Assembly: GCA_964187785.1 (NCBI GenBank)
Contig: OZ076409.1
Location: 62,436,001 to 62,500,000, forward strand
Length of the DNA stretch: 64,000 nucleotides
Reading direction: 5' to 3'
Source: Amphiscolops sp. MND2022
Taxonomy: Eukaryota
In this document: positions 1 to 64,000 of the stretch, in pieces
How the letters are laid out: every line of letters starts with the position of its first letter
How positions within the stretch are numbered: position 1 is the stretch's first letter
Made by a program: the position numbers and the translations under genes
The notes under the pieces: generated by a model
What the model saw: the letters and a program-made list of their open reading frames with translations, nothing else
What the model was told of the DNA's origin: nothing
Database searches by the model: none

Positions 1-1560
1 GAAAGGCGGGACCCTTTGGGTTTTTTACTATCCATTTTGTTGCAAAACATCAGAAAGATTAAAGGGTGCAATCCAAAAATTTTCAAAAAGTCTCAGTGTC
101 GGAAAACTAAGTGGAAAACGCCAAGATAGCAAGTCACGCTGAACTTTTAGCTTTGAGCTGATCTCTGATAAACCACTTGGCTCAATACTCTCGAGTTACT
201 TTTTCTAATATGAACTCCGTGGCTGAATTGGTTGTGGAAATTTTCTCGAAAAAATGTTTCCCGTAATTCGCATAGTGCCGAAAACCCTAATGGGTCCTCT
301 ATGCTCGCAAGACGTTTGGTTCCTAGTGAAAATCGAGGGGACGCTTCGACAAAAACAAATTTTGAAAAAGTCGCATAGTACCAAAAACGCCGGTTTTTTT
401 ATATAGCGCAACCTCCGCCTCCTTCTTAGTAGAACGCAATTTATTTCGTATATAACGTCAAAAGTTCAGATATAGCGTGCTGAGACAAATGTGACCTTTT
501 TTGGAACTCCCATCTCCTCCTTAGTAAAACGCAATATAGTTCGGTCATAACGTCAACAATTCGAATATAGCGTGCTGGCTAGCCAAATGGTCTTTACCGT
601 ATAAATAATATTTGCTCCATCTGTTCTCCGTAAACGTGGACGGATCAGAGCTACTGGAGAAAATTACAATCTAGAAGGAGCGAATCGTGGTTATTGAAGA
701 ACATCTAAAGCACCAAATGATTGGTATCGTGATAAAGGTTATCTCATTTGCGAATATTGAATTTCGCGTTGGAACTTCATATCTTACATTATAGTTTGCA
801 CCAGAAGCTTACATCTGTTGAAACTGAACAGATACAATTGAGTCTGAACCTCCGTGAGTTTTTGAACAAATATCTCATTCATATTGAAGGGGGAAAGAGG
901 TCGGGGAAAGAAAAAAGATCCCGAACATGCATTTGATTTCATTGTAGGCATCGTACTATGTTTGTTATTCCTCTTTGATTGCCATCTATGTTGGAAAGCG
1001 AAACAAGGTGTAAATACCGTTATGTCGAGATCATTGTGCAAAATTTTTGACCGATAAATTGATTGATGTCGACTTAATCCAATCTTACATGTTGTTCATT
1101 TTATGGCGGAGAAACTATGTTGAACGTTTTTGAAAGTATAGTCCTTTGATAAAAGCATGTTTCCTCTATTTGAAGAACGCTCCATTTTTTGCTGATATCG
1201 TAGCACTATTGCTTGTCAAGATTCCATTTTTATCACATGATTATAGAGCCTTTTTCTACAATTGCTCAAAGGTCTTAACAGATGACATTTTGAACGCTCG
1301 GAGACGCGTCTGGCTAGAAATTTCAAAACCTACTTTATATCCACCTTTGCATTTGTAACTTGCTACACTTGAAAGTCAATGTGTTGATGAAGGAACAATT
1401 TGATATGATGATCGAATTGCTTCCCCAATTCAAATTTCATTTTCAATTATGAAGTTTTCGGGTCAGGGTTTGGAAAAATAAGAAATTTAAGGGCATAAGT
1501 CGGCGCCCGTCTTAAGGCTGAAAAAGCAAAAATACTTCGAAGCGTCAAGGATTCTCTTTT

Positions 1561-2175
1561 TATTATTTTTGCGATAGCATAATTATTATTGAAATCTCAA
1601 GATGTCTATTTTTTTCAGTACAATTCTTCACACGATACTGAATAATTCAGATATTTGTTCGACAATGACTGTAAGCGTGAGAATTAAATTTCTCAAGGTG
1701 CCGGCAACTATTCAATTCTAGTGCGATGGAACGAGCGAGTGGTAATTATCCATTCGTATGCTGACGTCATTGAGATGAAGCGGGCGAATGTTCGTAATTG
1801 TGCTTTCGTTGCCCCGAGTTATTGAGATGAAGCGAATGAGTGTTAATTATTCGTTCGTTGCGAGCTTCGCCTGCATTCAAATGCGAATGCGAAACTTCGT
1901 CTACGCTTAGTAGTTATATTTTCTTTAGTCCGAGAAGAATTAAATGCGGTGTAAACTTGTACAGTGATTACATGTAATTGTGCTCTAAATAATGATTAAA
2001 CAAGAGTGTATTGGTATTCCAGATATGATTCTTTTATTAATGATTTTTTTTGTTTAAAAAAATCATTTTTTAAACAAAAAAAAATCATTAATAAATGAAT
2101 CATATCTGGAATACCAATACACTTATGATAAAGATTAAAGCAGAAATAGTACTGAGCCCCGGAGGGGCCTATTTT
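1561..2175 (+). mobile_element. Short non-autonomous Helentron-associated (HINE/DINE-1-like) element, family A
   Basis: 1561-2030 is homologous to 21871-22330. The 3' end has subTIR aaagcagaaata followed by the stem-loop gcccc-gga-ggggc and ctatttt, the same end as at 29538-29578. Confidence 0.6.
2005..2123. repeat. Near-perfect 119-bp palindrome (foldback)
   Basis: agtgtattggtattccagatatgattc... pairs with ...gaatcatatctggaataccaatacact around a centre near 2064. Confidence 0.9.
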
Positions 2176-2336
2176 CTAAAAAATGTCTCAGTACCAAAAA
2201 TAACCCTCAAATCTTTTTCATTCTAATAACCTTCTCAAATATTAAAAGGGGGGACCCTTTCGACCAGTTTGCTATTTTGTAGAAATTTCGTAACAATTTT
2301 GTCAAACGGCATGAAATGGTCACTTCGACCAGATTG

Positions 2337-3300
2337 AAACAAGACGGCAACATCTCAAGTCGGAGCTATATCTAAGGCTCAAAAAGCGCAAAACATTTTT
2401 TTTGGAAAGAAACTTGAAATTTTCGAAAAAAAAATTCTTTCAGAAAATGTCGCACAGTGCCGAAAAATGTAAAAGGGGGGCCCTTTTTGATTTATAAACA
2501 CGCATTCTGTAGCAAAATAACAAAAAAACTCAAAGGGGGGACCCTTTGGGGACATTAAAAAAATTTCGAAAAAAAGTCGCACAGTGCCGAAAAAAATCGA
2601 AAGGGGCACCCTTTAGTCCCGTCCGGGTTTGTAGGTAACGTTTAAAAAGTAAAAAACCAAAGGGGGGATCCTTTGGAATAATTTACATGCGTTTCCCTGG
2701 TATTCAGTTTCCTTTAGTTGAACGTTAACGTTCGTCGCTTCGAGTCTGTCTTAAATTAAAACAAGACGGGAACGTCTCAAGTCGGAGCTATATCTAAGGC
2801 TCAAAAAGCGCAAAACATTTTTTTGGAAAAAAACTTGAAATTTTCGAAAAAAAATTCTTTCGGAAAATGTCGCACAGTGCCGAAAAATGTAAAAGGGGGA
2901 CCCTTTTTGATTTATAAACACGCATTCTGTAGCAAAATAACAAAAAACTCAAAGGTGGGACCCTTTGGGGACATTAAAAAAATTTCGAAAAAGTCTCAGT
3001 GCCGAAAAAAAATTAAAAGGGGGGACCCTTTAGTCCCGTCCGGGCTTGTAGGTAACGTTTAAAAAGTAAATGAATGCGCTCCCCGTTTGCCTTTACCGGT
3101 CCAGTAGTTTAGTACTGTATTTATTAGTTGAACGTTAATTTTAACGTTCGTCGCTTCGAGTCTGTCTTAAATAAAAAAAAAGAAAAAAAACGAGTGACTG
3201 TAATAGTCGGGCTCTTTTCTTAAGAAAAGCGCCGACTAAAAAAACGAGTGGCTGTAATAGTCGGGCTCTTTTATTAATAAAAGCGCCGACTAAAAAACGA
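2337..3300 (-). mobile_element. HINE-like family B element with a tandem 422-bp duplication and duplicated terminal hairpins
   Basis: aaacaagacgg...caagtcggagctatatc occurs at 2337 and 2759. Hairpins tagtcgg...ccgacta at 3204-3238 and 3258-3292. The gggaccctttg and gtgccgaaaa motifs recur at 1-400, 11370-11635 and 21140-21870. Confidence 0.55.
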
Positions 3301-3609
3301 CAAAAAGCCACTATAATAGTCGCGTTTTAATTGATAAACGCTCACAAGATGTATCTGAGGAGATACGAATATAGCCTTCGGATTTTATTTTCTTTGAAAT
3401 GTGCCCTGAAGTTAAATTCATCTAAATGTTTTCGCTTTTGTTAGATTATCAGGAATTTATTGCAAGTTTTCGTCGAAGCATCGCCTCTTTTTATTAAATA
3501 TGACCAATTTGTTTCAAATATGAAGCGCGAAACAAATGGCTTAGTTGAGGATATTTCCATATTGTTTTATTTTACAAAAATATCGAAAGAATTTTTTTTC
3601 TTTTTCCAG

Positions 3610-6600
3610 AGCAAGGTAGGAAGTGCACCTCTTAGAAAGAAATCTTCCATGTCAACCGTTTCAAGAGTGACTGCCGAAGATAGTATGTTATATCTAGCTT
3701 CTGAGCCTTCGATGAAGCTAAGCCGAGAGACGAGTTCTAAAAAACATGGAGGTGTCGTGCGCAGTGAAGCTTCGGTAGCCCCTGTTGTAACATATGGTGA
3801 GTTGCGTCTTCACAGTTTTAGTAGTTGAATAATCATGCAAGACCGTTTTTACCTTTTCGATGCTATCAAATTTTCTGAAGAAAACCTATATGTGTATTTT
3901 GTGTAGGTCAATCATCAACAACGTTAAAGTTCGCGTGGAAAAACAGGACGAACTTGCACTTTTTACTAAAAAGCTCCAATTAGAAGAGAAGAGCTTTGTC
4001 TCTTGTAGTTTTGTAGATCATGTGAAAGTCCAAAGAGCTTTTTGGCCTTTTTCAGTACTCTTTATGTCTTAGACTAAAAAAGGACGTTTCATCCCAATTG
4101 TCACCTTACAATGAAAAATTTGCGAAAAGCGCTGGTTAAAAACGTAATCTTTTCTATGGTACAGTTCAGTTTATTGAATTTCTGATTCAGGTTTTTAGGA
4201 GTCGGAAAACTTTTTGACTGCTTGTACACTCGTACTTTTTCCTACCGATTTTTCAATGATTTCTGAAAATTGTCCAAATGACTTTTATAAATTTAGCATA
4301 GTCAATCTACACCCAAAGGTGCTCCTGTGTGTGCAATGACATCAAAATCGTATGACTGGGATCTGGCCTAAATTAGTCCAAAAAGTGACCATGAACAGCC
4401 ATTTTGGACTTTTTTCGATTTTCTCAAAAACTGTTCATACAATTCGAACTAATTTTTTACAGTCATCCTACGCCATATTCACCATATTAGGGTCCTATGT
4501 GTACAATGGTATCAAAATCGCACAACTGGGATCTGAAAAACAGAGCCAAAATTAGTCTAGCAATACCAGTGTTATTTTTATAAAACTAAATAGTTCATTT
4601 CATCTTCAAGTCAAAGTTTCCTCGCAAGCGGCTGTAAGGATAGTGTTTAAGAAAAATGAGCGATATCAATTTTAAAGCTAATCTGTTTTAGAAATGAAGG
4701 ATGAACTCGACTTTGACGCTCTAGTCGATGAAACTGGGTCTGATGACGATATGGATGGTTGCCTATTAGTAAGTTTTCAAGCTTTTGAATTGAGTTTCGA
4801 TGATAGAAATACTTCCATTATACCAAAAAGCTACATATTCGTATTTTCGATTGCGAAACTTTTAAAGCGCATTACTTCTTCAGAAATGCATTTGAATAAT
4901 GAATTCTCCAGAGAGAAAGCCTCAAATTTTGAATTTTGACGGTAAGTCTGATACTATTCGCTGACGTACTACTATTTCAACACTTTCCCTGGAAACGGTT
5001 GCTGGAGAAATAAACAACCAAAAACATTCGAAAAAAACAGCAAATTTCACGAAGCAAAATTCCAATGTTCTCATTTTGTGACCAGTGACCATTTTCTTTA
5101 TTTTTGCAGACTTTCTTTGATTGTCCAGAAAATCATTTATCATTGGCTTTTCGGTACCCTAGAGTCCTGTATGTTATTTAAGATCATGACGGGTTGAAAT
5201 TTTATTGCTTCAACACTGCTTTTTATTTCAGGAGGATGAAGTATCTGACCTGGAAATGTCATTGGGATTGTGCGAACGGACGGTGGAATTGTGCAAAAGG
5301 TATGCTACAATGAAGTAAAAGTAAATGTTCATTTGTTAGATTTATACCGAATATAACAAAAAATGAATGAGTGAGTGTATGACACAATATAGCCATTTCT
5401 GTTCTTGTGTTGAGAGCCATGGGCGAAAAGGGAAGTTCAGACAAGTTATTATGATTTAGCTAGTAAAAAGTAACGTTTTAACGTTCAAATATTTTCCGTA
5501 ATGTTTTTACTTTCCCTTTGGTGTAGTTTCCAATGTCTGGAATGAGGGCTGGCGAAAGACCCTGTCGCTTTCAAACAGTATTATAGTCATGCAGATTGCC
5601 ATCAAAGTCAAAGATTTATCTTTTAAACATGAGTAGTTATAATGCATTTTTCATTAAAGTATAACCCATGCGAATGTTAGTTCAGATTCTTTTTTCACTG
5701 TATGCACTCAGAGGAGACTGGACAAATTTATAATTCAGGCCTTATTTCTCAGTAAACCTACTTCAGTAAAAGGTTCTCTCGAGAACTGTCAATGACATAA
5801 CGATGCTTGATTTTTTTTCATTTTTGGATAAGAATCTAATCATTTCATCATTTCATGATTTTGCAAAGTTGAGTGAGCGCTGTTCTCTTTTGACTTTTCT
5901 GTTTCAGCTCGCGTTTCGAGGACTTATTTGATTCAGAGGAGTCGTTTGAAAGGGACTTGAATCAATTCAAGTTGAGTGCACAAAGTTTCACGCTTTCGCG
6001 TTCGTTCAATGCTTCAAACAGAATTCAGTTTCAACCAGCGGTTCATCAAGATTCAGAAATTTTAACAGATGAAGACGCCAACTCATCCAGTTCATCGAGT
6101 GATGAACCACCGCCCGGTGCTGGTGTTGATATTTCTGTTCGTGCTAAGGTAAAAGGCTTTTAAACCCTTTACAAATGAGAGATGCAGTAACACTGATATT
6201 TTTGCATTTCTTTAGAAAATCGCATGACAAGCAAAATAGCAATTTTGAAACTAACCTTAGACACTCTTCTAAGCCATAAAAATGGGTCAAATGTTCCAAC
6301 TACATTTTCGAAAAATTGAGTCACAGCAAGCGTGATGATGATGTAAGACTACGATTTAAAAGTAAATGTTGGAGGCCTTCGCTGTTCTATTTCTATCATT
6401 TCTGTTTCAGGAACTTTGGCTCGAACGTGAGTATACTTTTATTGGACTTATTATTTAGGCACGTTTTTTCTTTGCAACCAATTAAGTACTCTTGGGACAT
6501 TTTGCTTCCTCTTTTTGTCTAATCGTGAATTTGGGAAGCCAAATCCGAAGTTAGAAAAACAAATTGCGAAGTAAGTTAGTTTTCACAGAGTCACAAAAGA

Positions 6601-9600
6601 AAATCTAAGCTCAAACGAACTGTGTTCAAAGTTGCTTATTTTGGAACCAGAATGTGATGATAGGATGGGATCATTCGTCGCGGATTTATCTAAAATACTT
6701 ACCACACACACACAAAAAGACTAACCACGCACCCAAAAAGTTACAAATAATCTAGTGTTTGAAATGAGCCATTAATTTGTTATTCTAGTAAATGAAAGGT
6801 CGTACGAAGCTTTGATTGAAAAGTACGGGGAGGACATGTATAGAGAAGACTGGATCGTGGATAAACTTGTGGAAGACTCTTCCGGAGAGCGATTGTCATC
6901 TGTTGAGAAGGTCGTTGTTGCCTTTCGAAACTTCTTGCTCTCTACCGGGGCAAAATCACTGGGTTAGTTCACAATATTATATTGTAATCAGTTTTATTTG
7001 TGCATAAAAAGTATTGACACTATAGTTCAAAACGAAAATTATAGGATTTATAATCACTGCGCCAACAAATATGGATCTCAACACTCTGCTGTGAAAGTAG
7101 TTTCTCTGTAAAATTTTTGATGTATTCGACAGTGCACAGTAAAACTCTCTTGCTCTCTTGAGTTTTGATTTCTTGCTCTCTGAGTTTCGGCATAATTCGA
7201 TATTTTCTCATTGAGTTTAAGATCGTCATTGAAAGCAACCAAAAGCCTTTCGAAAAGATTTCATCTTCACTTGATCTACAAAGTTGTATTAGATCAAAGG
7301 GTCCTTTGCGTTTGCGTGGTGTTTTCTGTTCGAAAAAAGTCCTGAGCCCAAAGAGTCGGCGCTAAAATTTTCTCAAACACCATACCTGATCATTTTTGAG
7401 AGACTCGGTTCTTTTTGAACTTTAACCTGAGCCGGCTTATGCCAATCCAGGCTTGGTTTTTCCACATCGTGCCGGCCTATCTACTAGTTTGCAGGTACCA
7501 TTTTCAATCTGAAAATGTTTGAATCGTGCTTTGTTTGCAGGGTTGAAAGGCTATCTTTCTAGCATTTGTTTCGTTCTTTCTTTGCTGGCGGTGTCCAGCG
7601 AACTGATCGAAGATGACGATTGTTCGGATGCAGCTATGGATGATATTTTTGACAGATTGCAAGTGGAGTTGAGCAACGGTGAGGCCTTCGCCAGGTGAGA
7701 GCATTTGCCTGTTGATGTTTTTGTATAAGAGTGAATTTTATTATTTTCCGCCCATATTTCATATGGGAAACGAAAATATTTAAATCAAGCGGTTTTTTTT
7801 ACAAAATTTGCCAAGCATCAAATTTATATTTAGCTTTAAGGGTGTTACCCATAGAATTCAACTCACCTAATTTTAGCTTCGTGCGATTTGTATTTGTGGA
7901 GATTTCTGGACTTTTTCTGGTTGACCCCAAGGACCCCAGAATGACCCAAAAAATGGCAAAAAACCAACAATTTCCCGATTTTTAACGTTTTTATGCAATT
8001 TTTGTCAAATTTCCGATAGAATTCGTGGATTAGAATGTTGAAAATGCACAATATGACACTAATTCGTTGTCCAGTAGGCATTTCCGTAGAGATAATTGCT
8101 GTTTTTCAAATGAAAAAAGCTCGAATTGACACCGAAAATGACAAAACTTCCGAAAATTTCCCATTTTTCGAAATTTTTACGCATTTTTCGTCAAATTTTT
8201 GACAGACTTCGTCGATTGGAACGTTGAAAAGGGTCAACAACAAGGAAAGAATGCGTTTTCCAGTAGGCTTTTCCGAAGAGTTTGTGGCAGTTTCATTAGT
8301 GAAACTGTCTCAAATTGACACCAAAAATGACAAAAAAACCCATTTTTTTTCAATTTCCAATGTTCTTTTGCATTTTTTGTAAAGTTTTGACAGACTTCGT
8401 CAATTGGAATGTTTCGAGGGGTCAATGCGGAAGGCGTTAGTTGTCCAGTAGTCTTTTCTGAAGAGATAATTGCAATGTTCCGTATGAAAAGGTCTCAAAT
8501 TGACACCGAAAATGTCAAAAATCCCAAAATTTTCCAATTTTCAAAAATTTTATGCATTTTTCCCCAAATTTTGTAAACTGAAACGTTGAAGATGGTCAAC
8601 AAGGAAGGAATGTGTTTTCCAGTCTGCTTAGAAAAGAGATAAATGCAGTTGTTTAACCGAAAACTGTCCGAAATTGACATCGGAAAAGACAAAATTTCAT
8701 TTTGTTTCAATTTTGGTCAAAATATCGATAGAATTCGTGGACTAGAAAGTTAAAACGCCTAAAACATGGGCAAATTTGGTGTTTTGGGCGGCTTTTGTCA
8801 CGGGATGAGTTCAATTTTAAAAGAAAAATGCCTCAAATTGACCTTGAACTTTCAAAAAATTTGAAGTTTTTGTCGTTTTTGATGCATTTTCTGTACATTT
8901 TCCGATAGATTCCGTCCTAAGTTCCAACACAATCAACTCAACAACAAACGAACGACCTTGGCATTATATACAAGAGAACGATGCAGCGTTTTGTTTCGAA
9001 AACACTTCAGAAAGACTCCAAACGTGTCGAAAACTTTCAACGTCTTCGTTTTTGTGCTACTTGTGAACTTTTTGAATCGTTTTTGAAAATTTTCTTTTCT
9101 CGGTGAGTCGCATAGTGTCAAAAAATTGAAAAGTTATCGCAGAAATTATAAATTAGGGTTTTTCTTTAAAATGGGCAAAAATGAATCGAAGTTTTCCTTT
9201 CTTTGAACTTCTTTGCGTTTTTATAGTGCATTGGCTATTCCTAAGCCTCAAATTTTTTAGTTGTTGAACAGTTTGGGGCCGAAAATATCTTGCTGCTCAG
9301 CGGGCGTCTTGTTTGACTACTAACTGGTAGTTTTTTCAGACCACATATCGTTGACAAATGTTCAGTCTAACTCAAGAAAGCGAGGACTATTTTCATCTGT
9401 CTCTCATTCTCTTTCCCTTTTTGACAAAATTGGTCTCTGAGAGCTTAGGAAGTAAGCAAAATGCCAATACTGCAAAACTACTTTTCTTAAGCCGAAATCC
9501 GCTATGAAAGCAAGATGGTAGACATCTTTCCACTCAAAACTTTGGCGAAGACCATTATGAATGTGAAAAGAGAAAATTCAGTCAATTCGAATTACAATGA

Positions 9601-12600
9601 ACACAATGATGACCTTTTTGAAGATGAAATAACCATATCTGAATTAGAACAAGCTCTCAAAGAACTTCCACATACTGGGTCCTTCGACATTGAAAACTTA
9701 CATATATTGATACTGAAACATTCGGGATCCCGAGCCAAGCTAGTTGTCCTTCATCTATTCAACAAAAAATCCTACTCTGAATGTTCTAGTTTGCGACCAC
9801 TGGCAATTTCCAGTCACATGGGAAAATTAATGGAAAGGATTATATCCGAACGATTGACCCTGCACTGTAAACGAAACAACTTGATACACAATAGCAAGGT
9901 TTCCGAGCTAAGCACATCACTACCCGGTCCCTTTATCGACTTCACCTCGCGATGGAGTCCATCAAGCGTTTGAACGAACCCTCAGCTTTACTAAACGTTG
10001 ACTTAGAGAAAGCGTTCGACAGCGTATGAATTGATGGACTTTACAACCTGTCAATTCATCTTGGGGTCTCTGAAAAAATGCTACACATCATCAACATTTT
10101 CCTCCGAAACAGAAGTGTTTTTACAAATTAGCAACTTCAAATCGGAATGCTTTGTAACAAAGACAGAGCTCCCCCAAGACAGTGTAGTATCGCCTCTTCT
10201 ATTCATTATCTACATCAATGATCTTTTGGCAACACATACGAACAGTTTCAATTTTGCTGGCGATACATCTGTTCTAGTTACGGGCAAAAACGTCGAAGAC
10301 CTCCAAGTTAGGTTGAACTCGGCCTGTAGAGAAATAGAATCATGGTGTCGAAATGGAGAATGGTAGTCAACGGTTCCAAAACCGAAATGATGCTGCTGAA
10401 CTGTGAGGTGTCTGCAATCAATTTGCCTACAATAAACTGTGATACATGTGCACTCGTATCGAGCACAAAATCTATTGGACCTATCATCGACGACAAGCTG
10501 AATTACCATGAACACTTGAAAACGGTCACGGTCAAAGCATCAAGAAACTGGCGCATCATACGGAGCAAATGTGCAGACCAATGGGGCCTCAGCGTCCCCA
10601 CTCTGATCTACTTTACAAAACCGTAATTCTGCCACGAATAATGTACGCCGCACCAATCTGGAAACATAAAAATATCTCCGATCTCAATAAGTTTCAGAAC
10701 AACATAATTCGATCGGTATTTAGACATTGTCTATCACCTCCTATTGCTGCTAGTGAGGTTCTGCCAGGAATTCCCCCTCTGGACTTGTACGGCGACTCGC
10801 TCGACATCAAATTTCTGATCAAAGTTACCTTACAATCCGACATTGTCTCAACAGCTCATGCTGAAGCTCTCCCTGTTGAAAGCACAGCGCATGACCTTCA
10901 ATGCTCACTGAATAGATATCCTAAATACTTTAACATTAATGATGATGCTTGTTTTTACACTAATGAAATGGTAGCTGAATCTATAAACAATGCGGAATCA
11001 ACGTTGGCATTGTCCTACGAATACCTGCTCCTTGAAACATTTTTTTGTACAACTTTCTGGCTCTACAATTTGTCCCTTGATAAACGGCCACCCCTGGGAA
11101 GCTATAATGATATGCCAACTTCTCTTTGGCAATTCTTCAAGATATAATGAAATTTCGTGGAAAATGTATAAACGTGCATCACCCATGTGCTCCTGTGGAT
11201 TATCTGAAAAAAATGCTTACCACTTTTTCTTCAGTTGTACCCTGCATGACAACTACAGACCCCATAGCCTGCAAACTCTTAACCTTATGAGGACCGAAGA
11301 CTGCACTTCCTTCAAAACTTTCCTTCTAAAATCCAAGAAACTGCAATAAATATATATGAAAACAAAGGGGTACTCTTTGACCAAAAGAAAGTTTCGGAGA
11401 AAAAAAGACGCAGAGTCGAAAAACTGAAAAAGGTAATTTCCACAATCAAGAAGAAACCTCGCCAGTTCCATATGATCAAAAATAACAAAGAAGCCACCCT
11501 GAAGACTCGGGAAACCTTTTTCTTTTACAGAAAACTTCAACAATTGAAAATTGCGAAAAATGTTTTTCAAAAATTTTTTCAAAAAAGTTTTTGAAAATTT
11601 TATTTTTCTCGGTGAGTCGCATAGTGTCAAAAAATTGAAAAGTTATCGCAGAAATTATAAATTAGGGTTTTTCTTTAAAATGGGCAAAAATGAATCGAAG
11701 TTTTCCTTTCTTTGAACTTCTTTGCGTTTTTATAGTGCATTGGCTATTCCTAAGCCTCAAATTTTTTAGTTGTTGAACAGTTTGGGGCCGAAAATATCTT
11801 GCTTCTCAGCGGGCGTCTTGTTTGACTACTAACTGGTAGTTTTTTCAGACCACATATCGTTGACAAATGTTCAGTCTAACTCAAAGAAAGCGAGGACAAT
11901 TTTCATTTGTCTCTCATTCGCTTTCCCTTTTTGACAAAATTGGTCTCTGAGAGCTTAGGAAGTAAGCAAAATGCCAATACTGCAGTTTTGTATTTTAATT
12001 TCGTTTTTTTTTCAATTACAGCGACTTCATGATGCAGTTGCTTCCATTTAAACTTACTTGCCTTACACTTCTTTTGTGATATATTGTTCTTTGAAAATTG
12101 TCTGAAATTGAAAGGTTTTCTGGTGTTCCTTTTAAAAACGATATTTTTTCCGCAAAAACTCAGAAATGAACGTTTGTTTGAACAAGAAAGTTAATTTCCC
12201 CGATTCCGTGGGGTGGACGCCGAAAAAGCAGTTCTGCTTTTCTAAGTCGGCGCCCGTTCGGATACCATATTTGCAGCCAAGTGGTCAAGTAATGGTGGAC
12301 TTGAAGCTGTGGTTCCAAAGTGACTTGCTCAAGGTCACAAAGGTCTGACTGCTCACCGTTGCTCTTTTTATTTTTGCTTTTCTCCGCCAAATGCGGTATT
12401 TTTTGTCCTTGACCATACTGTTTTTTCCCTATTTCGTTTAGTTCATGTTCATTCATATCAGATGAATGTTATACTTTTCAGGTGGGTTTTGAATATATAT
12501 CTGTTTTACGATCAGTTTTTACAATGGTAGCAGGACACTAACGATGACCACCTCATTCAAAACCCCACCTATTTGGGTTGATGATCAACCGTTTCATGCA

Positions 12601-15600
12601 TGGAAAAATGAAGTTTCAATGTGGGAGAAGCTTACGGATCTGCCCAAAGAGAAACAGGGACTCGCAGTTGCTCTTTCGTTGACTGGTAGGAAGCGAGAAG
12701 TTGCAATGGAACTCGCACCTGATGTTTTGGGCGCGCAAAATGGTTTAGTCGACTTATGAACGAGTTAGCTAGTGTGTTTGGCAAAGATTCAGTTGACATT
12801 GCCTTCGAAAATTATTGCAATTTCGAAAATTTGAAGAGGAACTGGGATGAGACAGTGGGCGATTTCATAGCCAAATTTGAACGCTCTTACTCTCGGATCA
12901 AGCAGAACAAAATGGTGCTGCCTGATGATGTCCTTGCTTGCAAGTTACTTAACAGCGCTAACCTGGATGAAAAAGAACGCCATATGGTTCTTGCCGCTAC
13001 ATCAGACCTGAAGTTTGAAAGTATGAAATCTTCGCTGAAACGTATTTTCGGCACCGTTTTATGCAAGACTGACCAAACCATTGCTAAAGTAGAACCTGCT
13101 TTCACAGCACAACCTATGGATGAGGCCTCTGCGTTTTGGTCTGCAAAGGGGAAGAATTTTCGTCGCAGTGGTCAGTTCGCACGGAAACGAGACGAAAAAG
13201 GTACCAATCCTCGTGATTCTCAAGGACGAGTGAGCGTTTGCACCACTTGTGGATCAAGGTATCATTGGCGTCGAAATTGTCCTGAAGAGCAGTCCAAGGA
13301 TGGAGCGACAGCTGTTCCTAGTAAACGCAGAAAATAGATACTGGAACAGAAGACGACAAAGTCTTCTTGGTTTTTGCCGTAGACTGTAGCGGATTTCTTA
13401 ATTCCTGCTCTGGATTAGCCATTCTTGATTCTGCATGTACGCGGACTGTTGCAGCTGAAATCTGGCTGGATGATTATTTCGCGCGGGTGACTTCAAGACA
13501 TCGAGCGTTGGTAGTGGAAGAACCTTCTCAGACAACAATAATGTATGGTGACGGAAATCGTCAACAGTGTACTCGAAGTGTTACGGTTCCAGCGAAAATA
13601 GGAGCTGTCAGCTGTTTCATCAAGATAGAAATAGTTCCTGGTGGCCTGCCTTTGCTATTAAGTGTAAAGTCAATGAAGAAAGCCAAATTAGCGATCGATT
13701 TTGGCGAAGGAATTGTGAAGTTTGCTGATGACTCGGTGATGCAATGGATCAATTTGCCATCTGGACACGTTGCAACCTGTATTTTGCCTGATCTCTTTGA
13801 CGAACCGACAGTTTTGCTCACATCATCTACTCTGGAGGACAAGAAGAAATTAGAGAAGTTACACAAACAATTCGGCCATTGCTCGGCGGCGAAACTCAAG
13901 CGGTTAGTGGAAAACGCAGGTCCCAATGATCCAGGTTGTAATGACGCAATTGATAAGGTTTGCGCTGATTGTGACGTGCGCACAATTTGGCCGAACTAAA
14001 TCTCGCCCAATAGTCGGATTACCAACTTCATCAGATTTCAATGAGACTGTTGCTATTGATTTACACTTTCTTGTCGAGTTGGGGCGAAGTACATACTATT
14101 TGCACATTATAGATGTTTTGACCCGACTCAGTGCTGCTGTTATCATCTTCGACAAACAGCCAAAGACAGTAATCGATCAATTGTTGCGAAAATGGGTCTT
14201 TCATTTCGGTTTTCCCCAGAGGATTTTGTCTGATAATGGTGGGGAGTTTCACAACGAGGAGTTCCGTCTCTTCGCTCAAGGAGAAAACGACACCTGCGGG
14301 AAGTCCTTGGTCGAATGGCACATGCGAACGCCATAATGCTCTCATCACCGAATCTTTTTTAAAACTTCGAGCATCGAGTGCCCAAAGTGATCAGGATTGT
14401 CTTGGCCATGCTGTTTTTGCCAAAAATTGTATGTTAGACGTGAATGGTTTCAGCCCTTATCAGCTCGTCTTTGGGAGGAATCCTAGGCTGCCCTCTGTTG
14501 ACAAAAATGAACTTCCTGCCTTGGAAGAAGCTGTTTCAACACAATCTGAGTGTTTGTCAAGATTTTTAACTGATATTCAACAGTCCAGACGTGAGTTCCT
14601 AGCGATAGATTCATCTCAACGTATCAGCAGAGCGTTGCTCCACAATGTTCGCAAAGATGATGGTCCGTTCTCAATCGGTGATGATGTCTATTACAAGAGA
14701 CAGGAGACTCGCTGGCGTGGGCCAGCTCGAATAATCGGAATAGATGGAAGAATATATCTTCTCAGGCATGGTGGGCAAATCATCAAAGTACATCCTCATT
14801 CGTTGAGGAGAGTCCGATGCGAAGTGTCGGTCGAAAGCACTCCACCTTGTTCAGCTGTGGAGCAGAATACAATGTCTGAGAAGACACGGGAACTAGAGAG
14901 TAGCGATGAGGACGAAAATCTAGAGAAAAGCTCAGGGAACGATTCGACAGAGGAACAAAAGTCTTCAAAAATAGAAGTGAAAGAATCTCGAGACGAATTT
15001 CCGAATGCCGACGACGCTCTAGTACAAAATAGTTCGACCATTAGTCGGGACGATCTGACGGTAAAGAGAGCTTTACCAAAACGTGGAGATCGCATCCGAT
15101 TCACGCTTCAAGATCCTGGTCAATTCGATAACGATTTCGCTCGCGTCGTTTTGGGACGTGCTGGTAAAGTTCGTGGAAAGAATCAGAATTGGATGAATCT
15201 TCAGTATGACTACCCGGAGTCGATTGCCGGCACATGTGCCAGTTTGGACTTCTCAGAGCATGTCACTTCGTGGCAGCCAGAAAATGATTCTTGTTTGATC
15301 ACAGCCCTCGGAAAGAGCACTTTTTTCGACGAAATGGCTCTAGAATAGGAAAATTGGAAAGAAAACGACGTGTACGAAGTTGTTCCAGACAGGGGCCAAT
15401 CCTTGATTTCGGGTCGCTGGGTTCTAACCGAAAAACCAAATGGACAGCGAAAAGCTCGATTGGTTGCTCGTGGCTTTGAAGATCCAGACCAAGACACTGT
15501 TGTTAAAGAATCGCCAACTTGCGCTAAAGATTCTCTCCGAATCGTTATTTCTCTCTGCGCTACGCTGGTCTGGCAATGTGGCTCCATCGACATAAAGGCT

Positions 15601-17932
15601 GCATTCTTGCAGGGTAGTAATGTCTTGCGCGACATTTATTTGGAACCCCCGGAAGAGAGTAATTCTCAAGGTTTTGTTTGGAAGCTGAAGAAAAGCGTCT
15701 ACAGTTTGGTAGATGCCCCCAGAATGTGGTATCGAAAAGTTTGCGCGGAGGTTGTACATCTTGGAGGCGTTGTGTCACTTTTCGATCCAGCTGTATTCTA
15801 CTGGCACGGCACGATAATGGGGAACCTACGGGATTCGTTTGTCTTCATGTTGACGATTTTTGGTGGACCGGCAATGAAAACTTCCGCAGGACCGTAATCT
15901 CTGGTTTCGAGAAAGTTTTCACTGTGGGAAGCGTCTCCTCTGTGCCAATGAATTATCTCGGTTTGTGTATTGATTCTGCGATGAGTGGTTATAGTGTGTC
16001 ACAACAAGCGTTTCACGAAACGTTATGCGAGATGCCACTCACACATTCGAAGGATGAGAAAACGAGACCGACTACCCCGGAAGAGAAGAAAGAACTACGT
16101 GGAATTATTGGTAAGCTTCTTTGGCTGTCGGTACAGACGCGGCCCGGAATTTCGTGTTCGTTAAGTCAATTAAGCAGTAATCTGAAAGAATCGAATGTTA
16201 GTGATATCTTGGCAGCAAACAAGTTAATTCGTTATGTCAGAAGTGAAGAGGTTACTCTGAAGTTTCCTGAGTTGGGCCTGATAAACGACTGTCGCTTTCT
16301 GGTATTCACTGATGCCTCACTGGCGAACAACAAGGATGGAAGTACACAAGCTGGTTATCTCGTGTTTTTGACTAATATTAAAACGGGGGATTGTTCTCTT
16401 ATCAGCTGGAGATCTCAAAAGCTTAAGCGTATTGTTAGAAGCACTTTGAGTGCTGAAACACTGGCATGCGTTGATGGTGTGGATGCCGCTTTTTTAATGC
16501 AAAATCTGATGAAAGAACTGACAACATCACTCCTACCTATTTTTGTTATTACAGACAATGTTTCACTGGTTGAAGCTGTTTACTCGCCAAAAAGTGTACA
16601 AGACAAACGACTCAGAGTGGATTTGGGCTATTTAAAGAACTTGATTGAGGAAAAATGCGTAAAGAAATTGATATGGGTACCCTCTCAGTACCAACTGGCT
16701 GATTGTTTAACAAAACCGAAGAATGATATTCGAAATTCTCTTCGTCATTGCCTTAAAACGTCGAATTTTGGTGTCATCAATCGTTATTTGAAAGCTGCGG
16801 AATAAACTAGCAGCATCCATGTGCTGCTTGAGTTTGTGGAAGTTTTTCTCACCGTCACACGTATGCTAGAATCAGCCGTTTATATTTTGTTCAACTTTTT
16901 ATCTATGGGTATTCTGTTGTGACTTTCATATGGTGTTTAGTGTTCATCTATTATGTAATCCTTCATGAAACACGTGCTTTGTGTGATTTTTGATTTATTC
17001 ATTTCATTGCGCTGAGACGTCTGAACACTCTGCTAATTTGTATTTATTTATTACGTAATCTGTCATGAAACACGTAGTTGATTGTGGTTGTGTTCAATAC
17101 ACTCTTCTGTGGCACTTCTGGTGTTTACACACACACACGCGCGCGTTATGTCCGAGTTAATGTATTCATTTGAATACTTACCACGACACGTCTTGCGCTT
17201 CTGATGCCTGTTTGTGCTAATTGTTATTCTAGCTCTTTGTTCATTTAGCACTACTTTCGTTCAGCTCTTCATGCTGCACTTACTGCAACAAAACAAAAAA
17301 AACGTGCGAGATTGTTGTTTCCCTTATTTCGTTTAGTTCATGTTCATTTATATCAGATGAATGTTATACTTTTCAGGTGGGTTTTGAATATATATCTGTT
17401 TTACGATCAGTTTTTACAATACCACTAAGCTTCAAAACTTTCCTTCTAAAAATCCAAGAAACTGCAATAAATATATATGAAAACAAAGGGGACAGGGATG
17501 AAGGACTTGCTTGAGGCCCAACAATGGTAAGTTGAGAGGGATTCGAACCTGTTACCGCCCCAGTGCAGGACGAAGTTGCAACAATTATTCTCGAATGTCC
17601 GATTTTTGAACCACTGGAAATTACCTACTAGCTCGACGGTTGAAAAAATAGTACAGGAATCTTTTTTCTTTTTGAAAATTTTATCCTCAATTATAATGAG
17701 GAGCTGAGTGCATTTGAGGAGCTGAGAACCAATTCTGTGCTCTGATTCAGTTCTTTTCAGGGATTGGTTGCTTTACTCGACGCTGGGATTAGGACGAAAC
17801 TGGGTGGATGCCATGCGGAACATTATGACTTGGTTCAACGATTTTAAAGACAAAACAAAACGCAGCAGAGAGAAAGAAAAAGAACCAGAGAAGAACGTTA
17901 TTGACACCGACGCTGTGAAATTCTTGATCTAG
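3610..17932 (+). CDS. Spliced host gene, about 349 aa, acidic Ser-rich N-half and helical C-half, product unknown. Exons 3610-3796 (ATG 3649), 4692-4768, 5232-5299, 5908-6148, 6411-6426, 6789-6962, 7541-7694, 17761-17932
   Basis: All seven introns are GT...AG with pyrimidine tracts. Phases 1,0,2,0,1,1,2 join into one stop-free frame of 1050 nt from ATG 3649 to TAG 17930-17932. The first exon has an acceptor at 3609, so further upstream exons may exist. Confidence 0.75.
7900..8900. repeat. Degenerate tandem repeat of about 185-bp units
   Basis: aattgacaccgaaaatgacaaaa-like motif recurs near 8125, 8312, 8497, 8672 and 8835. Confidence 0.75.
9079..9474 (+). repeat. About 396-bp near-identical direct repeat, copy 1 (copy 2 at 11587-11984)
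   Basis: Direct comparison from gtttttgaaaat through atgccaatactgca. Confidence 0.9.
9514..11354 (+). mobile_element. 5'-truncated, frameshifted non-LTR retrotransposon (RT plus C-terminal Cys/His finger; I/Jockey-group-like)
   Basis: RT motifs RPLAISSHMGKLMERII, DLEKAFDSV, LPQDSVVSPLLFIIYIND and FAGD (decayed FADD). C-terminal CSCG-x6-H-x4-C. Candidate TSD tatgaaagcaa (9503-9513) / tatgaaaacaa (11355-11365). Confidence 0.85.
12419..17418 (+). mobile_element. Full-length, decayed Ty1/Copia LTR retrotransposon, GalEa-clade-like
   Basis: LTRs 12419-12523 and 17313-17418 (TG...CA). PBS tggtagcag at 12525 (initiator Met type). Degenerate PPT. Flanks ATAC/ATAC. Domain order gag-PR-IN-RT-RH. Confidence 0.93.
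12544..16805 (+). pseudogene. Copia gag-pol, broken by several frameshifts and stops
   Basis: Gag WKNEVSMW...KQGLAVALSL; knuckle CTTCGSRYHWRRNC; PR ILDSAC; IN LHKQFGH...C-x2-C, SDNGGEF, SPWSNGTCER; RT KARLVARGF, DIKAAFLQG, HVDD; RH FTDAS, STLSAE, KRLRVD, LADCLTK. Confidence 0.92.
17492..17590 (-). mobile_element. tRNA-derived SINE fragment (V/CORE-SINE-like body)
   Basis: The minus strand has the B box ggttcgaatccc followed by ...tgttgggcctcaagcaagtccttcatccctg, resembling conserved central SINE domains. Confidence 0.5.
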
Positions 17933-19084
17933 TTTTTATAACAATACTCACCGTAGTGCTTTCCTAATATCATAAACGTAGTTTTTAATTTCCATGAAAA
18001 AACTATTTTCATAAGATACATATACATAAGATATGTACTCTCGTTTAGTTATTCGAATTAGCTAGCTTTAAGCGTCTGCTATTTTCAAGCTAAAGAAATG
18101 AATTGATCGATGACGTTCAAGACTACCATTTCAGTACTCAGAAACCACTTCACATTTCAACTCTAAATGTCTTTGGCTTGTAACTCAGCACAAAGCTCCC
18201 TTTCTTGGTGCTCATGATAATTTTTAATGCCTAACAATTTCTTAAAATCCTTTTCAAAGACCATTGATGCTTAATAACATTGCTTTTTATTCTCCGAATT
18301 ATGAATTCAATTCTCAATAGTTTTCATTTTTTTTCAAAAATATAGTGCGTTGTAAGCTGTAGATCAATATATATAGGCTGACTTTTCGGCAAAACATCTT
18401 TGAAATCGGATAATGGGACGCTTACAATTTTTCAATGGAAATTTTGGTTGTTCTTGTTTTAACCCTGATTAACCTAGCGGTACTAAAAAGCAACCTACTT
18501 TTTTCAACTTCTGATTCGTTTTGCCAGTAGCCCATATTTTCTAGCACAGTTTCTTTTTACAATTTATTCATAGTTTGATTTGAATGGCACAAGCATTAGA
18601 AAAAGTGAATGTCTCCAAAGCTAAGAAAATTTTTTGGCGAAATCAGTTTTCTCCAAAGTCTTTGACCCGTAAGAAAAGCAACCTCATACCCTTCCAGAAG
18701 ACCTTGTGCAACAAAACGCAATAATATGCTATTGTTATTACAAGCCCCCACGTAGCGTACCGCACGAAGTTCGGAGTGGTCGCCAAGGCGACGTGCCGGA
18801 AAAAGCCTGAAGAACGGGGTGCGCAGCTTCAGGGGCTCACCTGAAAATGGAAGCCCAATACCAGACCTTTCAAACTGCTATAGTTCATTTCTCTCGTATG
18901 CGTAGTTGCAGAGATTTAAAATTTTTCATCAGAAATTTGCAAAACGCCCAGGTGAATTAGGGTTACATTGGGAACAATTGGTTCCAAAAGATGCCCAACT
19001 GTGAAATTTTCTTTTGATTTTTGCGTTCACCAATGACGTGAGTTTAATATGAAATTTTAGTTTTCCAAGAAATTTTTACCAAAA

Positions 19085-19286
19085 ATTGTGGCTCTTTTTC
19101 CTCTCCCCCCACACACTTTTTGAAGAAAACAAACTCAACATAAAGGATTATATTTGACTATATCATTCAATATTTCTTCAATTTATAATTGAACCTTTCT
19201 GGTTGGTATTCAAGTCTTTTTGTTATAAGATTTTCATTATTTTTCCAAAATTTTGGGGTGGGGGAAAAGGAAAAAGTTCCAAAATT
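19085..19286. repeat. Degenerate 200-bp inverted-repeat element (MITE-like)
   Basis: aattgtggctctttttcctctcccccac pairs with gtgggggaaaaggaaaaagttccaaaatt. Confidence 0.6.
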
Positions 19287-21870
19287 GCTATAATGTTGGG
19301 ACCAGTAGTTTGATCGCTACTCAAATATAACGTTATCGCTAGCTACCGCTTTTCAAAATAATTGCTACCGGTGTTGGCAGAAATACATTTTTTCGCGAAA
19401 TCGTTCTTTTTAAAGACAAATTTAGAGTTAGCGACAGCGGAATTGTTCTTAGCGGCCAAATCACTGATTGGGACAATAATTTGGAAGAAATAACGTCTAA
19501 GACTTTTTATCGGAATAGCAGTCCAAGAATGGTCTTCCAACCAAATGATCAGAAAAGTGAAAACCAGTTGAAAAGTCTATTTGCGCCTCTCCAGGTCAGC
19601 CTTCGTCAAAGCCACTGGTTTGTAATAGCACGCCGTTTCGTTCCTGTGTTTAGGGGACAGAGGCATGTGACTGTGCAGATCAAGTTTGCTTTTTTGGACG
19701 TAATATACTGTCTAAACTTGGACGTTTTTTACCGTCCCCAGTATTTCGATATAGAAAGCTTCTAATGCGGTCGTGTACAATATAGTTACCTTTCAGTGGT
19801 AATTGTTCTGTGTGAACATGTTGCTTCAATGAGTTGCCATCGTTTCTTCAGAACTTTGTGTCGTACAGTACAAAGTACCGCAGTGTGACTGCACCTACTG
19901 TTCTAATACGTTTCGTGAGCCTGATATTGTTGTAATTTCCTCAGACTGCAACGATATCGTCAGAACACTTCATCTTTTATTCTTAGAGTAAGGCTTTTCT
20001 ATGCTACTAGGTCACACAAATAATCACGTACTTTTTTCGGAACTTTTAACTCCCTCTGATGCGTAAATTTATGTAAAAATGCTGAAAAAATTTGTCATAA
20101 GTTAGGTGAATGAATCCATGGGATGCCACCAAAAACTGTGAGCTGGGGTGTTCTAGGCCGTTTTGAAGGTCCCTTTGAATTATTTCTTGATCAAAATTTC
20201 GAAATTTGAGCTTAGTAAAATTTTTACGCATTTCGGTTTTCCGAAACACTTAGTATTCACTGCTATATGCTAATTTTCAAATTTCGTGTTCTCTGCCATC
20301 AATGTACAAACAATCCGAGCTAAAAGACCCGAAACACCTGCACCCCAAAAAATGTCGATTGGAGATTGGATGCAAAATGGTCATTTGCTTAATTTCAAAT
20401 ACCTGAACGATCAACTGCGGAGGTGAATTGGTGCAGAATTCTCAGATGAATGCATGCTATAATTTTTGCAGTGACTTGTCACTGGCAGTTCTTCTGAAGA
20501 CCTTTCACAGAGAGTTGATCACAAACCTATAAAATATATCAAACGTACCGACTATAAACCGGAAGTTGCTTCTCGTATTGATCATGGGGATCAACACGAA
20601 TGGTTTATTACTATGGACTAAAGTAAGACCCTCGATTCAAAATGTCTGCGAGTTTTGTGAACAAAAGTTTTTCGAAAGACTTTTGTGATTTTAACAGGTA
20701 AAAATATTTTTTCTTTAACCCCAATGAAGAACATCTGTTTCACTGAGCCCATGTTATATTCAATTATCGAGAAAACAACGAGAACCTACGAGGATCAGAA
20801 AGTTCAATTTACAGCAAAAAGACATCGAAAACATCAAGCATGATGCCAGAACAACTCGATCAACCTGGACGGCCAGAACCTTCAGCGGAGAGGCAAACAA
20901 CACTAAGGCCAGGTCAGCAAACATGTCAGAAGAAAACCAGCACGTACATGAAAGAACAGATGGTATCAATTTGGACTCGAGCTTTGAGAACACGCCGACA
21001 CCAGCGTGAAAACGTCGCCTGAAAACGTCTGTCGAAATCATGGACAGTCGACAATTGGAAGGCACAACAAGCCAGGACTGGCCCAAATTGGTGCCCGCTG
21101 AAGTTTCGAAAGCAAGGGACACTATTTATTACTTTTATCATTTTCTCAGTTCCGAAAAATACCCCGAGGGGTACGCATAAGACTCGAAAACTACTTTTCC
21201 CCAACTGGAAACCAAAAATTCATTGATGAACATTAGTTCTTGTCGAATGTTTTTGGAAAAGTCTCGAGTGCCGAAAAAGGAGCTTTCAACTCGTTAAACT
21301 ACTTTTCCTCAAGCCGAAATCAGCTGCATAAGTAGGGGGTACCCTTTGAGCAAATGATAGTTTCTGAGAAAAAAGACGCACAGAGCCGAAAATGAGCTGA
21401 AAAAAGGTCTTTTCCTCAATCAACAAAAAAACTCATCAGGATGAAAAAGTACCAAAGCGTTCAACCTCAAAACTGGGGAAACATGTTTCCTTTACAGAAA
21501 ACTTCAAAAACCAAAGATTGTGAAGAATTGTTCTGAAAAGTTTCAAAAACTATTTTTTTTACTTCGGTAAGTCTAATTGTGCCGAAAAAACTAAACGTGG
21601 ACGTCTGGCTCGCAAAACGCTGTAATTTCTGCTGAAAATTGAGGGAAGGAGTTTGGGGTTGAAAAAAGTCTCATAGTGACGAAATATCCTAAAGTGAGAC
21701 CCTTTGGTCTCCCCCAACTTTTGCAAACAGAACGGGAAATCCGCGTTAACCACTAAGTCAAGTGGCAGTTAGAAGTTACCTGAAATAGTGAAGGTTTTTG
21801 GTGGGAATATTTTCTCTGGAACATTCTGTATCGAAAAAAAACTGACGAAAAGCGACGACTATAGTATTTT

Positions 21871-24800
21871 TAATATTTCTGCTTTAGCAGGAATATTATT
21901 GTAACCTCAAACTTTCTACTTTTTTTTCAGTACAAATTTTTCGGACGATCTGAATAATTCAGATATTTTGTTCGGCAGTGAGTGTAAGCGTGGGAAAGCT
22001 GCCGACAACAATTCAATTCTAGTGCGATGGAACGAGCGAGGGGTAATTATCCATTCGTATGCTGACGTCATTGAGATGAAGCGAGCGAATGTTCGTAATT
22101 GTGCTTTCGTTGCCCCGAGTTATTGAGATGAAGCGAATGAGTGTTAATTTTTCGTTTGTTGAGAGCTTCGCCTGCATTCAAATGCGAATGCGAAACTTCA
22201 TCGACGCTTAGTAGTTATATTTTCTTTAGTCTGAGAAGAATTAAAGGCGGTGTAAACTTGTACAGTGATTACATGTAATTGTGCGCTAAATAATGATTGA
22301 ACAGGAGTTTATTGATATTCCAGATATGATTCTATTTTTGAAAATGAAAGATAGAAGGGAGTGTGTTGATATTCCAGATATGACTTTATTATTGAAAATA
22401 AAAAAGGAGTGTAGCGAACATTCTACGTCTGATTGGAAAATTGTTTTGAATAACCGGCTTTTCACCATTGTTAACTTCCATAGGGGATAAGTTCTGTCGG
22501 TTTGGAAAATTGTTGATTATGTCCAGCATTTTAGTTTTTTATTTGTCTTTCACTCTCAAAATGGTCTACTTTAGTGTACTTCTATATGGAATAAGTTCTC
22601 TCGGTTTGAAAAATTGTTGATTATTTCCAGCATTTAACTTTTCAAATGTCTAATTCTCAAAATGGCTTACTTCAGTATACTTCGATAGGGGATAAGTTCT
22701 GTCGGTTTGAAAAATTGTTGATTAGGTCCAGCATTTAAGTCTTTAACTCTCAAAATGGCTTAGTTCAGTATACTTCCCTAGGGGATTAGTTCTGCCGGTT
22801 TGGAAAATTGTTGATTATGTCAAGCATTTTAGGTTTTTCTTTGTCTTTAACTCAAAATGGCTTACTTTAGTGTACTTCCATAGGACATAAGTTCTCTCGG
22901 TTTGAAAAATTGTTGAATATTTGCAGCATTTTAACTTTTGAAATGTCTTCAACTCTCAGAATGGCTTACTTCAGTATACTTCCATAGGAGATAAGTTCTG
23001 CCGGTTTGGAAAATTGTTGATTATGTCCAGCATTTTAGTTTTTTATTTGTCTTTCACTCTCAAAATGGTTTACTTTAGTGTACTTCTATATGGAATAAGT
23101 TCTCTCGGTTTGAAAAATTGTTGATTATTTCCAGCATTTAACTTTTCAAATGTCTAATTCTCGAAATGGCTTACTTCAGTATACTTCGATAGGGGATAAG
23201 TTCTGTCGGTTTGAAAAATTGTTGATTAGGTCCAGCATTTAAGTCTTTAACTCTCAAAATGGCTTAGTTCAGTATACTTCCCTAGGGGATTAGTTCTGCC
23301 GGTTTGGAAAATTGTTGATTATGTCAAGCATTTTAGGTTTTTCTTTGTCTTTAACTCAAAATGGCTTACTTTAGTGTACTTCCATAGGACATAAGTTCTC
23401 TCGGTTTGAAAAATTGTTGAATATTTGCAGCATTTTAACTTTTGAAATGAATTCAACTCTCAGAATGGCTTACTTCAGTATACTTCCATAGGAGATAAGT
23501 TCTGCCGGTTTGGAAAATTGTTGATTATGTCAAGCATTTTAGGTTTTTATTTGTCTTTAACTCAAAAAGGCTCACTTCAATGTACTTCCATAGGGGATAA
23601 GTTCTCTCGGTTTGAAAAATTGTTGATTATTTGCAGCATTTTAACTTTTCAAATGTCTTTAACTCCCAAAATGGCTTACTTCAGTGTACTTCCATAGAGG
23701 ATAAATTCTCTCGGTTTGAAAAATTGTTGAACATGTCAAGCATTTTAGGTTTTTATTTGTCTTTAACTCTCAAAATGGCTTACTTTAGTGTACTTCCATA
23801 GGGGATAAGTTCTCTCGGTTTGAAAAATTGTTGATTGTTTCCTGCATTTTAGCTTTTCAAATGTCTTTAACTCTCAAAATGGTTTACTTCAGTATACTTC
23901 CGTAGGGGATAAGTTCTGTCGGTTTGAAAATTTGTTGATTATGTCCAGCATTTTGGTTTTTTATTTTTCTTTAACTCAAACTGACTCACTTTAGTGTACT
24001 TCCATAGGTGATAAGTTCTGTCTTTTCTAAAAATTGTTGAATATTTCCATCATTTTAACTTTTCAATTGTCTTTAACTCTTAAAATGGCTTACTTTAGTG
24101 TACTTCCATAGGAGATAAGTTCTGTCGGTTTGAAAAATTGGTGATTATGTCCAGCATTTTGGTTTTTTTATTTTTCTTTAACCCTCAAAATGACTCACTT
24201 TAGTGTAATTCCATAGGTGATAAGTTCTGTCGTTTCTGAAAATTGTTGAATATTTCCAGCATTTTAACTTTTCAATTGTCTTTAACTCTCAAAATAACTT
24301 ACTTCAGTAAACTTCCATAGGGGATAAATTCTGTCGGTTTGAAAAATTGTTGATTAGGTCCAGCATTTTGGTTTTTTATTATTCTTTAACTCAAACTGAC
24401 TCACTTTAGTGTACTTCCATAGGTGATAAGTTCTGTCGTTTCTAAAAATTGTTGAATATTTCCATCATTTTAACTTTTCAATTGTCTTTAACTCTTAAAA
24501 TGGCTTACTTTAGTGTACTTCCATAGGGGATAAGTTCTGTCGGTTTGAAAAATTGAAAATTATGTCCAGCATTTTGGTTTTTTTATTTTTCTTTAACCCT
24601 CAAAATGACTCACTTTAGTGTAATTCCATAGGTGATAAGTTCTGTCGTTTCTAAAAATTGTTGAATATTTCCAGCATTTTAACTTTTCAATTGTCTTTAA
24701 CTCTCAAAATGGCTTACTTCTGTAAACTTCCATAGGGGATAAATTCTGTCGGTTTGAAAAATTGTTGATTAGGTCCAGCATTTTAGTTTTTTATTGTCTT

Positions 24801-27800
24801 TAACTCAAAATGGCTTACTTTAGTGTACTTCTATATGGAATAAGTTCTGTCGGTTAAAAAATTGTTGATTATGTCAAGCATTTTAGGTTTTTATTTGTCT
24901 TAACTCAAAATGACTCACTTTAGTGTAATTCCATAGGTGATAAGTTCTGTCGTTTCTAAAAATTGTTGAAAATTTCCAGCATTTTAATTTTTCAATTGTC
25001 TTTAACTCTCAAAATGGCTTACTTTAGCGTACTTCCATAGGGGATAATTTCTCTCGGTTTGAAAAATTGTTGATTATTTCTAGCATTTTAACTTTTCAAA
25101 AGTCTTTAACTCTCAAAATGGCTTACTTCAGTAAACTTCTATAGGGGATAAATTCTGTCGGTTTGAAAAATTGTTGATTAGGTCCAGCATATTAGTTTTT
25201 TATTTGTCTTTAACTCAAAATGGCTTACTTTAGTGTACTTTTATATGGAATAAGTTCTGTCAGTTAAAAAATTGTTGATTATGTCAAGCATTTTAGGTTT
25301 TTATTTGTCTTAACTCAAAATGACTCACTTTAGTGTAATTCCATAGGTGATAGGTCCTCTCGGTTTGAAAAATGGTTGATTATTTCCAGCATTTTAACTT
25401 TTCAAATGTCTTTAACTCTCAAAATGGCTTACTTTAGTGTTATTCCATAGGGGATAAATTCTTTCGGTTTGAAAAATTGTTGGTTATTTCTAGCATTTTA
25501 ATTTTTCAAAAGTCTTTAACTCTCAAAATGGCTTACTTCAGTATACTTCCATAGGGGATAAGTTCTGTCGGTATGAAAAATTGTTGATTATGTCAAGCAT
25601 TTTAGGTTTTCAAATGTCTTTAACTAAAAATGGCTTAGTTCAGTATACTTCCATAGGGGATAAGTTCTGTCGGTTAAAAAATTGTTGATTATGTCAAGCA
25701 TTTTAGGTTTTTATTTGTCTTAACTCAAAATGACTCACTTTAGTGTAATTCCATAGGTGATAAGTTCTGTCGTTTCTAAAAATTGTTGAAAATTTCCAGC
25801 ATTTTAATTTTTCAATTGTCTTTAACTCTCAAAATGGCTTACTTTAGCGTACTTCCATAGGGGATAATTTCTCTCGGTTTGAAAAATTGTTGATTATTTC
25901 TAGCATTTTAACTTTTCAAAAGTCTTTAACTCTCAAAATGGCTTACTTCAGTAAACTTCTATAGGGGATAAATTCTGTCGGTTTGAAAAATTGTTGATTA
26001 GGTCCAGCATATTAGTTTTTTATTTGTCTTTAACTCAAAATGGCTTACTTTAGTGTACTTTTATATGGAATAAGTTCTGTCAGTTAAAAAATTGTTGATT
26101 ATGTCAAGCATTTTAGGTTTTTATTTGTCTTAACTCAAAATGACTCACTTTAGTGTAATTCCATAGGTGATAGGTCCTCTCGGTTTGAAAATTGGTTGAT
26201 TATTTCCAGCATTTTAACTTTTCAAATGTCTTTAACTCTCAAAATGGCTTACTTTAGTGTTATTCCATAGGGGATAAATTCTTTCGGTTTGAAAAATTGT
26301 TGGTTATTTCTAGCTTTTTAATTTTTCAAAAGTCTTTAACTCTCAAAATGGCTTACTTCAGTATACTTCCATAGGGGATAAGTTCTGTCGGTATGAAAAA
26401 TTGTTGATTATGTCAAGCATTTTAGGTTTTCAAATGTCTTTAACTAAAAATGGCTTAGTTCAGTATACTTCCATAGGGGATAAGTTCGGTCGGTTTGATA
26501 ATTTGTTGATTATGTCCTGCGTTTTGGTTTTTTTTTCTTTAACTCTCAAAATGACTCACTTTAGTGTAATTCCATAGGTGATAAGTTCTGTCGTTTCTAA
26601 AAATTGTTGAATATTTCCAGCATTTTAACTTTTCAATTGTCTTTAACTCTCAAAATGGCTTACTTTAGCGTACTTCCATAGGGGATAAATTCTCTCGAAT
26701 TGAAAAATTGTTGATTATTTCTATATTTTAACTTTTCAATTGTCTTTAACTCTCAAAATGGTTTACTTTAGCGTACTTCCATAGGGGATAAATTCTCTCG
26801 GTTTGAAAAATTGTTGATTATTTCTAGCATTTTAACTTTTCAAAAGTCTTTAACTCTCAAAATGGCTTACTTCAGTAAACTTCCATAGGGGATAAATTCT
26901 GTCGGTTTGAAAAATTGTTGATTAGGTCCAGCATATTAGTTTTTTATTTGTCTTTAACTCAAAATGGCTTACTTTAGTGTACTTCTATATGGAATGAGTT
27001 CTGTCAGTTAAAAAATTGTTGATTATGTCAAGCATTTTAGGTTTTTATTTGTCTTAACTCAAAATGACTCACTTTAGTGTAATTCCATAGGTGATAAGTC
27101 CTCTCGGTTTGGAAAATTGTTGATTATTTCCAGCATTTTAACTTTTCAAATGTCTTTAACTCTCAAAATGGCTTACTTTAGTGTTATTCCATAGGGGATA
27201 AATTCTTTCGGTTTGAAAAATTGTTGGTTATTTCTAGCATTTTAACTTTTCAAAAGTCTTTAACTCTCAAAATGGCTTACTTCAGTATACTTCCATAGGG
27301 GATAAGTTCTGTCGGTTTGAAAAATTGTTGATTATGTCAAGCATATTAGTTTTTTATTTGTCTTTAACTCAAAATGGCTTACTTTAGTGTACTTCTATAT
27401 GGAATGAGTTCTGTCAGTTAAAAAATTGTTGATTATGTCAAGCATTTTAGGTTTTTATTTGTCTTAACTCAAAATGACTCACTTTAGTGTAATTCCATAG
27501 GTGATAAGTCCTCTCGGTTTGAAAAATTGTTGATTATTTCCAGCATTTTAACTTTTCAAATGTCTTTAACTCTCAAAATGGCTTACTTTAGTGTTATTCC
27601 ATAGGGGATAAATTCTTTCGGTTTGAAAAATTGTTGGTTATTTCTAGCATTTTAACTTTTCAAAAGTCTTTAACTCTCAAAATGGCTTACTTCAGTATAC
27701 TTCCATAGGGGATAAGTTCTGTCGGTTTGAAAAATTGTTGATTATGTCAAGCATTTTAGGTTTTTAATTGTCCTAAATCAAAATGGCTTACTTTAGTGTA

Positions 27801-29578
27801 CTTCCATGGGAGATAAGTTCTCTCGGTTTGAAAAATTGTTGATTGTTTTCAGCATTTTAACATTTCAAATGTCTTTAACTCTCAAAATGGCTCATTTTAG
27901 TGTACTTCCATAGGGGATGAGTTCTGTCGGTTTGAAAAAGTCTTGATTATGTCCAGCAATTTAACATTTCAAATGTCTTTTACTCTCAAAATGGTTTACT
28001 TCAGTATACTTCCATAGGGGATAAGTTCTCCCGGTTTGAAAAATTGTTGATTATTTCCAGAATTTTACTTTTTCAAATGTCTTTAACTATCAAAATGGCT
28101 TATTTTAGTGTACTTCCATGGGGGATAAGTTCTGTCGATTTGAAAAATTGTTGATTATGTCCCGCAATTTAACTTTTCAATTGTCTTTAACTCTCAAAAT
28201 GGCTTACTTCAGTATACTTCCATAGGGGATAAGTTCTGTCGGTTTCAAAAATTGTTGATTAGGTCCAGCATTTTAGTTTTATGGTTTTAACTCTCAAAAT
28301 GGCTTACTTTAGTGTACTTCCATAGGGGATAAGTTCTCTCGGTTTGAAAAATTGGTTACTTCCAGCATTTTAACTTTTCAGATGTCTTTAACTCTCAAAA
28401 TAGCTTACTTTAGTGTACTTCCATAGGGGATAAGTTCTCTCGGTTTGAAAAATTGTTGATTATGTCAAGCATTTTAGTTTTTCAAATATCTTTAACTCAA
28501 AATGGCTCACTTCCATAGGGGATAAGCTCTGTCGGTTTGAAAAATTGTTGATTATGTCCAGCATTTTGGTTTTTGTTTTTAACTCTCAAAATGACTCACT
28601 TTAGTGTACTTCCATAGGTGATAAGTTCTGTCGTTTCTAAAAATTGTTGAATATTTCCAGCATTTCAACTTTTCAATTGTCTTTAACTCTCAAAGTGGCT
28701 TACTTTAGTGTACTTCCATAGGGGATAAGTTCTGTCGGTTTGAAAAATAATTGATTATGTCCAGCATTTTAGTTTTTATTCGTTTTTAACTCAAAATGGC
28801 TTACTTTAGTGTACTTCCATGGGGGACAAGTTCTGAAAAATTGGTGATTATATCCAGCATTTTAGTTTTTTAAATGTCTAACTCTCCAAAGGTATTCGTT
28901 TCGAGTAATTTTTTAAGGGACCTGCAATGTTCGATTGAAAAATTATCGCTTATTTGCGGCATTTTGGTGAATAGTTTGTCTTTGTCTTATAAAATGGTTT
29001 TGTTTAGTATTTTTCAGTTTTTATTGATTATTCTTTCGGTTCCTTTTGCAAATTTTGTCTTCCTCTGATTTGCTATTTGGTTATTTCACTACTCCCATTA
29101 TGTAGACACAATGTACTGGGTAAGACAAGCCTAACCCAGCCTGCACAGTACGAGTGTCTACTGAGTTCTTAGTAATGGTTGACCTCTCTTGAAGCAGGTA
29201 GACCGTTACAGCTCTACTCTTCAAGAATCGGGTTGAGGTTAACCCTAGACTCCAGTAGACACTCAAAATCTCTTGCACAAGTACTGATTCGATTCGATTC
29301 CAATCTTCACTTTTCTTCCCTCTTCGATTTAAATACCTCTACACTGACTATATGGCGGTATCACATGTAAATTGTACAATTTCTCTACGTGGTATGGAGT
29401 TACTGCAATATTGTTTTCATCAATTGTTCTTGAAATTAACTAGCTTGCTCCGTCATTATTTTTTACTTTTGCTGACTTCTCTTTTGTCTTGGAAATAGTT
29501 TTTCTGGCTATCGTTTTTTTGCTTCTGAAAGGGTATAAAAGCAGAAATATTCGTGTGCCCCGGAGGGGCCTATTTTTT
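21871..29578 (+). mobile_element. Expanded HINE/DINE-like family A element carrying a satellite array
   Basis: 5' T-run plus hairpin taatatttctgct-tt-agcaggaatatta. Body homologous to 1561-2030. 3' subTIR aaagcagaaatatt, stem-loop gccccggaggggc and T-run at 29538-29578. Confidence 0.65.
22475..28880. repeat. Satellite array of about 102-bp monomers (roughly 60 copies) with higher-order repeats
   Basis: Monomer cttccataggggataagttctgtcggtttgaaaaattgttgattat...aactctcaaaatggcttactttagtgta. Diagnostic variants recur at periods of 504 (22681/23185), 820 (24851/25671) and 410 (26991/27401). Confidence 0.97.
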
Positions 29579-29671
29579 AACTATTTTTCTAATAGAAAAC
29601 GGCGGGTAAAAATGACACCTACTCTGACTAAACTGAGCACTTAAATCAAGGACCATAGCGAGCTACAGTAC

Positions 29672-31798
29672 TGTCACGGCCCGCTACCGGCCGAGGATGC
29701 GACTTCTGCTACGTGCTGGGCAGAGGAAGAGGCAGAGGGTATTCCAAATACCATTGAACTGAACCCGCTAATGTATGTATGTGTAAGCTAACCTAATTCT
29801 ACTTACAGTACAACTAAGATTAGGCGCAGATAAGCTGTTAAGTGAAAAATCCAACGTAAAGGCTACGGAATATTTTTCAGAAATGATTTTAAAACAGCGA
29901 AATTTCCGGCTTAATGTTTTCACATGTAACGCTATATTGCATTTCCGGTTTCGTTTTCTAAAGCGCCATACCAATCTAAATATTAAAACAGAAACATTCT
30001 CTAATAAGGGATCATTCTTTTTCTGCTCCACACTAAAATGAAAACATGAAAATGAAATTCAATTCCGAGAACCCAACGGAATTCGTTTGATCTAAAATGA
30101 AAAGAGCATACAGATAGAATAGTGGAATTGTTTTCCAGCAATTGGATAGTTGTCAATATTCACTTAAGAATACAATCAAGCAACTCGAGAGAATGTTTAC
30201 AAATTTATGACAGCGTCACGCAACTAGATTAAGGAGTAGGTGTTTCTATTTTTACGGACCAATAGCGTCGTCTCCATCATCCTTAGTTACCATAACAACG
30301 CCAATTGAGCGAGAGAATAAGAATGAGTTTGCTAACGCTGTCCGCTCTAACTCCACAAGCTAACACTGCTTAGCTATAACTAATCTTAATACGTACGGAG
30401 CATCTACCGAGCGAATTGTAAGATTGTAATTCAATTGCTCAGCTATAACTAATTTTAATAACTACGGAGCATTTACGGAGCATTTTGCGAAATTGTAACT
30501 GCAATGCATCATTTCAACCGAGTGTTAAACGAGGTTTTTTTGAATCGACGCATTTATGAATTTGTTAGGAATAAGACTTTATATAAAAAAGGTGTACTGT
30601 AAGAAAGGATGATGTAATCCATACCAACAGCTTTGTTTCTGAATGTGTATTGTTTTTTAGTTTTTCACAATTAAGGATGAAGCTAAAGTATTTACTACTC
30701 TTTCAATACCCTATGTAATTTTGTTGCCTTTTTACTATTAATTGTCAAAATGTCATACAATACTCATGAGTTGTTTATGTATATTAACGGATTGTTTCCG
30801 TCATGCAATTATTTGTCCCAATACTGTTGTTATTATGTTCTGTTGCTGCCCCAGTGATATATACTGTCACGTTAAATGCCATCTTAGCATCGTTTGTCCT
30901 CTATTAGCTTTTAAATATTTGCCATTCCCAATTTCTGTTTCAGTTCCGTTGATATTTTTGAGTGTCATACTTTTGCCTCGAGCGTTAAATTTTCCAACTT
31001 GGGAAATGACTAATTGATCACGCCGGCGTACCTTCGTCGATGAAAATTTCGCCTAGACTTTTATTTTGCCGCAATTTTGAGACTCAAACAGGAAATGGAA
31101 CTGTCTGAACAAAAATGATTTCAACAAATGTCACGGAATAGAGACGCAACTAGGAATTTCGATACCTGATTTTACGACGCGGGACTGAAATGATTTGAGT
31201 CATTAGCACTTTTTGATGAACAAACCTGATTTTTGCGATACCTAGGAATTTTTAGGTGAGGAACAAACAATGCTGGGGAAGTATATAAGTGTTTGCATGT
31301 AAATTTAGGTTAGTTAATTTTGTGATCGCTCTTGTAGTAAAACGTGTCGTTGAGTCAACGTAAAACCACTTCTTTGAAGAATTCACTATTCCCAAAGACC
31401 TTCTTTCCACTACCTAAAAATTACAACTAGAAGTTAGAAAAGAAAAGCAGTAGCAGAACTAGCTTCTGGAGATTTCAAAACCCCTGTAGTCGAAAACAAC
31501 TCTAATGAAAACCTAATTGCTGGACCTAGTAAAAACCCTAGAATAGGGCCTGGGAATCTCGAAGAGATAAAAACATCTTTGAGAAGAGAAATCATGACTG
31601 ATTTAACCAAAATACTCGCAGAAAACCAAAAGGAGATATTCAAACTGATAGCACCGCTAAGCAAAAAACGTTCAGTTTCCGCAAATGTCCAGGAATCTGA
31701 CTCTGAGCCTGGAGATGTCCCTGTAGCTAGAACGTCTACACCCGTGAAAACTAATACTGCGACTGGTTCTAAAACAACACCGGTAAACAGTCGTAACA
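29672..31798 (+). repeat. 5' LTR of the Gypsy element
   Basis: Colinear with 43270-45396, with scattered substitutions. TATA-like tatataag at 31282. Internal duplication of about 68 bp at 30372-30505. Confidence 0.96.
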
Positions 31799-32826
31799 TG
31801 GTGACAGAGTCCTCAATGACTCTACCAACCAACCCATGAAAAGACCGAAACAACAACGTGCATCCAGCGAGCAAACAAAGGACCGTCCTTCAACATCTAA
31901 AATACTGTTCGCACCCCAGCCGCAAACCTTCCCACCTGTCAACCAACTTCCGATGCCGAAAGCACTCACCGCTTCGCTTCCAGTCTTTGATGGTAAGTCC
32001 GAAAAGTTTGAACTTTTTGAGGACCTATTCCGAAACAATATCAAAATACCTCACCTAACCGAGATACAAAAGATCAACTATTTCCACTCTTTCCTACGAG
32101 GAAACGCGCTACAAGCGTACTGCAATCTAGACGACACTAAAAAATACAACCTGGAAGAAGTCATAGCGGCATTCAAACGTCGTTTTGGCGATTTCCAATA
32201 ATCTGCTAAGGCAAGATGCGAGTGGGACGCGCTGCATTTTGACCCCACTAAACAGAAACTCCATGAGTTCCTCGATACCTTGCAAAAAACCGCAAAAGTA
32301 GCGTTCCTCTCAGAGGCACAAAAACTTATTGACAAAGCCATATACGCTAAAATGCCGGATCACGTCAAAAAGATCCTCAATAGAGCCTACCTAGAAGATA
32401 AGCCATACAACAATATAGTGCTGCATCTTGAACGGGAGATGCGACTAAACGGACTAGGTACGCCCGACGAAACAACCCTAGTCCCCCTTACCACAGTGGA
32501 CGCCGTAGTGACGGAAGACAAGAAAGAACAACAACAATGAGGCTACTGTTTTCACTGTGGCAAATATGACCACTACAAGGCACAATGCCGTCGCCTCCGC
32601 AAAGACAGGTATTATGCAACAAAAAACAAACAACACTGAAACAAAACAGACCGAGGCACCAAAACCCAAATGTGACACTTGCGGAAAAATGCATAAAACA
32701 ATAAATTAATGGGACGAAGCCAACGCGGCAAACGACCCCCGCAAAAAGAAACGCGAATTTACCAGCCCAATAAACAAGATCGGTGAACAACCCGTACCCA
32801 CCCCGTCCTCTCAGCCAAAAAACTGG
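31420..32826 (+). pseudogene. gag: Gypsy gag, beginning inside the LTR; decayed
   Basis: The frame MTTRS*KRKAVAE...NSRNMVT (ATG intact in the 3' LTR at 45018, ATT at 31420) continues after a 1-nt slip into LPVFDGKSEKFELFEDLF. Knuckle CFHCGKYDHYKAQC plus a second CDTCGKMH remnant. Confidence 0.85.
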
Positions 32827-35800
32827 AATCGCCGCGCCTACGATTTGAGGAAAAAGTAGACGCGAGGGCGTACACAATAGAGGACCCCCCAAACAGGTAC
32901 GAAGAAGACTTTTTAACCGAAGAACCAACGCAGGACTGGCAACGGCGATGGAATGTCGGAATAATCCTCAGACATAACGCCACAAACCCAGAGAACCCAA
33001 CACCACTACCCCAATGGATAACGGAGTCGCCCGATAACTACGCGACACTCAAAAGACCTCTGCCCGAATCAAAAACGGAACGCATTTACATATACGACAG
33101 AGACTACAGATGTGACCCTTGGGATGAACCAACCATTTACGACACAAATAAACTCTCTTTCAAAATCCAAGTTCCCAACCCGCCAGCCCAATCCACAGAA
33201 ATTCCAAATCTACCATCACCACCGTCGCCCATCCTAAAAAGAACAACACTGTCACCCACAGTACCCGTCACCATCACGTCCACACCTTTAAATGCCGAGA
33301 ATATCATCTGCATTGAGGATAAAACAATATGGTCACGACAAGCAAGAGAACAACGAGAGAACACTGATCCGACCTCATCACTGCTACAAACCGCACCAGC
33401 CACAGCAATGAACGCTGAAGACGAAATAACAACGGGATGTCCTTCAAAGCTACCCGAAGATCTAGATATCATCAAAGAATTCAACCAGCACGACAAACAT
33501 GACGACTACATTCCGTTAATGTCCACAATCGCCCTCAAAAAGAAAAACGCATGCTCTTCCTACCAGTCGAATTCAACATTGTCAAAATCGACGCCTTAGT
33601 CGACTCAGGTGCGTACATTAACGCTATTGGTGAAAGGGATGCTGGAAAATTCCGCCAAAACGCGAGTTAACAAAGCACCACCACTCCCTTTCAAAGTACA
33701 GTACGCCAACGCCGAACTTGAACAACCACTTGCCACGTACACCTTACGCTTCAAAATAGGGGATTACACCTTTGAAGAAACATTCATCATCATGAATCAA
33801 ACGTCATTTTCTATAATTGGCTTGGCGTTCCTACGAAAACACGCCGCAATCCTCGACACTGCCCAAGGAACCATTGACTTCGCGAAGATTCAAATCACAA
33901 TGACTCTCACAGATGAAATGCGAAAGTGCAATCCTAAGCCCATCACAATAAAGACCGAAGCCAAGCATACAATTCCTGCGCACTCTACCCGAATCATCTA
34001 CGCATCGATCCACGTGAGTACTGAACATCCAATAACTGGCACAATACAACCCTTACCGCATATTGACGAATGTGCGAAAGTGATAGTAGCCCCAGCAATC
34101 ACCACAGCCAGGGATAAAAAGGTACCAATCAAAACCGCCAACACCACGGATTTTCCGTATACAATAGCTACCGACACCAATATCGCTGAATTACAAATTC
34201 TGAAGCCAGAAGACACGAAGATGATCCGTACAGTCGACAAAGCCACTCTAAATCTCCTCACCGAACACGTTGACGTAGTTACGTACATCAATGCATTAAT
34301 GCAAGTAGAACGGCCCGAAGATAACGAAGAGAAGTTCTGGTTTCCAACCCCAGAAAACCCAGGAGATGAACAAGAACATTCGCCCATCCAAAAGGGGATC
34401 TTGAAAGAACTACGGGACCTCGCCGAATTAGAAAAACTCGACCCAACTGAAAATGAAAAATCCCGAAACAAATTCCTTGCAATGTTCAAACGGACAGACT
34501 CACTGATTACGGGCAAGGACCGTCACAACCTAGAAAACACCATTGTTGAATTCCATGACATCTTTGCTCGTCACAGACTGGACATAGGCATGAACACGCA
34601 ATTCAAATCAGCCTAACTCCCAATCTCAAGGATGACAAACCAGTCTATACCCAAAGTCTACCAGTTCCGATCAACCTCGAAGACGATCTGACAGTGGAAC
34701 TAGCCCTCATGCACAGATTCGGAATCATCACGACACTCCCCTTCTCCAAATATGCCAGTCCCATATTTGCACAACGGAAACCCAACGGCAAGCTGAGACT
34801 ATTGGTGGATCTGCGCAAAATCAACGCACTCATTGCAGATGACATCAACAACAACCACCCCGTCAGCACCCTCTCAGATGCGGCACAACACCTTGCGGGG
34901 AAGAAACTGTTCTGCAATCTCGACTGCTCCCAGGCATACCACTGCCTCCAAATGGTAGACCAAAGGTCAGTAGAATTACTTGCTTTTAACTTAGCTAGTA
35001 GGACGTTTGCCTACCGTCGCCTAGCCCAAGGCCTAAGCAGAGCGTTGTCAGCCTTCTCAAGCTTCATGCGGGAGTATCTCGACTCAGTCATCAAAGCAGA
35101 TCAGCGTGCGCAATACGTTGACGACATTGGCATAGCCGCAAACACAACGGAGCAACTCATCAAGAACATCAGAGCAGTCTTCAAGTGCATCAGGTAAGCG
35201 GGACTAAAACTGACCATTGAAAAAAGTCATTTTGATGTGACACTAGTCGAATTCCTTGGACGAACCATCACCCCGGACGGAATAGCCCCGAAGGATCGAA
35301 AAATCAAAAATTTTCTTTCGAAAGTTCAATTTCCGAAATCCAAAAAACAAGTTCAAAAGTACATTGGGTTTGTCAACTAATATCGCAACTATATACCACG
35401 CCTATCAGAAAAACTTATCGGAATGTTTGAACTGCTAAAAGCCGACTCCAAGATCAGAATTTTAGAAGAACTCGTCGATAACTTCAAAGAAATTAACGCC
35501 AGCCTAGCGGAGGCCTGCGGTCTTGCACTCAGACAACCCATAGCAGGAAAACAATACGTTCTAATGACGCATGCCAGTTTCTGAGCATCTGGCTACGCCC
35601 TCATGATTGAAGAAAATGATGAACGAAAATTGCTCTCCAAAAGAAAAACGTTCGCACCAGTAGCGTTTGGCTCACGTGTATTTTCACCTGCTCAACTGAA
35701 AATGTCCATCTACTGTAAGGAATTCCTGGCAATCTACCATGCCTTCCTCGAATACAGCCACATACTATGGGAGACAACAATTCCGACACTAGTCCTAACA

Positions 35801-38045
35801 GACAACCGCTCAGTCACAAGATTTTTCCAGACAAAAACGACACCTCCTGCACTCTGGAATGCCTGCGACTACGTACTACAATTCAAGTTCCGAATCATGC
35901 ACGTAGCAGGCTCCCAAAACACGGCAGCAGACTTCCTCTCAAGACTCGAACTCACACCGAAAGAGAAAGTACAACTGAAAATACGTGATGACATACTAAC
36001 GACACCAATTGAGGTCAATCTCCAATCCTCAGACGTAGCGGATGAAGAACAACTTTTCTTCCTACCGGACGAAGAAGAAGAATCCGAACAAAAAATATTT
36101 GCAAGGAAAGCACTCAGCAAGCAGTGTTCTATCGACAAACACGAAAAATAACTATCAACAAAAGTAACTGAAGTCCTCAAGATACCCCTCAACTCCGCAG
36201 TCTACTCGTTCGGCGCAATCAAGGAAAATGCACGAATCAGAAATTAGCAAGATGCAGATCCTCTCCTTAAAGCATAGAAACAACGGATCTCACACGAAGA
36301 ATATGACAAACATCTTCTCAAAACTGAACCAAGAGGACGAAACCTATTACGTCACGAAGAACGAATCATATTGAAAGATGGAGTCCTAATGCAGAAATAC
36401 TACGGGGAAGACGGATCAGTTACACACAACCAAATCATAATCCCAAAACACCTAGTCCCAGAACTCTTGTCCACTCTGCATGGAAAAACAAACAAACACC
36501 CAGGATTTACCGAAATGATACAGGAATGCAGAGCGAAATACTACTTTCCGGGTCTTGCACGTAAAATCAGAGCTTGGGTAACCAGCTGCTCAGATTGCAT
36601 TACCAACAAAAGAATAGACACGAGAGAGATACGTCCCAAATTGCTCAGCAACACCGAATTCACCATGGGACCAGAAGACTGTTTAGAAGTGGACATCTTA
36701 CCGAATCTTACTTCCTCAAATGGATACCAACACATCATAACGATGATGGACGTTTTCTCTCGCTACCTTTTCGCATACCCGACTCAAGACATGACAGCAA
36801 AAACAGTGGCAAGATGCAGAATTGATGTCATGACAAGGCATTGCTACCTACCAACCGTGATACTAACATTCAAAGGGTCACAGTTCAGATCTGAGGTAGT
36901 CAGCCAAATAGCTCAAACGCTCGACATACGGATAAGCCACGCATCAACGAAACATGCTCAAACAATCGGCATCTTAGAAAGAACACACGCTTCTTTGAAA
37001 ACTTCGGTAAAAATTTCAACGGGAGAACGCCGTTCCATGTAGCACAAATACGTCGAAATTGCAGTCATGAACTACAATACAAGCTACCACGAAAGCTCAG
37101 GGTGTGAACCCTTAACAGTGTTCCACGGACGCATTCCGTACAACATCCTAGACATCAAATTTGGACTGAAGCCCAATTGGAAGAATGACAACACCGAAGA
37201 ATTAACGGATCAACTACAAAAACGAATAGCCGAAATACATCAAGCAGCTAAAGACAATTTAATGCAGTCCTATCTGAAATACAAACAGTACTACGACAAG
37301 AAGGCATCAGCTACGTCCTTAACGACTACTGCTACGTCCTTAACCCGAAAGCAGACAATCAATCAATGAAATTTACCTTCAAAGATTGTGTTTGGACTGG
37401 TCCTTACATGGTCGTTAAAGTCCTCTCGAACAATAAATACGTCGTACGTCGCACGGGAACTCGATATACTCAAACCCTCCATAGAATTCGCCTAAGGCTA
37501 TATGCGCTCAATCAGCGAATACCTGACGTAACAGTCAGAAGGGAAGATTACCTTCCAGACCCAGAGGTTAAAACAACCCACAATGATTGGTACGCGCAAG
37601 CTTGGGAAACTGAATTCGTAGAAGTTCTGTTCGGAAATACCACAGACAACGTTTCAGAAGAAACCACAGTTACAGAGATCACAGATACAGCAGGAAATGA
37701 CGACAATACAGCGGAAAATGTTGTGGTTCAAACAAACACAAACGAAACTATTACGGAAAATGACGTGGTTCGAACAACAACAAATGAGAATACTGAAGAG
37801 GATAAAACATCCTCCGATAACGTTACGTCATTCAACCTAGATGTCAGCGATAGTCCATATATTTTGACTCCGCCGCCTATAACAAGCCCCCCCCCCCCCC
37901 AAAAAAAACTTTTGAACTACCACCTATTGTCATTGGGTATAACCCCAGAAAAATTGGAAGATATAACTTGCGACCTAATGCCAATCCTGACTTCAGAATG
38001 CTTGACTCAGTTACTTCGGAAGACTTACGTCAAACTCACAACTAA
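32817..38045 (+). pseudogene. pol: Gypsy pol (long pre-protease region, PR, RT, RNase H, integrase); decayed
   Basis: PR LVDSGA near 33595; RT KLRLLVDLRKIN, LDCSQAY, YVDD; RH EFLAI, TDNRS, NTAADFLSR; IN LH-x5-HPG...CSDC, DVFSRY, ERTH. Gypsy order RT-RH-IN. Confidence 0.93.
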
Positions 38046-38227
38046 ATGAAAAGATCAGCATACCAAAACGAACCGGAATGGCTACGTCAAATTGTGCTTC
38101 AACTTTCTAAACTCTATGAACACAATGGATACCAGACGTACCCCAACAAAACATATACATCAACAAAGCAAATGGAGTCATTAAACAGTACAAAAATTTT
38201 CACTTTATATGACGAAAGACGTTTGGA

Positions 38228-41200
38228 TCAACAGTTTTTTCCGGGCTTCCTTTTATTCCCTTTTTGACTACTCGTACCAGCACCAACTGACTTGCCAGAC
38301 GATGACAGAGGTTTTTTTCCAGAACCCGACTTTTGTACGTCACCTCTAAAATTCTTCGAACCCATATTCGATGAACTACATGCATCTGAGGTAGGAGTTG
38401 CGGCATTCACGCGGGCAAGACAATTTGCTTTGTTACACTCCACATAATGATGCTCATAAGACTTCCGACGCTCCAGTAAATATGTATCATAGGCTTTCCT
38501 ACTCAGTGAAACAAACGAAGCCACTCCGGGATCACAAACATCTTTCCAAACATCATAACCTGGGGTAACGAAAAATATACCAGCACTGGCAATGGCATCA
38601 CGAACTGCACCCAAAGTAGACTCTGTAAAAAACAAACGTGGACAATACCCAGGACTCAACACAAAACTTTGCACGAGCCGGAGACAGTCCTGAAAAATGT
38701 CCTTGCCAATCCTACTGCCCCCCAAGTCGAGGATCACCTGCGGTTGAACTCCGCAAGAACTACCCATAACCAAACAGCATAACTTCAATACGCGACAAAC
38801 ATGATGACGAGCTTGGAAACTAAAATCGTGTAGTAAATACTGCACCACATTAGAAATCTCGCTAGCAGTAATGTTGGAGCGATCGTGCTGCCTCCGCTTC
38901 TCAAGAATGTAATTGTTAAACTGCTCAACACTCGTTTTTGTCTCATCCGCAGCTAGTAACCCACATGACCCTAGCACACCAGTCAAATCGGCAAAAAGAC
39001 GAAACACTGCACTATCATCACCCTCGAGCATATTTTCAGGGCAAATACAGCTGAAGCCACGGGCCACTCTCGACGAAACTGCAGGATTCTTTAGGATGAC
39101 GAATACCAAACGATCAAGGAACTCTTTGCAGTGAACACGGAATTCCAAGACTCCACTCGTCTTACCAGCGGACAATAACCGACCGAAATCACAATTCTCA
39201 AGGAACGATTCAATTGGAGCGGGAGGAAATTCGGCCACCTTTTCGACATCCATATATTCCTCCCAGTCATGAATAGGAGGCAAACTGGAGATGTCTCGAG
39301 TCTTCATCAAGAGGCAGTAGACGAAATGACACAGCTCTCCGTATCCTGCCGTACATGGAAGCCTTAATCTGCCCGACACTGTTGTAACTTCTCAAACTTG
39401 AAGAAAACTAAAACAGAGAACTTACAATTTTTCATCAGACAGAAGATCGAAACTCAAATAACGAACAACAGTCGGAACAACAGATAGAATCCCAGACGCA
39501 ATCGATATACCCGAAGAACAATTCATCAGTCCAGAAATCATACTCACATGTATCGAGCACGAAACGTAACAACTCGAATCGATATGTAATTATATCATCA
39601 GCAACCAAATGCCAATCTGGACCTCGCATCTAAACCACACAACAAAACTACAAACAAAACAAGCCAATTCTCACTTCCACAAGACAAACATGCAATACTA
39701 ACACTATCGTCTTTCTCTTTTGCTTCGGGATTCCCAGTGCAGCGAATGTAAGGACGGACCGACGGCCACAGATCGATCAAATCATTCAACGGGCACGATA
39801 GTCACAGAAATTGACGGAACCCTGCCGAACACGCTTGCGCAACACTGGCTTACCCTCCGTCCACTCCTCGTACAACGCACTTTTTAGTCGCTGCACAACA
39901 TAATCCACAATCGTCACCACCTCCACCAAACCAAAGACATCCTTGTGAGCCTGTCGGAAGCACTGCAAGAAAACCTCTTCACTGAAGGATTGATATATGA
40001 CGAAGCGACGACCACCCTCGCGAATGTTTCCCAAAACCCGAACCAATGACGGACTAGCACCAGAAAGAGCAACTGGCAGCTGCTTAGTGGGAAGGCTTTA
40101 TACAATTCGCGACAAAGGCATCAACTCTGCATTGGGGACGGGCTGTTCTAAAGGCTCTTTTCCAATACACACCTTCTTCAGATGGTTTTCTTCCCAGCAA
40201 AGCACATAACGGAACTCCAAGGACGCTGACTTCTCGAATTGCAAACTCTACCCTCTCAAGGAGGTAATGTGCTTGACCATCAACCACAACACGCGAGGGG
40301 CCAAGGCTTGGCACATAATTGACTAAAATATAGACGCCATTGTCACCGCGACATACAACGCAGGAAATTCCAGCCGAAAAGAAAAGAAAAAGAGACAACA
40401 AATCCTACGCAAAACAAATAGGAAAAAGACGAACATCTTACCACGGTTTCGGAACGGCTCCAATTCAAAGCGAACTCAGTTTTCCGATGGCCCAAAGACG
40501 AACAAAAATGGCCCTCTCCCAGACAACCCACAAACGTCATGAACGTAACTTTAGATTCCACCCCAGAGTGTTTCTCAACAAGATCCTCAGGGAACGGGTA
40601 CTCTTTTTTAAGATCTTCGAAAGGTTTAGCCCGATATTCAGCCAACTGTGCCGCTGTCATTTCCATGGGTTCCATCAAACGATTAAGGACCGGCAAACCC
40701 ATGTGCACCCTGTAAGTCACGTCCTTGATCCAATGTTTGTCAGACTCAAAATGACGCCTAAACTCTCCGGAGCCCTGTGCTTTCATGGCCACATCACGAC
40801 AGCACACTCGACAATGGAAGTACGTCGCCTGACCGTTCTTTGCATCGCTCACGAAGCTCTTGTAGGCAGGGTGGAGATCTAACATGCGGCGATGCAACAA
40901 CTTACGGCTGCTGTATTTCTTGGGAGCTCTTTGGCCTCCAACCTTTTCGCTGAGTTCACGGAATCCTACAACACAAAAACGCTCCTAACAAAAAACAAAA
41001 AATTACAAAAACAAACAAGAGAAAGAAACGGAGGAGAAGAAACCACAACCCACAACCAGAAACCAAGCGAAAACAAAACGACAAACAGGCAATAAGCAAA
41101 AGAAAAGGCCCACAATTAAGCATTAAATTAGCAACATTTCAGTGCGGATAGTTTGCGAAGTCCGATTCCCCACCTCGTCCACCAAGCGCTGACTCAGCCG

Positions 41201-42063
41201 CATCAGCTCACTTGAAGTGACCAGCATATCATTTGCAGAGGCAGCCGGATCCTCTTCTTGACTGTCCCAACCTCCACGTGCTCGAATCAATGGTGGTGGG
41301 CTCGGAGGAGGAGCAACAGCTTTCATGGCTCGCTTAGGTGGCGTTGAAAAATTCACAGACGGCCTTGTATCGGAACAACTTTTAAACCCTAATAATACAG
41401 ATTCAACAAAAATACTACCCGCCATACCCTCGTCCTAAAGTAATACTTAACAATGTTTTCAACAACTAGCTTGATCTTTTCTCAGCAGGGGGATGGTCTC
41501 ACCTCCTTGAGACTCACTATCGGTAGACAGTCCGAGACTAACTCCAGCGCCCCCTGTAAGTACACGAGATCCACTTGTCACAGTAGCTGACAGAGGAATG
41601 TTGACAGAACCGCTAGGTACAGCAGGATGGGAAGTCTCAAGATCAGGAACAACCAAGGTGGAGACCAATGCCTCGTTAACGGAACTAGTCCGGAAAGCAG
41701 GAAGAACTTCGGAAATTGAAGGCAGAACAGTAATGGAAGTTCTAGTTATCTCCTCATTGGCTTTCAGGGACTCCCCCACTTGGGATACAGTGACAGTAGA
41801 ACAAATGACAGGTTGAGTTACTGAAAATTAAGATCTGGTTCAGACGCGTCAGGAAATCGGGTAAGACTACAAAGGCTGATCACCAAAAAAACAAAACCTA
41901 AATACCCATGGAAGTCAGAAAAATTTTGCCAACCTGGGACAGGAGGTCCAATATCGGAACCAGACGGAATTACATCGTCGTCGCTGAATCCAAAAACAGT
42001 CTCATTCCCACTGACAAAGCCTGTAGACGTAACAGGAGGAGGAACGCCCTCATCATTATCCAT
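38228..42063 (-). pseudogene. Antisense multi-exon hAT-transposase-like gene inside the Gypsy element; BED-like finger present, catalytic acidic residues apparently lost
   Basis: FHCRVC-x13-RHFESDKH finger; RSETV/SIMCQALAP..SLQFEK; LIDLWPSVRPYI; LEFRVHCKEFL...RGFSCICP; 383-aa ORF 38228-39379. Phase-0 GT-AG introns at 40441-40323 and 39702-39630, and a long pyrimidine tract ending at acceptor 40966. Confidence 0.6.
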
Positions 42064-42099
42064 CTTTAGAAATCAGTAGAAGAAATCTCCTCAGCAATC

Positions 42100-42650
42100 G
42101 AAAAAAGAAAAGAACATTTAGAAAAAATGAAGAAGAATTACGTTATGTGAACGCAACTAACTGACAGGAAATTAACATTATCACTCCTGTACAATTGAAA
42201 AGTTACATAATCTTCAACTTCAATAAAAGCCTAATATGGCATTGACGGAACAAAAGGTTTCCAGAACTCTCCAGGTGAATTAAAAGTTCACCAAGAAGCT
42301 CTGAAGAAACCCTTTCAAAAAGCCATTTCAGATATTACGCTTAGGAGCCGTATTCCCTTTGAAAGAAACTGATGACGTCATTACGACAAAGCTGAAACGA
42401 AACGAAACTAAAACGGAATTTTCTTTGAATTAATTAATCTACCAATCACAGAGAAGTTGAAAGTTCGTCGCCTTAAAAGGTCAGGACGGACCGGAACGAA
42501 AGCGGGAAAAATCAACCAATAAAATTCGAAGAGAACCACGACGGAAAAGAAATTGAAACGGTCATTTGTCGTCCAATTTTCAAAGAAGCTTGACCAGCAT
42601 TTTCTCTCTCCAAACTAACTGCGCAAATCTCCTACACGAATCAAAGTCTA
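42100..42650. promoter_or_regulatory. Candidate internal bidirectional promoter
   Basis: Lies between divergent ATGs (42063 on -, 42653 on +). CRE palindrome TGACGTCA at 42373-42380; CCAAT boxes at 42442 and 42516. Confidence 0.4.
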
Positions 42651-42652
42651 AA

Positions 42653-43355
42653 ATGGACGGCTACTCACTCGTCATAGACATATCTTCAGACGAAGAAAAT
42701 ATGAGACACAGCACCCCAATAAAAACCCTGCCACTCAACTTAATCAGGACGCTGAATATCAGCGATTCGTCCACGGAAGTTTATAGGGGCAGCGAAGCAG
42801 AATTAGACTCCACTTGGGAATCCGAGTGCTCTCCAAAGAGAGCGAAATTGTCACCTCAGAAGAAGAAATTAGCAAAAGTTACGTTTAAGCTGCCCGCCGC
42901 CGTTTGCAAACAAAAAAATAAATTGGACTCTGATTCTGACGATTTCTACGAAGAACCAGACTCGTCTTTAGAAGAAATGCATCTGAAAGCATCACGGAAA
43001 TCAAACGTCCAACCCGGGCAAGAAACCCAGGGAAGCAGTCTGAACGACCTCAACGAACCCACAAAACCCCCCGAAATTTCCCGCGAAGAAAAAGAACATC
43101 AAGAAGCTATGATCAGAGAACTAGAGGAAGAAGAAAAAAAATCGCCTATATGACTGCGGGTAGAGGGTCCCCATCAAATACGTAAATTCATCAGCCGCCC
43201 CCTGTAGTCATAAAGAAGGAGATCCTCATTGCCACAACCTTCCGGTGTCTATGGCTTCAAGAGGGGCCCTGTCACGGCCCGCTCCCGGCCGAGGATGCGA
43301 CTTCTGCTACGTGCTGGGCAGAGGAAGAGGCAGAGGGTATTGCAAATACCATTGA
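42653..43355 (+). pseudogene. Sense accessory ORF (about 230 aa when repaired) running into the 3' LTR
   Basis: Open 42653-43153 (LVIDISSDEE, PKRAKLSPQKKK, acidic tracts). Removing one A from the A-run near 43135 and reading through one TAG extends it across the PPT to ...GRGCDFCYVLGRGRGRGYCKYH* at 43355. Confidence 0.55.
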
Positions 43356-45396
43356 ATTGAAACCGCTAATGTATGTATGTGTAAACTAATCTAATTCTAC
43401 TCACAGTACAACTAAGATTAAGCGCAGATAAGCTGTTAAGTGAAAAATCCAACGTAAAGGGTACGGAATATTTTTCAAAAATGATTTTAAAACAGCGAAG
43501 TTTCCGGTTTAATGTTTTCACATGTAACGCTATATTCCATTTCCAGTTTCGTTTTCTAAATCGCCATACTAATCTAAATACTGAAACAGAAACATTCTCT
43601 AATAAGGGATCATTCTTTTTCTGCTCCACACTAAAATGAAAACATGAAAATGAAATTCGATTCCGAGACCCCAGCGGAATTCATACGATCTAAAATGAAA
43701 AGAGCATACAGATAAAATAGTGGAATTGTTTTCCAGCAATTGGATAGTTGTCAATATTCACTTAAGAATACAATGAAGCAACTTGAGAGAATGCTTACAA
43801 CGTTATGACAGCGTCACTCAATTAGATTAAGGAGTAGGTGTTTCTATTTTTATGGACCAATAGCGTCGTCTCCACCGTCTTTAGTTACCATAGCAACTCC
43901 AAGTGAGCGAGAGAATAAGAATGAGTTTGCTAACGCTGTCCGCTCTAACTCCACAAGCTAACACTGCTTAGCTATAACTAATCTTAATACGTACGGAGCA
44001 TCTACGGAGCGAATTGTAAGATTGTAATTCAATTGCTCAGCTATAACTAATCTTAATAACTACAGAGCATTTACGGAGCAGTTTGCGAAATTGTATCTGC
44101 AATGCATCATTTCAACCGAGTGTTAAACGAGGTTTTTCTGAATCGACGCATTTATTAATTTGTTAGGAATAAGACTTTATATAAAAAAATTGTACTGCAA
44201 GAAAGGAAGATGTAATCCATACCAACAGTGTTGTTTCTGGATGTGAATTGTTTCATTAGATTTTCACAATTAAGGATGAAGCAAAATTATTTACTACTCT
44301 TTCAATACCCTATGTAATTTTGTTGCCTTTTTACTATCAATTGTCAAAATGTCATACAATACTCATGAGTTGTTTATGTATATTAACGGATTGTTTCCGT
44401 CATGCAATTATTTGTCCCAATACTGTTGTTATTATGTTCTGTTGCTGCCCCAATGATATTTACTGTCAAGTTAAATGCCATCTTAGCATCGTTTGTCCTC
44501 TATTAGCTTTTAAATTATTGCCATTCCCAATTTCCGTTTCAGTTCCGTTGATATTTTTGAGTGTCATACTTTTGCCTCGAGCGTTAAATTTTCCAACTTG
44601 GGAAATGACTAATTGATCACGCCGGCGTACCTTCGTCGATGAAAATTTCGCCTAGATTTTTATTTTGCCGCAATTTTGAGACTCAAACAGGAAATGGAAC
44701 TGTCTGAACAAAAATGATTTCAACAAATGTCACGGAAAAGACACGCAACTAGGAATTTCGATAGCTGATTTTACCACGCGGGACTGAAATGATTTGAGTC
44801 ATTAGCGCTTTTTGATGAACAAACCTGGTTTTTGTGATACTTAGGAATTTTTAGATGAGGAACAAACGATGCTGGGAAAGTATATAAGTGTTTGCATGTA
44901 AATTTAAGTTAGTTAATTTTGTAATCGCTCTTGTAGTAAAACGTTTCGTTGAGTCAACGTAAAACCACTCCTTTGAAGAATTCACTCTTTCCAGAGACCT
45001 TCTTTCCACTACCTAAAATGACAACTAGAAGTTAGAAAAGAAAAGCAGTAGCAGAACTAGCTTCTGGAGATTTCGAAACCCCTGTAGTCGAAAACAACTC
45101 TGATGAAAACCTAATTGCTGGACCTAGTAAAAACCCTAGAATAGAGCCTGGGAATCTCGAAGAGATAAAAACATCTTTGAGAAGAGAAATCATGACTGAT
45201 TTAACCAAAACACTCGCAGAAAACCAAAAGGAGATATTCAAATTGATAGCACCGCTAAGCAAGAAACGTTCAGTTTCCGCAATTGTCCAGGAATCTGACT
45301 CTGAGCCTGAAGATGTCCCTGTAGCTAGAACGTCTACACCCGTGAAAACTAATACTGCGACTGGTTCTAAAACAACACCGGTAAACAGTCGTAACA
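43270..45396 (+). repeat. 3' LTR of the Gypsy element
   Basis: Colinear with the 5' LTR and followed by the TSD AGTAC. Confidence 0.96.
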
Positions 45397-45649
45397 AGTA
45401 CAGTACTTCATTTGCAGCCGAGTTGTCTATCGATTATCAACTTGGAGCTGTGATTCCGAAACGACTTCGGAAATGTCAAAAAGTATAATTGCACGACTTT
45501 ACTCTTTTGATTTTTGTTTTCTATTCGCACCAAATTCGTTTGTTTTATTACCAGACAACAAAAGATTCGAGCATTCATTCCGCACCATCAAAATGTGAAT
45601 ATCTAAACGTTTTATGATTCAAAGTTTAATTTTTCGACTAAATCTGTTT

Positions 45650-48600
45650 TTTCACAAAAAACACCTGAGTTGCGTGAATCGAAGCTAGAAACAAGATTCC
45701 TATAATGTATGAATAACATCTCCAGCTAGAAGAAGTCACGCGTTTTTGTAAATCAGCGGAGGATATTCATTAACGTCAGATGTCTGTTTTGTAAATCACT
45801 GTTCTGTGAATTTCTCTGAAAAATATTGAATTGAATCTAGTATCTTTTCGAAAGTGGAGAGGTTATGCGTCCTTAACCAATCATCTGAATCAAAGGTTGT
45901 CGTCATCTTTCGAAGAGAAGTCTCTTGCCAAGAAAAGACCGATGAACAAAACTAATGAAGGCAAGCAAAAGTGAGGAGTCAAGCAGAAAATAAGCAAAGT
46001 TTTTTTCCACTGAACCACTCCTCACTCAGAAATCAATTTCAGAGATAAGAAGCGAGTAAACTTTTTTCAAAATTCGGTCTGAAACTTTTTGTTGCTTTTG
46101 TAACGTTTTTTGCTGTTTTTCGTAGGCTCAGTACAATTGAGTTTGAATGAGAGAAAGAGACAAAAGAAAAAAAGAGTACACAGAGGAAAAACGTTTTCTT
46201 GGAAAGTTTTTTTGGAAGATTTCAAACACACTTCAGAGAAAAACATCTAGGATTGACAACAAGTCTTGGTGAATGTTTTTCTAACTGACGTTAAATAGCA
46301 TTTCTTTCTTTTGAGCACTGCATAGCATGACAGGAAGAAATAATTGTTCTGGACTTGTTGTTGCTTCAAAGCGCCAGTTATTCGAGTTTTTTGGTAAGTA
46401 TTTTTGCGATCCTGAGAGACGTCGTTGTATGCAAAACAATCGACGTAACACTCTCACAATGTCGAGGAGCACGAAGCCAGGTTTACAAGGCTTTAAAGAT
46501 TTTAGTGTCAATGCGAATTCAGGAGACTCAGAGATAAAATGTTAACTGTAAATGATTAACAAAACATTGAACGAACAAAATAAGAGCAGTATTTTGATAC
46601 GAAACCTTCTTTTTGTTCTGTATGATGAAAAAATTCGCTCGGAGTCCAGAAAACTTTGTTTCTTTACAGGTTGATACTTTGTATGAGCAAGCAAAGCAAT
46701 GCAGCACCTTCACCTATGGCATGAACGAGTTGGTCATATTAATAACATTGATTTTCGAAATTAGGCAGAGGCTGTAGTTGAAATGAAGTTAGTACAAGGA
46801 CCAAACGAATTTTGCAAAATGCGTAGTGGTTACCGATGAGCCGTCATGTAGGAACTAGAGTGAAAAACCTCAAGACATGGTTCACTTAGTTATATCACCA
46901 GTAATCTGGTTGTCGAATAATTCCTTGAAGTACGCTCTGGGTTTCATTGATAGCTTCAGCAGACTCGGTACTGTTCATTTAGTAAGAACAAGAGACGAAG
47001 TCGCAACAAAGTTTTCAAAACTTCTAGCTGAGCTTGAAAAACCTCGCAAATAATTCTTTGTTAATGTTAAAGAGTTCAAATTTGGAAATTCCGTGGACAT
47101 TTGTTTAGCAAAGAATCCAACAGGAGTTTACTTGTGAATTTACAGCTTAAAAGAACAGTAAAATAGAACGAGTTTGGAGAAAAATCGGCGCGTTGGCTAG
47201 GAGTGTATTGAAGACAGCAGGCCTAACTGAATTTTTTTGGTGGTCGCCTGCAAGGCGAACAGCTTTCTTCTTAAAAAACCGGTGCCTTCACTCTGCTCAT
47301 GGCGTAACACGATTAAGGAAATGTTTTGACAAGACACCAGATGTGTCTCATTTTCGAGTTTTTGGATTTCAAGCATTCATTTACTTAGAAAACCCAAAGC
47401 AAAACAACTTTGGAAATGGTTGTTCGGATAGTTTTTTTTACTAAGCAACAGCAACCATTTCAAGTCATATTTGATGGCACTGAGCAAATCACGAAAAAGA
47501 ACAGCAATATTCAATTCAACGAGACTATTTTTCCAAGTAAAACTCACCGAAAGTGACTGTGAATCTGTCTTTGAACTCAACGAAAGGCGAGTGAAATTGA
47601 TATGAAAAGCACAGAATCTGTCGTCGATGGACAAAACTTGATAAGCGACGTTAGTGAGTTGCAAAACCGTGATTTAGGTGGTGATACAGAAATTTTGGTT
47701 TATGAAATATCAGACAAGACTAACACACAAATTCCACCGCGTACTTCGATTGTGCATACTATGATTAGATACGCACGAAAATCGCAGCCGCCCAATAGTT
47801 ATACCCCAAAAACCAACATCAGCTTGTCCTACGAATACAGTCGATAAATTAAAACACCCGCATATCATAGCGATTATATTGACCAAGAGTTCTCGAAAAG
47901 CATTGAAGAAGTACTTTCCACTCCAGGGTGGCATCGTGCGATGAAAGCGCAATACAAATCTTCACAGAAATGTAGTGTGAGATATTGTTTCAATGGCTGA
48001 ATGGAAAAACGCTCTTGAATGGCGTTTTGCATTTAAGCGTAACAGTAAAAAAACAGCACAAAGCAAAGTATGTAGCCAGAGGATTCAAACAAACGGAAGG
48101 ATCAAACTAATGGTCCCACCATGAAAAATGAAAATGGTAACATTTCGAGTATTGCTGAGTTCATCATTTCGAAATGAAATGAAGATGGAAGAGTTAGATA
48201 TAAAAACCGATACCTTGAACGCATGTATAGAGGAAGATATTTTTGTAGATGAGCCACCAGGATTTGTCAGAGAACACTGACGGGAACAATTGTGTTTGTT
48301 CATCGAAAAAATATTTTATGGAGTGGAGGAACCATGTCGTAACTGGTTCAATACACATCCAGATTGTTTGCTTAGCATTCAATTAAAGCCGAGCAAAAGT
48401 GATCTCTGTTTGTTCTTGAGGGATCAAAAGAGTCGTAAGGATTTCGTAGCAAGTTGGTTAGTTGAATTATTCTACTGTAGCGACTATAATAGTTTTTACG
48501 AAAACTTTGAGAAACCTCCGGTCACGCCAAATTTGATCAGCGAAGTTGACGACTTGATAATGCAATTTAGACGAGAAAAAAGCAGTTTGAAAACTTTCTA

Positions 48601-49590
48601 AAAAACTACTACGAAGTTTCTAGAATGGAGGATGCGAAAAGACTTTTCACGCCTGTTGTTGAAAAGCAACGAATCAGTGAGTCAGAATGTCCCGATGAAA
48701 GCAGCCAAGAACGAGGAGAGGAGGTGGAAACTGTCAGCACGGAAGGATTGGTTGCTTGAATTACGCAGTGAGTACAAAATGGAAACATAACTTTCGCGAT
48801 GAGTGCTTTGAGCCAATCCATTCACAATCCAGGCCCTGATTTAAGGAAAACACATTTCGAGGTATCTAAAGGTAAGAAAGTGCAGGAAACTGACGAACAC
48901 AAAATCCGAAAACTCAAGCTCACAGGCTTCAGTGATGCAGATTGGGCACAACAAAAGTTAGACGATAAGAAGTCCACCAGTAAATTTTGTTTCTTTCTCA
49001 ACTCAGACTCAGATGCAATTAGTTGGATATCGAAGTCACAGCGAAGGGTAGGGACCTCAAGAGCTGAGGCGGAAGCGATGTCGTTATGTTCAGCTTTTCA
49101 AAAATTTGAGTTTCTGCGAGGACTAGCAAACAAGATAGGAATAAACACAAAAAAGCCCACTAAGATACAAGTGGACCATCAAGATTGTATCGCAATATCT
49201 AAAATTACAGTGAAGTCTCAAAAATGAAACATCCTGCAATCACATTGAGGTACATACCAGAGAAAATACAAAGATTGCTGACTTGCTAACTAATCTGTTG
49301 CCAAAATTAATGGTTGAAATGTTCAGCAAAAGAATCTCCTGAGAACGTTACCTTCAGTCAAGCTCCGAAAAGGGGGAGTGTTGAGATATAAAGGAGTCAT
49401 AGCATGTTTCGAAGCTGGAAAAAACTTTTTAAATATGTGTGAACAACTTCTCCAGTTAGAAGAAATCACACATTTTGAATTTCATCAAGAAATTATCAAT
49501 CCTGTCGGATGTTTGTTCTGTGATGCAGTTTTTGTTACATTCTTTGAATATAATTGAATTAAAGTCATCAAATCTTCGTCTCACCCAACC
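45650..49590 (+). mobile_element. Old, heavily decayed Ty1/Copia element (second family)
   Basis: LWHERVGHIN near 46715; IN ERVW...ARSVLKTAGL, KTPDVSHFRVFG; RT EEDIFVDEPPGF; RH GFSDADWA...AISWISKSQ...TSRAEAE. PPT aaaagggggag then TGTTG at 49379. Diverged LTR pair near 45650-45860 and 49379-49590. Confidence 0.8.
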
Positions 49591-50124
49591 TCAAAAGTCA
49601 AGAGTTGGTAAATGTTCTTCAATATTCAACATTTTCGTTTCTTGGATCTCTGCTGACATGAACAACCAATCATCGAAAATGCAAAATGAACTTTTCGGTT
49701 TCTTCATTTCTTTTTTCAAACAAAGCATATTGTTTGGAAAGTGAGCGAAGTAGCCAAAATCAATGGTTCTTCAATGAAATGGACTGCGATTCCCGCAGAA
49801 ACTTCCAGAACTTGAACAAAAAATTTATAGCACTGAAAACCTGACCCTGACTTGCATTGGACGCAAATTACGTTAAATTTTAGAAAAAAAAACCGATAAC
49901 GTTATACAAGAAAAAAACGTTAAATCCGAACTTTGAAAACGTTACATCCGAACTTTGTGTTTTTGTCGGAGAGGACTCCTTACAACTTTTTGCAGCTCAA
50001 ACATAGTATCAATATTGTCAAAAGGGACATTGCTAACATAAAGCCTCAAAATCTGTCACTTCGTTTGTCTTGAAAAAAGTTACTACCATAGTCGTCTCTG
50101 TCTACCAAACCACTGAGTAAAACC

Positions 50125-51420
50125 TCACCGAAAATTCAGTTTTGCGTTTTGCGTTTTGCGTTTCAGTTTGATAGTGGCTTTAACTCCTTTAATCGCAGAC
50201 GAGACTTTTACATCAGATAAAGACGCGTTGTGAGTGTGATCAAATCGGGTCACGCCTCTGCCGATCAACCCGAATTCTTTCTCGGACTCGATAACTGCAA
50301 CGTCAACGTGATGAATTTTTACCCATGGGATCTCACACTTTGAAGGACCAAGATGAAGCATTCTGCCTCCATCATACGCTTCAGTCCATCGTGGGCTAGT
50401 GCTCAAGGTTGGAGAGCCAATTGTCCGCCAATTTTTGTTGCGATAATGGCCACTAATGAACCAGTGACGTTCTGCATTCGAACGTCATGACCATTTACCT
50501 TGATGCTATGAAATTCAGCTGTGCTTCCACTGTCATGGATCTCTTCTACAGTTGCGATTTGTTCTGCATATTACAGGGTTTCTTTGGATGAGGAGGTATC
50601 TTCGAATTCTTGGTATTCACAAGTATTGTACACTGACTCGTTTGATTTTCGATAGGTTTTCCCCTCAGTTCGCGAGGCTTCTTGTCTTTTAGCTTTGCAC
50701 ATTCCGGAGTAGTGTCCTCGCTTCGAACAATTGTGATACTCATAAAGTGGGTGGAATGGTTTTCGTCCAAACTGCTCTGGCTTCCGTCGGCGAGTCAGAT
50801 CTTTATTATTCTTGGGGTCACATTTTTCTGCATATGCAACTACACTTGAAATTGACTGATGCACTGCGCTCTCAGCAAATCTTTTTGCCTGGGTTCTATA
50901 TTGAATGAGAAGAAACAGTTGTTCCACAGTCAAGTTGTTGTTTGCTCTGAATGTCTCAAGCGACTTGAGATTGGATTCGCTGTCTCGTAGTCCGGCGATG
51001 AATTGTATTCGGATCATTTCAGCTTCAGGATGCAGGGAAGCTTTGAGATCGGCAAACTTGCAATAATGCGCAGCATTTCGAAGCCTGACAAGGTAGTCGG
51101 TTTCTGCTTCTTCTCCCCTCTGAGACAACTGAAGGAAGCCGGTGCGTTCTGCAACCACCAGTCTCTCTTACGGTTTCCAGTAATTTATGGGATCCTTACT
51201 GATGTTTATGAATTTCATGTCTTCAATGTTTCTGGGCGCAACAACGAGATACTGAGCTTTATCAAGGCTTCGAGTCCGCATTGGCTCATGAAGAAATCCG
51301 TCACCTGATAATTGTTTGCTATGGCAGCGACAGCTGGCGGTCCACTAGTTTCAGGTGTTGCGTCGATGTCCCTTTTCTTTTCAACAAGCCTTGAGCCACA
51401 TAAGTGCTTTGATCAGGTTC
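50125..51420 (-). pseudogene. Gypsy gag-protease remnant
   Basis: SQRGEEAETDYLVRLRNAAHYCKF...MIRIQFIAGLRD; knuckle remnant HNCSKRGHYSGMC; decayed protease (TGSLVAII, GLIGR). Confidence 0.75.
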
Positions 51421-51699
51421 CTTGGGGTTCAATTCCGATTTAACCATTGATTATGAAGATGACTCAAAAAAACACGATTCGAACATTTTGCGTCCTAATG
51501 GGTGAGAATTACTAATGGGTCTTTGAGTCCAACAAGACCTTCAAGGCTCACCATTAATTCGAAACGCTATAGAGGTAACAACAGCCTCTTTGGGTCCGAA
51601 GCTCTAAAAGCTCATGTTTAGTTGTCTTCTCTTTTTCGCTTAGCCACTCTGCGTTGCTCGTGAGTTCTTCGCTTGGTGTCTCTTGTTTTCAAGATTTCC

Positions 51700-52400
51700 T
51701 CAAATCCGGGTAATAATGTAGGACTACACCTAGGGATCTGAGTTCGAGATCACTGTATTGATGCAAGGCTTTGTATTTCTCGACGGATACAACACTGCGC
51801 TGCTCTGACTTGCTTGATGATTGGGCAGTCCAATGTTCTCAAGTTTTCAAAGAGATTTGGTGACCCTGTACGTTGACAAAAAACTATGCCGCATAAGTTT
51901 GTGACATTCCGGAATGAAGTCACCAGCTGACTTACAATTTTTTGGTTGTTGTTACTTTTGTGGGGTGTGTTAGTAATGTTAATCAGATCGTGCCACAGGA
52001 TTATTCTGATTTTTTCAATTCTTCAGACTTTAGATAGTTGTAACCGTCTTTTGAGTTGTTCACGGACTATGGGTTCAGGCTAAAACTGGGACTGGCAATT
52101 GACGAGCTGTCGTAGTTGTTCACGCAAATTGATTTGGAGATCATCAACTGAGTTGAACAAAGAACTGACAGCAAAAATTTTAAGCATGCTAACCATAAAC
52201 TGTATACTGATTTGGACACCAATCGTCGTATTTCCTGCAGATCAAAACACTGTTCTATCAAAACTAGTATTCACTAGACGACATACCGAAGTGACCTCGA
52301 CATTCAAAAAAACTTATCAATTACAGCAAAATATAATAAAGACATCAGTATACAAATCAAGGCTTTCACTCAATTTTGTTCGAGTCTCTTCAGCAGAAAA
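51700..52400 (-). pseudogene. Possible Penelope-like RT remnant
   Basis: Manual translation gives FLNVEVT...NTSFDR (compare FLDV...TSVYRK) and a later Q-x-x-PEPIV (compare NxYP). Many stops. Confidence 0.35.
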
Positions 52401-53284
52401 TCATAGTTTTCTTTCTGCTAGTGGTCGGGTGGTCCGCCATTCTACAACCGAGGGCGAGTCTACTTCACATGCTCCAAGCAAATCATTCTCGCATCCAACA
52501 GAAGGAAATTTGCGCGAACATTAACTATTGCTTGGGTTAGAATAAACTTGGCTTATTTTTATGGTCGTTTATCTTTTAAATTTTAAACCAAAAAACTTGA
52601 CAAGAAGTTACACCAAATGGTTAATTGACAAGAAGTTACACCAAAACCAAGTGACTTGTGACTTCGGACATCACGATTGTCCATTCACTTGCATCTAGTC
52701 GCAGCAATCAAGGCTCTTTAAGCAACTACGGACCATCGCCACCGATGCTGCGTAATAGAAAGTCACTTGGCTATCTTGAAGAAAAACGATTGGCCTGAGA
52801 TTTTTGTCATTTCGCCTTGGGTTTTGGGATACGCTCTAATGCCTAAGATCTAAGACACCTGAAGGGTATACGAACCAGCAGAAAAAAATCTAAGAATATT
52901 CGAGGCCGCCTAAGATCTAATGGAAGAAGATCTAACGGAGTAAGATCTAAATTATTGATTCTTAAAAATTGAAAAAAATCAGGGCTGATATTTCCGTAAG
53001 AACTAGACCATTAACAACCAAGAAAACTTGAATGGTTTAAAAGCCAGACCCTTACTACAAGCAAAAAACTCAAATGGTGTCATAATAAGACCAAGACTAC
53101 AATCAAAAACACAAATGGTGTCCTTGCCAACAAATTACTCGCCACAGAATTTACAAAAACGATTGTTAGAACAATCCTCACACAGCATATGACCACTAAG
53201 TCGAACAATGTTGGCAATACGATGTTCCTCGCATCCCGAGCACATGTCAAAGGCTTCTTCTAGGTCTTATTAGCAATCCAATAC

Positions 53285-54201
53285 GGTGGGGTGTTTTTGG
53301 ATCGAATTTTTGTGTGAGCGAAAAACGAGATCGAAATGGGATCGAAAGTTTTGAGATCGAATTATTCATTTCTTGCTAGGTTTTTGTTGGCGTGCGGCAA
53401 TAGCGTCGAACTTTGACACGTCGAGTTTCTAACGCCGAATCATTAGAGTCGAATAACAACGTCGAATCTAGTCGAACAACCAATGTCGAATTATTGTCGA
53501 AATTATGTCGAGTTTCAGTCAAATAAAAGATGTAGGTTCGAAAAATCAATTAGTGGACTTTCCCCACCTAATATGGGTCATATACGGTGTATGCACGGGT
53601 TAGGGAGAATTTGCCGAAAAACAATTTGCCGAAACCCAATTTGCCGAACGTGAAAGACAATTTGCCGAAAATTATTATTCCCTGAGTCAATTTTCGGCAA
53701 ATTGTTATTCGGCAAATTGTCCCGTATCCTCCATGCACGCTCACCTTCACCGTCACAAAGACCAGCCTCGAAACAGGTCGAAAAAAACAAGTCGAAAAAA
53801 TTCTGATCGAAAAAGGTCGAAAAATCCTGCGATGCGTTTAAAAGCGTTCAAATTATTTTAGGTACTTTTGTCCACCCAATATGGGGTCATAAACGGTGCA
53901 TGCACGCTTGCCCTTACCGTCGCAAAGACCAGCTCCCACTACGATCGCTTCGCGATCTCCGTTGACGCAAGGTCTTTGCTCCTGTTGGACCTCGCTTAGC
54001 GAGATGGGAACATAAGCGGCCCCAAGTGGCCGTGGGGCACTAGAGGAAATGGGGGTATTTCCGAAAGCCAGAACATTGTTAATTCAAAACGCTAGGTATT
54101 TGAAAACCTTGATTCATCGCTTTTTCTTCGACGATTTTACTTCGATCTCAGTGACAGATTGCATATCCGCGCAAATTGATTCGATCCAAACGTCCACCGC
54201 C
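53285..54201. mobile_element. Composite MITE, MULE-type, 9-bp TSD, with nested MITEs
   Basis: TIR ggtggggtgtttttggatcg / cgatccaaacgtccaccgcc. TSD atccaatac at 53276-53284 and 54202-54210. Confidence 0.8.
53598..53729. mobile_element. 132-bp MITE nested in the shared core
   Basis: TIR ggttagggagaatttgccgaa / ttcggcaaattgtcccgtatcc; internal aatttgccgaa repeats; flanks tgtatgcacg / tccatgcacg. Confidence 0.75.
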
Positions 54202-54210
54202 ATCCAATAC

Positions 54211-55300
54211 GCCGTTTACACGGTCTTTCTTGCACCAAGAGTGCTGGTCGCTTCTCACGTTATGCTACTCTCAATTCTCTCATAAAGCAGACGTTGGGAT
54301 CTCTCGACTTGCCTTCATTGCTCGAACCGCGTAGACTGTACCGAACTGATGACAAACGCCCAGACTGTGCTACCATGATTACTTGGGAAATGGGTAAACA
54401 ATTGGTGTGGAATGTCACAGTTGTGGACGCTCTTGCACCCAGTAGCCTGGATCAAGTCTCCTTGTGCTACCCGGGAACGGGTGGCTGTTAATATGTCGAT
54501 ATTTTCTGGTCGAAAGGACAGAGGGTTAACCTTTTGATCGAATTGCAGGGATCGAATGGAATGCGGTCGAATTTGATCGAAACGTCTTTGTCGCCGAAAC
54601 GTCCTTTAAAAAACTAAAAACGTTCGTTCTGGAAGCGAAAATATTATTATGTAGGGCATATGCTGTGCATGCACGCTCGCCCTCACCGTATCAAAGACAA
54701 GCGCCAACTACGATCGCTTCGCTATCTCCGTTTTCGCTAGGTCTTTGCTCTTGTTCGACCACGGTTAGCAAGATTGGAACATAAGTGGCCCCAAGGGCCC
54801 GCGGGGCACTAGAGGAAATGGGGACATATCCGGGACACGTTTTATACTTTTCTAGAAAAATCTATCTGCGGCAATTCGATTTGTTTCCCAAAAATCAAAA
54901 TTTCGATCCGAGTTGTTTCGATCCCATTCAAAAAGTTGGTATGTCGACCCGAGGACTTACTCTGATTTTCGATCGCGTTCCGTCGACCTATTTCCGCCCA
55001 CCCCCGGGAACCACCGCCACCGAGGCTGGAGCGCGTAAAATTGATAAGTATCGCGAATTGATAGACAATGGATAAAGTTTTCACACAGTGGCCATGTACA
55101 GGGTTCTTTAGGTGAGAGCAGTGAAATTTTCATCACGCGTCTCTGTAAAATGCTCTGTCGTTCGCACAACGATCAACGAGCTGACAGCTTTTTGAAGCAA
55201 AGGATGATTTCAATGGCTCTTCAGATTGGCAATGCGGCCTGTGCTCTAGGAACTGTGAGCGAGAGATGCGTTCGAAGAAATTTAATACATTTAGTTTATT
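54211..55300 (+). pseudogene. 3' fragment of a restriction-like-endonuclease (CRE-like) non-LTR retrotransposon, split by a MITE
   Basis: HGLSCTKSAGRFSR..LN (finger end), KRPD..MITWEMGKQLVWNVTVVD, then after the insert TEAGARKIDKY...GSLG...FLKQR.SMALQIGNA. Confidence 0.8.
54479..55003. mobile_element. 525-bp MITE with GGG...CCC ends and an 8-bp TSD (Merlin- or MULE-like)
   Basis: TIR gggtggctgttaatatgtcga / tcgacctatttccgcccaccc. TSD ccgggaac at 54471-54478 and 55004-55011. Confidence 0.85.
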
Positions 55301-55446
55301 TTTTTCAAACTGTATATAATTGCAGCTTTTTGAGAATTTGTTTCTACCGGTCTACTGGGATGGTGGCTGATATGAGCAGGTTGTTAGTTTTTTGTTGTTA
55401 CTGGTCGACTGGGATAGTGGCTGGTATGGGGTGCCCTACTTCCGTT

Positions 55447-55818
55447 GGGATGCCTCAAAACAGGTCGAAAAAAACAGGTTGAAAAAAATCTGATCGAAAA
55501 AGGTCGAAAAATCCTGCGAAGCGTTTAAAAGTGTTTAAAGTATTTTAGGTACTTTTGTCCACCCAATATGGGGTCATATACGGTGTGTGCATGCTCGTCC
55601 TCACCGTCGCAAAGACCAGCTCCCACTACGATCGCTTCGGGGCACTAGAGGAAATGGGGGCATATCCGACAGCCAAAAATATTTTTTGAAAACGCTAGGT
55701 GTTTGAAAACATTGATTCGATCTCATTTTCGTTGACAAATTTACTTCGAAGATTCCTTCGACCGCAGTTTTGTCGATCGTTTTCGACCTGTTTTTTTTCA
55801 ACCTGTTTCAGGTCACCC
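55447..55818. mobile_element. 372-bp MITE with an 8-bp TSD
   Basis: TIR gggatgcctcaaaacaggtcgaaaaaaacagg / cctgttttttttcaacctgtttcaggtcaccc. Flanks cttccgtt / ctttcgtt. Confidence 0.8.
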
Positions 55819-55834
55819 CTTTCGTTACAGTCAA

Positions 55835-56296
55835 GGGTGGGTAATTCCCACACAGCAAAAGTCTCATACAGCAGAAAAGGAAAATTCGGTCCCATTCGGC
55901 AGAATATTTCTTTATGCTGCCATCTGATTGGCTGAATTTTCAAATCGAATTGATATCACTATGATGAGAACGCGTGACAGATTTTGTCAGAATTATTAAT
56001 ATAATGTAGTCAGATATATTTACATACCCCTAGCGCACTAAATGCGGGAGCGAAGCGAAGCGGAGCGACGTGCCATATGCCCATGCCTCAATGTTGTTAC
56101 TTGGCGGAGGGAGAAGGGAGCGAAGCGACCGAGCCATGCAACAAATATGCAAACCTTTTCAAATAAATCAAGTTACAACATACTGGCTGTAACAACCCTA
56201 AAAGCTAGTAATTTGAATTCTGCTGTATGGGACCGAATATTCTTTTCCTGCTGTATGACACTTCTGCTGTGTGAGAAATCCCCGAATAGGCCACCC
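55835..56296. mobile_element. MITE with GGGTGG...CCACCC ends
   Basis: About 70-bp inverted arms (cacacagcaaaagtctcatacagcag / ctgctgtatgacacttctgctgtgtg). No TSD recognised. Confidence 0.65.
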
Positions 56297-56565
56297 AAAG
56301 GTGTGTGTCTTCTTCCCCCAATATGATGATACACATGGCACTTGATTGATGACGAAGACCATGATATTTGATATTGGAAAAAATCCTATGCGCCATCCTC
56401 AGGGATTGGAATTATGGTAAGGCCATATAAATGGTACCTGAAAAAGACTCCCATAAATATCTCCAAATTTTTGAAGGAGGCCATAAATAATGGCCATAAT
56501 GGCCATATATACGGTGTCAAAAACAAGAGACAAATGATGAATTGAATCAAACATTTCCGAAAACT

Positions 56566-57000
56566 TCAATCACTGTTCACGACAAGCAAGAGAGTTTCCA
56601 CGTTCCAGTAGTTTTTAATCACAGCCAGGTAAAGATTCTCCTCAAAATTCACTGGAAGGATCCTGTTTCGCAGGGGTGATCGGATGTTTTTAGCCTTACT
56701 GAACAGACATTCGACAATATTGGAAGTTGGAGGAACCCAATGCAGCTTCATCATCGTTTTTAAAGCAGGGACCGGTTCTCGAGAGAGGAGTACGGACTCC
56801 GCGAACGACTTGTGGCCCGTTTCAACGTCAGCATTAGAATGACTGGCTTCCTGTTGGGTTCTGAAGCGCTCCAGGTGAACTTTCTCTGCCAGTTTCAGAT
56901 CTTCATAAAAGACAGAAAAGATTTAACAATAGCAGCTTCAAACTGAGGATTATCCACGGTTTCGGCTCGTTCACTCAGATACCTGCACATGGAATAAAAC
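56566..57000 (-). pseudogene. hAT transposase C-terminal (dimerisation) remnant
   Basis: WVPPTSNIVECLFSKAK...LRNRILPVNFE (compare PTSxxVERxFS). Confidence 0.8.
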
Positions 57001-57010
57001 TTCGAACCAA

Positions 57011-58078
57011 TAAAATTGAACGGGAAGCTATGGCTATCTTGGAAGGCTTCCGCCGTTTCTCAGACCTGTTATGGACGTCACCGGTTCCAGTTCGCACTGA
57101 TCAAAAGGCCCTCTCTTTCATATTTGGGCCCAACTCTTCCAGAGTAAAGAATGACGAACTGATTCGCTGGCGCCTGGAACTTTCGGAATACAACTTCGAG
57201 ATAAGCTACCAGAGAGGTTGTCAGAACGTGTCAGCTGACGCCCTGTCTCAATTAGCGTCCCTACAGCCCAGCTGTAAAACCCTACACGAGACACTTGCGA
57301 ATCCAGGAGTGACCCGACTGTACGAATACATTCAAAGACACAAAGTCCCAATATCTTTAGATGAGGCGAAAAGAGTTACCGAGAACTGCAAAACGTGCGC
57401 TTTATGGAAACCGCGCTTTTTGCGACCCCACGGCAGCAATCTTATTCGATCCTCCAAACCTTGGAAGCGACTATCAATCGACCTTGTTGTCCTCAAACCA
57501 ATGACTAGAAACAAAACCCAATACTTTCTCACAGTGGTGGATGAGTTTAGTATGTTTCCCTTCGCCTTCCCTCTCCAGAACATCACGTCTAGTAGCGTCA
57601 TCAAGTGTCTTTCAACACTTTTCCTCCAGTCCCTCCAGTAGCGCACCTTGGCTCAGAGCAGACGCTCCCGTGTACCTCCGGAAATTTGTAAGGGCGAAAG
57701 ACCAAGCTCCAGTTCTGCCTGTACAGATATCCGAAGTCATCTCCCCTCACCTTGCACGAGTCTCCTTTGGCGATGGGCGAGCTGCAACTGTTTCTACAAG
57801 TGACCTCTCTCGACGACCGCCGGATATTGACAATGAAGGAACGACCTCACAACCTGTAGGTCAATACAAAGACAAGGAGACCGATGTAGACATCAGAACA
57901 TCGGGTCCTGACATCAGAACCGAAGGTGAACCACCTAAATCTGTGGAACCAATAAAGAAGTCTCAATTCAGCCCGGAGTCTCCCGCTCCCACCTTGCGAC
58001 GCACTGCTAGGAACAGGAAACCACCTACATACCTAGGCGACTTTGTGTCGGCTATGAACTAGAGACTTTCGAAGCGGG
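57011..58078 (+). pseudogene. Gypsy RNase H-integrase fragment
   Basis: EREAMAI, TDQKAL, RWRLELSEY, NVSADALS, LH-x4-NPG...CKTC, VVDEFS, LRRTARNRKPP. Purine-rich end just before the gap. Confidence 0.85.
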
Positions 58079-58079
58079 A

Positions 58080-58279
58080 NNNNNNNNNNNNNNNNNNNNN
58101 NNNNNNNNNNNNNNNNNNNNNNNNNNNNNNNNNNNNNNNNNNNNNNNNNNNNNNNNNNNNNNNNNNNNNNNNNNNNNNNNNNNNNNNNNNNNNNNNNNNN
58201 NNNNNNNNNNNNNNNNNNNNNNNNNNNNNNNNNNNNNNNNNNNNNNNNNNNNNNNNNNNNNNNNNNNNNNNNNNNNNNN
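58080..58279. other. Assembly gap (200 N)
   Basis: Run of N. Confidence 1.
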
Positions 58280-59316
58280 ATATAGAAAGAACCCAAGAAT
58301 TAATTGATAAAAATAATATAAAGAACGGACAAGAACTAACTATGTTATACTTGAAAATGGATGTTCTTCAATTAGCTGATGTATTCGAAAACTTTGTGGA
58401 AAGTTCTACACGAGAATATAAAAATAATCCTTTGTATAGTTACTCTCTACCTGGTTATACATGGAAAGCTGGTTTGAAGTTGACTAATATAAAGTTAGAC
58501 TTTAGAATAATTACTAAAGATAAAGAATTATTACTACTACTTGAAAATAATAACCGTGGAGGAATTTCAAAAGTTATGGGTGAATCGTCACGTGCAATCT
58601 GATGAAAATAAACAAATCTTATATATTGATGCAAATAATCTATATGGATGGGCAAGGAGTCAATACCTTCTTACAAGTGAATTCGAAAAACTACAACTAC
58701 CAGAACTAGATAATCAACTAGAACAAATAGGAGAAGATTTGACTCATTGCCCAGACAATAATGAATTTGGCTACTTTATAGAATGTGATTTAGAATATCC
58801 TGTTGAAATTAAAGGAAAAACAAAAAAACTTTCCTTTTTGTCCGTATCAAACAAAAGCAGATCCAGACTTATTCTCAGGTTATATGAATAATGTAAATCA
58901 ACCTAATTACAAACCAACCCCCAAAACTTATGTGTGATGTAACCAATAAATCGAAATATATGATACATTATAGAATGTTCAAATTTTACATCAACATGGG
59001 TATGAAAGTAACAAAGATACATACGATTTATAGATTCAAACAATCACTTTGGTTAGAAAAATACAATAATCATAATACCCAAAAACTCACCAAAGCAAAA
59101 ACAAACTTCGAAAAGGATCTTTATAAATTAATGAATAATGCTTTCTTTGTTAAGACTATGGAAAATGTAAGAGACCGTGGTAATCTAGAATTCATTGATC
59201 AAACTCAAATACAACAAATAATAAAAAGACAATCCAAGTTAAGTTTCAAAGGAATCATGGATCATTATTCTAAGTTTAGTGAGTACAAGTTTGATAAAGA
59301 AAAAACAATATTCATC
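58280..59316 (+). pseudogene. Polinton/Maverick-type family-B (protein-primed) DNA polymerase fragment
   Basis: LYLKMDVLQLADVFENF, SLPGYTW, RGGIS, YIDANNLYGWA.SQYL, ECDLEYP, YKLMNNAFF.KTMENVR. Frameshifted. Confidence 0.85.
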
Positions 59317-60099
59317 TAGTGCCCCGCGGCCCCTTGGGGCCACTTATGTTCCCATCTTGCTAAGCGAGGTCGAACAGGAGCAAAGACCTAGCGGGAACGG
59401 AGATCGCGAAGCGATCGTAGTGGGAGCTGGTCTTTGTGACGGTGAGGGCGAGCGTGCATACATCAGATTTGCCCCACATTAGAAAGGAAAAGTACCGGAA
59501 ATTTTCTGAGAACTTTACGAAAGGTAATGTTTTATTCTTGACACACCGGATATGCCTGATATGAGAATTCGAACTTGGTTCACATAATCCACTAGTTCAC
59601 ATTCGAACTTAGTAAATCGAACTTATTGCCCGAAGCCCATTGAGAGGGGTAAGGAAAAAGTCTACAACAGATTTGCTTTGCAGATCCATGACCCTATCTG
59701 AAAGAAACTTACGAGATGAATTTCCCGAGAAAAGAAAAATATGGTGCCATTATGGCAGAGCTACCATACATAATGGCCATTTTTCTCAGTGCAGTCATAA
59801 ATAATTTCCATATATTTATGGCCATATATGGTAATGGCCATTATGGAGTTCCAATCCCTTGCCATCCTGGGCATCATCTTCCCCTTCCATTTCTTCCGGC
59901 TGAATATTCTTTTTCTGAGAGAGAGAGAAAAAACACTGTATTATTGTATAGGGTGAGCTGGTGTCAGTATACAATCGGTGTAGAATGATATATGCTGAAG
60001 CATAAAGGATTTTTTCAAGTTTTACAGGGCGATAAATCAGGTGAAGCGGCAATCACGTCAAGAATGAGATGTATGGATAGGCATACGACTACTTTCCAA

Positions 60100-63000
60100 A
60101 GTTAGATGCTTTCTGAGACGACTTTTGAATGTGTGTAGACTTAAACTAGTGTCTCTCAAGTACAACGGTAGTGAGTTCCACTTCGAAGAAGAATGATGAA
60201 AGAAAGAACCGAAGAGAGATACATGACTTCCCACGTATATTATCCGATTAGTGCGACTGTTCCACCTAGAAATCGCCGTAGGTAATTTTAAAGTGCTCTG
60301 GAAGGCTTTTTAGTTTTTTTGAGATATTGGAACAGAAATACTAGAGATTTCAACTCGATAAGTTGCTTTATTCCAATTTTTTTCTTTTTTTTTCTCTCAG
60401 ATCACTCGACGATTTAAAGCTCGAGCGGAAGTAGACAGATTTTAATTCCCAGTTCATCTGTTTCTCAAGGGAAAGTAGTAAAGGAAGGGATATTTGAGTC
60501 AAAAAAATTGCAGAGTATTCGAAATGACTGATTATTAGCGCGTGGAAAAGCATGACTAAGACTGTGGTCGGAAATTTGTGTTGTATAGATTCAATAGTTT
60601 TTATTCCAACTGCCATGTTTTTCAGAACTTTTTTTACTTGGGTTTGAAAAGTCAAGTGTTGATCTAACGTTATTCCAAGATTTTTACATTCACATTTCTT
60701 TTTGACAACTGAGGAGCACACGACAACTGTTTCGGAGTCTAGCTGTCTCTAGTCCTTTTTTCGAGAAAAAGTTATGAATTCTGTTTTACTGCCATTCAAA
60801 TTCAGTCGATGGGACTTAAAGTAACCTTCAAGTTTCAAAATATTTGTTTGCAAATATTGCAAATCAATGTCAGGGACCTGGTGACTACAAAAAAGCAAGC
60901 AATCATCGGCGTACTGGATAATGCGAGCATCCTCCGTTATCTGTCCAGTCAGGCCCTTGACATATAGGTTGAAGAGCAGTGGTCCTAAAATAGTGCCCTG
61001 GGGAACGCCTTGTTTCAGTTCTATCCAATCCGATTTGACACCGTTCAATGAAACCTGCTGCAGTCTATCACTGAGGAAACTTTTTATAAAGTTGATGGCC
61101 GAAGATGAGAAACCAAGAGACTTGAGTTTAGACAAAAGTATTTCATGTGAAAGTGAGTCAAAAGCTTTTGATAAATCCAGCAAGACTGCATGAACTATTT
61201 TTCCATCCTGAATTTCCTGTTGAATCGATTCGATGAAAAACAAAACAGCATCTTCTACTGATATTTTTTTCCCAAAACCAAATTGGAGTGGAGCGAGGAG
61301 ATTTTTTTCTTCAATGTAAGCTGTAATTTGCCTATGAATACATTTTTCGAGGATTTTGGAAAACGTTGTTGTAAGCGAAATGGCACGATAATTTTTGGCA
61401 TCTAGAATGTCATCTTTTCTGAAGATGGGGGTTATAGTTGCTCTCTTTAACATCGTAGGAAAGGCATTTTCATTAGGGCACTCATTCAATATGAATGTTA
61501 GGTGAGAAATCAAAATTTGCTTTCCATCAGTTATAGCCCAAGCGGGCACCTTACAAGGACCGGTAGGTTTGTTTGGTTTCAACTCATTGATGATATCGTA
61601 ACAATCTATCACTGTGATTGGACTAAAAGAGAACGAAGAATCACCGGGAAGGATGGATGGAACTTCATCATTGATATTACCAAAATATTGACCAAGGTTC
61701 GAAAATATCAGGTTGAAATGATCGGCCATTTCCTTGTCATCAACTATCCTTTTACCGAATGAATTTCTCACTGCTGCAAGATCGACCGACTTTTTATTTT
61801 GCCCTCAGGCGGAATTTATGAAATTCCATCTCTCCTTAGCGGTGCACAGAGAGGAAAAACAGCTCCAGGCAAATTTCTCTTGCTTTTCTTTTAGTACCTT
61901 AGAAAGTTGATTTCTAGGTTTTGAGTACGTAGACCAGGTTTGAGCAGAGGTATTATTACAGTATTCGTAGTAAGCTGCTTGGCGTGCCTGGGTTAAGGTT
62001 TTGCACTCGCTGTCATACCAGGATTCTTTGAAAAGTTTAGGGGTCCTTTTTCGGAGAAATATTTTTTTGACAGGTGCATGCTTTTCCACAACACTAGCTA
62101 TTATATTAGACAAACAGATTGGACATATCAGTAGCATTCGAACAATTATAGATTCTAAACCATGGGATATTTGATAGTGACTGACAGAAAGCGGCTTTTT
62201 GGTAAGTACTCAAATCGAACTTTTGCAAGATTTTGCACTTCTGTTTTTCAGCGAAAACGTTTGTGAAAACTACTGATCCAAAATGATCTGTTTTAAAAGG
62301 ACTATTAAACACAAAGCATTTACCGTCTAAGATGTTTTCAGCTATTATATAGTCAATGTGTGTATTTGTAGCTTTACAGACACGCGTAGGTAAATTTGGG
62401 CTAGCTACGGAGAACCCATATGGTAATATGACAGTTTCTAGGTTTTCCCGTTCAAGTGGTGTGAGGTAGTCTTAATTGTAATCGCCCATCATTGTGATGT
62501 TTGCAGTTTCGCACGTGGAGTTGTCTATATTTATTTCTAATTGTTCAAGAAAATCATTTTGAAATTGTTTCATAGGATTATAAGTTACGTTAATCAACAT
62601 GGTTTTATGCAATTTTTGAGAAATCATTCCTACATTCTACCCACATGGTGTCAAACTTAGTTTTATCAAAAAGGTTGAGATCTTTTCGTTCCCTCGGAGC
62701 AAGTTTCAAAGGTACAAAGAGCATTACACCACGACCCTTTTTTTCGAATTTGCAGAACTTCGGTCACATCTGAAAAGCTCGTGGGTGTTTGAAGCTACAT
62801 TCCAAAAGACCATGTCGTCACTAGGAGTTAACCAACTTTCTGAGATACCCACAATTGCGTTCGGTCCCATGTCGTTCACAAAAGATTTCAACTGAGTATG
62901 TTGTTTAGATACATCTTGAAAGTTCATGTGGACTATGCGTAAATTTTGTTTATTTTTGTCGGACAACTTGGAAAAATTATCATAGCTAATTTCAGGACCT

Positions 63001-63514
63001 GGATTTTGCTCAATATTTCCACATAATTTCAAAAGAGCTCTAGCGAATGTTAGAAAATTGAATGAACAATATGCATCAGATATCCCAAGGTTTCATATAA
63101 ATTTTTTTACACTTTTACATGCACTGGCAAGTAGCTCTTTATCCCATTTTTGCAGTTTATATAGGTTTTTAAATAGAGTTTTTCTTTATCTTGCATAAAC
63201 ACAATTATTTTTCCATTAACAGAATGCACTCTAGCAACATCATCCCGTTTTCTCAATTCACGAGTTACTTTAGCTCTGATTGGGGTAAGATCATCATTCA
63301 CAAAAATGTTGGTATTTTTGAGATTGCGCTTGTTTTTCATTAGCTGATGTTTCGTGTCACGTCTCACAAATTTGGCTATCAGAGGTTTGGGGCCAGACCC
63401 TCCGCCAGGTGAACGGTGGCAGGTACTTACGTCATTGGCAGTAATTTGGACACCGGCCTTTTCAGCAACACTAACCACCTTCGCATAGACGTCCTCGCCC
63501 GGCTCTTCTTGCGT
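60100..63514 (-). mobile_element. CR1/L2-group LINE (ORF1, APE endonuclease, RT); decayed, 5' end interrupted by a MITE
   Basis: ORF1 STCHR...PKPLIAKFVRR...IFVNDDLT (63107-63514). APE GISESWL, FRCDR, MGDYN, TDH. RT 60749-61771 with NYRAISL, QFGF, DLSKAFD, GVPQGTILGPLLF and YADD. Confidence 0.92.
62994..63060 (-). other. 2A-like ribosome-skipping peptide remnant at the start of LINE ORF2
   Basis: NFLTFARALLKLCGNIEQNPGP versus the 2A consensus GD(V/I)ExNPGP. Confidence 0.75.
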
Positions 63515-64000
63515 GGGCACAAACTACGATCTAAGGAATAAGATCGAAACGCACTTCTGTAACTAAGATCTAAAGAACTAAGATCTAAATGTCATTTTTC
63601 GTAACTAAGATCTAGAGAATGCCAGCTCCCGAATCGTACCGAAAGTCTAAATTTCAGACGTTATTCCCGTTTTAATTTCCGTTATTCCCATTTTTTAGAT
63701 GTTACGGTAAAGTATAAAATGCTTTAAAGTATAAAACGTGCCTCAGATATGTCCCAATTTCCTCTAGTGCCCTGCGGCCCCTTGGGGCCGCTTATGTTCC
63801 CATCTTGCTAAGCGAGGTCGAACAGGAGCAAAGACCTAGCGGGAACGGAGATCGCGAAGCGATCGTAGTGGGAGCTGGTCTTTGCGACGGTGAGGGCGAG
63901 CGTGCATACACCGTATATGACCCCACATTATTCCTTAGACGTTATTTTAATTCAATTTAGACCTTAGTTACGGTGCATGCTTTTTAGATCTTAGTTCTTT
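63515..64000. mobile_element. MITE with taagatctaa-rich arms carrying the shared core; runs off the window
   Basis: Starts gggcac at 63515. aagaactaagatctaaa (about 63572) pairs with tttagatcttagttcttt (window end). Core at 63747-63930 on the - strand. Confidence 0.7.

Follow-up and report, generated by a model that had tools for sequence, protein, structure and literature searches.

A Ty3/Gypsy retrotransposon family with an antisense accessory gene of likely hAT-type transposase origin

The retrotransposon described here carries, between pol and its 3' LTR, a module of two divergent accessory genes that is present in essentially every copy of its family and whose ORFs are both under purifying selection. 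The antisense gene likely descends from a hAT-type DDE transposase, as judged from profile comparisons. Families exchange it as a cassette that has its own phylogeny and moves independently of pol and the LTRs. We favour, with somewhat less than even confidence, a role of the two proteins as a chromatin regulator or anti-silencing pair that belongs to the element and would keep it transcribed against host silencing.

The element lies in a window of 64,000 nt (the whole stretch of DNA that was analysed), in which its surroundings contain only TE fragments. Its backbone consists of:

29667..29671, unstranded: left TSD AGTAC, from the sequence of the element flanks
29672..31798, plus: 5' LTR, 2127 bp, TG...CA, from the LTR pair alignment
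31420..32825, plus: gag, first 379 nt inside the LTR, reading through the PBS
31799..31810, plus: PBS, matching the tRNA-Leu(CAA)-type 3' end seen in sisters
32787..38047, plus: pol, with ~270-aa spacer, protease region, RT, RNase H, H2C2 and rve integrase, long acidic tail
32817..32823, plus: AAAAAAC at the gag-pol junction, present in 5/5 sisters examined
43259..43269, plus: polypurine tract (PPT) AAGAGGGGCCC, within the sense ORF in sisters
43270..45396, plus: 3' LTR, 2127 bp, TG...CA, from the LTR pair alignment
45397..45401, unstranded: right TSD AGTAC, from the sequence of the element flanks

By its LTRs and TSD, the order of pol, the PBS and the PPT the element is a Ty3/Gypsy LTR retrotransposon. 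The matched 2127-bp LTRs and the 5-bp TSD reported in the initial annotation were borne out: Both LTRs run from TG to CA and AGTAC flanks each end. A 5-bp TSD is also clear in 9/10 further families. Aligned with each other, the LTRs match at 2033 positions and differ at 93, with 2 gap columns (95.6% alike, K2P 0.045), and the 5' LTR contains a 69-bp tandem pair at 30367-30498. The PBS of sisters is complementary over 13 nt to the 3' terminus of a tRNA-Leu(CAA)-type gene found in the same genome and is 1 base shorter in the studied copy. This tRNA-Leu gene contains an intron, and ARAGORN missed intron-containing tRNA-Leu. Rfam detected tRNA-Leu at an array locus, while two dispersed matches had no Rfam detection.

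For pol, Pfam returned RVT_1, RT_RNaseH, Integrase_H2C2 and rve in this order; it gave no protease match, the protease being visible solely as a DSG motif upstream of RT. The AAAAAAC is a probable -1 frameshift site. The gag ATG lies inside the LTR, at 379-382 nt in 13/14 intron-rich families and at 343 nt in 3/3 intronless ones, and undamaged sister gag encodes ~469 aa with one CCHC knuckle. The studied copy is a decayed pseudogene in which gag and pol are disrupted, as are the two accessory genes. Its gag start codon is present in the 3' LTR (at 45018) and missing from the 5' LTR, an early stop occurs in both LTRs, gag has further frameshifts and stops, and pol has 9 stops and several frameshifts.

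From the end of pol (~38047) to the PPT (43259-43269) the element extends over ~5.2 kb. Because no sense ATG-ORF of at least 200 aa was found within the antisense part in 15/15 families and the top 19-residue hydropathy of the four accessory ORFs tested was low (0.4-1.6, the sense ORF being hydrophilic), we see nothing env-like in this block, as had been proposed. The block is integral to the element and not nested in it: All 34 sister loci found through the block are Gypsy elements, none of those sampled placing it elsewhere, and pol lies directly upstream of the antisense gene in 20/20, 10/10 and 4/4 loci found via that gene. Among copies chosen by integrase alone, 19/20 carry exon 7 of the antisense gene. 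The block is retained back to a clade with merely 51% integrase identity.

The dN/dS values per ORF are all well below 1, with 0.115-0.172 for the antisense exons (unsaturated pairs 23, 58 and 49 of 120), 0.08-0.36 for the sense ORF (11/12 pairs) and 0.02-0.03 for pol between families. Purifying selection shows that the module is useful to the element, whichever step it serves. A neutral nested DNA-transposon relic, merely copied along with the element, would agree with the transposase homology described below and with the studied copy being a pseudogene itself. We give this idea practically no credence, since, the pseudogene copy aside, at least 15 families whose dS is saturated have open frames and conserved splice sites in the block, since retention reaches the clade with 51% integrase identity, and since dN/dS far below 1 between families already refutes it.

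The accessory block is organised as follows:

42653..43153, plus: sense accessory ORF with VIDISSDEE, STPIK, KVTF, YEEP and an acidic coil
42064..42652, unstranded: divergent spacer, 589 nt, motifs conserved by position
41934..42063, minus: antisense exon 1, ATG at 42063, acidic
41821..41933, minus: antisense intron 1, 91% identical across 14 families
41471..41820, minus: antisense exon 2, S/T/V/P low complexity, GC-type donor
41140..41388, minus: antisense exon 3, STPPKR, NLS-like
40442..40965, minus: antisense exon 4, C2H2 (BED-like) zinc finger at ~40735-40820
39703..40322, minus: antisense exon 5, RNase H-like beta-beta-beta-alpha-beta-beta core without catalytic aspartates
39548..39629, minus: antisense exon 6, part of the 7-exon gene
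38228..39407, minus: antisense exon 7, helical insertion domain, degenerate third catalytic region, S/K/G-rich tail

A spliced minus-strand gene, as first annotated, is supported by GT donors after exon 1 and after exon 4 (15/15 families each), by the precise absence of intron 6 from one family and by intronless relatives in which the same blocks are joined in a single frame. Intron 1 is far more conserved than intron 4 (91% vs 44%, 14 families), can form a GGGTAA/TTACCC-GACT/AGTC stem around a palindromic TGATCA and lies near the boundary of the swapped cassette. In the studied copy the gene is damaged by a 1-nt deletion near 41494 (exon 2), a defective exon 3 donor, a 45-nt deletion at 40514 (exon 4), stops and a 1-nt deletion in exon 5, and a stop and an 8-nt insertion near 39350 (exon 7). 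Database relatives share only 26-54% identity with the sampled families; a scan of JGI metagenomes found no relative.

The antisense protein is under purifying selection, and this codon-level constraint means that the protein matters and not the RNA alone. The constraint bears on an alternative that we judge unlikely, in which the module is a brake: the dead transposase or antisense RNA would repress the element or competing families and thereby limit copy number. A SIM is able to recruit SUMO-linked repressors and not only to block them, and many coexisting alleles would suit self/non-self discrimination. Antisense transcription over the genomic RNA could also yield dsRNA (as raised in parts of PMC7264820), and in Arabidopsis MAIL1/MAIN a TE-related domain functions in silencing (PMC5418596). 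If the brake brought nothing but cost, however, it ought to vanish, yet just 1/20 integrase-picked copies is without the module.

The ancestry of the antisense gene was assessed by profile searches. Antisense profiles match a DDE family of the same genome with 33 bits (400 shuffles gave at most 8.3), and this family had been found via a motif that the antisense gene itself lacks. It has CAGGG termini and 5-6-bp TSDs in 10/10 copies. With hhalign, the antisense profile aligned to relatives of the DDE family over 493 columns (P 94.4%, E 8.5e-8), and the DDE family in turn to canonical hAT (P 91%, E 9.4e-7). Canonical hAT transposases of the genome scored ~0 bits on the antisense profiles, and direct profile comparison was also negative. 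The profile alignment shows the antisense protein to be colinear with the DDE transposase family from the zinc finger to the insertion domain, with D1, D2 and E replaced; the 493 columns end before the third catalytic residue, and exon 5 alone reached a P of only 0.45% against the transposase profile. The hAT5/hAT6 DNA transposons have 5- and 6-bp TSDs (PMC12730594, in the portion available), and we call the likely ancestor hAT5/hAT6-like from TSD length and hAT homology.

As aligned, the DDE catalytic triad is lost from the antisense protein. The D1 column holds no D in any row, having E in 14/14 aligned intron-rich rows and Q/R/H/K/L in 30/30 intronless rows. At D2, G is found in 15 of 16 intron-rich rows and D in only 4 of the 30 distant intronless rows, the latter supporting the alignment register. 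The motif HGxAxVExGFS was not found in the antisense protein rows. The C/H residues of the zinc finger (Cx2C...Hx5H) are invariant or nearly so in 17 rows, and the finger aligns with that of the related transposon; it gave no match to Pfam zf-BED. Pfam recognised no family in four full-length intronless antisense proteins (E up to 10) or in the exons, and nothing for the sense gene or the related transposase family, while a DUF4371 search gave no match with its controls silent as well. ESM Atlas neighbours with a family assignment are mostly hAT-derived (scores up to 0.85), which we take as a lead only. AlphaFold modelled exon 5 in the expected strand-helix order (pLDDT 52.6; no fold match above Z 4.9) and exon 7 with pLDDT 64.8, neither model giving a fold match above background; Hermes was not among the structures listed in these fold searches. 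PDB sequence searches were empty or gave chance-level matches.

Given this likely hAT-type origin, the block was probably at first a nested DNA transposon, which the retroelement then domesticated. A hAT5/hAT6-like transposon would have inserted behind pol in reverse orientation and subsequently lost its TIRs. Since the captured gene lies antisense, its introns stay in place when the genomic RNA is reverse-transcribed. The present block as an autonomous hAT5/hAT6 DNA transposon was rejected: No match to the TIRs of the related transposon family was found at the block, and 34/34 loci lie inside Gypsy elements. The same two observations speak against a selfish passenger or addiction module, whose loss would harm copies or let them be outcompeted without any regulation being involved, as does the lack of a toxin-like domain in Pfam. 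Although the cassette is transferred whole from one backbone to another, follows a phylogeny of its own and descends from a selfish element, we regard this option as quite improbable.

The closest parallels come from plants, in the antisense ORFs of Retand and Grande. Gypsy elements of the Tat lineage (Retand, Grande, RIRE2) have, like the element here, conserved antisense ORFs in a long region between pol and the 3' LTR (2.9-6.6 kb), and the Retand ORF carries a domain named Transposase_28 (both from passages of PMC7264820 and PMC11963269). The antisense gene here, in contrast, matches neither TRP28 (PF04195) nor any other Pfam family. For the plant ORFs the origin is given as unknown and a TE descent as without support from similarity in the section available of PMC7264820, whereas a hAT-type DDE transposase is the likely source here; six introns, a second sense gene reaching into U3 and cassette swapping also set our element apart. 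With hAT5/hAT6 and domesticated hATs (ZBED1/DREF; excerpts of PMC7471704) it shares the C2H2 finger, the RNase H-like core and the helical insertion domain, but the triad and the TIRs are gone and the domestication was by a transposon instead of a host. No hAT-transposase-derived gene in an LTR retrotransposon was reported in the literature searched, including the accessible part of PMC13269885; Repbase Reports may annotate such families.

The divergent spacer contains a CRE (TGACGTCA) at 42373 and CCAAT at 42442, 42516 and 42573. The CRE, the CCAAT boxes at 42442 and 42516, ACCGGAA and TTCATTTG boxes are conserved by position, which upholds the earlier description of two genes diverging from a CRE/CCAAT spacer. 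Shuffled spacers contained a CRE in 0.45% and two CCAAT boxes in 22% of cases, such that the CCAAT boxes count through their conserved position only. The spacer is a probable bidirectional promoter.

The sense ORF is conserved. In this copy it starts at 42653 and ends at 43153, 117 nt short of the LTR, while the family end is at ~43355 inside U3 and the open ORF passes through the PPT into U3 in 13/13 families. An ORF running into the LTR, as first described, is therefore found in undamaged sisters (~90 nt of U3) and not in this copy. Together with the gag start this confirms coding at both LTR ends for the family. VIDISSDEE, which we take to be SIM-like, and KVTF, presumably RVxF-like and PP1-docking, are short motifs of a kind that can appear by chance; IDISSDE is present in 13/13 families and RVxF in 12/13.

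Regarding function, the CRE/CCAAT spacer would drive the two genes in opposite directions without depending on the 5' LTR. The dead transposase may bind DNA via its finger, and the disordered sense protein may bind SUMO via VIDISSDEE and PP1 via RVxF, thereby blunting SUMO-dependent silencing. Transposases act as sequence-specific activators and lose DDE upon co-option (10.64898/2026.08.24.746577), hAT-derived ZBED1 activates genes via SUMO ligase activity (PMC7471704) and Grande gene23 is nuclear with its own promoter (PMC7264820), in each case from the part of the source at hand. Accessory proteins proposed to maintain their element's activity are the transposase-related TnpA of Spm (10.64898/2026.08.24.746577) and the fast-evolving VANC of VANDAL (PMC5735166); as excerpted there, these belong to plant DNA transposons and bind family-specific motifs, whereas we deal with an LTR retroelement for which no covarying target was found.

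The latter result comes from comparing LTR windows with antisense alleles: 18/18 windows were without covariation (rho -0.18 to 0.05, p >=0.33), while the same windows track integrase at 0.13-0.83. An allele-matched LTR target is thus rejected for now and no cognate target is identified, which disfavours a Tat/Tas-like allele-matched LTR activator and makes a conserved binding site the probable one. Swaps of the antisense gene are independent of the sense gene as well; this speaks against a fixed pairing, and the two proteins need not cooperate. Template switching between co-packaged families could cause the observed swaps, and host pressure could maintain the many divergent antisense alleles. 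The initial annotation, right about the integral block, the coding LTR ends and the diverging genes, had missed both this swapping and the transposase ancestry. Its proposal of a regulatory module coincides with the reading that we tentatively favour.

Independence from the LTR sequence would suit a role away from the LTR promoter. The dead transposase might serve a later step, as nuclear escort of cDNA and integrase or as a chromatin tether, with swaps changing the target niche. In favour of this, transposases bind to chromatin as well as to DNA ends, the protein has retained its zinc finger and basic NLS-like stretches, and plant antisense ORFs have been proposed to act in nuclear import (PMC7264820, in part). 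On the other hand, integrase is ~92% and the antisense protein 51-62% conserved, a poor match to a tight partnership, and the TSDs are of the ordinary 5-bp Gypsy type (9/10 clear). We consider this reading rather unlikely. The anti-silencing reading can be taken further: The clade would have domesticated a transposase as anti-silencing factor and paired it with a SUMO/PP1-hijacking protein on a bidirectional promoter, dozens of divergent alleles circulating as an interchangeable counter-defence cassette. In this full form it is a tentative and, as a whole, doubtful proposal.

Foamy viruses have an internal promoter with tas/bet, and HIV nef overlaps U3. HTLV-1 HBZ is an antisense gene (PMC11963269, in part). 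Like such complex retroviruses, the element has accessory genes in the 3' half, one of them antisense, together with a promoter-like internal region and an ORF that crosses the PPT into U3. It differs by the lack of env, a Gypsy-type pol and no sequence link to retroviral accessory proteins. The retrovirus-like organisation suggested earlier is, as env is missing, an analogy only: the element is not a retrovirus, and the likeness is convergence. Gypsy-like LTR elements of bdelloid rotifers exchange non-env extra ORFs modularly, as here; their ORF3s encode env-like proteins, a GDSL esterase or a DEDDy exonuclease, and the abstract (PMC5408684) mentions none of transposase descent.

The family offers a traceable case for the origin of Gypsy antisense extra ORFs, in which a transposon was probably domesticated by a transposon. 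It comes with built-in controls, as there are at least 15 young families and natural variants that have lost an intron or have none, besides cassette swaps and a deletion copy that likewise arose naturally. If the anti-silencing reading is true, the pair would be a retroelement-encoded counter-defence against SUMO-linked chromatin silencing, and the allele swaps would make the host-element arms race directly testable. A captured anti-silencing arsenal, if real, would mean that a retrovirus-grade accessory set evolved without env.

The element studied is a copy of a Gypsy LTR retrotransposon that carries two accessory genes between pol and the 3' LTR, an antisense gene and a sense ORF.

29672-45396, Gypsy element, boundaries from the LTR pair and the target site duplication (TSD)
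42063 to 38228, minus strand, antisense gene with seven exons

The matched 2127-bp LTRs and the 5-bp TSD reported in the initial annotation were both seen: between the LTRs there are 93 mismatches plus 2 gap columns (K2P 0.045), and AGTAC flanks the element as the TSD. Pfam matches in pol follow the Gypsy order of RT, RNase H and integrase. Our confidence in this anatomy is very high. The window copy is decayed. Its pol contains 9 stops and several frameshifts, gag is broken, the antisense gene is disrupted by stops and frameshifts, has lost a 45-nt segment and has one donor damaged, and the sense ORF ends at 43153. Sister families in the same eukaryotic genome (1.07 Gb) are young: in all 10 further families, the two LTRs share 98.7-100% identity. 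Copies of one family lie about 13.96 kb apart at G000:C13:16.51-16.55 Mb and C9:27.44-27.46 Mb, a spacing that suggests tandem elements with shared LTRs.

Within pol, a conserved stretch of about 270 aa precedes the protease (32787-33599), and the region between protease and RT (33950-34280) gave a faint match to a dUTPase family (Herpes_ORF11, E 0.065). The element is adjoined on its left by a satellite (22474-28879; 104-bp unit, about 60 copies, 410-bp higher-order repeat). Elsewhere the window holds fragments of a gag-pol that looks copia-like by eye, its integrase preceding RT (12723-16802); a direct repeat of 89% identity at 1557-2038 and 21867-22339, 20.3 kb apart, each copy within a hairpin-like inverted repeat; a 398-bp repeat (98%) at 9079 and 11587 flanking a LINE-like fragment; several copies of a dispersed repeat of about 180 bp in both orientations (53765-63931); and an N-run near 58080-58280 next to a fragment resembling, by eye, a Polinton-type polymerase.

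Queries built from the final exon of the antisense gene, or from relatives of it, matched the genome at least 107, 106, 99, 95, 51 and 138 times, in partly overlapping lists. In all 34 fetched loci (20/20, 10/10 and 4/4) pol lay directly upstream of the antisense gene, a few old copies having internal deletions or duplications. As a harder test we took 20 of 149 integrase matches, chosen for having no antisense match in the earlier lists. Exon 7 was found behind pol in 19 of them; in the 20th (locus L147) a deletion within the element has joined the tail of pol, in frame, to the C-terminal portion of the sense ORF. The block is thus integral rather than nested, as had been proposed. The association extends to a clade whose RT is 79% and whose integrase is 51% identical, and which shares the layout: its antisense ORF, of about 870 aa, is intronless and preceded by a short acidic exon, and its sense ORF of 240-265 aa reaches U3.

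Coding at both LTR ends likewise held across the sister families. In 13 of 14 families with an intron-rich antisense gene the gag start codon sits 379-382 nt inside the LTR; the figure is 343 nt in 3 of 3 intronless families. The gag frame reads through the PBS. The sense ORF passes the PPT and terminates about 90 nt into U3 in all 13 families in which it is open; the described run of this ORF into the LTR therefore applies to the families but not to the window copy, where the stop falls 117 nt short. The PBS of sisters is a 13-nt match to a tRNA-Leu(CAA)-type 3' end. Intron-containing genes of this type, the primer type of this Gypsy clade, form a tandem array with a period of about 296 bp (locus L154, G000:C8:35.59-35.64 Mb and onward); the tRNA-Leu(CAA) pattern has 923 genome matches, those listed coming mostly from this array.

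Selection was assessed on 16 young copies (120 pairs). The pol domains had a median protein identity of 92-95%, the antisense exons one of 51-62%. For pol, dN/dS was 0.02-0.03. For the antisense exons it was 0.115-0.172, estimated on the unsaturated pairs (23-58 of 120), and the sense ORF gave 0.08-0.36 in 11 of 12 pairs. Next to these ratios, it is scarcely conceivable that the block is a neutral relic. The two-gene module is real, integral and selected, in a successful Gypsy clade.

The RT and integrase trees (15 families) and the sense-ORF tree (13 families) have one deep split in common, which the antisense tree (15 families) does not follow. One family pair is 99% identical in integrase and 87% in the sense ORF but only 52-59% in the antisense gene; for a second pair the values are 98%, 96% and 53-62%. 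In sliding windows the exchanged cassette lies between the end of pol and the region of intron 1 and the putative promoter. The antisense alleles were tracked by none of 18 LTR windows, most of which tracked integrase. That the module is a selfish cassette appears improbable.

The minus-strand gene had been described as spliced, which the sister families support. GT donors follow exons 1 and 4 in 15 of 15 families, intron 6 is exactly absent from one family and retained by its nearest relative, exons 4-7 form one continuous frame in intronless relatives, and an extra intron within exon 3 occurs in some families but is missing from others. The precise intron loss suggests a gene that is spliced and was occasionally copied back. 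Intron 1 (41821-41933) is 91% conserved versus 44% for intron 4, far above the exons. A stem with 2-3 compensated pairs can form around its palindromic TGATCA; speculatively, the intron could be a site where protein binds or where the RNA dimerises or is packaged. Two stem variants allow G-U pairing only on the genomic-RNA strand. The leader, where gag already lies, is occupied.

The antisense protein had no match in Pfam, PDB or fold searches; its ESM Atlas neighbours were mostly hAT-derived, with scores of lead level only. Searching the genome with a transposase motif, absent from the antisense protein, gave 17 places, 10 of which are copies of a single DNA transposon family; its ends read CAGGG...CCCTG and its TSDs measure 5 or 6 bp. 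According to PMC12730594, these two lengths define hAT5 and hAT6. This hAT-type family (loci L115-L129) is young, shows both lengths among its copies and is without a Pfam match; each of the ten copies seen carries an internal deletion. Antisense profiles scored 8-10 bits for the finger and up to 33 bits for the helical domain against it, versus at most 8.3 bits for 400 shuffles and about 0 for canonical hATs. Its full-length database relatives contain FDE and SMDG (15/15) and HGNA or HGQA (14/15). Between their profile and an antisense profile of 30 rows, 493 columns aligned colinearly (P 94.4%, E 8.5e-8); against canonical hATs the same profile of relatives reached P 91%. The link of the antisense protein to canonical hATs is indirect, through the CAGGG family. 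The alignment stops before the third catalytic residue, and exon 5 alone did not score against the transposase profile. The zinc finger is retained in the antisense proteins, the first catalytic position is never D, the second is D in no more than 4 of the 30 distant rows, and the third-residue motif is absent. From these profiles, the antisense gene very probably derives from a transposase. None of the literature listings searched, outside Repbase, mentions an LTR element with a gene derived from a hAT transposase.

No Pfam family matches the sense protein, which is hydrophilic and 233-301 aa long. All 13 families share IDISSDE unchanged, and 12 of 13 have an RVxF-type motif; we take these to be putative SUMO-interacting and PP1-docking motifs, respectively. 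The CRE/CCAAT spacer between the genes recurs in intron-rich families: among the 10 of 17 spacers that could be delimited, 8 have an exact CRE and the other 2 a CRE that differs by one base, and in all 10 a pair of CCAAT boxes is separated by about 70-75 nt. In the intronless families the CRE is absent from 4 of 4 spacers.

The organisation had been likened to a complex retrovirus. The module does resemble the accessory region of complex retroviruses, as well as that of plant Retand/Grande elements, and the LTRs code at both ends; the element, of a Gypsy clade, is a member of neither group. Aid to integration or nuclear import is an unlikely role for the module, and a brake by which the element limits itself is slightly less likely still. 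The favoured reading, held tentatively at somewhat under even chances, is that the module may be a self-encoded pair of chromatin regulators that would sustain transcription of the element against host silencing. Its precedents are transposases, which act as intrinsic activators and lose their DDE residues once co-opted (10.64898/2026.08.24.746577), ZBED1, whose activation is SUMO-linked (PMC7471704), and Grande gene23 (PMC7264820).

Follow-up and report, generated by a model that had tools for sequence, protein, structure and literature searches.

The window, by which we mean the whole 64,000-nucleotide stretch that was analysed, contains a Ty3/Gypsy LTR retrotransposon of 15,725 bp (positions 29672-45396). 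It has the marks of that group: LTRs, a target-site duplication, a primer-binding site (PBS), a polypurine tract (PPT), and a pol in which reverse transcriptase is followed by RNase H and integrase, the order typical of Ty3/Gypsy. The domains that Pfam recognized in gag-pol were DUF1759, RVT_1, RT_RNaseH, Integrase_H2C2, and rve; no match to a protease was found by Pfam in the element's pol. Comparison of the two 2.1-kb LTRs showed that they are 95.5% identical (K2P 0.046), that both have TG...CA termini, and that only 2 indels separate them. The element has no env. The region between pol and the 3' LTR is 5.2 kb long and holds an antisense gene in pieces and a sense accessory ORF. Working in base-pair order, the features are as follows:

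29667-29671 (no strand): left copy of the target-site duplication AGTAC; the right copy is at 45397-45401
29672-31798 (+): 5' LTR, 2127 bp, TG...CA
31438-38049 (+): gag-pol, interrupted by stops and frame changes
31799-31816 (+): position of the primer-binding site, starting TGG
38228-42063 (-): antisense gene, fragmented, with T-rich gaps that resemble introns, from ORF pieces and matches to relatives
42457-42597 (no strand): conserved non-coding stretch, 55-195 nt upstream of the accessory ATG and inside a gap of ~590 bp
42653-43156 (+): first open piece of the accessory gene, 166 amino acids, homologous in frame to ~43141
42671-42697 (+): VIDISSDEE, a SIM-type hydrophobic core followed by a Ser/acidic run (motif pattern)
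42713-42724 (+): TPIK, a CDK-type site (STP[ILV]K in 90 of 103 relatives)
42830-42868 (+): SPKR / SPQKKK basic patch, NLS-like, with CDK-type sites (K[KR]x[KR] in 19 of 29 relatives)
42875-42886 (+): KVTF, a PP1-type RVxF word (in 104 of 144 relatives)
43135-43229 (+): broken stretch with four frame changes relative to unbroken relatives
43230-43269 (+): PxC word and polypurine tract, both translated in the accessory frame by alignment to relatives
43270-43355 (+): LTR-encoded tail with a Cys pair, a Gly/Arg run, and the stop; the first 86 nt of the 3' LTR
43270-45396 (+): 3' LTR, from comparison of the LTRs

Both ends of the LTR are protein-coding, with the tail of the accessory protein at its start and gag at its end. 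The gag frame (31438-31839) opens within the 5' LTR and runs over the LTR end and the PBS; the last ~380 nt of the LTR are the start of gag, and their counterpart in the 3' LTR is at 45018-45396 (+). One natural protein, P0215, matches positions 31420-31632, the region of the gag start.

A satellite array (~22300 to ~28800), whose units measure 101-104 nt and whose higher-order pattern is ~306/410 nt, ends ~1 kb from the left end of the element. Direct repeats of 103 nt (97%) at 12423-17420 flank ORFs at 12723-16805, one of which has a weak match to a gag zinc knuckle, and this is another retroelement-like unit. Unannotated ORFs at 9080-11884 are enclosed by a pair of direct repeats (at least 296 nt, 98%) that lie 2.5 kb from each other; this is possibly a small non-autonomous LTR element. 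More RNase H/integrase and reverse transcriptase remnants lie at 56865-57641 (+) and 60749-61804 (-), an assembly gap of 200 N lies at 58080-58279, and a dispersed repeat of ~190 nt occurs in both orientations at 53765-55639, 59311-59484, and 63726-63929.

The accessory frame in the window and its relatives

The 166-amino-acid ORF carries the features that the initial annotation ascribed to it, namely LVIDISSDEE, the basic PKRAKLSPQKKK, and acidic tracts. When the window is read in all six frames (127,996 codons), the combination of a SIM core and acidic residues occurs three times and, on the + strand, in the accessory ORF only. It was also correctly described that the first 86 nt of the 3' LTR (from 43270) encode SRPAPG...YCKYH followed by a stop, and that the 5' LTR version ends in YSKYH. 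The bridge between the two parts had been read as one slip and one TAG, and this does not hold: with the unbroken relatives P0003, P0019, and P0008 as reference, the homologous reading shifts frame four times, near 43140, 43165, 43200, and 43225. The TAG at 43161, together with the peptide downstream of it, is off-frame relative to unbroken relatives and was rejected as an in-frame stop. All four frame changes are packed into ~95 nt (43135-43229), whereas the LTR pair differs by two indels over its full length; such clustering reflects either local decay or an assembly error. The window copy is a broken member of an accessory-gene family. The open frame in the 5' LTR, previously taken as support, is indeed open, but so are all three frames at the start of both LTRs (for 28, 39, and 29 codons); because of this, and because the LTRs are so nearly identical, it is no evidence and was dropped.

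The search for relatives was seeded with the window protein and gave 100 matches among 200 candidates (one being the window protein itself) and 4 among 804 longer candidates. The resulting 103 natural relatives comprise 666 member sequences, all labelled ENA, none named, and none with a Pfam domain. They are proteins without DNA context, placed in elements by a tail that resembles the start of the window LTR, and they may stem from one or a few assemblies; their DNA was not found in viral contigs or in JGI metagenomes. In 28 relatives (508 of the 666 members), no break interrupts the frame between the SIM-like word and the stop codon, which follows RGALSRPAPG and lies within the LTR-like tail. 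These 28 proteins are 216-301 amino acids long and 33-95% identical (median 48%), and the internal length changes among them preserve the frame. All cross the PPT and terminate ~28 codons into U3, so the reading does not stop before the PPT, and neither the frame nor the SIM-like word is lost. Part of the invariance of LSRPAPG can reflect constraint on the DNA from the PPT and the integrase end.

The same test is passed by 59 of the 84 members listed for six large clusters, and several of those that fail are full length with point changes; for the three clusters that are largest and most uniform, 13 of the 15 members listed are unbroken. This distribution, with the frame and SIM-like word maintained across 16 lineages, is that of a conserved accessory ORF (aORF) rather than of a one-off capture. 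That both are kept so widely while the PPT is crossed argues for a true accessory gene, and from these comparisons we are nearly certain that a real, conserved, and previously unnamed protein-coding gene is present.

To tell constraint on the protein from constraint on the DNA in U3, a natural frame-shifted protein from each lineage was matched with a closely similar unbroken one, and the window was added (8 lineages; P0038 and P0100 were excluded, as their partners were <80% identical). Over the first 8 LTR codons, 217 of 224 comparisons were identical in the ORF frame vs. 163 of 224 in the shifted frame; over the first 14 codons, the figures were 288 and 200 of 392. Among the 28 lineage pairs, which are not mutually independent, the ORF frame was better kept in 21, equally kept in 7, and worse in none. 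This is the direction that change at third codon positions would predict.

Of 1.84 billion representatives searched with a profile, 173 matched at E ≤ 0.001, and 150 of these were listed (≤303 amino acids); 50 of the 131 new matches were inspected, and all resembled members, fragments, or chimeras of the accessory family. Six proteins (P0305, P0307, P0308, P0310, P0312, and P0313) join unrelated N-termini to the LTR tail; in these, a frame that starts in flanking DNA runs by chance into a 5' or solo LTR. Read-ins of this kind could hand the accessory tail to host ORFs.

Short conserved words in a disordered protein

AlphaFold models of 27 sequences contained one acidic helix, the rest being disordered (pLDDT 56, pTM 0.21). 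The highest hydropathy over 19 residues was 0.23-0.91 across 29 full-length relatives, which corresponds to no membrane helix, and an env-like role was rejected on the same values. Pfam recognized no family in any of 27 members, sequence comparison with the PDB gave no match (best E = 1.4), and neither the Atlas (for the accessory protein) nor Rfam gave a match; homology to Nef, Bel2, Tas, or Tat was rejected on the Pfam and PDB results. The product is thus predicted to be a disordered, non-membrane protein with its conservation focused in short words. Such a protein, as modelled, is compatible with the role of a nuclear regulator.

SIM and CDK-type words were recognized by their general motif patterns, including that of the SIM core. 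The full-length set of 29 proteins consists of the unbroken relatives with P0035 removed, because of an off-frame stretch, and P0183 and P0185 added. This set and a larger one of 144 proteins were preselected on the SIM-like word, and only the count over all 103 relatives, themselves found by a search seeded with the window protein, is unfiltered. By that count the word is conserved in 95 of 103 relatives, 71 of which have exactly VIDISSDEE; it occurs in 16 of 16 lineages of the filtered set, with a chance rate of 0.02 per shuffled protein. It is the best-kept word of the protein. GRG is present in all 29 full-length relatives (chance 0.09), a PxC lies ten to eleven residues ahead of the LTR start in 27 of 28, and a Cys pair is found in the tail of 25 of 28 (CxxC in 10 and CC in 15). 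STP[ILV]K, a CDK-type TPxK, occurs in 90 of 103; the CDK pattern has a high chance rate of 0.39.

Two earlier assignments fared less well. The Cys/His tail does not hold up as a zinc finger: a terminal CxxC..CxxH exists in only 5 of 28 relatives (97 of 508 members). The rest carry a CC or CxxC but lack the terminal pair, and a C3H finger was rejected as a family trait. The spacing given, C-x2-C-x12-C-x2-H, occurs in none of the 28; the actual spacing is C-x2-C-x11-C-x2-H, in the same five. The NLS-like basic patch is present in the window as described, but K[KR]x[KR] is found in 19 of the 29 full-length relatives and missing from 10. LNIS varies among relatives and was rejected as a pLxIS motif.

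Directly after the basic patch is an RVxF-type word, KVTF at 42875, which was overlooked in the initial annotation. It is present in 104 of the 144 relatives that are in frame past this word, in 19 of 29 full-length relatives, and in 9 of 16 lineages; it is absent from 10 and 7 of the last two, respectively, and from most of the shorter, deep-branching clade. The forms seen are RVSF (28), RVTF (25), KVSF (19), RKINF (14), KVTF (9), and rarer ones, following the pattern R/K, V/I, any residue but Pro, F (chance 0.06-0.14). Its distance from the SIM is 45-110 residues, or 63-70 in full-length lineages. Because the RVxF word and the basic patch are each missing from 10 of 29 full-length relatives, neither is essential to the core job of the family. 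RVxF is the main PP1-docking word (excerpt of PMC10807198). Judged from its pattern and conservation, the SIM-like word quite probably binds SUMO, and binding of PP1 by the RVxF word is favoured with less assurance.

The antisense gene and the shared gap

The antisense gene was missed in the initial annotation; it and the accessory gene lie head-to-head, ~590 bp apart. Its T-rich gaps are bordered by GT/AG-like words, which suggests a spliced structure, and its putative introns, being antisense, would survive reverse transcription. A C2H2-like finger lies near 40810-40730. Two chimeric natural proteins match parts of the gene, P0202 (63% over 108 amino acids) and P0072 (62% over 32 amino acids), and connect the antisense finger and N-terminus with the sense gene that distant lineages carry; these rearrangements suggest that the antisense gene is a stable component of the family. 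It has no Pfam match, and no relatives of 679-2000 amino acids were found among 6683 candidates, which is weak evidence. Origin from a hAT transposase is a lead only, the comparison having given weak Atlas leads (0.75-0.76). A single-sequence fold model of part of the protein was unusable (pLDDT 37.6).

Within the gap, positions 42457-42597 are kept between distant lineages. Of 15 relatives with extended N-termini, 9 include this stretch, and two different frames are used among them. Being read in different frames, the stretch is likely to be a DNA or RNA signal, and it is a candidate internal promoter or splice signal. Just upstream of the accessory ATG, an ACTAAC word lies ~30 nt before an AG, which keeps splicing in play; expression from the gene's own promoter is nonetheless slightly favoured. 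Internal promoters have precedents in Tor elements, for env (excerpt of PMC4402516), and in Grande, for gene23 (PMC7264820).

Proposed role and alternatives

As a tentative leading reading, we suggest that the accessory protein is a nuclear adaptor built of short motifs that favours expression of its element, by activation or by counter-silencing. The gene would have a subgenomic RNA of its own, most likely made from an internal promoter in the gap shared with the antisense gene. The protein would enter the nucleus and act as an adaptor, its phospho-regulated SIM docking on chromatin or silencing proteins that bear SUMO, its RVxF word (in the larger clade) recruiting PP1, and its Gly/Arg-Cys tail contacting element RNA or DNA. 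The net effect would be an element kept transcribed, comparable to PP1 recruitment of the Tat type and to SIM-bearing viral antagonists. Phospho-SIM behaviour of the kind proposed has been described (excerpt of PMC4276917), SUMO is required for piRNA silencing and recruits SetDB1 in transposon silencing (excerpt of 10.1101/533091), and Tat recruits PP1 through an RVxF word (excerpt of PMC10807198).

What is conserved across the 16 lineages points to SUMO and PP1 as host partners, and a four-residue word would address each. If this is true, a modulator of SUMO-dependent silencing is encoded by a retrotransposon itself, in convergence with Tat and SIM-bearing viral proteins, and such a gene would help to account for the high copy number of these families. 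To our knowledge, extra ORFs are common in LTR retrotransposons, and nearly all are without a testable function. Additional ORFs downstream of pol and ahead of the 3' LTR are already known; what appears to be new is a gene for a soluble SIM-RVxF-RG protein that reaches into U3. A protein of this kind ending in U3 beside an antisense finger gene was not found among the open-access papers that the literature searches listed; repeat databases and supplements, outside the scope of that search, may catalogue the element without this annotation. A broader proposal, rather doubtful when taken as a whole, is that an env-less Ty3/Gypsy lineage independently evolved the layout of a complex retrovirus. 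It would have a two-gene cassette with a shared promoter, in which an antisense zinc-finger protein with an intron-bearing gene, possibly from a hAT transposase, recognizes element DNA and a sense SIM-RVxF-RG adaptor reads SUMO and recruits PP1, the two jointly countering SUMO-dependent repression.

The proposed likeness of position to Nef and Bel2 was borne out as a layout, a sense ORF running across the PPT into U3. Lentiviral nef overlaps U3. Foamy-virus tas/bel2 are likewise 3' accessory genes (excerpt of PMC7828637), and all lie immediately ahead of the 3' LTR and extend into it; there is no sequence match, and the present element is env-less, so that the likeness is one of layout only. 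The aORFs known from the region that separates pol from the 3' LTR are conserved, occur in sense and antisense, and are proposed nuclear regulators (PMC7264820); Retand elements also have additional ORFs (excerpt of PMC11963269). The likeness lies in conserved extra genes on both strands of a long pol-to-LTR region. However, the sense aORFs reviewed in PMC7264820 are env-like with membrane segments, whereas the accessory protein is predicted to be soluble and disordered and crosses the PPT into U3; the sense and antisense genes here are head-to-head, and there is no match to TRP28 or to any other Pfam family. HIV-1 Tat and viral PP1 adaptors (excerpt of PMC10807198) are also small nuclear proteins with a basic patch, cysteines, and RVxF, nuclear location being presumed for the accessory protein; the latter has no homology to Tat, adds a SIM and acidic tracts, has lost RVxF in one clade, and docks PP1 only by prediction. 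The phospho-SIMs of PML, Daxx, and PIAS1 likewise have a hydrophobic core and, after it, serines in acidic surroundings of the CK2 type (excerpt of PMC4276917), whereas the accessory SIM is a match to the pattern and is encoded by a transposon.

A SIM alone does not separate activation from repression and could equally serve repression or targeting. The strongest alternative, which we nevertheless hold to be unlikely, is an RNA factor like Rev or CERV of C. elegans Cer1, whose Gly/Arg tail binds unspliced element RNA (including the antisense region) and exports or protects it under phospho-control. GRG (29/29), PxC (27/28), and the Cys pair (25/28) are as constant as the SIM, and Cer1, also an animal LTR retrotransposon, has in CERV an orphan accessory protein that is a nuclear, phospho-controlled export factor with an NLS and a Cys-rich part (excerpt of PMC10309623). 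However, CERV is a folded protein of 517 amino acids spliced from gag-region exons (same excerpt), whereas the accessory protein is 3'-terminal, separate, and disordered in AlphaFold models, and its best-kept word is the SIM; identity with CERV was rejected in the absence of folded H/M/G domains and gag-shared exons.

Two further alternatives are both quite improbable. In one, the protein limits its own element, its SIM gathering SUMO-dependent repressors on element chromatin and thereby capping copy number or restricting the cells in which it is active. The same set of motifs would serve, and the recruitment of SetDB1 by SUMO (excerpt of 10.1101/533091) fits, but in the clusters that are largest and most uniform, the gene is unbroken (13 of the 15 members listed), as expected of one that helps spread. 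In the other, a Vpr-like helper of integration is packaged with the cDNA, the basic patch providing nuclear entry, the SIM tethering it to SUMO-rich, repeat-rich chromatin, and the CDK sites timing it to the cell cycle. CDK-type sites do flank the basic patch and the satellite array lies ~1 kb from the window copy; however, this is a single insertion site, and several lineages have no basic patch. Finally, that there is no protein, and that DNA or RNA signals (PPT, LTR end, promoter) are conserved around an incidental open frame, would suit the broken window copy and the first 86 nt of the LTR (59% GC, all three frames open), but it is largely refuted and highly improbable because the frame is kept over 216-301 codons down to 33% identity, changes inside motifs are conservative, and conservation favours the ORF frame in 21 of 28 pairs and the shifted one in none.
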